Origin: Eledone cirrhosa | Taxonomy: Eukaryota | DNA length: 64,000 nt | Reading direction: 5' to 3' | Assembly (NCBI GenBank): GCA_964016885.1 | Contig: OZ024740.1 | Coordinates: 295,616,001 to 295,680,000, forward strand | Shown here: positions 1 to 64,000 of the stretch, in pieces | Layout: each line of letters begins with the position of its first letter | Numbering within the stretch: position 1 is the first letter of the stretch | Notes under the pieces: model-generated | What the model saw: only the letters and a program-made list of their open reading frames with translations | Databases searched by the model: none | Told to the model about the DNA's origin: nothing | Position numbers and translations under genes: made by a program

Positions 1-20
1 CCCTCTATATCACCCCCCCC

Positions 21-101
<81 letters not shown>
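21..101. repeat. (CT)n microsatellite
   Basis: Nearly pure ct run. Confidence 0.95.
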
Positions 102-104
<3 letters not shown>

Positions 105-611
105 TTCTCCCCCTCTCTCTCTCCCTCTTTCTTTCACACACACACACACCATCTCTATCTCCTTCTATGGAGACCTGGAGAGGGGATGTGCTCCTCAAGT
201 TTAAAGTGCCCAAGACACGCCCTATGTCACGACGGCGTCAAAACGAGTCCATCTGGAGTTACGGGTTCATATATATATATAAATATATATATATAAGTAT
301 GTATACGTACATACATATATGTATACAGACGTACAGTAGTATGTATAAATATATACATACATGCACACATATATATATGTACGTATGGACACCGAACATT
401 TATTATAATGCTCGGTGTGTTTGTAAACAAACATCCCGAATTAAGCCGTACAGTGTCTAGCAACCATCGTTGCTCATTTGTTCAACACTGACAAAGGAAC
501 GCTGTACTAGTTTCAAGCTTATTAGCTATCGTAGCTATCGTCAGCAACGTATACCTTCCTGCCAGATGATTGAACGTCTGAAAGTATATATATACATACT
601 TATATATATAT

Positions 612-813
612 AATTCACAAGAATCAAAGCTATGTTCAAAGCATTTATTCACTGTGAATTCACAAGTGAATAAATGCTTTGAACATAGCTTTGATTCTTG
701 TGAATTCTATATAACTGCTCTGTAGAACAACTGATGTTATTACATTGAGGTATTTATCTTACTGGTAATAAGGTAGTAATAAATTACTGTCTTTCACTGT
801 TTAGGATTTAAAA
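612..813 (+). mobile_element. Short fold-back insertion in (TA)n (family I)
   Basis: 42-bp inverted repeat 612-653 / 665-706; right arm continues about 105 nt further before the TA run; TA flanks on both sides. Confidence 0.6.
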
Positions 814-952
814 TATATATAACTATAAAAAGTTTTAGTATATACATAACCATAAATAGTATCCTTAATATTATTACTTATATATATACATACTTATATT
901 TAAATAACAGCCGTACTAAGAGTGAGAAATGAAATTTCGTTTCATTTTTTCC

Positions 953-1022
<70 letters not shown>

Positions 1023-2511
1023 GACCCAGCATCTCATAGATCGCATGAAAACCTTTTGACAGTGGTGAAAAAAGAAAGGAATTGTAGAAGGAGGAAGAGA
1101 AAGAGAGGCGGGAAAAAGAAAATATTCATAGACACCATCCAAATCTTTAGCGGAGACCCCGTGATATAGCAAGCAGCCGCGGCAGATACGGAATACTTGT
1201 GCAGAATATATCAGGACAGTACCTCTACGACTCCATCAGGACCTGACGCCTTAACTTATGTGCGTGTATATGTGTATGTATATGTTTGCGCGCGCGCCTG
1301 TCGTGGGTTTACTGTTGTTGCCCTCATCAAGCAGATTTATGAATAAAAAGAATTCCAGCCTCGACCATCACATCCTTTTTTTATTTGCAGGGGATCTAGG
1401 ATTACATTATCCAATGTGACTTGTTTTAAGACAGTATGGTAGGATTTGATGGAGATTTGGTTGTTATTTCTAGCGGGTCGAACAACCACATTGAAGCTCC
1501 CAACATGACAATAATCAAATGAGTGAAACCAATAAAATAATATAAACACATCAAAATATTTTAATGTATTTACTTATGTAGGTATTTACGCCTAGATATA
1601 CATGTTATTTTTGTCTGTATCAAATAGAAACTCAAATGTCTTATCTAACGACCATCTTATTACAGTCATATCATTAATTGCTATTTGAAGTTGATAGTTC
1701 TTTGTTCGACAGAAAACGAAATAAGGGGGAAATAAGGGGCTACAAAGACACTTAAAGCTTTGTTCCTCCAGCTCCCTTTAATCTATTTTATTATTGAAAT
1801 TATCTAAATACTACCTTTTTAATACCTCATTGAATATATACTATTTCAATTTATTTCGATCTTCGTTTCTTTTCATCATAATGTACAGATATTAGGAAGA
1901 AATATTTTAAATAACACTTCCGAAAAACACTTTTAGACATTTGTTTGCATTTACAAATTCTAAACTTCTAAACTTCAAATTATTCTCTCTGTAATGAAAT
2001 CCTACAGTAGATTATTCTCTAATTTATTTCGTTAGCTATTTACTTAAATGATAAAGAAGTAAATAGTTTGGTTGAGAGCCAGTTCAAATTTCATAGACAA
2101 GCGATAAATTATACAAAATAACTTGGATTGCATCCATATTATCTTCGTGCTGTGAATAAAGAAGGAAATAAACAAGCAAATAAATAAATAAAGAGATGAA
2201 TAAATAAATAAATAAATGCAAGCTGAAAAGAATTAAATAAAAAATATTCCAACAAAAAAATGAATGTGTTTACGTCAGATATGCTGTTTTTTTATTGCTT
2301 CGGGTTGTATTTGTGAGGTTAAAGAGTTTAGTTTTTGGTGTAACCTTCTAATGGATAGATTAGTTATATGATTTAGATTATAACTATTTAGTTTAATTTC
2401 ACGTATATCACCATCTCCACTCCCTATACCAACTACACGGAAAATACTCAGTTTCAGAGAAGTTATTTCTGTGAGACGAAAGGCGTCATATGTTTCTTAT
2501 GGGAAACGAAA

Positions 2512-2513
2512 CG

Positions 2514-2604
<91 letters not shown>
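2512..2604. repeat. (GTT)n microsatellite
   Basis: Pure trinucleotide run; source of spurious polyQ/polyV ORFs. Confidence 0.95.
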
Positions 2605-2605
<1 letters not shown>

Positions 2606-2916
2606 CCACCGACTTATTTCTTAGAGGGTCGTGGGGTAGAGTCCTCAAATACTCCTTCCTGCCAGACGTAACTGTTTCCAACTGATCCGGCTGAATCCCC
2701 AAGAGAGATCAGTGGAGCTCATGGATGTTATCCTGACAGTAATCTAATTTTCAAAAACAATAAATGATGAGGATGAAGAGAGTTGTCTTTATCATACTAA
2801 TCATCATCAGCATCACCACCATCGCCATTACTAACATCATATCCATTACCATCACCGTCACCATTACCAACATCATCACCATCACCATCATCATCACCAG
2901 ATCTGACTGCTATATC

Positions 2917-3128
2917 AAGATGGTGTAGGACAGAACAAAGAGTGGACACAAAATAACAAATTAGTCACTGAGGAGGTCACATAATGTATGACGAAAGAAC
3001 TTTGACAATAAACAAGTAAACAACTATTCTATTATTAAGCCAACCAACTGGAAATCTATAATAAATTGAAGTGAAAACCAACAGAGGCATGTGTTTTTAT
3101 TGGCAGCATGACTCTCCAAAGTATAATA
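2917..3128 (+). mobile_element. Diverged 3' terminus (pLTR) of PLE family B
   Basis: Aligns by eye to 8567-8822; ends ATGACTCTCCAAAGTATAAT then TA-rich sequence. Confidence 0.8.
2964..3006 (+). ncRNA. Minimal type-I hammerhead ribozyme (family B)
   Basis: GTCA-CTGAGGA-g-GTCACA-taatg-TATGAC-GAAA-GAAC-TT-TGAC. Confidence 0.7.
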
Positions 3129-3219
3129 GTATATGTATATATATTATAAGGATAAAGGAACAAGGATTCAGTGTTGCATCATAACATATTTAATAACATA
3201 TTACATATGTTTTACTATG

Positions 3220-3830
3220 CAGCTAGAAAGAAAAAAATCGAGACATAAAGACGTCATATGGTTTGCACCACCTTTTGCACTTAATGTGAAAACTAATGTA
3301 GGTAGAAAATTCCTAGCCCTGATAGACCTCCACTTCCCTGTAGGCCATACATACTGAAAGATATTCAATGGCCATACAGTGAAAATAGGATACTCATGTA
3401 CTAATAACGTTAAATCCTACATCACTGGCAAACGCAAAAGCTGTTCACCGTACGGATGCTCATGCAGAAGGCTAGAGATGTGCCCACTAGACCAACAGTG
3501 TAACACTCCGGTGGTAATATATCGGTACCTGAACTATTAAACAACCTTTTAGTCATCCGGATAAAAAAAAAACATGTCACCCACCTCGCAAACCATGTAT
3601 GGAGCCTCAAGAATAACAGCACACCTTTTCTCATTAAATGGAGTTTATTAAAAAAAAATTACCGCCTATGTTAATGGGACGAAATTTTGCCGGCTTTGTA
3701 ACTCGGAAAAATGGAATATATTCTCTCAACTGGCTTTAGATAAACACTGCCTGAATACACAACTTGACTGTTTTAGCTGCTGTTCACACGAAATGAAGTA
3801 CATTCTGAGTAAATGGTTTAGACCTGACTA
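3220..3830 (+). pseudogene. Degenerate PLE fragment (Hydra-like thumb/linker and GIY-YIG C-terminus)
   Basis: WFAPPFALNVKTNVGRKFLALIDLHFP..KIFN..TVKIGYSC and later LANHVWSLK / CRLCNSE, homologous to ORF 19537-20607; stops and frameshifts. Confidence 0.8.
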
Positions 3831-4136
3831 ACTAATTCTGATGTCAAGGAATATATTTTCTTTGAATTACTGTCTAATTTGTATGTCAAGGAATTTGGAT
3901 TCTTTGAGTGAGCTTAGAAAAAATGTTTACCTTACTTTTGACATTGGTTTTGCAAGAGTTACCTTCCTTGATCTTACCTATCATTTTTGCTAATATCTAT
4001 CTATTTCTATTTTCGAAATTACCTGCTTTGTTTGAACTCTCGAATAATCTTCAGAAAGGAACCCAAATTCAACATCCAGGGGCCACATATTTAAACATAC
4101 GTGAACGTTAGAAATAGTTATGTACAGATCACTTTA

Positions 4137-4650
<514 letters not shown>

Positions 4651-4659
4651 GGCTATAAA

Positions 4660-4820
4660 GACGGTGAATTTGCAGAGTCGTTTGCGTGTTGTGGATTTAA
4701 AATGCCTTGGTATTTGTTTCGGCTTACAGTACCCCGAGTTTAAATCACGACTATGCCAACTTTGTCTTTAATCCTTTCAATGTCGATGAATCAAGTACTA
4801 ACCTAGTACTGGATTCGATT
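4660..4820 (+). mobile_element. Old tRNA-derived SINE copy
   Basis: Degenerate B box (gagtttaaatc) and core tttgtctttaatcctttc..gtcgatgaatcaagtac matching the SINE at 16267. Confidence 0.55.
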
Positions 4821-4969
4821 CTCCCCCACCCCTTCTCTTTCTCTGGAGGAAATTGACTCGGTGCCGACGTGGAAAGGGATAAGCTCCACTAGATTTAAAA
4901 TGCCCAAAACACACCGCGTGTCATGATGTCCCACTTATGAATCAATCATAAGTTAAAGGCCCTTTACAA

Positions 4970-6113
4970 TATAGGATATACATGATTTATTTAGGAAAGT
5001 TCACAAATTACAAATCTGGCACGTGCAAAGTGAATACAATTTAATTTACTAATGTCAAGAGTTGTATCCTGTATCAATCGACATATTCAACATTTACATA
5101 AAAATAACAACAAAAAAAACAGCATGTAAAGCAATTTATAAAGGTCACTGCGACCTCTTTCATTCACAAATACCTCCTTTAAAAGAAAAACAACGATAAA
5201 CATAACATCCAATTATGAGAAATTATTATATGTTATGTTGTTGCAGATCTTTCGGTCTGTTTGCTGTTTTTGCTATTTTTGTTGTTGTTATTGTTGTTGT
5301 TGCTGCTGTTGTTGCTGTTTTTGTTGTTGCTGTTGATGTTGTTATCCTTCTTATTGATTTAATGCATCCATATTTTTATTACTTTTAATGTACCAAGTAA
5401 TTTATATTTTGGCTGTTATGTATAAGTTGCCATTTCCTTTGTTTAAATGCCGAGATAAATCATCGAGTTCCAGCATGAGTAGGTCAAAGGAATCTGATCC
5501 GCTTACCACATCCTGAAAAGGCATTCGCCTGGTTAATTATTAGAATTAAAGATGTCTGCATAAAACGTTAACAAGGCGTGGACTGAAGTGTGATAGCTGT
5601 CAATCTTACTTGTGAGCAGCTGATGGAGAAGGTAGAGTGTAGGGATATCAAAGAGAACTGGTGAAGGCAGTCGTCTATAGTAACGAGGTGATGTAAAAGC
5701 ATGTACTGGACGCCGCAGGCTTCCCGTTCCAGCTCATTCCAGCGGGGATGGACCGAGGAGACAGTAAAAGGCTAGACGGCATGACAATCTACTCTTTCCT
5801 CGGTGGTAGGCCACCCATCTGAGATGCTATATGTTGCGACACCTTCTCCAGCAGCAACCTGGTGCATTCGACGACTAGCCATGGTTTCGCTGGATGTTAG
5901 GTCGAAGAGGAAAAACTGTCGAAATATCCATCGCTCTCCGATAGCTTTGTGGTCGAGTTTGTGGCAATGGAGACTTCGAGCACTTTTGATCACCCGGACC
6001 ACATCCCCACTCACTATCGCAACGGAGTTGTTTAACTGGAAGAATGAGTTCCATGAGTTGGAGTGTCTGTTCCAGCACGCCTCTCTTGCCATCCTCCGTT
6101 CTTTCTGTTAACT
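4970..6113 (-). other. Candidate terminal exon of a host transcript
   Basis: Acceptor-like tttcactgtttcag at 6114; unique GC-richer segment 5560-6113 with open frames; AT-rich UTR-like tail with AATAAA at 4986-4991 (-); no recognisable protein. Confidence 0.3.
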
Positions 6114-6599
6114 CTGAAACAGTGAAATGTTAAACATACTTAAAGAAAGATTTATGTCACATACATGTATATGTGACTTGCTCTCTAAAAAGAGCGAAGC
6201 AATTTCTTTCCATTAGTTGCATGCTAATTGCTGTTTGATAAATGATATTTACTAATGATATAAATTTATATTTAAACATTTACGCTTTGTTGGGAAGTGG
6301 CGATTTATTATTAGTTTTCTTTGTCAAATAAATGCACTTGTTAGTCTTCAAAACATATTTATTTCATCGTTGTTCTCTTAAAAGACATTGAGCGGTTTAG
6401 TTTTCAAGTAATGAAATATCTCAACACAGCTAAATATACCAAGACAATCCATTGTCAAACAAAGAGAAACTGGATTTATTACTAAAGTACAAGTACAATT
6501 CCATTAAGGGGTTTCAAGTTTTCCTACGATAAGTCATTTTATGAGTCATTTTGAGAAATTCCCATTCTTTATTCAGTATATGTCTAGCTCAAAACAGTT

Positions 6600-6738
6600 T
6601 TTGATTTCCTTACTTTAGTTAGGACAGAGTCTGAACGAAAAGACAATTAAACTTAAAAATAAATGTTTTTTGAAAATCTGAAGACGGAGAAAGCAAGCTA
6701 TGCTAAACATCAATTTTTTTGTACATATTATAAAGATC

Positions 6739-6782
<44 letters not shown>

Positions 6783-6832
6783 AGATGTGCTTTTCAAACC
6801 TCCTCTCTTTTTATTTATCATTTTCCTTATAT
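6600..6832 (+). mobile_element. Repeat family C copy
   Basis: Shares cggagaaagc.agct.tgctaaac..aatttt..gtacatattat and ttcaaacc..cattttccttata with 4395-4512. Confidence 0.55.
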
Positions 6833-7264
6833 AACTGTTTCTACTATTGGCACAAGGCCAGCAATTACCCAGTACATTACTGGTACTTTATTTTCCTTAT
6901 ATAACGTAATCTGTATAGAACGTTTTCTAACGTCCACCCTTTTTTACATTATACATGGCAGTGTCGTCTCAGTTTTTCGTTCCGAGTATCTCATGAAAGT
7001 GGATACTCGGAACGAAAAACCTGTTGACGAAGGGAAATCCCCATTCCAACATAGGATGCATTACTGACTGGCATATACATTACCTAACTTGGAGTGTAAC
7101 TTCCGATTTCCCAGAAACCTATCGAAGATATTTATCGATTAATATCTATCGATTAGGTCCAGGTTTGTCTTTAGCCTGTCTGTATTTTCGTTGTGGCAAG
7201 CTGCCCCTGGTCGCATTATTCATTGTATCACTATTACCTAACTTCTTGTGTTCACTCTGAGGAG

Positions 7265-7500
<236 letters not shown>

Positions 7501-7710
7501 TTCGTTTCTGAATTTGTTTAGCAAGATTCTTTATCTGAAAACGTGTGTTGAATCCGATATTGTTATACTTTGGGAGGGTCATGTTGCCAATAAGAAACAC
7601 ACGCACCAGTTGCTTTCACTTCAATTTATTATAATAAATTTATAAATTTAGGAATTTATAAATTTCCGGTTGGTTGGTTGGTTCCACAACCAGATGGTTG
7701 TTTATATATT

Positions 7711-7753
7711 GTCAAAGTTCTTTCGTCACACATTCTGTGACCACTTCAGTGAC
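7711..7753 (-). ncRNA. Hammerhead motif, family B left arm (A9->T core change)
   Basis: GTCA-CTGAAGT-g-GTCACA-gaatg-TGTGAC-GAAA-GAAC-TT-TGAC. Confidence 0.6.
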
Positions 7754-8622
7754 TGGGGATTCTTTTCTTTGTTTTTGTGCCTCTCCTTTGTTCTGCCCTA
7801 CGCCATCTTATTTCTGTGTGTGTGTTGTGTGCGCAGTCTGCGCATGCGCCACATCCGGGTGTCTGTGTGTGTTTATATTCGTTTATTTATTTGTTTATTT
7901 ACATGTTACTGGTTGGTTGTTTGTTTTATGTGTGTGTGTGTTTTCATTTTGTCCTTAATTGTAAGTTGTGATGTTGCTGTTCCACTCATGTTTTCTATTT
8001 AATTTTGGTTGTAATTTTTTTATGTTTATTGCCTCTGTGATTTGTCTAAACATTGCGTCTTTGCTGTGTGTAGATTCTATTTTTATTTCTATGTTCTCTA
8101 ATTTACCCTTATGTTCTATTTTAGCATGTTGGTAGAGTACAGATGACTCTTTACTATCTTGAAGGTCTCGCCAGTGTTCATTTATGTTCATTAAATGAAC
8201 ACTGGCGAGACCTTCAAGATAGTAAAGAATCATCTGTACTCTACCAACATGCTAAAATAGAACATAAGGGTAAATTAGAGAACATAGAAATAAAAATAGA
8301 ATCTACACACAGAAAAGACGCAATGTTTAGACAAATCACAGAGGCAATAAACATAAAAGAATTACAACCAAAATTAAATAGAAAACATGAGTGGAACAGC
8401 AACATCACAACTTACAATTAAGGCCAAAATGAAAACACACACGCACATAGAACAAATAACTAACCAGTAACATGTAAATAAACAAATAAATAAACGAATA
8501 TAAACACACACAGACACCCGGATGTGGCGCATGCGCAGTCTGAGTACACAACACACACACAGAAATAAGATGGCGTAGGACAGAACAAAGGAGAGGCACA
8601 AAAACAAAGAAAAGAATCCCCA

Positions 8623-8665
8623 GTCACTGAAGAGGTCACAGAATGTGTGACGAAAGAACTTTGAC
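8623..8665 (+). ncRNA. Minimal type-I hammerhead ribozyme (family B)
   Basis: GTCA-CTGAAGA-g-GTCACA-gaatg-TGTGAC-GAAA-GAAC-TT-TGAC; stems I and II fully paired. Confidence 0.85.
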
Positions 8666-8815
8666 AATATATAAACAACCATCTGGTTGTGGAACCAACC
8701 AACCAACCAACCGGAAATTTATAAATTCCTAAATTTATAAATTTATTATAATAAATTGAAGTGAAAGCAACTGGTGCGTGTGTTTCTTATTGGCAACATG
8801 ACCCTCCCAAAGTAT

Positions 8816-8861
<46 letters not shown>

Positions 8862-8864
<3 letters not shown>

Positions 8865-9122
8865 ATAAAATATTGTTATATTTTGAATACCTGATGATAT
8901 CACCGGATTCATACTGAACCCGGTTATTGAAATGATCATAGTATAATAAACCTTTCAAGGATTTACACCAGTCCAGCCTCCTGTTATTTTATAATAATTA
9001 ACTCCGTACTCGCACCGCTAACTACACTAACGAAGACGGGTGAGTTGCATTACGTTGAGTGCTCTCCATAATATTACATCGAAATGACCAGTTTTATCCA
9101 GTGGTGAACCAACAAACCTAAA
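8862..9122 (+). mobile_element. Non-coding hammerhead-bearing element end (family G)
   Basis: TA-flanked; homologous to both strands of 25647-25924. Confidence 0.7.
8887..8944 (+). ncRNA. Type-I hammerhead ribozyme (family G)
   Basis: ATAC-CTGATGA-tatc-ACCGGATTC-atact-GAACCCGGT-tatt-GAAA-TGATCA-TA-GTAT; palindromic stem III. Confidence 0.85.
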
Positions 9123-9129
9123 TAAATAA

Positions 9130-9164
<35 letters not shown>

Positions 9165-9199
9165 TGTATGTATGTATGTATGTATGTATGTATGTATAT

Positions 9200-9390
9200 A
9201 TATTGTTATACTTGCGGGGCGGGGGCGGGGGGGGGGGGGGTCATATTGTTGTAATAATATTGCCAGAAATAATAACAGAACACACTCACTGTTTGGTTGG
9301 TTTTCGCTTCTGTATCTTTTATATCTCCATAATTAATTTATTTGGCAATCAATGTTTATCATTGACTGACCAACTGTTAAAAATACAGAT
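9200..9390 (-). mobile_element. Terminal fragment of PLE family A
   Basis: tattgttata..gggtcatat..tattgccaga..aataacagaacacactcactgtttggttggttttcgcttc matches 51314-51400; expanded G run. Confidence 0.85.
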
Positions 9391-9407
9391 ATAAATATAT
9401 ATATATA

Positions 9408-9707
9408 CAAAATTAAAATTAAGGGTTGTCATGTCTGAGAGACATCTATATTTGAGAGACATCTATATATGTGAGAGGTATCTATATTTGAAGTTCTAGT
9501 CAAACTTTAATTAGTTACCTACCTAGCTATGTGTGCTTACATTCTTTACAAATTATTCCCTGTGATTGTTTCATGTATTTATTTTATATATATATATGTA
9601 AATCTATTTCTAGTTGATATGTAATGCTCGGATCTAATCTGTGAGCTTATTCTACGGTGGATATGGCGCATGTCTCTCAGACATGACAACCCTTAATTTT
9701 AATTTTG
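9408..9707. mobile_element. 300-bp element with 38-bp perfect terminal inverted repeats in (TA)n
   Basis: caaaattaaaattaagggttgtcatgtctgagagacat at 9408-9445 and its reverse complement at 9670-9707; internal part repeated at about 10008-10137. Confidence 0.7.
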
Positions 9708-10219
9708 GATATATATACGGCCCCTTGATTGTTGAGCTAATTCAGTTGAATAGGCTCGGCTGCTATTTCTGGCTGTCGATGGTCCTATTCACGCCACTGG
9801 GATGACGTTGTTCAACGAGTGTATTTCAAAAAAAATAAAAAATGGTTCGAATCATTCACAGATTTGCATTTGCTGTGTAAACACAGATGGTTATTTTCTT
9901 CTCCTTTGGTGAACATCCAAGAATTTAACTGCTGTGATTTACGGATTAATAGGTGAAATATATTTCTTACTTAAAGAAATATATACAAAGGAGATTAATA
10001 ATTTTAAATATTTGAAGTTCTAGTCAAACTTTAATTAGTTACATACCTAGCTATGTGTGCTTACATTCTTTACACATTATTCCCTGTAATTGTTTCATGT
10101 ATTTATTTTATATATATATATGTCAATCTATTTCTAGTAGATATAAATATATATATAGTCTAACAAAGTTCTTTCATTAAACATATATATATATCTATAT
10201 ATTGATCCAGTTTGGAAAA

Positions 10220-10900
10220 GAGGATATACACTGAAATTTCTTTGAGGTGAAACTCTTGTGGCATCCAACAACATCAGAGACTTGGGAATAATTGTCGATA
10301 ATAACATAAGCTGAACCACTCATATAAACAGCAAAGTTGACATAGCCCGCAGAATGTGTTCCCGGATTCTCAGAACTTTCCGGATAATCCACACCATTAT
10401 CCGTCTCTTCTCTACGTTTGCCCGATCCCACCTTGAATACTGTTGTCCGCTGTAGTCTCCCCACACGAAACAAAGTATTATGGAAATTGAAGCACCTCAA
10501 ATATCAATCACAAAATAGATAAAGATAGACGGCATAACAGGCCTTGACTATCGGATCGACTAGAAAAGCTCAAATTCTATTCTCTCCAACGCTGCCGCGA
10601 GCGCTACATTTTTTGCATGATGTTGGTATCATCTTTAGAGTACACCTAAAGCTTGGCACCCGTGCTATCCGCTCACAACAAAAGTTAAACTCGCATCTCA
10701 TAACAACATTACGGCACAATTATTTCACCTCAATTGGTCGTACTTTCTTTAAAATAACACCAAAACACATTAAAACAGAAACATCCCACATAAAATACAA
10801 AAAGTCTTTGAACAAATTCCTTCAAGAAATCCCGATAAACCTCCTATACACGGATATGTCTCCGTAAACAATAACTCTCTAATTGAGTGGGCCATGGTGT
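10220..10900 (+). pseudogene. Degenerate CR1-like LINE RT C-terminal fragment
   Basis: Translates with frameshifts to RDLGIIVDNNIS..HIN..V..A, ILRTF, PHLEYCCPL*SP, GLDY..RLEKLK.YSLQR.RERY. Confidence 0.75.
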
Positions 10901-11218
10901 CCAAATCGGGATTTGAAAGACTTCGCCAGATGGTGCTATTAAGTTAGACATGACCTGGGCCAATACTGGCCGAAACCTATCAAAGTCCTCAAAGTTATAC
11001 ACACACAAACACACACGCACATACACACACACACATATATATATACATTTGTACATACATATATACGTGCAAATGCAAGCTAGCATATAATATATTTTCT
11101 TTAGATTACATACGAAGACACTATTATATTACCCTATTCATGTTCAGTTGTCCAATCAAAAGGTTATGAAAGGTAGCGGAAGCGGTATAAATAAATAGAT
11201 AGATGTGACTGCTGAAAA

Positions 11219-11518
11219 ATGTATGCATGTATGTATGTATGTATGTATGTATGTATGTATGTATGTATGTATGTATGTATGTATGTATGTATGTATGTAT
11301 GTATGTATGTATGTATGTATGTATGTATGTATGTATGTATGTATGCATGTATGCATGTATGTATGTATGTATGTATGTATGTATGTATGTATGTATGTAT
11401 GTATGTATGTATGTATGTATGTATGTATGTATGTATGTATACACGGACATACTTCTATATATGCTTGCATGTTTATATATACAATGGCGAGAGTTTGAGA
11501 TGTATATAAATATGTATG

Positions 11519-11552
<34 letters not shown>

Positions 11553-11583
11553 TGTATGTATGTATGTATGTGAGTATATATTT

Positions 11584-11618
<35 letters not shown>

Positions 11619-11730
11619 CACTTACATAGTTCTATATTTACTTACATGTTTCTATATATACTTACATGTTTATATATACAATGGAGAGAGAGTTTGAAAA
11701 GATACATAAATAAATAGATTGATAGATGAG

Positions 11731-11768
<38 letters not shown>

Positions 11769-11774
11769 TAATAG

Positions 11775-11833
<59 letters not shown>

Positions 11834-11864
11834 CACACGCACACACTCCCACACACATATATAT

Positions 11865-11898
<34 letters not shown>

Positions 11899-11900
11899 GA
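11219..11900. repeat. Compound (GTAT)n/(GATA)n/(TA)n microsatellite region
   Basis: Directly visible runs. Confidence 0.9.
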
Positions 11901-12469
11901 AATGAGATGAACTACGATACAGACTGAAAGAAAGCGGTATATTGAGGGAGTGATAGACACTAGGTGTTTGTGATTATGGAGTGAGTGTATGTATGTGTGT
12001 GAGTATGATTGTATGTGTGTGTGTCTGTGTGTGTGTGTGTGTGTGTTTCTGAACGATTACGTGACAGGAAAAGAAATAGAAATTGAGTGAAACAAAGAAC
12101 AGAAAGGAAGAAATAGTGTAAGCAAAAAAGTAAGGGAAAAAAAATAGAAATAGCAAAAATAAAACAGAAAAAAAAAAAAAAAAAGGAAAATGGACACAAA
12201 TTAGACATAAATAAATAAATAATAAGGTTAAGAAATAAAGACACGAAAAAGGACGGAATGAAGGACGAAAGGAAGAAAGAAAGAGAGAGGGAAAGAGGGA
12301 GTATATGTATTCTCTGAGACATTTGGTGAAATAGCAACAGGAAATACAGTTTTGTTGATAACAATATCTGTGACCAGTTTAATCAAATCATTTTGATCAA
12401 TGATAAAAGCTTCAAAGAGGGGGAAAAACTGTTCCCACACTTCCTATTATTTACATTTTTGCTTAGTTT

Positions 12470-12669
12470 NNNNNNNNNNNNNNNNNNNNNNNNNNNNNNN
12501 NNNNNNNNNNNNNNNNNNNNNNNNNNNNNNNNNNNNNNNNNNNNNNNNNNNNNNNNNNNNNNNNNNNNNNNNNNNNNNNNNNNNNNNNNNNNNNNNNNNN
12601 NNNNNNNNNNNNNNNNNNNNNNNNNNNNNNNNNNNNNNNNNNNNNNNNNNNNNNNNNNNNNNNNNNNNN
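12470..12669. other. Assembly gap (200 N)
   Basis: Run of n. Confidence 1.
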
Positions 12670-12943
12670 GGAATTCATATCTCGTACACACAAATGGCTC
12701 ACACTGGACCAATCGTACTCCGCATGGCCATCCTTATCTGTACACACACACAAACACACACATATATATATAGAGAGAGATAAGAAGGAGTGGATCCTTC
12801 TATATATATGCATATATATATATATGTTTATTTATTTGTGTGCATATGTGTGTGCATGTGTATAAGTGTGTATATATTTATATATGTGCGTCTGTAAAGG
12901 TATGTTTGTGTGTTTTTTGTTTGTATGTGAATGTATGTGTTTC

Positions 12944-12989
<46 letters not shown>

Positions 12990-13055
12990 CACCAAAATAC
13001 CAAACTATCGATTATACGATAGTTACACCGAATTTCGTGCCTTAATTATTGATTA

Positions 13056-13435
<380 letters not shown>

Positions 13436-13849
13436 ATTGATTATATATACACAAGACCTATCCGGTTTACTTATTATTATCCTAATATTTTTGTCAGTGT
13501 AAAAATTTGAAACGCTTTGACATTGTAGAAAAGTCACATGCATACTAAATAGGTAAGTGTCTCGGGAGAAACATACGTTATTTTCATTTTGTTGTAGATC
13601 GAAATAAATCCCGAAAAAGTAGGAAATATATGTGATTAATAAATAAAATGAAGAAATTAAAGGTTACAGGCTAGAAGGAAAAGAAATGTGATACAAGGAA
13701 TATAACGAAGTGTTTTTGATGAAAAACAACCATTTAATATTAATATGGTGGGGAATATACATATATTTGTATGCCTGCTGTATATACATGTAAATTACGA
13801 AGTAAATGTAGGCAAAAGGAAAGGAATTGTCCTATACATTAGATAGGTA

Positions 13850-14395
13850 ATGGGTGTTTTTATTGACAGTGATGGCTGAATCATCTAGATTTTCCGAAAC
13901 CTTTATACCTAGCAGTATAAGTATAAGTGTAAGTAGGCTCAGAATCTTGTATGCTTTTAGGGATGCAGTTGTTTTCAGATATGCAGAGAGCACATCGTTT
14001 ATTCTTGTTCTGAACTATTACGATTTTTTAACGATCTTCTATTTGGTGTTGAAATGAAAATATTTTTCTTTTAATGAACATAATCTTTTCTTCATAATTA
14101 CAAACTATACTATTGGCTGTTTCTACATATATAGGGAGTTTCAGTTTGGGTGCGGTGGGGTAGTGCTCGCTTGTATCGGTTCCAAATGTTCGTTCTCGGA
14201 TGCTTTCTGCTGAGGATGCACTGGTAATGTCCGCTTTGTTCTTTATGTTGGTGATACACTAGCTTAATTTAACATCTTTTTCATTAAATAATTTTGTATA
14301 CGAGTGGTTAACTGGAAAGTGTTTATCGATTAAAGCAATAATAGTTTTGCCGATATCAGATTAGACCTTTAATGACATGAGAGCTTTGAACCAAA
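13850..14395 (-). pseudogene. Degenerate Hydra-like PLE fragment
   Basis: Minus strand gives WF....SDIGKTIIALIDKHFPVNHSYTKLFNEKDVKLS and later KRCALCISE. Confidence 0.7.
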
Positions 14396-14580
14396 TGAAA
14401 ACCTTACAATAACATTAACTCTTGCAACCCACACACAGCTTTTAAAAACCTTATCAATTAAATCAGTTGAAGGATTTCCAGTTTGTCCGTAATTAAGAAA
14501 ATATTTGATAAAGCGGCCCCTTGCAACAACACCGCCTTAGAAACAACCGAGCCCTGAATATGATAATATATAAAAACAAT

Positions 14581-14687
<107 letters not shown>

Positions 14688-14826
14688 TACAAAATGTAAA
14701 CGGAAACAACAAAACAAACGACACAGCACAATTAAGACATATAATATGTTAACGCTTGATATGCAAGGAAAAGAGTTTGTTACGTTTCGGTCACTAGACA
14801 GAATGTGAAATAAAAGATGAAATAGA

Positions 14827-14916
<90 letters not shown>

Positions 14917-15535
14917 GTATGTATGTATGTATGTGTGTGTGTGTGTTTCATAGCAAAGTTTCGAGTTTTATGTTATGTATACTGCAGTTTCACGCGGTTA
15001 GATTTCCTTTGTATTATTTTCTATTAATCGTTTATTGAAAGGCAAGAAAAGTTGAAGTAGTTTTAAAACATAATCGTGTAACTTTGTTACAGATAAAATA
15101 AACATTGTATTACGATTCTAATTGAAGAAATTAGCTACAAAAGGAGAGCAAATTATATTTCCCGTCTATATTATAACTGTAGAGCTTTTTTGTTCGTTTG
15201 TTACATACGAACACTACAATATGTCAAGTATGTTCTAAATAGATCGAACACAATTAAGAGTAAGACGAAAATATCGGGGAGTGCAAATAATCTAAATGTT
15301 CTAAAATGTTTTCCTTCATGTTAGAAATTAGGGTTCTCTGCCAGACGTGTTGTCTAGCTTCGTCATTATGTCTCTTTATTTCCCCCCTCTTCCCCCCCTC
15401 TCTCTGTCTCGCTCTCACTTCCACTCTCTCTCTCTTTCACTCTCTCTCTCTCTTTCACTCTCTCGCTCTCACTATATATATATATATGTGTGTATATATA
15501 TATATATATATGTGTATATGTGTGTGTGTATGTAC

Positions 15536-15576
<41 letters not shown>

Positions 15577-16266
15577 CATACATACATATATATATATACA
15601 TACATACATATATGTGTGCGTATGAAGGTGTTGACAGTTACGGGACATATACAAATATAACCGGTTGTTAAACGTATTTTATAAGCATAAATACAAACAA
15701 ATATGCATAGAAACACACACACACAGACAGACACATACAAATATATGTGTGCATGTCTGTGTGTGTATGTTTAGAAGAAACTTACTTGTTCCATTCATAA
15801 AACACAGGTTATATTATTGTCTTTTATAACACCGGTGGGAGGGGGGGGGGTCTTTTTAGTGAAGAATTTACCCCAAACACGTATAAAGATGCACACACGC
15901 ACACGGACACACATACACATCCTCCCTCAATTATGTATATCGATGTAAGCGAATGAATTTACATATATATATATACCCCTATTCACATACGCACATACTT
16001 GCATGGGGTTAACACATTTCTGTATACATACAAGCACATATAATATACGCACTCATATAAACAAATGCAAACTCAATATACGTTACATACATACATCCAT
16101 GCATGCATACATAAATACATATATACATACATATATGAATACATAAATACATACATACATAAATGCACATTAATACATACATACATACATAAATACATAC
16201 ACACATACATACACATTAATACATACATACATATATACATACATAAATACATTATGCATACATACA

Positions 16267-16455
16267 GGGCGTGGATTGGCAGTATCGGTAGAGGGTCGGA
16301 CGCCATGCTTTCCAGCATAGTTACGTCCCTTTACGATCTGAGTTCAAATCCCGCCGAGGTTGACTTTGCCTTTCATCCTTACGGGGTCGATAAAACAAAG
16401 TACCAGTAATGCACTGGTTAATTGCTGGCCTTGTGCCTAAAGTAGAAACAATTAT
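16267..16455 (+). mobile_element. tRNA-derived SINE (~190 bp)
   Basis: A box tggcagtatcgg, B box gagttcaaatcc, core gcctttcatccttacggggtcgataaa, tail agtagaaacaatta; multiple copies in window. Confidence 0.9.
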
Positions 16456-16571
16456 GCATACATACATACATACACACATACACAATAATACATACATACA
16501 TATATACATACATAAATACATACATACATAAATACATACATACGTACATACACACACACATATATATACAT

Positions 16572-16618
<47 letters not shown>

Positions 16619-16849
16619 AGTCAAGTGAGAGTTCGTGTTCACATTTAATACGACACATGCTTGGGTATAAACGGGAAATATATTTACACATTTACATACA
16701 TTACATATATATGTCACATATACACACATTCCTATATTCACACAAACACATACTGAATGTGTACACAGAGGCCTAGTCACTGTTGTTTAGAAACCAACAC
16801 ACACACACCTCATATTACGTAGATTGAGGAAGGCCTTCGTCGGTTTCGA

Positions 16850-17150
16850 CGAGGATTAGTGTTCTGGTTGTTTGATCAACAGAAGGGTCTTCTCGTGAAA
16901 GTAACGTGCAAGTATGTCACATATACGTGTGTCCTAACGTACCTCTCAGGGAAATTCAGCATGACACGATGGCTTTTTCAATTACATGTACAGTCCATTT
17001 GATGGGCTTCCAAACAGTTTCCGTCTACACAATTTTACTCATGTGTCGACCAGTAGCTCTGGTAAATAACATACGCCCAAGATTCTACGCTGTGGGATCG
17101 AACCCGGAACCTAATGATTGCAAAGCAAACTCCTTAACTATTCGACCATG
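16850..17150 (-). mobile_element. Second tRNA-derived SINE family copy
   Basis: Minus-strand tRNA-like head with B box ggttcgatccc near 17094-17104. Confidence 0.5.
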
Positions 17151-17922
17151 ATGAATACATTACAGACAAGCAGTACGCACATATAACAAATACATACACT
17201 AGGCAATCGAAACATCTAGAAAAGTAGACGGCATATATTTTAGCCTCTGGCAGCAAGGTTGAAATGGATGAAGACTAAAGAAAATGAAAATAAGAAAAAT
17301 CTCCATTGTTTTCTTTCAGCTGTAAGGGAATAATTTGTTGGTTTTATCTCTCCCCTTTACATTACCACTACATCGAACTAGCTGTTGTTTTCATGTTTCT
17401 TCTAGTTTCAAGAGGCAGAAAGGAAAGGAAAAAGGAGAAAAGGAGATTAGATGTGAAAATCTAAGGAGACAGTCACTTATAAATTCTGGAATGGAGTTTA
17501 TTTGATTGTAATAAAATGGTGTGTTTAACATAGTCTGACGTTGTAATTTTTCATGTCCGGCCATTTTACATTCATTGTTTGATATTATTAAAATGAATGT
17601 AAATTTTATAATACACATATGTATTAATACAGACAGACAATATATATATACATCGTATAGATATATAGGCATGCTCACACATACACAACTTTATCAATAC
17701 ACACGCACATACACACACATACACACACTGAAAAGCACACAAATATCGACATTAGAAAATGTCTAGTATTCTTGAAATATTGTATATATAATAAAGAAAA
17801 TTATAACGTTGGAAAAAGCACATTTAATGAAATTTAAGAAAAAATAGCTTTCAACGAGAAAGAACGTTAATTTTCGGCTGTAAACACCGGAAGTTAAAGC
17901 TAGCGTGTATTATATATATATA

Positions 17923-18297
17923 AGGGCGTGGATTGGCAGTATGGTAGAGGGTCGGACGTCATGCTTTCCAGCATAGTTACGTCCCTTTACGATCTGAGTT
18001 CAAATCCCGCCGCGGTTGACTTTGCCTTTCATCCTTACGGGGTCGATAAAATAAAGTACCAGTAATGCACTGGATAATTGCTGGCCTTGTGCCTAAAGTA
18101 GAAACAATTATATATATATAAGGGCGTGGATTGGCAGTATCGGTAGAGGGTCGGACGCCATGCTTTGATACATAGAGTTACGGCCCTTGCCATTCTGAGT
18201 TCAAATCCCGCCGAGGTTAACTTATGGGGTCGATAAAATAAAGTACCAGTAATACAATGGGTAATTGCTGGCCTTGTGCCAAAAGTAGAAACAATTA
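17923..18297 (+). mobile_element. Two tandem SINE copies separated by (TA)n
   Basis: 17923-18110 and 18121-18297 both match 16267-16455; second has a small internal deletion. Confidence 0.9.
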
Positions 18298-18367
18298 TTT
18301 ATATATATATATATATTGTACCTTTCATTTATATATATATATATATTAAAGAGGAAAGAAAAAAAAG

Positions 18368-18439
<72 letters not shown>

Positions 18440-18453
18440 ATATATATATATAT

Positions 18454-21400
18454 AGTAATAATAATAAAATTGAAGACTAAAATCCAAAGAGGGCTCGACA
18501 AGGAAAATATATATCAAATATATAAGAACCGTAGAGCAAATATTTATTAAAATAACAGATTAAAGTTTAAGCAAAGAATCGCTGCTTTCACCCTTAACGG
18601 GATCTTCTGAAACTAACAAAGTCAATCTGTAAACGCAGAACTGGATATTTCAAAAAACGTTGCAACCGGAGGAAGACAGGAAGACGATACTTTGGTTCGT
18701 GGTAACGTTCGCTGGCAAAGAACGGGAAAAAACGAATAATACGTCATTAATAGGAGCGGTGAAAAACAATTACGCGCAAAGACAGAACCACGTTTATGGT
18801 ATAAAAGAGGTCGTAGACTAATGTTCTCTTAGGTGGTGCATAGAGACGTTCTCTGGCAATGAACGAAAAAACGAAGATAATAAGTCATATGTGGAGCGTG
18901 GAGAACAATAGCACGCAAAGACAAAATCACGTAAATGGTAAGCAGAAGTCGTAGACTAAAATTCTAACTAGGAGACCAAATGAATCTCCGCTACAGAGTT
19001 AAGAACAAAGTAAATAAATACAATACAGAAGTAATAGAAACAAATAAATACATACACGCAAACAGATACGTACATACACAAGCATACGCAAAACCTTACC
19101 GTAGGTATACAAAACCACGCACATATAAATATGTGTGTGTGTGTATGCTTGTGTACAAATAAATAAATAATTATATAAACGTATATAAGTAAATAAATAC
19201 GTATATAACAAGCGCACACTCATACCTACATATAAATACACGAATGTTCGGAGACGTAAGTCAACTAAAACAAGAAGTACACATATACACACAACCACCA
19301 TACGTACGAACCTGCATACTCACGCAGACGCAAAACTCCCGTATACACATAGCCAAACCCTAAATACCAGAATATGTAAAAAGTATACGCCATAACAGTC
19401 AAATATACGTACGAGAAGGTATACATACCTTCACAAAACATACGGGTAATATATAGAGCTTCATTGTAATAAGTGGAATGGTCGTTGAAAATGCGCTCGT
19501 TGGTGCAAAGACGGGAAAGCCTCAACGGGCGGTGGTTTGTACCGTGACGATGGTCTTTTGACCATGACTAAGTGCGGACCTCGTGCTTGCGACAGGTTCA
19601 GAAAAGAACTCACAGCCTTCTTTAAAGGCTTCAACCTCTCTATACAGGTTGAGGCCAATCTCTCGGTCGTTAATTACCTCGACGTTACCCTCAATTTATT
19701 GAATGGGTTGTATTACCCGTATAGAAAGCCGAATGATACGCTTAATTACATAAGTAAGCATTCCAACCATCCTGCCAGCATAACCAAGAACCTGGTAAGA
19801 AACGTTTCGTTGAGGCTTTCCCGTCTTTCCACCAACGAGCGCATTTTCAACGACCATTCCACTTATTACAATGAAGCTCTTGCCCGAAGTGGATTTGTCG
19901 ATAAGGTAGCATTTACTGAGTACGAAAATAGACCTAGAAGAAATAGATCCCGTCGCATTTGTTGGTTTAACCCACCATATAATATGGAGGTGGCCACACC
20001 ATTAGCTAAGATCTTTCTTTCCCTTATTACGAAGCATTTTCCCCCTACACATAAATATAGTAAAATTTTTAATAGAAATACTATTAAAATTTCTTACTCT
20101 ACGACTCCTAACCTTGCACATAACATCACAGCTTCAAATTTAGCTAAACTACCTAGCCGTAGGAACACGTGCAACCCTGTAGTTAGTACTAACTGTAATT
20201 GTAGGAATCGGGCTGATTGCCCCCTATCCGGGAAATGCCTCTCTAGTAACATTGTCTACAAATGTAAGGTTGTAACACCCACGTCCCGTAGGGCCTACAT
20301 AGGGTTAACCGCCAATAGTTTCAAGCAGCGTCTCTACATGCATACCCATTCTTTTCGTTACCCTCTAAGAAGGAATATGACGTCACTTTCAGCATATATC
20401 TGGAGTCTAAAAGACAACCACACCCAATATAAGTTACACTGGGAGATCCTAGCTAGGGCTAGATTGTATAACGGAAATAAAAGACCATGTGACCTCTGCG
20501 CCGCTGAGGCCCTGGAAATACTCTACGCCACAGACCACATCTTAAACAAAAGATCTGAGGCAATTTCGGCTTGTAAACATAAATTGCACAACACTTTCCT
20601 GTATTAGAGCCCCACGTTATACCCTAACGGATAGCACGATCTATACGTGGATATTTTACGTCTTGATGTGGGAGCTAAGTATATGTTTGTTTATTCCTTT
20701 ACTTATTTGCATAGGTAACTATATATTACCCGTATGTTTTGTGAAGGTATGTATACCTTCTCGTACGTATATTTGACTGTTATGGCGTATACTTTTTTCA
20801 TATTCTGGTATTTAGGGTTTGGCTATGTGTATACGGGAGTTTTGCGTCTGCGTGAGTATGCAGGTTCGTACGTATGGTGGTTGTGTGTATATGTGTACTT
20901 CTTGTTTTAGTTGACTTACGTCTCCGAACATTCGTGTATTTATATGTAGGTATGAGTGTGCGCTTGTTATATACGTATTTATTTACTTATATACGTTTAT
21001 ATAATTATTTATTTATTTGTACACAAGCATACACACACACACATATTTATATGTGCGTGGTTTTGTATACCTACGGTAAGGTTTTGCGTATGCTTGTGTA
21101 TGTACGTATCTGTTTGCGTGTATGTATTTATTTGTTTCTATTACTTCTGTATTGTATTTATTTACTTTGTTCTTAACTCTGTAGCGGAGATTCATTTGGT
21201 CTCCTAGTTAGAATTTTAGTCTACGACTTCTGCTTACCATTTACGTGATTTTGTCTTTGCGTGCTATTGTTCTCCACGCTCCACATATGACTTATTATCT
21301 TCGTTTTTTCGTTCATTGCCAGAGAACGTCTCTATGCACCACCTAAGAGAACATTAGTCTACGACCTCTTTTATACCATAAACGTGGTTCTGTCTTTGCG

Positions 21401-21627
21401 CGTAATTGTTTTTCACCGCTCCTATTAATGACGTATTATTCGTTTTTTCCCGTTCTTTGCCAGCGAACGTTACCACGAACCAAAGTATCGTCTTCCTGTC
21501 TTCCTCCGGTTGCAACGTTTTTTGAAATATCCAGTTCTGCGTTTACAGATTGACTTTGTTAGTTTCAGAAGATCCCGTTAAGGGTGAAAGCAGCGATTCT
21601 TTGCTTAAACTTTAACCTGTTATTTTA

Positions 21628-21633
<6 letters not shown>
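18454..21633 (+). mobile_element. 5'-truncated YRDD-type (Hydra-like) PLE, family D, with inverted 5' pLTR
   Basis: 18542-19456 is the near-perfect reverse complement of 20719-21633; central RT/GIY-YIG ORF; TA flanks; ~140-bp internal duplication in the pLTR (21216-21330 / 21355-21470). Confidence 0.92.
19537..20607 (+). CDS. PLE reverse transcriptase C-terminal half + GIY-YIG endonuclease (5'-truncated, no true start)
   Basis: YRDD, YLDVTL, SNHP, WFNPPY, CNC.....CPL...C, IVY..YIG, CDLC, LNKRSE..CKH. Confidence 0.9.
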   Translation: MYRDDGLLTMTKCGPRACDRFRKELTAFFKGFNLSIQVEANLSVVNYLDVTLNLLNGLYYPYRKPNDTLNYISKHSNHPASITKNLVRNVSLRLSRLSTNERIFNDHSTYYNEALARSGFVDKVAFTEYENRPRRNRSRRICWFNPPYNMEVATPLAKIFLSLITKHFPPTHKYSKIFNRNTIKISYSTTPNLAHNITASNLAKLPSRRNTCNPVVSTNCNCRNRADCPLSGKCLSSNIVYKCKVVTPTSRRAYIGLTANSFKQRLYMHTHSFRYPLRRNMTSLSAYIWSLKDNHTQYKLHWEILARARLYNGNKRPCDLCAAEALEILYATDHILNKRSEAISACKHKLHNTFLY

Positions 21634-21700
<67 letters not shown>

Positions 21701-21706
21701 ACACAC

Positions 21707-21746
<40 letters not shown>

Positions 21747-21879
21747 CACTCTTTATTTCCTGTTAGAAACTGAGAAACTGTCGGAAAGTTACGCCTGAAA
21801 CCCAGTTTCAATTCTCAGTTTCAAGTATTTCACTTGCAATAGGCATATATCTTTTCTTTTTTCTGTGTCTGTGTGTGTC

Positions 21880-21913
<34 letters not shown>

Positions 21914-22482
21914 GGTGTGTCGGTTTGTGTGTATGTGTGTGCATATAGGGTTAATAGATCGGCTTGGACACAGGAGCTGCGCATAATAGCCTCCACAGCC
22001 CCTCTGAAAGCGATGATATTGATGTGGTTAATATTTTTTCTCAAAATACGTGTCAATAACTCACGTAAAATGCCGAAATGTCAGAGGACTAACACCACGA
22101 ACAACATAGATTGGGTGTAGTTATTGTTACGGAGTCCAAGAAGGGGAACAAAGCATTATTTTCATGTTGTGTGGAGTTGAGTGGGTTTCGATGAAAGTGG
22201 CAAAACATAATCAAATGTCATAAATCAAGGATGTTTTAGTAGCAGTAAAGTAAAAAAAAAAACAAAAAAAACATTGTCCACGTGGCAAATATTCTAATAT
22301 GCCAGTCGATGAGGTTCTTTATGGGATGTAGTAGTAGCACCATCTAAGATATGGAAGTATAATACTTTAGTGAATGATACCCTTGTCACAACTTCACAAG
22401 TTTCTTCACTAAAACATATCTAATATCAAATTATTAAATTCCAAACAATATATGTTTTCATGTTTTTTATAGTAAACTTTAC

Positions 22483-22600
22483 AGGCGGCGAATTGGCGGA
22501 GTCATTAGAACGTCGGATAGAATGCTTTACGGTATTCGTTCCGGCTCTCTGCTCTCGGAGTTCAAATCTCGCCAAGGTCAACTTTGCCTTTCATCCTTCC
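22483..22600 (+). mobile_element. Old SINE copy
   Basis: gagttcaaatctcgccaaggtcaactttgcctttcatcct. Confidence 0.7.
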
Positions 22601-22659
22601 TCTATATCTCTTTCTCACTTCCTCTTTCTATCCTTCTCTGGAAGAAATCTGCTATATGC

Positions 22660-22757
22660 AGGCCTGGAGAGGGTTGGGCTCCGTCAGGCTTAAAATACCC
22701 CCAAAATGTCGTATGTCAATACAGCACTCCCGCGGCTCCATCAGGAGTTACGGGACT
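22660..22757 (+). repeat. Dispersed ~100-bp repeat, also at about 172-265 and 4868-4930
   Basis: cctggagaggg..ctcc..ttaaa..ccc..ccatc.ggagttacggg shared. Confidence 0.55.
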
Positions 22758-23245
22758 ATATATACATACATAGTAAACTTTGAAGAATAAGACATCGAGT
22801 CATTTAAGTCTATGGGCTATTGAAAAAATAAGACTCATAAAATCTTATTTCTCCAAATATATATTTTGTCGGGCGCACTCCAGGGTCGTTCCTTAGAACT
22901 TTCGTTCCTAATCTTCTACAATTAAATATGTAATCAAGATGCCACCATAACACTTCCAATACAGTATAGTATTGCTTCTCAAGTCACCATACTGGCACAT
23001 ATATTTTAACAATAGACTTCCGATGATTTAATTCACACTCTAACAAAATGTTTGTATTTCCGGGGTTTAGCTTTTAGAAATATTGCCAGAATAGCAAGCT
23101 ATAGTTTTAATTTCTGTCAGGCAGTTTTCGTTAACTTTTTTTTCAATTGATACGTAATCTTTAAACTTGTTATCCGGTTAATATGAATTTCCACAAGTGC
23201 AGGAATGTATAACGGGCAAAATAAATGCAAAATGCACAATAGTGT

Positions 23246-23302
<57 letters not shown>

Positions 23303-23306
<4 letters not shown>

Positions 23307-23597
23307 GCGGGTCTTGTCAGGGGCAGCCGTCTCCAACTGATCCAGCTGAATCCCCAAGTCAGACCAGCCAATCTCATGGGTCTACACTTGGGTCTCCTGC
23401 CAGTTGGTTTTGCCGGTGAAATCTGTCCATCGATTCTTTCCTGAGACATTCTAACCACATGCTCATAATATCGGAGTTGTGATCTCTCAATTCGGAGAAG
23501 TAGCGGCTCTACTTGGAGTGACTCTCTGATCTCTAAGCTACACACTCTATTGAGTAACGTTACTCCAAAGACCCTTCGGAGGAAACCCATTTCGGCA
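23303..23597 (-). pseudogene. RTE-clade LINE 3' fragment
   Basis: EMGFLRRVFGVTLLNRV.S.EIRESLQVEPLLLRIERSQLRY..HVVRM..ER..PTGRRP. Confidence 0.85.
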
Positions 23598-25288
23598 TGA
23601 ATTTATTATAAACAATAATTACAATAATACCAAGGATATTAATTAATAGATATATAACAAAATAGTTTACTACATACTACGGACTAAGTATGGTATTATG
23701 TAGAATATATGTAAGGTCGGGGGATTTGTAGTGTCAGTTGAGCGTCGGACACCATGATTAGTAGCACGTTCTGAGTTCAAACCCCGCCGAAGTTAGTTAA
23801 TCGACTCCCCACCCCCCAATTGAATGCCTTGTTCCTAAACCAGAAACCATTATGTAAAATACATAACGTATACATTTTAACGTATACATTTTAAGGTATA
23901 GATTTTCTGAAATAAATTTACTAATAAACTAAGTCCACTGAAATTGACTGTAATCAAGCAATTGCACAGAGATCTCCCCTTTTACTCCAGGTAATATGCT
24001 GCTTAAACTACATAATCCAGTGTCCTTCGTTTCCTTAAGAGGATCTAAATATAATGTGATTACTATTATTAGCAGATCCTGTGACCACTTCTATGCAGAC
24101 AAATTTATAATTACTTTTTCTACTTACAACGAAATATCCTGAGTTTTCTTCCAATAAACACCGAAATATCCGTAATATACGCGATCTTTTTATGGCTTTC
24201 TTCGTAGCAATATATATTTTTTCACTCTTTTTAATGCTAAATTATTAATGACAATATACCCTATCTGCCAGCCTATATTCTACGTTTATAGGCATTTTTA
24301 TGAACCATCCAATATTCGCAGTTTTTCCCTCTAGGAACGTAAAACCCGCGATTACTGGGGAATACAACTGTACATTGAAATATCAAAATAATATTAATAA
24401 TTCACAAATAGTGTTTTTTCCACACTGTATATTGTTTCTTCTTTGTAGATAACTCTTCAATACTCACTACACTAACACAAACTTAGCCATTGTTTTAAAA
24501 GAGTCTGAACTAAAGTTCACTTTTAATGTTAACTGCATCATATTTGCTCTTTGAAATCTTATGTGAATGGTTTCCAAACAAACAGTAGAATGTAAGCGAT
24601 CTGTAAATTTTGATAAGTAAATTAACTTGATAAATATGGTGTCGAACTAGAATTTAATTTATATTATATAAACTGTGTCTTACTTACAGTGGGAAGACAA
24701 AATAAAAATAATGAAAAAATGAACTTGCAGTTCGTGTCACTCGGGTGCGGTCGGGGTCAGTGAACTATGGAATAAGATCGTCTGTTAAAATAGGACGGTT
24801 TTATTAAACATAAAACAACAAAACTATGTACTTAGTTCTTCCTTCTAGATCATTCTTTTTATTAATTTTGACTTTCTCTCTTTTAACTTTGTTATTTATT
24901 TAGTGATTGTTTAAAAAACATATTTGAAAAGTCGTTTTATTTTAAACTGTCTGCAACAGTGTCTAGTTTATATTATTCTGTAATTAAGAATTGTTTATGA
25001 ATATTCCACTTAGTTTATTTCACATCTTATTTATAAGATCATACATATTTATCTAATTTGTTTAAAATGCAAATGACTGCACTTAGATTGAAATATATAC
25101 TTACTTTAAAACACGACAACAACAAAAACAGCATCAATGTTTACTAAAGTTAATGACAGAACTTCCTCAGCAGTTGTCAAAAGATTTCATAGTATATATA
25201 TATATACTGTGACATAATATATTATAATATAGCCATACTCTACTACCCCTTGATGTTTCTAACACACACGCGCACACACGCGCACACA

Positions 25289-25391
<103 letters not shown>

Positions 25392-25422
25392 GTAAGTTAA
25401 TTTTGGGTTTATATATATATAC

Positions 25423-25611
25423 GAAAATGTTTGACCCCGACGGCAGAGCTCAAGCCGTTTCGACGGCTAATTCAGTCCAGAAATAGCCGTCGAAACGGCT
25501 TGAGCTCTGCCGTCGGGGTCAAACATTTTCCTATTACCCACTCTACTACCCTAAGTATTGAGTACTCTGGTGCATTATGGTCCATCTGGTTCCTTACCAC
25601 ACCTCCTTCGT

Positions 25612-25612
<1 letters not shown>
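25423..25612 (+). mobile_element. Fold-back insertion (family H): 47-bp perfect hairpin plus ~80-nt tail
   Basis: Arms 25423-25469 / 25484-25530, 14-nt loop; TA flanks. Confidence 0.7.
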
Positions 25613-25642
<30 letters not shown>

Positions 25643-25646
25643 ATAT

Positions 25647-25924
25647 TCAGGTTTGAGGTTCACCACTGTATAGAGCTGGTCTATTCCGTATGATCAATCG
25701 TAATGCAATAATATAGAGAGTACTCAACGTAAAGCAGTTAAACCGTCTTTGTTTTTGTAGTTGGTGGTGCTATTACGGAGTTAAATATTATAATGAAATG
25801 ACCGGGTTCCGTATGAATCCGGTGATATCACCGGATTCATACGGAACCCGGTCATTGAAATGATCATAGTATAATAAACCTTTCAAGGATTTACACAAAT
25901 CCAGCCTCCTGTCATTTCATTATA
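25647..25924. mobile_element. Fold-back insertion of family G with 60-bp perfect palindrome
   Basis: Palindrome 25797-25856; right part matches 8896-8990, left part is the reverse complement of 8983-9122. Confidence 0.8.
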
Positions 25925-25935
25925 TATATATATAT

Positions 25936-26212
25936 ATATCAATGATATTAATAAATGGAAACTATATTTAAGATCTCCTTCCTGGATATGTCAATATTTA
26001 TAAAACAAACTTTGTATTTTATCTGATAAGAGCGTACCAAAGTTTTGGTACCCTTGAAATATATATAATAGAATAAATATGGTTTTATAAATATAGTTTC
26101 CATTTATTAATATCATTGATATTATACTCCAGAAAACTTGTCGAGTGCTTCGAAAAAGTTATAAATATATATATTTGTTGAATTAACAATAAATTAAATA
26201 CCCCTTTTGCTT
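25936..26212 (+). mobile_element. Short hammerhead-bearing fold-back element (family J)
   Basis: 35-bp inverted repeat 25936-25970 / 26088-26122 plus ~90-nt tail; TA flanks. Confidence 0.7.
26015..26075 (+). ncRNA. Hammerhead motif with G8->A core change
   Basis: TATTTTAT-CTGATAA-gagc-GTACCAA-agtt-TTGGTAC-cctt-GAAA-TATATA-TA-ATAGAATA. Confidence 0.6.
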
Positions 26213-26233
26213 ATATATACATATATATATATA

Positions 26234-26904
26234 GACAAACTTTTTCATATGTAACCCATTTGCAGCGCCGCAGCTCCATTATTATCATATTTACACATAT
26301 ATTTTTTCCTCTGCTGCCACCCTTCTGTTTCGTTCTTTGTGTCTTTACCCTTTCTAGCAGTCTCTCTCTGTTAGCCTCTTCCTCACCTTTCACTCACTCA
26401 CTCTCTGTCACTACCTCTCCTCCTCCCCTTTCTTCCCGTTTGACCTGTCCACAATCCTTTTCTCGCGGGCACTTGACCAAGCCGGTATGAATTTTTTTTC
26501 TCTCTCTCTCTCGTCTGCGACTTCACAGAACTTATGTTTACCGAATTCGCAGACCAGACCCCTTCTTCCTCCCGTTAGACCTGTGCGAAATTCCTTCCTT
26601 GCTCACATTTCAACCAGGTTTGATGGTCTTTATTCTCTCGTTCACGATTCCACCGAATTTATATTCATAGAAATCTGGGACTTGTTTCCTTCTTCCTCTC
26701 TTTCTGCTGCTTAAACCATTTTGTTTGTTTACCCTAGCGTCCCCTTTATTTACGTGTCCCAACGACTTTTTTTTAGCCGTTGCTCGCACCAACCTGAGGT
26801 ATATGGCCTTTAATGCGACGAAATGCCTACGACGGTTGGATGGCCACTGATGAGGACAAACTTTTTCATATGTAACCCATTTGCAGCGCCGCAGCTCCAT
26901 TATT

Positions 26905-26910
<6 letters not shown>
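26234..26910 (+). mobile_element. Non-coding ~620-bp unit with ~56-bp terminal direct repeats (family F)
   Basis: gacaaactttttcatatgtaacccatttgcagcgccgcagctccattattatcata at both ends; second copy 43690-44232; TA flanks; strand uncertain. Confidence 0.8.
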
Positions 26911-26952
<42 letters not shown>

Positions 26953-27586
26953 TAATGGTCTAAAATCTTTTAAACTGGTTCTATCCTGGTAGCTATGGCA
27001 GCTAACGCTACCAGGTGGTGTCCGGCAGAAGCAAGGGGGGCGGGGGGGGGGGACACACACAATCATCGATGCATTTCGAACTTAACTGGTTCTCGTCAGG
27101 AGGATCTCTCCCGCTCTTGCAACTGCTGGACTTTGAAAACAGGTGAAAATATATAGTTGTTTCGTCTGTGTAAATGAGGTGATTAATCTCATTTGCATAT
27201 GAAGCTGTATAAGTTGGATCAACTTATAATGGAATAGAATTCTAATTTATGTTCAAACATATGTATAACAAATATGTATTTGAATTTCGTATTTCTAAAT
27301 AAATACGGTATGTTTATAAATAAACATTTAGAAAGCCATAGCTATGAAAAACACTGGCAGCTAACGCCACACAGCGGTGTCCGGCAGAAGTAAGGGAGAC
27401 AATCGTCTATGCTTTTCGAAATACATACATATATATATATATGTATAATGAGGGGGCAGCCATCATGTGTACACACACACACGCATATATATATGTGTGT
27501 CCACATATATATATATGTACACACACACAAACACACACATATATATATATATATATAAATACTGTATATACATAATTTATAGATTT

Positions 27587-27618
<32 letters not shown>

Positions 27619-27682
27619 GTATATATGCATATATATATATATGTGCGTCTGTGTGCGTGCGTGTGCGTGCGTGCGTGCGTGC

Positions 27683-27800
<118 letters not shown>

Positions 27801-27829
27801 GAGAGAGAGAGTATTAGTGCTTGCAAGTG

Positions 27830-28924
27830 TGTATGATTGAATCCTTTCATTTTGTTGTTTTTATGAAATCGTATGAAAGTACATATTCGGCGGCATGTAA
27901 TGTTGTGGCTTTAAGAATAACAAAACCGCTAAAGAAACAGCTAAGAAAATGTGTAGTGTTTATGGCCCAGGTGTCATTACTGACCGCCAAGTCCGAAACT
28001 GATTTTCAAAGTTTCGTTCTGGGGAAACGTCATTGAGGTATAAACCCAGACCAGGACGCTCATCAGACCTCGATGAAGGTGGTTTAATAAAATTAGTGGA
28101 ATGCAATCCGCACAAAAGTACACGACAATTAGCACTTGACCTCAACACATCCCAATCCACAATCTGCCACCACTTGGAAAAGATAGGAAAAGTGAGCAAG
28201 CTAGGTGCTTGGGTTCCTCATACTCCTATTGGGAAGAATAAGTAAGATCGCATATCCACAGCGACAAGTCTTCTTTCAAGGCAGAGGAATGACCTGTTTC
28301 TCAAGACTGTCATTACAGGTGATGAAAGATGGGTCTTTTATGGCAATGTTTAATGCAAAAGGCAGTGGATTGACAAGGAGAAATCTCTGCAGCCTACCCC
28401 AAAGGCGGAGCTTCTTGAAAGAAAAGTTATAATGGAAAAGTTATGTATGGTGGGATCACCATCATTTTGAGTTTTTAAACTGCAATCAGACACTCAATGC
28501 AGATTATACTCTCAACAGCTGCAGCATGTGCATGAAAATATAAGAAAACGCCAACAGGAAACGTTGTTCTTCTCCATGATAACGCAAAGCTACATTCAGC
28601 AAGAATCACGTAGGAAAAATTATTGGATTTAGGCTGGTCTGTACTACCCCATCCACCATAATCACCAGACCTTACACCAAGTTATTTCCATCGCTTTCGT
28701 TCTCTACAAAATGCTGTGAATGGCAAAAAATGTTCTCAAGAAGATCAAAACCAGCTGAATTTTACTTGAGAGGAATCAAAAAGCTACCTGATAAATGGCA
28801 AGAAATGATTCAAAATAATGGCGAATATACTATTGACTGAAATTATTAAATTATTGAAATTGTTAAATTATTCATGAATAAATTATTTTACTAAAACGGA
28901 AATTATTTATGACTCAACCCAATG
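27830..28924 (+). mobile_element. Degenerate mariner transposon (5' end missing)
   Basis: RPGR, STRQLA..L..SQSTI..HL, WVPH, ITGDERW, HDNA, HPP*SPDL motifs; TIR-like end aattatttatgactcaacccaat. Confidence 0.92.
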
Positions 28925-29585
28925 TATTTGTGCATAGAGTGTCCATATTGAAAATCATCAATATCTTTGTTATATCTAATTATTGCGTGTTTGTATGCGT
29001 ACGTACGGTTGTATCTGTTGCGCATGTGTATGAGAGAAATCCTTACGGCCTCAGTGAAATAAGCAACCTTGCCGAAAGTAAAGAACAAATAAAAAAAATA
29101 TATGTATAGAAATTAAAAACTACTTTTCGGAGAGGGAAATAAATAGTAAGTTTCTTTGGTTACATTTCAAAAGGAAGTTGAAGTGAAACTATAGTTGCTG
29201 ACATTGCCTCAAGTTAAGGAAAAGCGGAAGAATGTGGCGGTAGAGTTGGGGAACGACAAGCTGGAAATTGACAATTGGAAGAAAATAATTAGAAATATTG
29301 TAAAGACGTCTAAAACGCAGGAAAATGATTGGATTACCAAAACATAAAGAGAAAATAGGATTTAATGACATATTACTAATTGGCTTGCCCCACCCTAAAT
29401 AATAAGTCTCAATTATGACGTAGGCACATCATCTGGAATTATTCATAGACTCCATTTTGATACGATTATGACTTAAACATAAAAGCTAATGATGGGATGT
29501 AGGGGAACTTCATTGGAGTGGCTAGTGTGCCTGCAGCAACAACTGTCTTGATCGCCTATTATTTCTTCATTATTCTAATTTATTT

Positions 29586-29775
29586 AGGGCGGTGGATTGG
29601 CAGTATCGGTAGAGAGTCGGACGCTATGCTTTCCAGCATGGTTACGTCCCTTTACGGTCTGAGTTCAAAACCCGCCGAGGTTTACTTTGCCTTTCATCCT
29701 TACGGGGTCGATACAATACAGTACCAGTAATGCACTGGGTATTTGCTGGCCTTGTGCCTAACGTAGAAACAATTA
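29586..29775 (+). mobile_element. tRNA-derived SINE
   Basis: Matches 16267-16455; flanked by attattctaatttatt direct repeat (probable TSD). Confidence 0.9.
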
Positions 29776-30005
29776 TTCTAATTTATTCCCGTCTCCCTTT
29801 ATTGAGAGTTTTCTTCTTTTCACCAATGTCTAAGATTTCCCCACAATATAAACGGAAATAGTTTTCAATTATATGGGGCATATTTTGATCCGCCATTTAA
29901 TAGCTTTATTGTAACTAATCATTTACTATTTCATACTTATTTATACATATCTACATATCTATCTATCTATCTATCTACCTTTCTTTCTCTCTCCCACCCC
30001 CTCTC

Positions 30006-30057
<52 letters not shown>

Positions 30058-30577
30058 CGTGTGTGTGTGTGTTGGTTTACGAATCTAGCCGAAGAGAATC
30101 GGTGAAGCTCCAGCCGTCACTTATTCAATGATATTACAAAATTGGTACGTAAGAAATACAACTTAATAACTCAGGGTGCACACAATTCCGTTGTTAGTAA
30201 GTAAACGGCAGCACATGGGTGGACTATCGGTAGTTTCTGTACTACAGTCTGTTCATAATAGTTACAGCAGCAACTATCATTCACAGTAGTTACGTAATAT
30301 CTTCAGACATTACACAACTGGGTACTGCAAAGCGTCCTCAGTTGCTGAGCCCCCACCTCAAACGAAGAAGTCTTTCTATACGACTCATTCAAGTCCAGCC
30401 ATTGCCATCTCCAAGTGTAGTAATTTCAGTCTTGTCATTACAAGTGACCTCCCAAAGAGGAGGTTAATAAAAAATCGGCAGTTATGAGAAAACACGATGG
30501 CGAGAAATTCAAGAACTGAAATCAGGCCATTAGCTCTCAACCAGTCTAATATAGTAAAGAACAAAGACAGTTGCAAT

Positions 30578-30660
30578 ATATTGGGTCGTCAAGTATGAAA
30601 TTTGTAGAAATTTGTAGAAAAGAAAACAAATTTCTACAAATTTCATACTTGATCCAATAT
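30578..30660. repeat. 83-bp hairpin / MITE-like element
   Basis: atattgg..tcaagtatgaaatttgtagaaatttg and its reverse complement. Confidence 0.6.
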
Positions 30661-31033
30661 ATATATATTGAGAGAGATGGGGTAGAAAGCAAAACGTGGG
30701 AGAAGAATGAAGAGAAAAGAAAAGAAAAGAAAAGAAAAGAAAAGAAAGGAAAAGACAAGAAAGAATGACTGAATGTTACCTTTAATCCCAAAATATTTCG
30801 GATTTAATATCCATCATCAAGTGGGGTCTCAAGGGAGGGAGAGGGCTTCAGAGAAATCAGAGGTATCCTTCCTGGTAGACCTCATCTCTTTTAATTCCCT
30901 TTCGACTTGTTACCTTGGCAATTCTAACCCTCTTGCATTGCATGGCTTTCTAAAGATACCCACTTATCATTTTCATATCCTACAAACCTTCTAGCAAACT
31001 AACTCAATGATATTTATAGGTTTTGTACGTTAG

Positions 31034-31116
31034 AACCCTATAAATCAGAGTGCACAAAATATCGTTATTAGTAACAACCCTATAAATCAGAGTGCACAAA
31101 ATATCGTTATTAGTAA
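31034..31116. repeat. Tandem duplication of ~42 bp
   Basis: aaccctataaatcagagtgcacaaaatatcgttattagtaa twice. Confidence 0.85.
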
Positions 31117-31386
31117 GCAAAAGGCAGCACGTGGGTAATGATATCAGTATATCATATCATATCTATCTATCTGTCTATCTATCTATCTATCGCTGATAGT
31201 AGACGTGTGTTACTTCGGCTGCAGCCTTTTGGATTTGTATTACGTGTTTGACTGAGTTTGTGTTTCATCTGTTTTATTTGTGTGACCTAACCTCCCGCCT
31301 GGACTTGCAGACGGGTGGTTATTTTATTTTTACCCCCTTTTAGGGGTACAAACTACTTTGAAAAATGTGTATACCAACTTACAATA

Positions 31387-33331
31387 ATGGACACCATACA
31401 TGAAAACATCACTGCCACGCCCCCAGGGAAAGTGATAAAGAGCAACAATTGACTCAACCTACTGAAGCTTCCCTTCTCTCGCTTTCGCATGCGATTATGG
31501 AAGTGGATTTGGCGAACAATTGTAAAAACTTGGGTAATAACCCAAACAATGGAAACAGTAAATTGAAAGAATGTATAAATTACACTGACACCAACAACAC
31601 CAACACAAATAACAAAGAAAATAACACAAACACACACAAAAGCGAAAACAGCAGCAACAATGACAAAGAAAACAACATAAATGTGAACTCAAAACACGAA
31701 AAAATGGGTGAAAACCCAAAAAACTGTATCGCAAACAACGACAACCAAAACGCAAACACCCAAGAAAACAAGAAGAACAGCAACGAAACACAAAAAATAG
31801 ATCCCACTACACGAATATCATTTGCCCAGGTCGTTAAGGAGACCGAAACTCTCACCCCAGTAGACATCAATAATGCAGCGGAATTGCGAAAAGAAGGGAG
31901 AAAACGATGAATTCACCATAATCTCCCCTAAGGATATTAAAAGAGACATGGTCCTAAGGACAATTAATTTTAGAACTATATCAAATGCGTCGAAAGAACC
32001 AGCTCAATTATCGCATAGCGAAATTGAGCTGGTGTTAAAAGACGCGTTGAAGGACATGATTTTTATTGAGAGAGGGAAGTTATATGGAGTCTGACAATTT
32101 TGATGAAGGACCAATTGGTGGCCTAAAAATACTCGGTGTCGCCAATTGCGTCCAAACAGTACACTTTCTTCCCCACCTACATGGGAAGAAAACTAAAAAA
32201 ATAACAATCTCCGGTATACACCCACATACAAATATGTGGTGCATACTAGGAGGGATACTGGACGACGAAGATGAACTCCTTGATATAGGCAAAGCCACCA
32301 GGGGACACTTTGGCGGTATAGGTTTACAGGTTCTGGTTCGAATGAAACCAGAACGTATCGCACAGATACCCCAAAGAGTGTCCCTGGAAGACTCCCAATT
32401 TATGAACATTGCAGTTGAGGGTAGGCGGCCCGCTTGCTACCTCTGTGGAGGCAGAGGTCACCTGAGGACTGCCTGTCCTCAACAAACTAAAAAACCTTTA
32501 TTGCCAACACCTCCAAAAACAACAACACCACAACAACAACAACACCACAACAACAACAACACCACAACAACAACAACAAACACAAGTCAACAAAAAACTG
32601 AACACGGACCCCCCCCCCAAAACAACTCCACAAACAAAAACACAATCACCACCACCACCCCAATAACAACAAACACAACAAGTCAACAAAAAACTGAACA
32701 CGGTCCCACCCAACCCCTCCCCACCTAAAACAACTCCAACAACATACATAACAAAACCCCAAAATATACCCCTCCCCTCCAACATGGAAGAGGATCCCTT
32801 AACGTCAGAAGACGAGGGGGAACACTTCCAAAAAATAAAGCGAAAAAAAAAAGAAAACACACCTCACCCACACAAAGAAAAATAACCCCTCCCCAAAACA
32901 CAAAAAATACAGAACAAAAACCAACAAAAATTACACAGACACAGCTATACACATACTTCAACACAAAAAATATAAAACTTGTAAACAAAATTGAACAAAA
33001 CTCTTCGGGGCAAACCGAAGGACCAAATTTCACGAGGGACACAGAGAACCCCTCTTTAAAAATGATTAAAACTCCGCTAGACATTTATATAGAACTAAAA
33101 GACAATTTTCCTGAGGACGTGGCCCCCCCCCCCCCCTGTGTAAAACCAATGAACCGCGTCCTCTTGAAAAATTTCCCCACCCCCACCCCAGACACCCACA
33201 CCACACCAAACACCCCAACTCCACCACACTCTGATGTCCCCACACCACCACAAACCACCACCCCACCCAACAACCCGTCCCTCACTCCCATGGAAGTTGT
33301 GCAGCCCGGTCCCCGGGACGTAAGGAGGTAG
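31387..33331 (+). pseudogene. LINE ORF1 (frameshifted) with zinc knuckle
   Basis: SFAQVV motif, VEGRRPACYLCGGRGHLRTACP, N/T/P-rich low complexity. Confidence 0.75.
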
Positions 33332-33365
33332 GTGCATTTTCTTTTTCTTCCCCTTCACCGCCAAC

Positions 33366-36229
33366 ATGGCTGTGTTGAGAGTAGGATGTTTGAATGCGCG
33401 TGGTCTGAGCTCACCTTGGAAGCAGGCAAAACTTCTAAATGACCTCAGGTCGTACAGTATAAATGTCATGGCTATTTGCGAGTGCAGGGTCAGCAGCGAT
33501 CGCCAGCTAGCCCCCACCTTTAACGACTTTGAGATCTATGCATCTCTCTGTCAGCCAGGGGGTGGGGTTGTCGTTCTGCTGCAAAAACACCTGGACCTCG
33601 CAACGCAGACGGTGCACTTGGACCCGGGGGGGGGGGGTCGACTGGTGGTACTAGACGTTGACAGTGGTGAAGGTGGAGCCTTTAGGCTTGTTGCCGCCTA
33701 TGCCCCCTTTGGGGCAGCAAGGCCGGACTTCTTTCAACATCTGGAGACTTTTCTAGGGACGTCCCACTCCTTGCTTTTAGTGGGGACTGGAATGGTACCC
33801 TAGATACACGTTGGGACTATGTAGGGGCATGTCCCGATAGAGGGGGGGGGGGTGTAACAGCCTCAAACGGTTAATCGGCCGATTTGACCTGGCCGATAGA
33901 TATCGACTAGATTTTCCGACTGCGCCAACCTGGGCTTGGACTAACCATAGCGGATCATCTAGGTCGTACCTAGATAGGGTCCTAGTTAGAAATAAGGATA
34001 GGGACCTACTAAGTTGTCCAGAGATGCGCATGGTTGGCTATTCAGATCACAAATTATTTACCTGCTTAGTCAACCTTGATAGAACGCATAGGCAGGGACC
34101 CGGTTACTGGAAGCTGACAGGGATCGGATTAGCGCTTTAGTTAAGGAACGGTTGACGGGGGCTATCGTCAACAGCAGGTGGTGGGGCTCTCTCAAGAGAG
34201 AGATTAGGGTAGTCTCGATAGGTTTTAGTAAGGAATTAGCCTCAGATGGGAATAGGAAGGAAATGGAGTTGGTAGATAGAGTAGAAGAGGCGATTAGAAG
34301 CGGCAAGGTAGCCAGAGTGCTAGCGTGGAGAACGGCCTTAGACCAGTTTTTCGACGCGAAACACGAAGGCTGCGTTGTCAGAAGCAAAATACGTGCTCTA
34401 AGAAACGAGGGGGTCAAAGCTGTTAGCTGGGCCCGCGTGACAGAAGCCAAAAGTGGGATTAAATCCACTATCTGGTATTTGAAGGACCAGGATGGACGGG
34501 TGATCCTTGAACCTGGACAGATGTGTGAGGCCTTTCAAAGGCACTTTGCACGACTGTTCGGGAGGGGCGGGGGCCGGAGGGGGATGGGGAATTCGGTCCA
34601 TACCTCGACGGCCTACCGCGTCTTCGAACGAGGAGGCGAAGTCCTGCGAAAAGCCGATTTCAGCAGCTGAAATAAGGGACGTGGGGAGCCAATGCGGAAA
34701 ACGCAATCCCCGGCCCCCGATGGTCTTCCATACGAACTTTATGTAACGATGCCGACTTTTTCTCCGATCTCCTCGAGGCGGTCTACTGCAACTGGCAACA
34801 GAACGGGAGAATTCCCTGTTCTGTGACCAAGGGCGTAGTCTCGCTAGTGAGGAAGGACGAGAACAGGGGGGGGGGGATGAAATAAGTAATTTCAGGCTCA
34901 TAACTCTGCTAAATGCGGAGTTAAAGATTTTGGCCAAGGTGTTAGCAAAGAGGTTGGCGCTTGTCGTGGGCAACCTGGGTGGGAGATGCGCAGACATGCG
35001 CTATCCCGTCCAGGTCCATTCACGACAACCTCCACCTCATGCGATACATCATAGAGGGGGTAGGGAATGAACCCGGCTTTGGTGGGGCCCTGATCAACTT
35101 GGATCTATCTAAGGCGTTCGATAGTGATAACCATGGTTACCTGGATGCGGTGCTAGCGGCGGCAGGTTTCGGACCCGTTTTCAGGGGCTGGATTACTGCC
35201 ATGCACAGCAGCCGCATCTGCTCGAGGGTCAAGGTGAACGGCTACCTCTCGGAGCCGTTCCAAATCGCGCGGTCCATCCGACAGAGGTGTCATCTCTCCT
35301 CCCTTCTGTATGTGCTGGCTCTCGAGCCACTGCTGCGGAATTTGGAGTTGAGAACCGAGATTGCGGAAAGCGGTGTCGGCCTACGCCGATGACGTGACAG
35401 TAATGGTGTCGAGTACCTCGGAAATCGGGGCGATCGGCACCTTACGTTTGTGAGGCGAGCCTTTCCGAGACTCGTCTCGCTTCTGGGTCAAGTAAAGACC
35501 GAGAAACCTGGGCGCCTGGCACACGGAGTGTGCTCAGGCGCTCATGGCTCCCTGGCAGGCGGACCCAGCTATCAGTGGAGACTCCACCTCGACATTCTAT
35601 AGAGAGTTGGTCAGCAGCAGGTGCGACGACGCCCTCGGAGAAGCCCTAGGAATGGAGAAGGAAGAACTGGCCATCCTGTTCAGTAGGACATTTGGCCCGG
35701 GCCCAATGGACGACTTTCAGCGGTCCCTGGACTGGCAGTGCTACCGTGGGGCTCTGCCCGTTCGAGACAAGCTCTACAGACATGGGCGCCCGGGTAGGGA
35801 CCCTTCGAAAAAGATCTGTCCGAGATGCGTGCGCGACGAGGAAACCGTCTCGCACGCATTGGTACACTGCCCGGACGTTGCCGACCTGTGGGGCTATGTG
35901 GAACGACTGCTGTCACGGGTGGGACCAATCCGGTTGACCACCGAGTCCATTATTACGATCAAACCGCCTCCCCCCTTCAAAAACGAAGGAGAAGCGGTCT
36001 TCCTCTGTGTAATAGCCATGGTGAAAGAGGTATGGTGGGCGCGTTTGAAAGGGCTGAGGTCGGGCACCTTTCTCTCCGGCCAACAACTGGTCTTTTCTTC
36101 CGATATCATTTCGGAAGAAGGATCAGGATGGGGAGAGAGGTACTCCACCCCAGCCAGTTTTATGAAAGGTGGGTGAAAGTGGCGAGAATGGCCCGTATGA
36201 ATGGGCCTTCTCTCTATATCAGCCTGTAG
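33366..36229 (+). pseudogene. LINE ORF2 (APE endonuclease, RT, zf) disrupted by frameshifts and stops
   Basis: LRVGCLNARGL, SYLDRV, SDH, DLSKAFD, LS.LLYVLALEPL, YADDVTV, CPRC..DEETVSHALVHC. Confidence 0.88.
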
Positions 36230-38359
36230 GTGAAAAAGATGGAAGAACAAGGGAGCACCCTTTCTCTGTGCACCTGAGGAGAAGGGTTGCACACTTTCTC
36301 GGCGGTGTTTGCGACCCCCAAAACGCCTCCTCCCTATTGAGGACTTTATTGTTAATTTTATATTTGTTATTTGTTTTTTACTCGTTCTTTTGTGTAACCC
36401 CCCCCCTTGTATTTGTCCCCTTCTTTTGTGTACTCGTGGCAATAAATAGAAATTTATCTATCTATCTATGCATAATCAAAATTATAAATTTATATTTATA
36501 CCTACATATATTTTGGCAGAACATTTAAATGTATACGTGTATATACATGAATACATAGAATTTCAAATTTACATTTACATTGCTTTTATTATATCACGCC
36601 AGTTCAAAAGCGCGCTAAGTCATGACAATCTCATCATATGTTGGTCATATAATTCTAATACTATATTATCCAATGTATTGTAAGATATAACATTTTTTCT
36701 TGGGGCTGTAGGATGCAATTTAAGGGAAAATTGACTGTTATTCTTAGCAGGTAGAGTGATTATTAGCGACTCTTTGGCTCTTTTATGCATATATAGATAG
36801 ATACAACATGTGCCTAACCTATCAGAGGTAAAAAGAGAATTGCAACTTATATCATATATTATATAGAATATAGTTAATACATCTCGGTGTTTTTGTTGTT
36901 GTTGTTGTAAGCCTTTTAGCATCCTTCAAAGAGGATGTTAAAGAGTTATGGCCATTTTATCAAATCGAATCTAATAAAGGTTTTGTTACCAAAATCTAAC
37001 TACCGAATTATTTTCAATAAGGGTCTTATCTCTTATGTTTAGAAACATATTTGTTGCAAGCTGCCATATCATTTTTGTTTTCTATCTCCCATACGACTAA
37101 ATATGTAAGTAATCTACAGCAACTTTTACGTGGTCGACAGAAAAGCAAACAAATTTCTCTTAAATTACGTATAGCCATCTTTAAACATGATAAAATGGAT
37201 GATGTAGTCCGAGACACATTAGTCCTGAAAAAGAAAAAGGCTTGATGTTCATTATTTAAATATCTTTTCTCTAAATGGACACTCCTAATAACTATTTGAG
37301 GACTTCGGCCAAAAGAATGCTGTTGCAAATGACAGCCAAATATTTGACAATGGCTGGCACGAGAACCTCCTAAAGGACATGCCTGCATACAGATTTCGTC
37401 TGTATCTCATCTCTTAGATTGACAGTTTCCGGTCAATATGCTCTAACAAAGTGCTGTATCCAATACATACGCTCTCAACGGTGATGTACTTCAGAGTCCT
37501 ATTTTGACTCCTGCATTCTTACTTCTGTATAATTGCGTGTGTGTTTGCGAGCGAGAGAGAAAGAGAAAGAAAAAGAGAGAGAAAGAGAGTGAGGGGGGGG
37601 GGGGGGGAGTATGCGTGCGAGTTGGCAGCACTACCTGAACATAGAGTCCACTTAATAACTGGTGAATATGATATGACACCAAAGAGTCTAAAGTCTAAAG
37701 AGCCAACTGCTACTCGATCAGTGTTTACGTCTAACATAAATTGTTGTGAGCGACGTCTTTATTTTCCAACACTTTATTTATAGACTGATGTAAACATACC
37801 ATCTGTATATACAATACCTTTGTAGTCAGAAAAAAGAGAGATCAGCCCGATTAGTTTCAATCCTGTATTGAGACTATCAGCGACTGAGTACCATCTTTAA
37901 CCGCCTACACATTACTAACTACATACATACATACATACATACATACATACATACATACATACATACATACATACATACATACATAAATTCATACATACAT
38001 AATGGCTGCCCCCTCGTTATCGAGTATGGCCATTGCACAATATACCATTATTAACAATTATTAATTAATTCTATCGTGCAATGCCTGTGCGTAAAGATTC
38101 TTTTATAAAGACTGTGCACTGAGCCAATTCCATTCTCTGAGCGACAGTAGCTATAACCCGAAAAGAAGAAAGATCATCATCATCGGTAACTACTGAGCCG
38201 CAGGTTTTATGTCGGAGTTATCCCAGTTACATGAGTTGCCTTCTCCTAGAAGAATGCCCAGGTCTAACTGCGCAATCGAGTATCCAGCCCGATTATTTCT
38301 ATGTCCCCGCGCATATACATACACATGCATACAATATATATATATACATACATATATAT

Positions 38360-38728
<369 letters not shown>

Positions 38729-38943
38729 TATTTACGTATCGAGAAAGAGAAAAAAATGGGAGGATAGGTAATACATATAGTTATTTGCCAAGTAGCGTAT
38801 GCCAAAGGTGCTCGATACTAGTGCCGGCAGTATTAAATATTCGAAGTGTTAATATTTAGTGGGCTAGAGAGTTAGCAGAGCGTAAGCACGTGGGAAAGTA
38901 AGAAATCGGAGAATAGACCGTTAAAGCATGTTTATTTAAAACA

Positions 38944-38990
38944 GCACCTACGTACGTTTCGCCCAGTTGGACTTCTCAAGGGCATAAATA
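38944..38990 (-). ncRNA. Minimal hammerhead with U3-A8 core variant (family E pLTR)
   Basis: gccc-TTGAGAA-GTCC-aact-GGGC-GAAA-CGTACG-TA-ggtg; stem I weak. Confidence 0.65.
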
Positions 38991-39299
38991 ATCAAAAGTG
39001 TTCCTTATATTGCTCGGAAAGAGTTTTTGGAGTTAAATCCACATCAAGTTTCATTGCTCGCAAAAATAGCTTGTTTTGATTTTGCAGCAGGTCAAGGGAG
39101 GTAACTCTGTCCGGTGTTAGGGCAGCCTTTCCCGGACAATTTTTTTTTCTTTTTTTGCCGCATCTGTTTGTCTGAGGCTGGGTCTGGTATGCAAGGATTG
39201 TTTCCTGGGTGTTATTTTGCAGCGCCTGCCCGCCGGGGTGTTAAGACTTGTTGCAGGGAGATCCGGTGTACGGTTTCACTCTTCATCCTTAACCCATCT

Positions 39300-41999
39300 G
39301 AAGAAAGATTTTTTTAAGCGATGTGTACAACTTATCGCTGTTTCAGCTCTGCTGTTGAGGAGCTTGTGGGGTTCAGTTATGATGTGGTAGAGCTCCATGA
39401 GGCAAAGATCGCATTTCCTCTTGAAGTTGTACGGTGCAGCCCTACCGACAATCTCCCAGTGCGTGGAGAAGCTGATGTTTAAGTCCTTTAGTAATGTGAT
39501 GTAGTCCGCGAGCGAAGTGGAGTGCCTTAGTTTTCTATTTGTGAAAGAGTGGAGATGTGTTCGAAACCTAATTTTGAACGGGCCGGAGGTAGCCCCTATA
39601 TAATGTTTAACGCTATTGTGGCTAGTAATAGTGCATCTATATATAACCCTATCAGTCAAGCAGTATCCTCTAAGGGGGAAGCGTCCTCTGTCGCGGCAGT
39701 TGCAATTTCTGTCGCGGTTCCGTCTATTTCCCACGGTAAGGCTATCATTGTTGCTGCCTACGTTGTTACCTACGCTATCGCAGCTGTCATTAGCACCATT
39801 ACAACCCACAGCACGCGGGTGGTGCGATTGTTATTCCGCACGTCATGTCCTGCATGTTCCCCAGTCATTTCGCGGTTATGCTGGTTGCGTCTGCGGGTGC
39901 CGTTGTCAACACTATTGGATGCTGCCAGGGAGTTGTTAAGGCCGATATAGTTATTGTCAGGTGTAGGTGCGTCTGTGTCGAGGTGCTGTGTCTTGGTGAT
40001 CTTACAGTGGTTCGTTGTTCCTATGATGTCTGCTAGGTTAGGAGTAGTAGAGAGGGATATTTTTATATTGTTCCTATTAAGAATTTTTCTATACCTATGG
40101 TTGGGCGGGAAGTTCTTCTCTAAGGCTTCGAAGAACATCCGGGGTAAGTTGGAGGCCACACTCCGAGAGTAGGTGGGGGGAGGGGACCATAGGACGTTAA
40201 GGTGGCGATTACGTGTCCTTGTATTTTGCTACGGGTGGTTCCATCTAGGTGACCGCTCTTATGTGTGTTAATGCGCAGTCGCCCGTTCGGTGCCCCTTTC
40301 ACTTTATGCTCGGGTGCACTCTTCCTACCTCTTCCATATTTATGTACACGAAGATGTTGGTTGGAAGGCGTTGATAGTAGGCCGTCGCCTTTGTTGGTTT
40401 TGTAATAGGGGAACAGTTCGAGTAATCTACAGTGTTCACCGTCGCCGGGGTCGTGATCTTTAGTGCGGTTATCTATTCTATTATATCCGACTTCAACGAG
40501 GTCGCCGCGTGATCGGTTATAGGTATGGCTTACTATAACGTTCGTTTTATGAGGGGGGTCGTTTCTAGAGCTAGCGTTAGGGATGTAGGAAATTCCTCGG
40601 TTAAAGTCGGTGCTTATCAAGGCCCTATTGTAGTAATCTGCCGCTTGGTTGAAGATATCCTCATTGGCGGATAGCCTCGAGATTCTATGTGAGATACTAT
40701 AGACTATGGAGTTGAGAGTCTGCTTAGGGTGGTTGGAGGCATAATTAATATAAGAGAGGCACTCTCCAGGCTTATGGTATGGCTTGTATAAGCCCGTACT
40801 CAACTCCAGGGTCACGTCCAGAAAGTTGACAACCCTGTGGTTGAGGTTCATAGTTACGGATAGGCCGTATGACTTGAAGAACCTGTGTATATGTTTGTTA
40901 AGGTTCTCTATCCTACGGGGGCTACGGTTCTTAACGGTAAACAGGGCGTCGTCCCTATATACACCTCCTTGTAGGGCCGGTATCTCTTCCCTAAGCTTAT
41001 GTAGGAGGTATATCCCGACCAGGTCAGTTGCTTGCGCTGAGTCACTGAACCCCATCGTGACATTGAAGTTATCAGGACGGTTGGTTCTGGTCCAGTGGGA
41101 GCCTTCGAACTGGATAATGGATCTACGCGCCGCTAGAATTATGTCTATTTCTTTTTTAGTGAGGCTAGTGTTAGATCTAGCTAAGATAAGTGCCTTATTT
41201 AAGAGTATGGGGGAGATAGAGGCGTAGTAACTATCTATATCAAACTGGATGAATTTCAAGGTGGCTTTATCCGGCAACTCGGTGAATCAATTTATGACCT
41301 GGTCGGTGTTGCCCCAGAGGCAGACCTTAGCCTTTCTATTAAGCTCCAGTAGTACTCTGTCGAGGATCACTTTACTAATCTTACCTATATCTGATGTAAA
41401 GGGGCATATTAGTCTAATAGAGGGGCTTTCATTAAAGTTATATTAGTGATCCTTAAGAGAGAATTTAGGCGTACGGGTTATCGTACTTTTCTATTTCTAA
41501 GCTGGTGACTATATCCTTCCCTACTCTATTTATGTCATTTAAGGTACTAGAGGGTGTCTTTTTGTAGTCTTTGTGTAGTTCCTTATAGATGAATTTGTTT
41601 ATACTTACTCGCGTCCATCTTGTACAGCTTTTTGGCTTTGTCGGAGGTGACGAAGAGGTGCGGGTCATTCTTGATCTTAGTTATTAGTGTATCAAGGGAC
41701 GTTAAGAATGGATTGCTGCATTGGTGTTTCTTTCTGAACTTAACGTTTTTGATCATTTTCAGCAGGTCCTCTTCAAAGGAGTCCAGTAAGGTGTTGTGCG
41801 GTGGGTTTCGGTATGTTTTGAAGCCATACCTCTCTTTGGGTTCAGGAAGGTTACGGGTGTTCTTATCCAGGTGGTAGGCCTTCCATCTGACTCTCCGTAT
41901 AAACGAATTAGTAGCGTCTATAAGCAGTGTAAGGTAGGTTTTTCTGCTGGGTAAGGGGATACACTTGAGAGACATGGATAACGGCTGGTTCTCCAACAT
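39300..41999 (-). pseudogene. PLE RT + GIY-YIG ORF broken by several frameshifts
   Basis: SLKCIPLP, FIRRVRWKA, SDK, FIQFDIDSYYASIS, TMG.SDSA, GVYRDD, SNHP, CNC, VIY..YIG, CDLC. Confidence 0.9.
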
Positions 42000-42263
42000 A
42001 ATGGCAAATAAGGTGAGATACTCTACAAAAGGAGCACGGTAATACAGTATTTACGTATCGAGAAAGAGAAAAAAATGGGAGGATAGGTGATACATATAGT
42101 TATTTGCCAAGTAGCGTATGCCAAAGGTGCTCGATACTAGTGCCGGCAGTATTAAATATTCGAAGTGTTAATATTTAGTGGGCTAGAGAGTTAGCAGAGC
42201 GTAAGCACGTGGGAAAGTAAAAAAATCGGAGAATAGACCGTTAAAACATGTTTATTTAAAATA

Positions 42264-42310
42264 TCACCTACGTACGTTTCGCCCAGTTGGACTTCTCAAG
42301 GGCATAAATA
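42264..42310 (-). ncRNA. Second copy of the family E hammerhead
   Basis: Same core in the upstream pLTR. Confidence 0.65.
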
Positions 42311-42841
42311 ATCAAAAGTGTTCCTTATATTGCTCGGAAAGAGTTTTTGAGGTTAAATCCACATCAAGGTTCATTGCTCGCAAAAATAGCTTGTTTTGAT
42401 TTTGCAGCAGGTCAAGGGAGGTAACTCTGTCCGGTGTTAGGGCAGTCTTTCCCGGACAATTTTTTTTTTTTTTTGTTTTTTTTTGCCGTATCTGTTTGTC
42501 TGAGGCTGGGTCTGGTATGCAAGGATTGCATATATATATATATATATATATACATATATACACATGTATACATATATATACATATCATATTTACACATTT
42601 TTGGATGGCCGTTCACTCTTATGAGTTCTTTCGCCCTTTGTCAGGTTTTGCTTTTTGTCCTGCAGGGTGTCCAAAATCACTCTCCTCACCAAATAAACTT
42701 GGTGGTGTTACCGGTTCAGTCACCGACGACCCGACCATGCGACAGATTGTACTGGGTTACATGTTACCAGTAGCACTCAAGAGTGACCTGACATATATAC
42801 ATGCAACATACATACATAAATTCACGCATACATATATACAT

Positions 42842-42899
<58 letters not shown>

Positions 42900-42934
42900 A
42901 TGTATATATGTATGCGTGAATTATACTGTATATA

Positions 42935-43230
42935 TATATTAATAAAAGGAATTGGAATTCCTTTTATTAATATATATATAATTTGCAATTTTCAAGTTGA
43001 AAATTGCAAACTTGACTGTCACCACTGAATATGAACCTGAAGATTGTAAAAGCATGAAAGTACTTGTTCAATTAACATTTAATATTCTACCATACTATTT
43101 CATTATAATATCATTATAATTTTAAAGGATTGTAAATAAAACGAGTAAATCAGACAAAGTTGGAATTCCTTTTATTAATATAATCTTCTATACACAATCA
43201 TACACACTCGTGTATATTTATTTTTATAAA
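42935..43230 (+). mobile_element. Short hammerhead-bearing element (family K) preceded by a palindrome of its own terminus
   Basis: ttggaattccttttattaatat at 42952-42973 and 43160-43181, inverted at 42936-42953; 29-bp palindrome 42982-43010. Confidence 0.65.
43032..43070 (+). ncRNA. Minimal type-I hammerhead ribozyme
   Basis: TGAAC-CTGAAGA-t-TGT-aaaa-GCA-t-GAAA-GTAC-TT-GTTCA; perfect 5-bp stem I, palindromic stem III. Confidence 0.85.
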
Positions 43231-43483
43231 TCTATCTATATCTATCTATCTATCTATATATTTATATATATTTATATATATATATATAAGAGCCGAGACA
43301 CCGACGGCTGAGCTCTTGCCTTTGACTCAAAGGCGACGAGCCAAACTGATAACAACAGGCTACCACGATCGAGTCAGAAACAAAAGAACATATTTTTTTC
43401 TTCTGTTTTTTTTTCTTCTCTGCTTTTTTCATTAAGATCCTTTGAAATGTGTTTACCAGCATTCCTTTGGTATACAACTATTA

Positions 43484-43554
43484 TGCAATATACACCTGAT
43501 GATGTCACCAGGTTCATACGTAACCTGGTCAGTGAAATGTGCATCGAGTTTGCA
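43484..43554 (+). ncRNA. Type-I hammerhead ribozyme related to family G, within a TA-flanked ~330-bp element (43287-43615)
   Basis: tgcaa..ACAC-CTGATGA-tgtc-ACCAGGTT-catacgt-AACCTGGT-cagt-GAAA-TGTGCA-TC-GAGT..ttgca. Confidence 0.75.
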
Positions 43555-43609
43555 GAAATAAATATTTGAGGGAATTCAACTTGTCCAACTCCTGCCATTT
43601 TATATATTT

Positions 43610-45498
<1,889 letters not shown>

Positions 45499-45611
45499 GT
45501 ATATATATATATGTATGTATATATATATGTATATATGTATATATATGTATAAATATATGTATATATATATGTATATATATGTATATATTTATATATGTAT
45601 ATATATATATG

Positions 45612-45700
<89 letters not shown>

Positions 45701-45765
45701 GTATATATATATATGTATATATATATGTATATATATGTATATATATTTATGTATATATATATATG

Positions 45766-45898
<133 letters not shown>

Positions 45899-45949
45899 GT
45901 ATATATGTATATATATATATATGTATATATATATGTATATATGTATGTA

Positions 45950-45994
<45 letters not shown>

Positions 45995-46772
45995 TCATTA
46001 GTTAAGCAAAACAAGACCACAAATTTCACAAGGAAGACATTATTAAAAGATTGTCAACATATTTAGTTTGATGTAAGGAATGTAGAGAATAATAATAATA
46101 ATAATAATAATATTAATAATAATAATGCCCGTTTACAATTGTTTCGCTACTCCGTATAATATTTCTGGATCAGATGATTATGTATCATAATTGATCTGGT
46201 ACAGTTGAAAATAATTAACATATTTAAAAAAACAGAGTGGCTCATCGGAACTCAAAGGAATATAAATTAAAATAATGTTACATAATATAATGTTCCATAT
46301 ATTAGTTTTTACTATGCTGCCTTTGTTTCATCAGCTGTCAGCCATAATCAAGCAGTACTCATCTGTCGAGGCTGCATTGTGTGAGATCTGCCTATGGGTA
46401 ACAAGATGGCCTGCCAAAAGGCATATTTACCTTACTAATTAGAGGGTGGTTTCAGGGGAAGTAACTTCTCGAGAGATTAGAGATTGTGTGTATTTTATAG
46501 TTAAGTGTATTTAAATTATTTAATTGAGAGACAATGTAGTGGAGGTAACTTATAATTATCGAGTTGTTCATAGCAATTTAACTTATTAGCTACAATTAGA
46601 GATGGGGCTACATGACTAAGTTGGGTCAAAACTCTATTGGCGAAGGAATTAGCCCTTCGATGTTGACAGCTAATGGTTACCTCCGTTCTATCGTTAATTG
46701 GTAGAGGTCTTGATAGAGTTATGTAATACGCTTCCGTATATATATATATGTATATATATATGTATATATATG

Positions 46773-46803
<31 letters not shown>

Positions 46804-46804
46804 G

Positions 46805-46889
<85 letters not shown>

Positions 46890-46941
46890 GTATATATATA
46901 TGTATATATATATGTATATATATATATATGTATATATATAT

Positions 46942-47148
<207 letters not shown>

Positions 47149-47212
47149 TATACGTACACACACACACATATATATATATATACAGTATACATACACGCAT
47201 ATATATATACAG

Positions 47213-47248
<36 letters not shown>

Positions 47249-47402
47249 ATGTATATATATATATATACATACACACACACATATATATATACAGTATATA
47301 TATATACAGTATATATATATATACAGTATATATACAGTATATATATATATATATATACAGTATATATATATATATACAGCATATATATATATATATATAC
47401 AG

Positions 47403-47524
<122 letters not shown>

Positions 47525-47565
47525 ATATATATACATACACACACATATAAATATATATATATACA

Positions 47566-47614
<49 letters not shown>

Positions 47615-47630
47615 TAAATATATATATACA

Positions 47631-47665
<35 letters not shown>

Positions 47666-48386
47666 CACACACACACACACACATAAAAATATATATATAT
47701 ATATATATAAAGCACATAAACACACGCACACATACACACACGCATGCACACACGCTCGCGCGCGCACACGTATGCACGCACACACGCGCGCGCACACCCA
47801 CACACACATATATATATATTTACACCTTCGATGTATGCAGTAATCTAAGGTTGTGTGGTACGCTGCCGTACAATGAGATATAGGTCAAATATATTTTATG
47901 ACCGGATATGTCATAAAGAATAAAGCCGGTGAAACGACTATAATGTCTCCTTTAATAATCGTGTACCGGTAGACAGAGAGTCTGTCGAATGTCAACTCAC
48001 ACCTATATAGAACAAATAGTAACAAGAACTACCCCAGCAGCAACACTATAGAAATATCAACGTCTAGAACAAAAATATCAACAATAACATCGACCACTAT
48101 AAAGGAGTAATAATAATATAACATTAACAATAATAAAACGAAGTAAAATAAAAAGAAATGTTTGCTTCGTTAGCACGAAAGTAGATAATAGTTGATGTTG
48201 TCAGTTCCTCTCGCTTCAGATACAATATAAACAGACGACCGACCTATCATCTGCGGGAACACTTATTATACGTTGTTTTGAAATGAATGTATTAAGTTGT
48301 GGAGAGTACAACAGTGGGAATTTTCTATTGCCTTTGACTGTCTAACAAGCAGTTCTACACCTTATTTGGTAAATGCTTAAAGAATA

Positions 48387-48630
48387 AACTTTTACTATAA
48401 GCAAGCGCTAGTCCACAAAAGCATCGACTTAATGTTTACTACAAGCGTTTGACCACACGGCCATCAACTTAACGTTTATTGCAAACGGTTGACTACACAG
48501 CCATCAACTTAACGTTTACTATAAACGCTTGACTACACAGCCATCAACTTAACGTTTATTATAAGCGCTTGACCACACAGCCACCAACTTAACGTTTACT
48601 ATAAGCGCTTGTCTACACAGACTTTAACTT
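48387..48630. repeat. 40-bp minisatellite, ~6 copies
   Basis: cca(t/c)caacttaacgttta at 48461, 48501, 48541, 48581. Confidence 0.9.
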
Positions 48631-48867
48631 CGGTAATACAACTTTAATATATTATGTATTAATCAATTATAAATCCTTGTATTTATTGAATAAAAGTTAT
48701 GCAATGTTGAAAATATATATTTAAAAAAAAGGATAAAATCTTAATTAAGTAATGAAAAAAAAAATAAAGTTGCGAAAGGGCAAAGAAAGGCAGATCTGGC
48801 TAATATGGAAGTTTTGAAATGTAATATTTTAGAACTAATATTGCAAGAATATTGACTACTCGAGGTT

Positions 48868-48903
<36 letters not shown>

Positions 48904-49171
48904 ACACGCACATACACACACTCATACATACGCACAAACACAGACACTGACATACATACACGGACACTCACACATACACACACACATACACACACACATA
49001 CACACACAAACACACACAGACACTCACACATACACACACAGACACTCACACACACACACACACACATTCGTACGCACTCATACACACACTCCACGCATAC
49101 ACACTCCCGTTTTCTTTTTTGCTTTTATAAATTCTGTAAAAGCCTTATTCAAAATTGTTGTTAATCTTTTG

Positions 49172-49263
49172 ATTTGCCTTTCATCCTTACGGGGTCGATA
49201 AAATAAAGTACCAGTAATGTACTGGGTAATTGCTGACCTTGTGCCAATAGTAGAAACAATTAT
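49172..49263 (+). mobile_element. SINE 3' half
   Basis: gcctttcatccttacggggtcgataaaataaagtaccagtaat..tagaaacaatta. Confidence 0.85.
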
Positions 49264-51263
49264 TGAACAGACAACGACCATCACATTTATTCTATATCGA
49301 AGACTATATTGTCCATTATACAACCAAACACTCCGTCTTTGGCTCAATACTATTCAAAGTTCTTTAGTAATAGGTCAAACCCCTTTGAGCAGACCTATAA
49401 TCAAAGACCTTCCAACAATGATCATTACGCTGTACACCCTATCAATCACTATACCATCATTTTTAGAATTTGGGGAAGATTTCGCATGTATTTCTTGCAG
49501 ATTGAGTGCTTATATGGGGGTTCCCTTGAAAGGTGATTGGTAAGAGTATTCACAAAAGTTGTACAGCGTGGAAACTGACTTTAGGCCTGAATTTGAGAAA
49601 TATTGGGCGTTTTAAAGTTGCATTATGCACACACAAAGGCACATTTTCACTCAATGGTTTTACTTTCTGGGGTAACCTACGCTTGGTGTCAAGCACCTGC
49701 CAGTGAGTGACAGTGAAAAACTTCTTTCATATGTACGCTGTGCCGTTTGCTGTACAAGCTGTAGCACAACCTTTTGTAAACTGCTTCAGGTGTTGCAAAT
49801 CAGACACACAAATAAAAATTATAACCACAAAAAAGAAAAAAAGAAAGAAAAAAAGCAAACACCACAATGTGTAACATATATACACAGACACTAATGCAAA
49901 CTATATTGAAGTGGAAAGAAGAGAAATATATTTTGAGAAAGAAAAAAAAGCATTTTCTCAAATGCTGCAATGTTGTTGAAATCCATAGAAATTCGAATAA
50001 AAAGCTGAGTAACTATAACATAAGCAGTTATTCAATTGAACGAAAACTATTCAGAATCTCCAGAGCAGAAAAGTTTTTTTATTGCAGTATAATTTCTTTT
50101 ATTCACTCGATTTTCTAATATTATTCATTTGCTTTTTGCTTTATATTCATTTTAAATCTATATCAATCTTTTGGGGTCTTAGATTCGTTATTTCTATTTA
50201 TTCTATCTACATGTTTATTACACTCTACATAGAACATAGTTTCTTTTTTATTCCACTAAAACTTAGTTAAATACTAAATATGTTGCACCTTTGGCTGTGG
50301 CTTGTAATCATTTATAAATGTCTGTTGTTTTATTTTAACGAAAGGAAATGAAGTGTTGATAGGGTGAAAACTTCAGTATGTGTTGTAACAGCTATTTTTT
50401 CAGGAATTTTACACCACGGGGATGGGGTATGGAATATCTTTCAACTAACAAACATGAACATTATTTTCAATATTTACAAGTAGATATGTTTGTCACCAAT
50501 AAATAAATCAAAACGAAATAAAAGAATAAATATTTGTATAATTATGTTTATGATTACTTTAAAAAACTTAAAAGTTGATTGGGAAATAGCTTTAATTTTA
50601 GAGTTGTGTGTGTTGTAATAGAACAAATATGTACAAGACAATCTGTATCCAACAACAACCTATTGAAAAAATAACTTTGCAATTCTCATCGATTCTTTCA
50701 GTACACGTAAATTTTCAGACTAAATTTCTTAAATGTTAAATATAAATTGATTTGTCTTTTATTGATTTTTTATATTTTGTACAGCAGTTTCAAAGATATT
50801 CAGTTCGATTTTCTAATTCAATAGTTCTGGTCTGGTCTAGTCTGCTCTGGTGTCTTCCTATTTTCATTACTGAGGATCGGAGACCATGGACAATCTATAT
50901 GTCCATGATTCTCGTCGGGAAAAATATTGACATTGGAAGCCGGCTATCGAGCCACAGCTTATCCGCCTTCATAACAAGGGTAAATCCAACAGCCTCTTGA
51001 GAGATTGTCAGCTGACTAAGGAATCCCATTTACCCCAGCTTTGATATCGGGTGATCTTTCTCCTAGACATACTGCCAGCCAAGGCTACCGAGTTCTGTCT
51101 CTTACGCCTCTAGTGTTCTTGGAAAAAAACAAGCTATTCCCTTTCAATTTCTGTAAAGTATAAAGGTCTTTCTCAGAGGAAGTTAATTACAAATAAATTT
51201 TATGGAAAATAAATATATCTTTGAAACTCGTTTAGCTAAATCTGAGTTATGATTACACACACT

Positions 51264-51320
<57 letters not shown>

Positions 51321-51524
51321 ATATTTGGGGAGGGTCATATTTGCGTAATATTGCCAGAATTAATAACAGAACACACTCACTGTTTGGTTGGTTTTCGCTT
51401 CTCGCTGTCTTTTATATATATATATCTGCGATCTAACTTACTCGGTCCTCAATGTTGCCATTGACTGACCGGCGGTCAAAAATAATACAGATACAATATA
51501 GACAAACACATATATATATAGTTT

Positions 51525-51566
51525 ACATAAATCTTTCGTTGCACATCTGCAACATCGTCAGTGGTG
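51525..51566 (-). ncRNA. Hammerhead ribozyme (family A, downstream pLTR)
   Basis: CA-CTGACGA-t-GTTGCA-gatg-TGCAAC-GAAA-GATT-TA-TG. Confidence 0.78.
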
Positions 51567-51833
51567 TTATATTCATTGTTCCTCCTGTTGTGTTGTATGT
51601 CTACGCCATTTTTTTTGTTCAGTCTGTCTATATATTTATTTATTTATTTGCTTGTTTGTTTATCTTATTTTATTTTGTCTTCTTTGCGCATGCGTTTGCG
51701 TGTGTGTATAGTGTTATGTGTGATGTGTGACTAGTGTGTATCGTGTTGTGTCTGCTGGGTGACTAGTGTGTGTTTATGTGCTTGTGTATGTATTTATTTA
51801 TCTTATTTTATTTAATTTAATTTACTTATTTAT

Positions 51834-54800
51834 TTATACTTCTCTTAGGTCAGTGTTGTTTGTTTGGGTGTTGTTGTTGTTCCACTCATTCTTTCTGTTT
51901 AGCTTTGGTTTTCTAATTTCTATTTCACTGGCCTCTCTGATTTGCCTATCTGCTGGGTCATTCCTATGTTTAGATATTATTCTAATTTCTATGTTGTCTA
52001 TGTTACCGTCATGATGTTGTCTAGCATGTTCGTATAGTACTGACCCGTTTTTTCGTCCTTTTAGTTCCCCCCAGTGTTGGTCTATCCTTTCACCTATGCT
52101 ACGAGCTGTCTCACCTATGTATGTTGTTGTCGTGTTTCTGCAAGTACCCTCTGTACATCTTATGCTATAGACTACGTTTCTAGTTTTACAGTTTATCCGG
52201 GGGTTCACCTTACATATGATACATTTCCTATTGGTACAGTGGGTTTTCTTAAAAGGGTAGGTTTTGCTGATCAGGGATTTTATGGTGGTTCCTGGCTTTT
52301 CTACCACCTTTATTTTTAAGTGGGTCTTTCTCAGGGCCTTTCTACACTGGTTAGCTAATTTCCCTCCAGGGGTGGCGTCCACAAACATGACACTCTGATA
52401 TCTCTGGTTGTCGTACCATGATGTGGCCTTCCCTATCTTATGTCTAGCCCTATCTAAGCTATTCCATGATTTGCTCCTGTATAGTGGGCAAATTCCTTTC
52501 ATGTCCAGTTCTATGAGGGTCTTATACTTTTCCATGGCTCCTTCGTATACTCTGACTCTGTCTCTTTGGTTGTAGCCAGAGAACTGCATGCGGTTGATGA
52601 AGTGTTGGATGTGTCCTTCCATTTCTGTTGGGTCGCACATGCTGGACACATTCTTCATCACTCGTACCAAATCTGCGATCAGAATATTAAACTTAGCACT
52701 ACTGGACATTGCTGAGTTTTTGAGTATCAGGTATTTGGAGGCCATGGGTTTAGCATAGTGTGAGTGGAGAATTTGGGCTCTCTCGTCTATAGTGTTAATC
52801 CAGAGTTCTGTGTCTAATACAGGTAGTCTATTGTTAGGGTGTTTGGAAGGGAAGTCTATAGTTACAGTTATACTCTGGTGTATGGAATTAGCTATCTGCT
52901 GGATGCTTTCCATCGTGCTACGTTCTAAATCAAACTTGTTAGTGCTCTCTAGTGGGGGTGTTCTTATAACTATATTGATATCGTCTACATAACGAGAGTA
53001 CATGATGAGGTCTATGGAGCTTTCATTAAGGAGATCTTTAAGTCTCCTTTCCCACCATACCATGAAAAGGTTGGCAACATCGCCAGCTATGCTGACGCCG
53101 ATGGCTGCTCCCTCATTTTGGGTGTAGATTTTCTCATTGAACTTAAATATGTGGCCCTTTAGGGTAGTTTTGATACTAGCCCCTATTGCATGTGCGACCA
53201 TTTTTCTTACCTGATCAGTGTTTTGGGGGGTCCGTATAGCTTTGGTCCACCCAATCCACCTTCCTATGGGAGTCTTTTTAGCCATTGAGGTTATGGTGGG
53301 GGGTCTACCTCTTATAGGTCTACTAGGGCAGAAACATCTAAGGTCATGGCTGTCTAGGTAGTCAGTGTCGTAGGTAAGTCTAAGTAGGAGGCCTAGTTCG
53401 TCTGTGTCGACGTCGCAGAACTCCACCTCACTCTCAATGATCATCTCCACACATCTTTTCACAGCAAAATCAATGTTAATGGATGGGTACAGTGACACCA
53501 CATCCATGCTGCCTATTATGCAGTTGGATAGGCTCCTGTTTTTGTTGCACTCACTGATTCTGCTGAGGAGGTCCTCTGTACTTTCACATACATCTGGGGA
53601 CATCTTGATTATGGGGCGTATAACCATTGAGAGGAAGTAGGAGATCCTGTAGTTGCTAGCTATATTAGCTCCGCATACAGGTCTTGTTGGTGGTCCTATT
53701 GTCGGGTCGTCGACTGTCTTGTGGTCTTTGCGGAGCCCATACAAGGGTGGTATGCCATTGTTAGACGCCTGGAAGTTGTTGGCAGTGCGTCTGCTTGGCT
53801 TTAGGATGTCAGTCCACATCATCATGTGAGCGTTGAGGATTTTTTCTCTCCCATCGTGTGTTAGTTGTGCAACTTCGCTCGTGTTGGTGATGTGGGGTTG
53901 CATTGCCTCGATGTAGTTCGGCATGCTATCTATTGACATCCTACCAGACTTATCTGTGGGTAGACACACTACCTCACCATCCCTTGTGCGCTGCTTGAGG
54001 CTAACCAAGCCTTCTACAGGTTTTATCCCAAGTTGTTGGGCCTCTGGTCTGCTCTGTCTCATAGTGTACCTGTCTACTACTTGTCTAATCTTATTTCTAG
54101 CTATGGTGAACTGTGCCTCCGTCTCGTCATCTATTTGTTGTGGTATGCAAACTCTTTTATTAAAGGGTAACCTCGTAGGATAGATATTACCCATCTTATA
54201 TGTTTTGTCAGCTGGGTTGAAAAATAGTTTCTCTAAGGGGTTGTCGTTATTTCTATCGTCATAGTTGTGTGTGTTGCTATTATTGTTATCATGGTGGTTG
54301 TTGTTGTTTCTATCCTTAGCATTAATATTATTATTGTTATGATTGCTAGATGTATTGTTGTTTACTTCACCGTTATTGTTGTTGTTGTTACTGCTATTTC
54401 TACCATTGTGGTTGTTACTATTATTATGTTTCTTGTTTTTGTTGATGTTGCTACATGTACTATTTCCATTATTACCACTGTGGTTATTGTTGTTGTTGTT
54501 GTTCGTATTGTTACCGTTATTACTACTGTGGTCACTGTTGCTGTGTCTGTGGTTAACGTTTCTATTATTATTATTATTGTGGTTGTTGTTGTTCTGTCTA
54601 TCGCTAGTATTATTACCATTATCACTATTTCTCACTTTCCTGCCATTGTTATGGTTATGGCTGTTATTTCTATACCCAGAGTTATTGTTTATATTACTAC
54701 TACCGTTATTATTGTTGTTGTTGTTTACCTTTGCATTCCAACGTATTTTTGTGAAACACTTTTCCAGCTCCGTTTTGCATTCCATAGGATTAATCTTTTT

Positions 54801-55466
54801 GTAGATGGCAAATTTTGGTGGTAACTTTAGGATTTGTTGTTCTTGTTCACTGATTAAAGTGTTCCCATAGATATTTACTGTGTGGTCATTGGTAAATTCT
54901 TCCGGTAGTTTTACATCACTCATACGGATGTTGTCGATGTTATCTGGGTATTTTTGAGAATATTCGATTTTCCTTTCTTGTAGTTTTTTCTTATTCATCC
55001 ATTCTAATTTCTTCTTGAAATGCCTACAGCATTCGTTTTGAGCATATTTCGTTTCGCGTCGGATGACGCTCATGAAGTCATCTCTCTCGTTTGCTGTGAT
55101 GAGATTTCGGATTTCCTTACCGTTGATGCGTTTTTGTCTGTAGAGTGCGTTGACTTTTGTGTATGTTGTTCTTTTCATATTAACTGTTATTGTGTGTTTT
55201 AGCCGTTCAGCTTGTGTTTTGTTCAATAATAAATTATTTACTTGTTTTGATATGTTTGTTGTGTATGTTTTGGAGGAAACACAGTGTTTTAAGAAGCGGA
55301 TTTGTTCTGTTGTTATTGTAGTTTTTATATAACAGAAAACAGTGTCTTTCAATAACCTTTCAGCTTGGCACAAGCTAATGCCATAGCGGCGATGAATTAG
55401 TTTTGCGAGGTTTTTTATATGAAATCGTGTGTCGAAACAGATATTGTTATATTTGGGGAGGGTCAT
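51834..55466 (-). CDS. Intact PLE polyprotein, 1210 aa: N-terminal domain, Asn-rich insert, RT, C-terminal GIY-YIG endonuclease
   Basis: PTDKSG, RPV, SMDVVSLYPSI, Q.EG.AIG, SRYVDDI, VLD, C....C..C linker, VVY..YIGET.R...R...H, RQIREA, PKLNRK.EW. Confidence 0.95.
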   Translation of the reverse strand: MTLPKYNNICFDTRFHIKNLAKLIHRRYGISLCQAERLLKDTVFCYIKTTITTEQIRFLKHCVSSKTYTTNISKQVNNLLLNKTQAERLKHTITVNMKRTTYTKVNALYRQKRINGKEIRNLITANERDDFMSVIRRETKYAQNECCRHFKKKLEWMNKKKLQERKIEYSQKYPDNIDNIRMSDVKLPEEFTNDHTVNIYGNTLISEQEQQILKLPPKFAIYKKINPMECKTELEKCFTKIRWNAKVNNNNNNNGSSNINNNSGYRNNSHNHNNGRKVRNSDNGNNTSDRQNNNNHNNNNNRNVNHRHSNSDHSSNNGNNTNNNNNNNHSGNNGNSTCSNINKNKKHNNSNNHNGRNSSNNNNNNGEVNNNTSSNHNNNNINAKDRNNNNHHDNNNSNTHNYDDRNNDNPLEKLFFNPADKTYKMGNIYPTRLPFNKRVCIPQQIDDETEAQFTIARNKIRQVVDRYTMRQSRPEAQQLGIKPVEGLVSLKQRTRDGEVVCLPTDKSGRMSIDSMPNYIEAMQPHITNTSEVAQLTHDGREKILNAHMMMWTDILKPSRRTANNFQASNNGIPPLYGLRKDHKTVDDPTIGPPTRPVCGANIASNYRISYFLSMVIRPIIKMSPDVCESTEDLLSRISECNKNRSLSNCIIGSMDVVSLYPSINIDFAVKRCVEMIIESEVEFCDVDTDELGLLLRLTYDTDYLDSHDLRCFCPSRPIRGRPPTITSMAKKTPIGRWIGWTKAIRTPQNTDQVRKMVAHAIGASIKTTLKGHIFKFNEKIYTQNEGAAIGVSIAGDVANLFMVWWERRLKDLLNESSIDLIMYSRYVDDINIVIRTPPLESTNKFDLERSTMESIQQIANSIHQSITVTIDFPSKHPNNRLPVLDTELWINTIDERAQILHSHYAKPMASKYLILKNSAMSSSAKFNILIADLVRVMKNVSSMCDPTEMEGHIQHFINRMQFSGYNQRDRVRVYEGAMEKYKTLIELDMKGICPLYRSKSWNSLDRARHKIGKATSWYDNQRYQSVMFVDATPGGKLANQCRKALRKTHLKIKVVEKPGTTIKSLISKTYPFKKTHCTNRKCIICKVNPRINCKTRNVVYSIRCTEGTCRNTTTTYIGETARSIGERIDQHWGELKGRKNGSVLYEHARQHHDGNIDNIEIRIISKHRNDPADRQIREASEIEIRKPKLNRKNEWNNNNTQTNNTDLREV

Positions 55467-55652
55467 ATTTGCGTAATATTGCCAGAATTAATAACAGAAC
55501 ACACTCACTGTTTGGTTGGTTTTCGCTTCTCGCTGTCTTTTATATATATATATCTGCGATCTAACTTACTCGGTCCTCAATGTTGCCATTGACTGACCGG
55601 CGGTCAAAAATAATACAGATACAATATAGACAAACACATATATATATAGTTT

Positions 55653-55694
55653 ACATAAATCTTTCGTTGCACATCTGCAACATCGTCAGTGGTG
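55653..55694 (-). ncRNA. Hammerhead ribozyme (family A, upstream pLTR)
   Basis: Identical motif 4128 bp from the first. Confidence 0.78.
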
Positions 55695-55729
55695 TTATAT
55701 TCATTGTTCCTCCTGTTGTGTTGTATGTC

Positions 55730-55823
55730 TACGCCATTTTTTTTGTTCAGTCTGTCTATATATTTATTTATTTATTTGCTTGTTTGTTTATCTTATTTTA
55801 TTTTGTCTTCTTTGCGCATGCGT
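55730..55823 (-). promoter_or_regulatory. Candidate pLTR promoter: NRF1-like and YY1-like motifs
   Basis: CGCATGCGCA followed by AAAATGGCG upstream of the hammerhead and ATG; both motifs conserved in family B. Confidence 0.4.
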
Positions 55824-55961
55824 TTGCGTGTGTGTATAGTGTTATGTGTGATGTGTGACTAGTGTGTATCGTGTTGTGTCTGCTGGGTGACTAGTGTGTG
55901 TTTATGTGCTTGTGTATGTATTTATTTATCTTATTTTATTTAATTTAATTTACTTATTTAT

Positions 55962-58900
55962 TTATACTTCTCTTAGGTCAGTGTTGTTTGTTTGGGTGTT
56001 GTTGTTGTTCCACTCATTCTTTCTGTTTAGCTTTGGTTTTCTAATTTCTATTTCACTGGCCTCTCTGATTTGCCTATCTGCTGGGTCATTCCTATGTTTA
56101 GATATTATTCTAATTTCTATGTTGTCTATGTTACCGTCATGATGTTGTCTAGCATGTTCGTATAGTACTGACCCGTTTTTTCGTCCTTTTAGTTCCCCCC
56201 AGTGTTGGTCTATCCTTTCACCTATGCTACGAGCTGTCTCACCTATGTATGTTGTTGTCGTGTTTCTGCAAGTACCCTCTGTACATCTTATGCTATAGAC
56301 TACGTTTCTAGTTTTACAGTTTATCCGGGGGTTCACCTTACATATGATACATTTCCTATTGGTACAGTGGGTTTTCTTAAAAGGGTAGGTTTTGCTGATC
56401 AGGGATTTTATGGTGGTTCCTGGCTTTTCTACCACCTTTATTTTTAAGTGGGTCTTTCTCAGGGCCTTTCTACACTGGTTAGCTAATTTCCCTCCAGGGG
56501 TGGCGTCCACAAACATGACACTCTGATATCTCTGGTTGTCGTACCATGATGTGGCCTTCCCTATCTTATGTCTAGCCCTATCTAAGCTATTCCATGATTT
56601 GCTCCTGTATAGTGGGCAAATTCCTTTCATGTCCAGTTCTATGAGGGTCTTATACTTTTCCATGGCTCCTTCGTATACTCTGACTCTGTCTCTTTGGTTG
56701 TAGCCAGAGAACTGCATGCGGTTGATGAAGTGTTGGATGTGTCCTTCCATTTCTGTTGGGTCGCACATGCTGGACACATTCTTCATCACTCGTACCAAAT
56801 CTGCGATCAGAATATTAAACTTAGCACTACTGGACATTGCTGAGTTTTTGAGTATCAGGTATTTGGAGGCCATGGGTTTAGCATAGTGTGAGTGGAGAAT
56901 TTGGGCTCTCTCGTCTATAGTGTTAATCCAGAGTTCTGTGTCTAATACAGGTAGTCTATTGTTAGGGTGTTTGGAAGGGAAGTCTATAGTTACAGTTATA
57001 CTCTGGTGTATGGAATTAGCTATCTGCTGGATGCTTTCCATCGTGCTACGTTCTAAATCAAACTTGTTAGTGCTCTCTAGTGGGGGTGTTCTTATAACTA
57101 TATTGATATCGTCTACATAACGAGAGTACATGATGAGGTCTATGGAGCTTTCATTAAGGAGATCTTTAAGTCTCCTTTCCCACCATACCATGAAAAGGTT
57201 GGCAACATCGCCAGCTATGCTGACGCCGATGGCTGCTCCCTCATTTTGGGTGTAGATTTTCTCATTGAACTTAAATATGTGGCCCTTTAGGGTAGTTTTG
57301 ATACTAGCCCCTATTGCATGTGCGACCATTTTTCTTACCTGATCAGTGTTTTGGGGGGTCCGTATAGCTTTGGTCCACCCAATCCACCTTCCTATGGGAG
57401 TCTTTTTAGCCATTGAGGTTATGGTGGGGGGTCTACCTCTTATAGGTCTACTAGGGCAGAAACATCTAAGGTCATGGCTGTCTAGGTAGTCAGTGTCGTA
57501 GGTAAGTCTAAGTAGGAGGCCTAGTTCGTCTGTGTCGACGTCGCAGAACTCCACCTCACTCTCAATGATCATCTCCACACATCTTTTCACAGCAAAATCA
57601 ATGTTAATGGATGGGTACAGTGACACCACATCCATGCTGCCTATTATGCAGTTGGATAGGCTCCTGTTTTTGTTGCACTCACTGATTCTGCTGAGGAGGT
57701 CCTCTGTACTTTCACATACATCTGGGGACATCTTGATTATGGGGCGTATAACCATTGAGAGGAAGTAGGAGATCCTGTAGTTGCTAGCTATATTAGCTCC
57801 GCATACAGGTCTTGTTGGTGGTCCTATTGTCGGGTCGTCGACTGTCTTGTGGTCTTTGCGGAGCCCATACAAGGGTGGTATGCCATTGTTAGACGCCTGG
57901 AAGTTGTTGGCAGTGCGTCTGCTTGGCTTTAGGATGTCAGTCCACATCATCATGTGAGCGTTGAGGATTTTTTTCTCTCCCATCGTGTGTTAGTTGTGCA
58001 ACTTCGCTCGTGTTGGTGATGTGGGGTTGCATTGCCTCGATGTAGTTCGGCATGCTATCTATTGACATCCTACCAGACTTATCTGTGGGTAGACACACTA
58101 CCTCACCATCCCTTGTGCGCTGCTTGAGGCTAACCAAGCCTTCTACAGGTTTTATCCCAAGTTGTTGGGCCTCTGGTCTGCTCTGTCTCATAGTGTACCT
58201 GTCTACTACTTGTCTAATCTTATTTCTAGCTATGGTGAACTGTGCCTCCGTCTCGTCATCTATTTGTTGTGGTATGCAAACTCTTTTATTAAAGGGTAAC
58301 CTCGTAGGATAGATATTACCCATCTTATATGTTTTGTCAGCTGGGTTGAAAAATAGTTTCTCTAAGGGGTTGTCGTTATTTCTATCGTCATAGTTGTGTG
58401 TGTTGCTATTATTGTTATCATGGTGGTTGTTGTTGTTTCTATCCTTAGCATTAATATTATTATTGTTATGATTGCTAGATGTATTGTTGTTTACTTCACC
58501 GTTATTGTTGTTGTTGTTACTGCTATTTCTACCATTGTGGTTGTTACTATTATTATGTTTCTTGTTTTTGTTGATGTTGCTACATGTACTATTTCCATTA
58601 TTACCACTGTGGTTATTGTTGTTGTTGTTGTTCGTATTGTTACCGTTATTACTACTGTGGTCACTGTTGCTGTGTCTGTGGTTAACGTTTCTATTATTAT
58701 TATTATTGTGGTTGTTGTTGTTCTGTCTATCGCTAGTATTATTACCATTATCACTATTTCTCACTTTCCTGCCATTGTTATGGTTATGGCTGTTATTTCT
58801 ATACCCAGAGTTATTGTTTATATTACTACTACCGTTATTATTGTTGTTGTTGTTTACCTTTGCATTCCAACGTATTTTTGTGAAACACTTTTCCAGCTCC

Positions 58901-59143
58901 GTTTTGCATTCCATAGGATTAATCTTTTTGTAGATGGCAAATTTTGGTGGTAACTTTAGGATTTGTTGTTCTTGTTCACTGATTAAAGTGTTCCCATAGA
59001 TATTTACTGTGTGGTCATTGGTAAATTCTTCCGGTAGTTTTACATCACTCATACGGATGTTGTCGATGTTATCTGGGTATTTTTGAGAATATTCGATTTT
59101 CCTTTCTTGTAGTTTTTTCTTATTCATCCATTCTAATTTCTTC

Positions 59144-59148
<5 letters not shown>
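55962..59148 (-). pseudogene. Second ORF copy, N-terminally truncated, with a +1 frameshift in a T run near 57968-57974
   Basis: Same protein split into 422-aa and 673-aa ORFs; T7 here versus T6 at about 53840. Confidence 0.9.
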
Positions 59149-59191
<43 letters not shown>

Positions 59192-59654
59192 TCATTTATG
59201 AACATATATATTGCACGGTTTCATGTCTCTTGACGCGAAAAACAAATTTATAATATACCAATACTCATTTGATTTCGGAAACCAGCTTCCCTTCTATACA
59301 TATTTTCCTTTCACTTCGAGTCTAGTTCTACGTATTTGTGGACACGTAACTCCCGATAAAGTTGTAGAGGCATTGTCAAGACATGTGATGGGCATTTTAA
59401 ACCTGGTAGAATCCATCTCCTCCCAGATCGGAACACAACTAATTTCCATTCTTCCAGAAACTGAGCGTATTTATGTGATAGGGGAAGAGGGAGAGAGGTA
59501 ATAAAAGAAAGTGAGAAAAAGATATAGAAGAAGAAAAAAGGAAAAAGAAAAGTTGACCTTGGTGGGATTTTAATTGAGAGAGCGCAGATAGTAAAATTGA
59601 ATACTACAAAACATTCTAGCAAGAGTTAATGGCCCTTTACCTATTTTACTATTA

Positions 59655-59878
59655 GATAATGGTTTCTTATATAGGTACAAGGCCAGCAATTTTGGAGGAG
59701 GGGAAAGTCGATTAAATCGAACCCAGTGCGTAACTGGTACTTTATTTTATCGACTTGGTAAGGATGAAAGACAAAGTTAATCTCGGTGGGATTTGAACTC
59801 AGATCATAAAGGGCCGTAACTCTATGCTGCAAAGCATGGCGTCCGACCCTCTACTGATACTGCCAATCCACCGTCCTT
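59655..59878 (-). mobile_element. tRNA-derived SINE
   Basis: Reverse complement of the 16267 family head and core. Confidence 0.85.
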
Positions 59879-60499
59879 AGGTAATGATACCAATATCCAT
59901 CCATTTCGTTTAAAATACCAGAAAAAATTACAAATTCATTCTAAATTCTTTAAAAGGGAAACATTATATTAACTCCGCAAAACTTGTATATGTAAATTTG
60001 GATAAAACTTTGATTACATTCTATTTATAACATTTGAATAATTTTTCCAAAGAATAATATGTTCAATTTAATTTAGTAAAGCAATGTTTGTCAGAATTGT
60101 TGCAAGCATTCGGAAGACGTCTCCACTCTGAAGATAATGTGATGCCCTGATGTGCTGCTTCCTACTTCAGAAAAACATGAGTCATGGTTCCTTTTTTTTT
60201 CCTTTCACATCAGCAGTATCAGAAGCTTTGCAATATATCGTAAGCGTCGTTCTTACACCCCTGACTAAGCCATAAAAATAGTTCTAATAACTAAGACAAG
60301 ATTACTGATGACTAACATATGATAGTTTCTGTGAAAGACTGTGATAACGAGATGGGTGTTTGTACGAATGATTGATTCAACTACATAAATAAGTTGATGG
60401 CATTTCGTTTGTTAACTAACAAAAATCTGAAGAGCAACATTATTTCATAACACTTCATATGAAACAGTTTCTTTTGTGATATGATTATGCTGGCATAGT

Positions 60500-61000
60500 T
60501 TATTATTATTATTATTATTATTATTGTTCTTTGAGTCACAGTCATTGATGTTATTTAACTGGAAAGTTTGTTGAAATGAATATCAAGCCGCTACCTGCAG
60601 CCTCAGACATTCAGGACGTATCGGAGGGTTCTTGCTGTTCCCAGCAAGCATGCCTGTTGAAGTGTTCCAAAAAGCGGGGCTGGACTAATCTTCTTTAACC
60701 ATCCTTGGAAACTCTTTGAAATACTACCTAGTGCGGCTATGACAATCGGGACGACCTTGATTTCATGGCGTTTCAAAATCCTTTTTAACTCCCACTTTAA
60801 ATCCTGCTATCGGTTAATGTTCTCCCTCTCCTTTTCTTGCACCCTCGTGTCAAATGAGCAGGCTACATCTACAATCAGGCACGATCTATTTTCCTTGTCC
60901 CGAACCACCAGGTCAGGCCTATTGTGTTCTAATTTCTTGCTCGTCTGTATCCTAAAATCCCATAGCACCTTCACCTGATCGTTTTCTATCACCGACTCTG
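60500..61000 (-). mobile_element. R4/Dong-clade RLE LINE 3' fragment ending in (TAA)n
   Basis: ENDQVKVLWDFRIQT..LEHNRPDLVV.DK....CLIVDVAC..D, VVPIVI.ALG, QQACLLGTA..LR.VL. Confidence 0.85.
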
Positions 61001-62128
61001 GTCAGGTGTCCATTTGCTGCCAACACACTTTTGCGCTGAGGGCTCACCATGCATGGCAGCAGATGCAGAAATATGGGCTGAGGCTACGGCATTTGCAGAT
61101 ATTCCTAAACGATAAACAGGCGTGGTCATCTTTTGTTAGACGCGTCATTCCGCTGTTCATATCTTTGACTGGTTTGCACTCGTAGGTCAAGCAAAGACTG
61201 AGACTGTGAGCTTGGCATCTGGAATATTGTCAGGCGCTCACAGCTTTTTACCAATTGAGCAACGCGGTTGGTGGAAATTACCCGTTCGCGTACTATAGAG
61301 GATTAGTAGCGGGCAAAAGCTACAAGATTCTTGGAGAAACTCTTGGCATCGAAACGTAAGAAACAAAACAGTGTATTCCGGAGGACTTTCGGCCCGGGTG
61401 GGGCTATGGACAATTTCCAGAAATCTCTGACTTGGCAGTGTTACTGGGAGGCATTGCCAGTTTGAGACAAATTCTACAGATATGGAAGTGCTGTCAGACG
61501 GACATGTCCAAGGTACACTCAGAGAGACGAAACCGTTCTGCACGCACTCGTCCAGTGTCCGTGTATTGCGTACTTGTGGAGTTTTGTTGAATAGTTATTG
61601 TCGTGGGTGTGACAGATCCGGTTATCACCCAACTACATTGTGAAGATCATCACACCGTCGGGGAAGGTAGGTAGTTTTTCTCTGTCTGGTGCCTATAGCG
61701 AAAGAAGTTGTGTAATGGATGTGGCTGATAAGATTGAAGACAGAAACATTCGTCTTCGGCCAATCTCTCATCGACGTTTTCAAGTTCCTGTTGGAAAGGA
61801 AGTTAAGCATGTACTCTCATCCCCAGTATACTTGTTATGAGATGCTTCAATGTAGCGATGATGGTCCGAGTGAATGGGCCTACTCTAAATATGCGCCTGT
61901 ATGCAGGGAGAAGAGGGGAGAGGAGCACGTTCATAGGGTGCTCTTAGAGATCAGGGAGCTTCATATCTGTGGGGTTCCCAAGCTACCCCTGGGTTGTGCT
62001 CTCTCCTATTGGGGATATTGATTGATTGTTGTTACCTGCTTTTTATTTTGGCGTTTTTTTTAAATGTAAAACCCTACTGCTCCTGTTCTGTTACAGTGTC
62101 CGTTTTTTCGATCCTAGTCTCCAATAAA
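61000..62128 (+). mobile_element. Diverged 3' fragment of a Tx1/L1-clade LINE
   Basis: MDNFQKSLTWQCYWEALPV*DKFYR..CPR..RDETVLHALVQC, homologous to 35700-35880. Confidence 0.8.
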
Positions 62129-62891
62129 GAAACAAAGAATCATTAGCATTAGTATTATTAGTAGTAATGGTATTAGTTGATGTTATTGTTGTTGTTGTTG
62201 TGGTTGTGGTGGTGGTTATGGAAATTTTGCTTTTGTGATAGTGGTTGTTATTTTTCGTGGGGGTGGTAACAATGGTGTACATTCTTTGCTAAACGAACAT
62301 GTATTCTTTATGTCGCAGTTCAGAACGATGTAATCATTCTTACCATTCCGAACAGCCACTTCTCAGAAATAAAAGAGAGAGAAAAACTAAAAGACAAAAA
62401 ATAATCAAAAACAAAAACAAGACAAAACAAACGAAAAAAACCAAGAAATTCCAAAGAGAAGTCAAACCAAAATAAACTAAACGTAAGAATCCTAGAATTT
62501 CAAAGCTCAACAATAACAACAGAAGTGGGGGACTAGAACAGGAAAAAAAAACAATCAAAAGGAAAAAAGTAATAAGAAAAAGGAAACATTGTTGATACTC
62601 AAAAGAATGTTCAAAGACAAAGACAAAATGACTTGAAACTAATCTAAAAAATAGTGGAAAAAAACATTGAAGAGTGAAACAAGAGTGAGGCAAAGGCAAT
62701 ATTTATATAAGAACATATAAGAGATTGAATATAGTCGGGGATTAGAAATCTCCTTCTAAAACAAGGCGTTACTTTAAATATTTTCTTATTCCTGTTTGAT
62801 ATTTATTTCACTAGCTGACATTTAAGTGGGGGAATACAAACCTTAACAGTAGGAGTCGCTTGAGGAATTATCTGTCCAACACACACAAACG

Positions 62892-62985
<94 letters not shown>

Positions 62986-63098
62986 AACACGCACACACGT
63001 ATGTAAATATACATGCGTTTATGAATGTACGTACTGTATATTGTGCACGTACACGTATGAAAGTATAACACATGCACACATACATGTATGTATACATT

Positions 63099-63130
<32 letters not shown>

Positions 63131-64000
63131 CGTGTATGTGTGTGTGTGTGCGTGTGTGTAGTGTCAAGATTTTCCGTAGACTGGATAAAGGAAAAATAGC
63201 GCTCTATGCTCTATACAAAGCTAAAGCATATTATAAATACATTCTCAACACAGTTGCATGCTACCTAAGGTTTCAAAGTCTATTCTAGCATAAGCCTTAA
63301 AGATCGTATATGTACTAGTGTTACTATAAGTGCTTATCTGTCACGAAGTACCAAGATGGCTGTTATTATTTAAAGGAAATCTCAAGTGAAAGGGAGGTAA
63401 TCATAATGTAATATAATTTTGTGTTTTTGTTATTCAAGGGGAGCAACTTCTCTGTCTGTTGATTATAATTGTAATTGTAATTGGTAAAGTATCTGTATTG
63501 TGTGTATGTGTTTTCTTATGTATAATTATATAGATTGTTCTAGTAAATGTTAAGGCTAACATAGGCAAAAAACGTGAAGAGTAGCATAGGCAAAGAACTC
63601 TTAAAACTGATAGGCAAACATTTCCCCCTTGAACATAATTATAAGAAAAGTTTCAATAGGCTGACGGTGAACATTAGCTACTCCTGCTGACCATCATGAT
63701 TTAAAAAAATAAAACATAAAATGAACCTGCAGATAATAAGCATTGTTTATTATCATAAAGAGATTGTGTAATGTGACAGCTGCAGCTTGAATATGTTGGC
63801 TTCCCCGATACTGGTATTTAGAGTGGGTAGTTGATTGGGTTTACGGGATATCAGTCAGAAATTGTGGATGATGTCTTAGATATAGTATAGACATTTAGTT
63901 TGTATTTGGCTTTATTTAAATGTGTGTATTAGTTACGAGTTGGCCTTCGATAATCTTATACACTGGGTGTTTTGTTTATTGTTGGCTTTGTTTTCGGAAT

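Follow-up and report, generated by a model that had tools for sequence, protein, structure and literature searches.

A partial tandem of a Penelope-like element (PLE) lies on the minus strand of the window that we analysed, a 64-kb stretch of DNA from Eledone cirrhosa, where it extends head-to-tail over 1.90 units. We consider it probable that a PLE with a C-terminal endonuclease (EN) inserted here recently as a partial tandem, likely in one event in which reverse transcription began at ATG+26 in the element's own RNA at a nicked (TA)n tract, and that the element likely represents an unnamed lineage whose reverse transcriptase (RT) is set apart by an insert of 70 residues in the fingers. The layout itself, with a tandem, an ATG near the 3′ end, and one hammerhead per unit, is already known for PLEs and adds little. 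What is unusual, judging from the sequence and a structure model, is the protein, in which a conserved module of around 70 residues sits in the RT between motifs A and B.

Layout of the tandem insertion

51269..51316, no strand: (TA)24 tract targeted by the element, at its 3′ end; the last 4 nt of the tract are common with the element end
51313..51338, minus: 3′ terminus, the first 26 nt of the ORF (short end), from the sequence and family ends
51313..55440, minus: unit A, the downstream full unit of 4128 nt, from comparison of both units
55441..59148, minus: unit B, the upstream 5′-truncated unit of 3708 nt, matching 3707 nt of unit A
57968, no strand: single extra T in unit B, the sole difference between the units, from their alignment
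59148..59183, no strand: (TA)18 tract where the 5′ truncation falls, from the sequence
51834..55466, minus: intact 1210-aa ORF with an N-terminal region, an Asn-rich tract, a telomerase-like RT, a Cys linker, and, at the C terminus, a GIY-YIG EN, from translation, motifs, and a model

The sequence-only reading had described two units that were identical except for one indel in a T run, and this is what we found: over 3707 nt there are zero substitutions, and the only indel falls in a T7/T8 run (57968 in unit B, 53840-53846 in unit A). The left end of the insertion consists of the ATG plus 23 nt followed by (TA)24, which bears out the earlier placement of the start codon 26 nt from the 3′ terminus; its terminal letters are ATAT, which leaves a margin of a few nt in the placement of the 3′ end. 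The right end is cut at 59148 and passes into (TA)18. It is also correct that the ORF is complete only across position 55441, which it spans, while the ORF of unit B has no ATG and is shifted in frame by the extra T. The same reading stressed that the junction at 55441 has no TA spacer, and that is literally so, but none would be expected, because element sequence is continuous there and the position is best taken for an internal point of RT initiation. A ligation joint at 55441 was considered and rejected, the position likely being an internal RT start site comparable to the family ends at ATG+26. By analogy with Penelope (PMC2377424), unit B likely supplies the promoter and leader, that is, the pseudo-LTR, for the intact ORF.

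The proposal that the insertion is recent is supported, as a very young one, and so is the derivation of both units from one source. At letters where the window departs from the majority of other sequencing runs, units A and B agree in 19 of 19 tested, these letters having been chosen among 40 listed rows and the compared runs possibly representing other individuals or species. Such shared letters would fit one template, and they would also fit an assembly duplication.

Termini and copies of the family

55383..55441, minus: "tail" interval from ATG+26 to +84, between two family termini, from contig loose ends and ends in the window

Eight family ORF starts are present in the window, five of which stop at around ATG+26 into TA repeats and two at around +81, while one (55466) reads through. 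The idea that the position of the ATG is a peculiarity of the tandem copy was rejected, the ATG+26 end being a feature of the family. In each of two inverted insertions, at 7502-8823 (97% arms) and 38360-38627 (95%), one end is short and the other long. These palindromes belong to a sister subfamily, are joined at their 5′ truncations, and end at +26 and +81, which points to a pair of RT reactions that started on opposite strands of a single target. Short 5′-truncated family copies with the +26 end occur at 44859-45406 (a 578-nt copy) and at 9205-9411, the latter with a poly-G expansion within the ORF start. The window also holds broken Hydra-type PLE remnants, recognised by motif, at 19489-20607 (plus) and 39276-42050 (minus), for which two homologues were found, and a broken LINE at 31404-36457 (plus), which we take from its motifs to be L1/Tx1-like.

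Contigs of four sequencing runs were compared with window positions 50900-55900. In run X1, 33 contigs have (TA)n loose ends at 55383 (+84), and in run X6 such ends were found at +71 and +64, in one contig each. Summed contig depth, a rough measure that gives no copy number, drops from 3′ to 5′ along the ORF in X1, X3, and X6. The left flank has a single-copy-like depth of 10-13 in X1, which covers this flank only to 51251, and because depth falls from 3′ to 5′ while the flank stays at this level, we regard the family as high-copy and 5′-truncated. Depth and end peaks in X22 reflect restriction sites, since this run is RAD-seq. One X6 contig joins ORF position +151 (window 55316) to pseudo-LTR-like sequence. 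Among related metagenome loci of 3.0 to 4.7 kb, 6 of 14 assemble with terminal overlaps, like head-to-tail units. One longer relative (L001, 1-6055) has an open frame of 1632 codons whose N-terminal part contains a 105-nt tandem repeat, and 936 nt of the ORF start recur at the 3′ end of this relative.

These ends resemble what has been published for PAc (Poseidon, Anolis carolinensis) and for Penelope of Drosophila virilis. Frangieh et al. 2024 reported, in the part of their paper available to us, that PAc begins the reverse transcription of a tandem RNA within the ORF, at two sites bounding a "tail" (PMC11167929). The two-site end pattern seen here is this published signature, and the bounds of the tail are likely two RT initiation sites. 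[quoted passage not shown] The partial tandem with a pseudo-LTR and an optional tail, a feature of EN-containing PLEs, is present here. The start codon near the 3′ terminus and the partial tandem do not stand as a discovery, since both are described for Penelope and PAc in PMC2377424 and the available part of PMC11167929.

Hammerhead motifs and the RNA template

55655..55693, minus: minimal type I hammerhead motif of unit B, by pattern, with predicted cleavage between 55656 and 55655
51527..51565, minus: minimal type I hammerhead motif of unit A, by pattern

The hammerhead cores start at 55689 and 51561 and are 4128 nt apart, exactly one unit, and the predicted cut would leave a 189-nt leader ahead of the ORF, in agreement with the earlier description of a one-unit spacing that holds a leader of around 190 nt and the full ORF. 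In the tandem element, stem II of the motif has 6 bp, stem III has 2 bp, including a G-U pair, and stem I has 2 bp; for the sister subfamily of the window, stem I is 4 bp long and stem II shows two compensatory pairs. Hammerheads also lie upstream of the ORF start in two relatives (L002 and L023), and the ORF start of L002 resembles that of the tandem element. The hammerhead in the pseudo-LTR, another feature of EN-containing PLEs, appears here as a minimal core with a compensatory stem II and predicted cleavage. Rfam at E≤10 gave zero matches of any kind in the unit, hammerheads included, so that the motif is known by pattern only, and over the 64-kb window it gave only microsatellite-driven miRNA matches. 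In another relative (L004, 1-61), an inverted copy of the hammerhead region lies at the 5′ end of the contig. The further claim that the ribozyme defines the monomer is weakly contradicted: both insertion ends and position 55441 lie off the ribozyme site, no family end in the window maps to it, and depth in X1, X3, and X6 does not fall across it.

We propose that the element protein would nick a (TA)n tract and bind an uncut RNA of more than one unit in the region of the ORF start, with reverse transcription starting 26 nt into the ORF or, as the inverted pairs suggest, at +84 on the other strand. Copying would run back through the leader, the hammerhead, and the ORF, enter a second round, and stop at 59148 after 7.8 kb. 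The template would most simply be a transcript that reads through a tandem source array; a circle would yield identical DNA, and we favour read-through because the only biochemical test, on PAc, found cleavage to be dispensable. With a promoter supplied by the upstream unit, the tandem insertion would itself be a possible source copy.

It seems rather unlikely that hammerhead cleavage and ligation instead produced a 4128-nt circular RNA, around which the RT would have travelled 1.9 times from ATG+26, but several observations are in line with it: there is one hammerhead per unit, at exactly one unit's distance, stem II carries compensatory pairs in the sister subfamily, the motif precedes the ORF in L002 and L023, and both units look copied from one template. 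Such circles would also account for the regeneration of pseudo-LTRs, and Cervera and De la Pena proposed them in 2014 as templates for more-than-unit PLE copies. The same work (PMC4209133, available part) describes minimal hammerheads around 3 kb apart around a PLE ORF and measured low activity, however, and stem I has only 2 bp in the subfamily of the tandem element. Furthermore, in the available part of PMC11167929, PAc hammerhead mutants insert normally in vitro, and none of the reads stops at the site. The DNA alone is the same for a circle and for read-through.

A hammerhead-cut linear monomer copied with template jumps at the cut ends, the second option of the sequence-only reading, is very improbable. 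The unit from cut to cut does contain the leader and the whole ORF, but we disfavour this template because, if initiation is at +26, a jump would be required for every copy of more than 215 nt; moreover, both units are seamless at the cut site, the 578-nt copy at 44859-45406 crosses it, and the rough depth measure shows no drop there. It is also improbable, although less so, that the second unit is an assembly artefact, with two young copies joined or one looped. Zero substitutions alongside a single homopolymer indel would fit such an error, as would the very high copy number of the family and the fact that no run contig spans the locus. Nevertheless, the flanks are unique, with (TA)n at both ends of the insertion, the 5′ truncation is clean, long microsatellites nearby are resolved in the assembly, and partial tandems make up around 30% of Penelope copies (PMC2377424). 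A single insertion copied from an uncut, more-than-unit RNA is the reading that we find most probable.

The protein and its fingers insert

54246..54725, minus: Asn-rich low-complexity tract, aa 248-407, with Asn at 81 of 160 residues, from composition
53223..53426, minus: conserved insert of around 70 aa between RT motifs A and B, aa 681-748, from spacing, profile, and model
52980..52991, minus: RT catalytic motif C, YVDD, aa 826-829, by motif
51897..52238, minus: short CX4CxxC linker and GIY-YIG EN with CCHH, aa 1077-1190, from motifs and by eye against Fig. S2 of PMC8557442

The identification of a PLE with an intact ORF holds, as a telomerase-like RT and a GIY-YIG EN are found in the 1210-aa frame. 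A structure model of residues 408-1210 has a pLDDT of 88, and telomerases are the top 14 structural matches of this model (best Z 15.6, rmsd 3.6, 275 aligned). The ORF matched no Pfam family, while weak GIY-YIG matches were found in two of the nine family homologues scanned; the GIY-YIG motifs lie at aa 1100-1190 of the same ORF as the RT. A PDB sequence search with the ORF returned two RTs (E 0.057 and 0.17). The first homologue search yielded 86 proteins, 80 family members and 6 canonical PLEs, the best canonical match being a Nematis-like nematode protein (E 1e-23). Long matches within the family have 28-68% identity over most of the query, and the nearest named sequence, at 68%, is from Octopus vulgaris. 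The 160-aa Asn-rich tract precedes the RT, and an O. vulgaris homologue (P0001) likewise begins Asn-rich. Another O. vulgaris gene model (P0078), named "dynein regulatory complex subunit 6-like", contains a 74% identical piece of the RT and is probably mis-joined. The family profile found 2,884 clusters at E≤1e-30, counted without regard to the insert, and the top clusters in a protein cluster atlas are unnamed or labelled as generic PLE.

The EN follows the RT in 63 of the 71 family proteins with a detectable motif C, with an EN-like motif ahead of the RT in one, and 59 of those 63 have the Cys linker. Motif B of the family is G-G/A-x-I-G, the DK motif is DKS, and the only CxC of the ORF sits inside the RT insert (aa 711).

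The spacing from motif A to motif B is 130 aa in the tandem element. It is 126-140 in 67 of 80 homologues, those in which both motifs were found, and 125-161 in 51 of 146 further family representatives, many of which are fragments, against 51-62 in four of six canonical PLEs and 55-62 in 92 of 119. Nine positions of the insert are conserved in at least 90% of 54 sequences, and a model of the insert alone has a pLDDT of 91. A profile of the insert finds 78 of 80 family proteins and 96 of the further 146, in part because of how it was built, and none of 127 non-family proteins. Compared with solved structures, the insert model gave no Foldseek match at E≤0.001, and the best VIA Z among 48,161 chains was 4.6, with no TERT or telomerase IFD among the structural matches listed.

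PLE RTs are the sister group of telomerase, and the available part of PMC8557442 reports a long fingers insertion for telomerase, Naiad/Chlamys, and some Coprina, not for PLEs with a C-terminal EN. Hand counts from its Fig. S1 give A-to-B spacings of around 60 for the C-terminal-EN clades, 62-87 for Naiad, up to around 122 for Chlamys, and around 105-150 for TERT. The insert occupies the same place as the telomerase IFD and has a similar length, but because no solved structure matched, TERT included, it is IFD-like by position only, a likeness from which homology does not follow. The absence of a structural match does not establish a new fold. The insert is rich in conserved Arg, Gly, and Pro, and we would guess that it may contact RNA or DNA.

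Placement among PLE clades

The sequence-only reading had called the element Naiad-like, and this does not stand, because the EN is C-terminal, after the RT, whereas Naiads have an N-terminal EN and, in the available part of Craig et al. 2021 (PMC8557442), no canonical hammerheads. Naiad membership was likewise rejected on the DK motif, which is DKS and not DKA, and on the CxC, which is not found between EN and RT. Naiad and Chlamys, both with an N-terminal EN, do share with this family the targeting of (TA)n, presence in octopuses, and an insert where the IFD lies, with hand-counted spacings of around 62-87 aa in Naiad and up to around 122 aa in Chlamys. Hydra elements likewise have a C-terminal EN, (TA)n targets, a hammerhead, an RW motif in the N-terminal region, and aquatic hosts; they lack CCHH and an IFD, have a CxCX5C linker and DKT, and are shorter than 3 kb. 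Membership in Hydra was rejected, since the tandem element has CCHH, CX4CxxC, a long insert, and DKS in a 4.1-kb unit. Poseidon has neither the Cys linker nor the fingers insert, and the definition of Penelope/Poseidon differs from our element in the linker and in the spacing (51-59 against 130). The Cys motif and CCHH of Neptune are present, but the linker is short where that of Neptune has the long form, and Neptune, which lacks an IFD, has a spacing of 55-62 against 130. The features of Nematis are shared, by eye against Fig. S2: an RT, a short CX2-5CxxC linker, a GIY-YIG EN with CCHH, and a similar EN motif. Nematis has no insert, however, with a spacing of around 63 aa (hand count, Fig. 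S1 of the same partly available source) and of 62 in the Nematis-like P0081, its motif B and DK motif differ, and RT identity to one Nematis-like protein is 21%.

A tree was built from 17 family cores (17 of 22), 14 Neptune-like, 3 Poseidon-like, and 1 Nematis-like protein, and 7 EN-less proteins, the last drawn from the weak matches L056-L080, which are mostly EN-less PLE-like RTs with canonical spacing. The reference groups were assigned by motif and not by name, Naiad, Chlamys, Athena, and TERT are absent, and the main tree omits the insert columns and two long rows. The family forms one side of a branch of around 1.2 changes per site with support of 100/100, and a quick mixture-model tree that included one long-branch Hydra-like row gave the same separation. 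With these motif-assigned groups, the trees separate the family from the Neptune-like and Poseidon-like groups and from the Hydra-like row, but nesting in a Neptune-like subgroup is not rejected (AU test, p 0.055). A sister position to all Neptune-like proteins is rejected at the borderline (p 0.04), and one to the single Nematis-like protein is not rejected (p 0.23), although the free tree separates the two. Mean identity of the family to each canonical group is 19-21%, against 22-28% among those groups.

On sequence grounds, with the named clades compared by motif and description, the protein family is a fair candidate for an unnamed PLE clade. It is possible, if less than evenly so, that instead of a clade of equal rank it is a rapidly evolving branch of Nematis (or Neptune) that acquired an insert, or that Repbase already holds it as generic Penelope. 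The short linker and EN resembling those of Nematis, the best canonical match to a nematode protein, and the two AU tests that do not reject such positions all agree with an offshoot, but the lower identity to every canonical group, the differing motif B and DKS motif, and the long, well-supported stem point away from it.

Significance

A search of openly accessible papers, which did not extend to Repbase, Dfam, or bioRxiv supplements, turned up no PLE that pairs a C-terminal EN with such an insert. Four family motifs are absent from the supplement of Craig et al. 2021, a weak comparison in which long sequences were covered to 400 characters only, and Repbase may hold family members. The available part of a July 2026 preprint lists eight PLE clades, and a 2026 paper on Octopus vulgaris repeats, also available in part, reports 336 recently active Penelope-like insertions with clades unnamed (PMC13282606). 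A bolder reading, to which we give slightly less than even weight, would make the element the type member, intact and active, of a ninth PLE clade found widely among marine eukaryotes, combining a C-terminal GIY-YIG with a telomerase-sized, structurally new fingers module that would raise processivity to the point where a circular 4.1-kb RNA is copied nearly two times over, the octopus copies marking RT starts at +26 and +84.

With its intact, very young ORF, two mapped termini, and a microsatellite target, the locus suits the in vitro assay published for PAc. A large family with a fingers insert would be informative about the number of times that this module arose and about its function.
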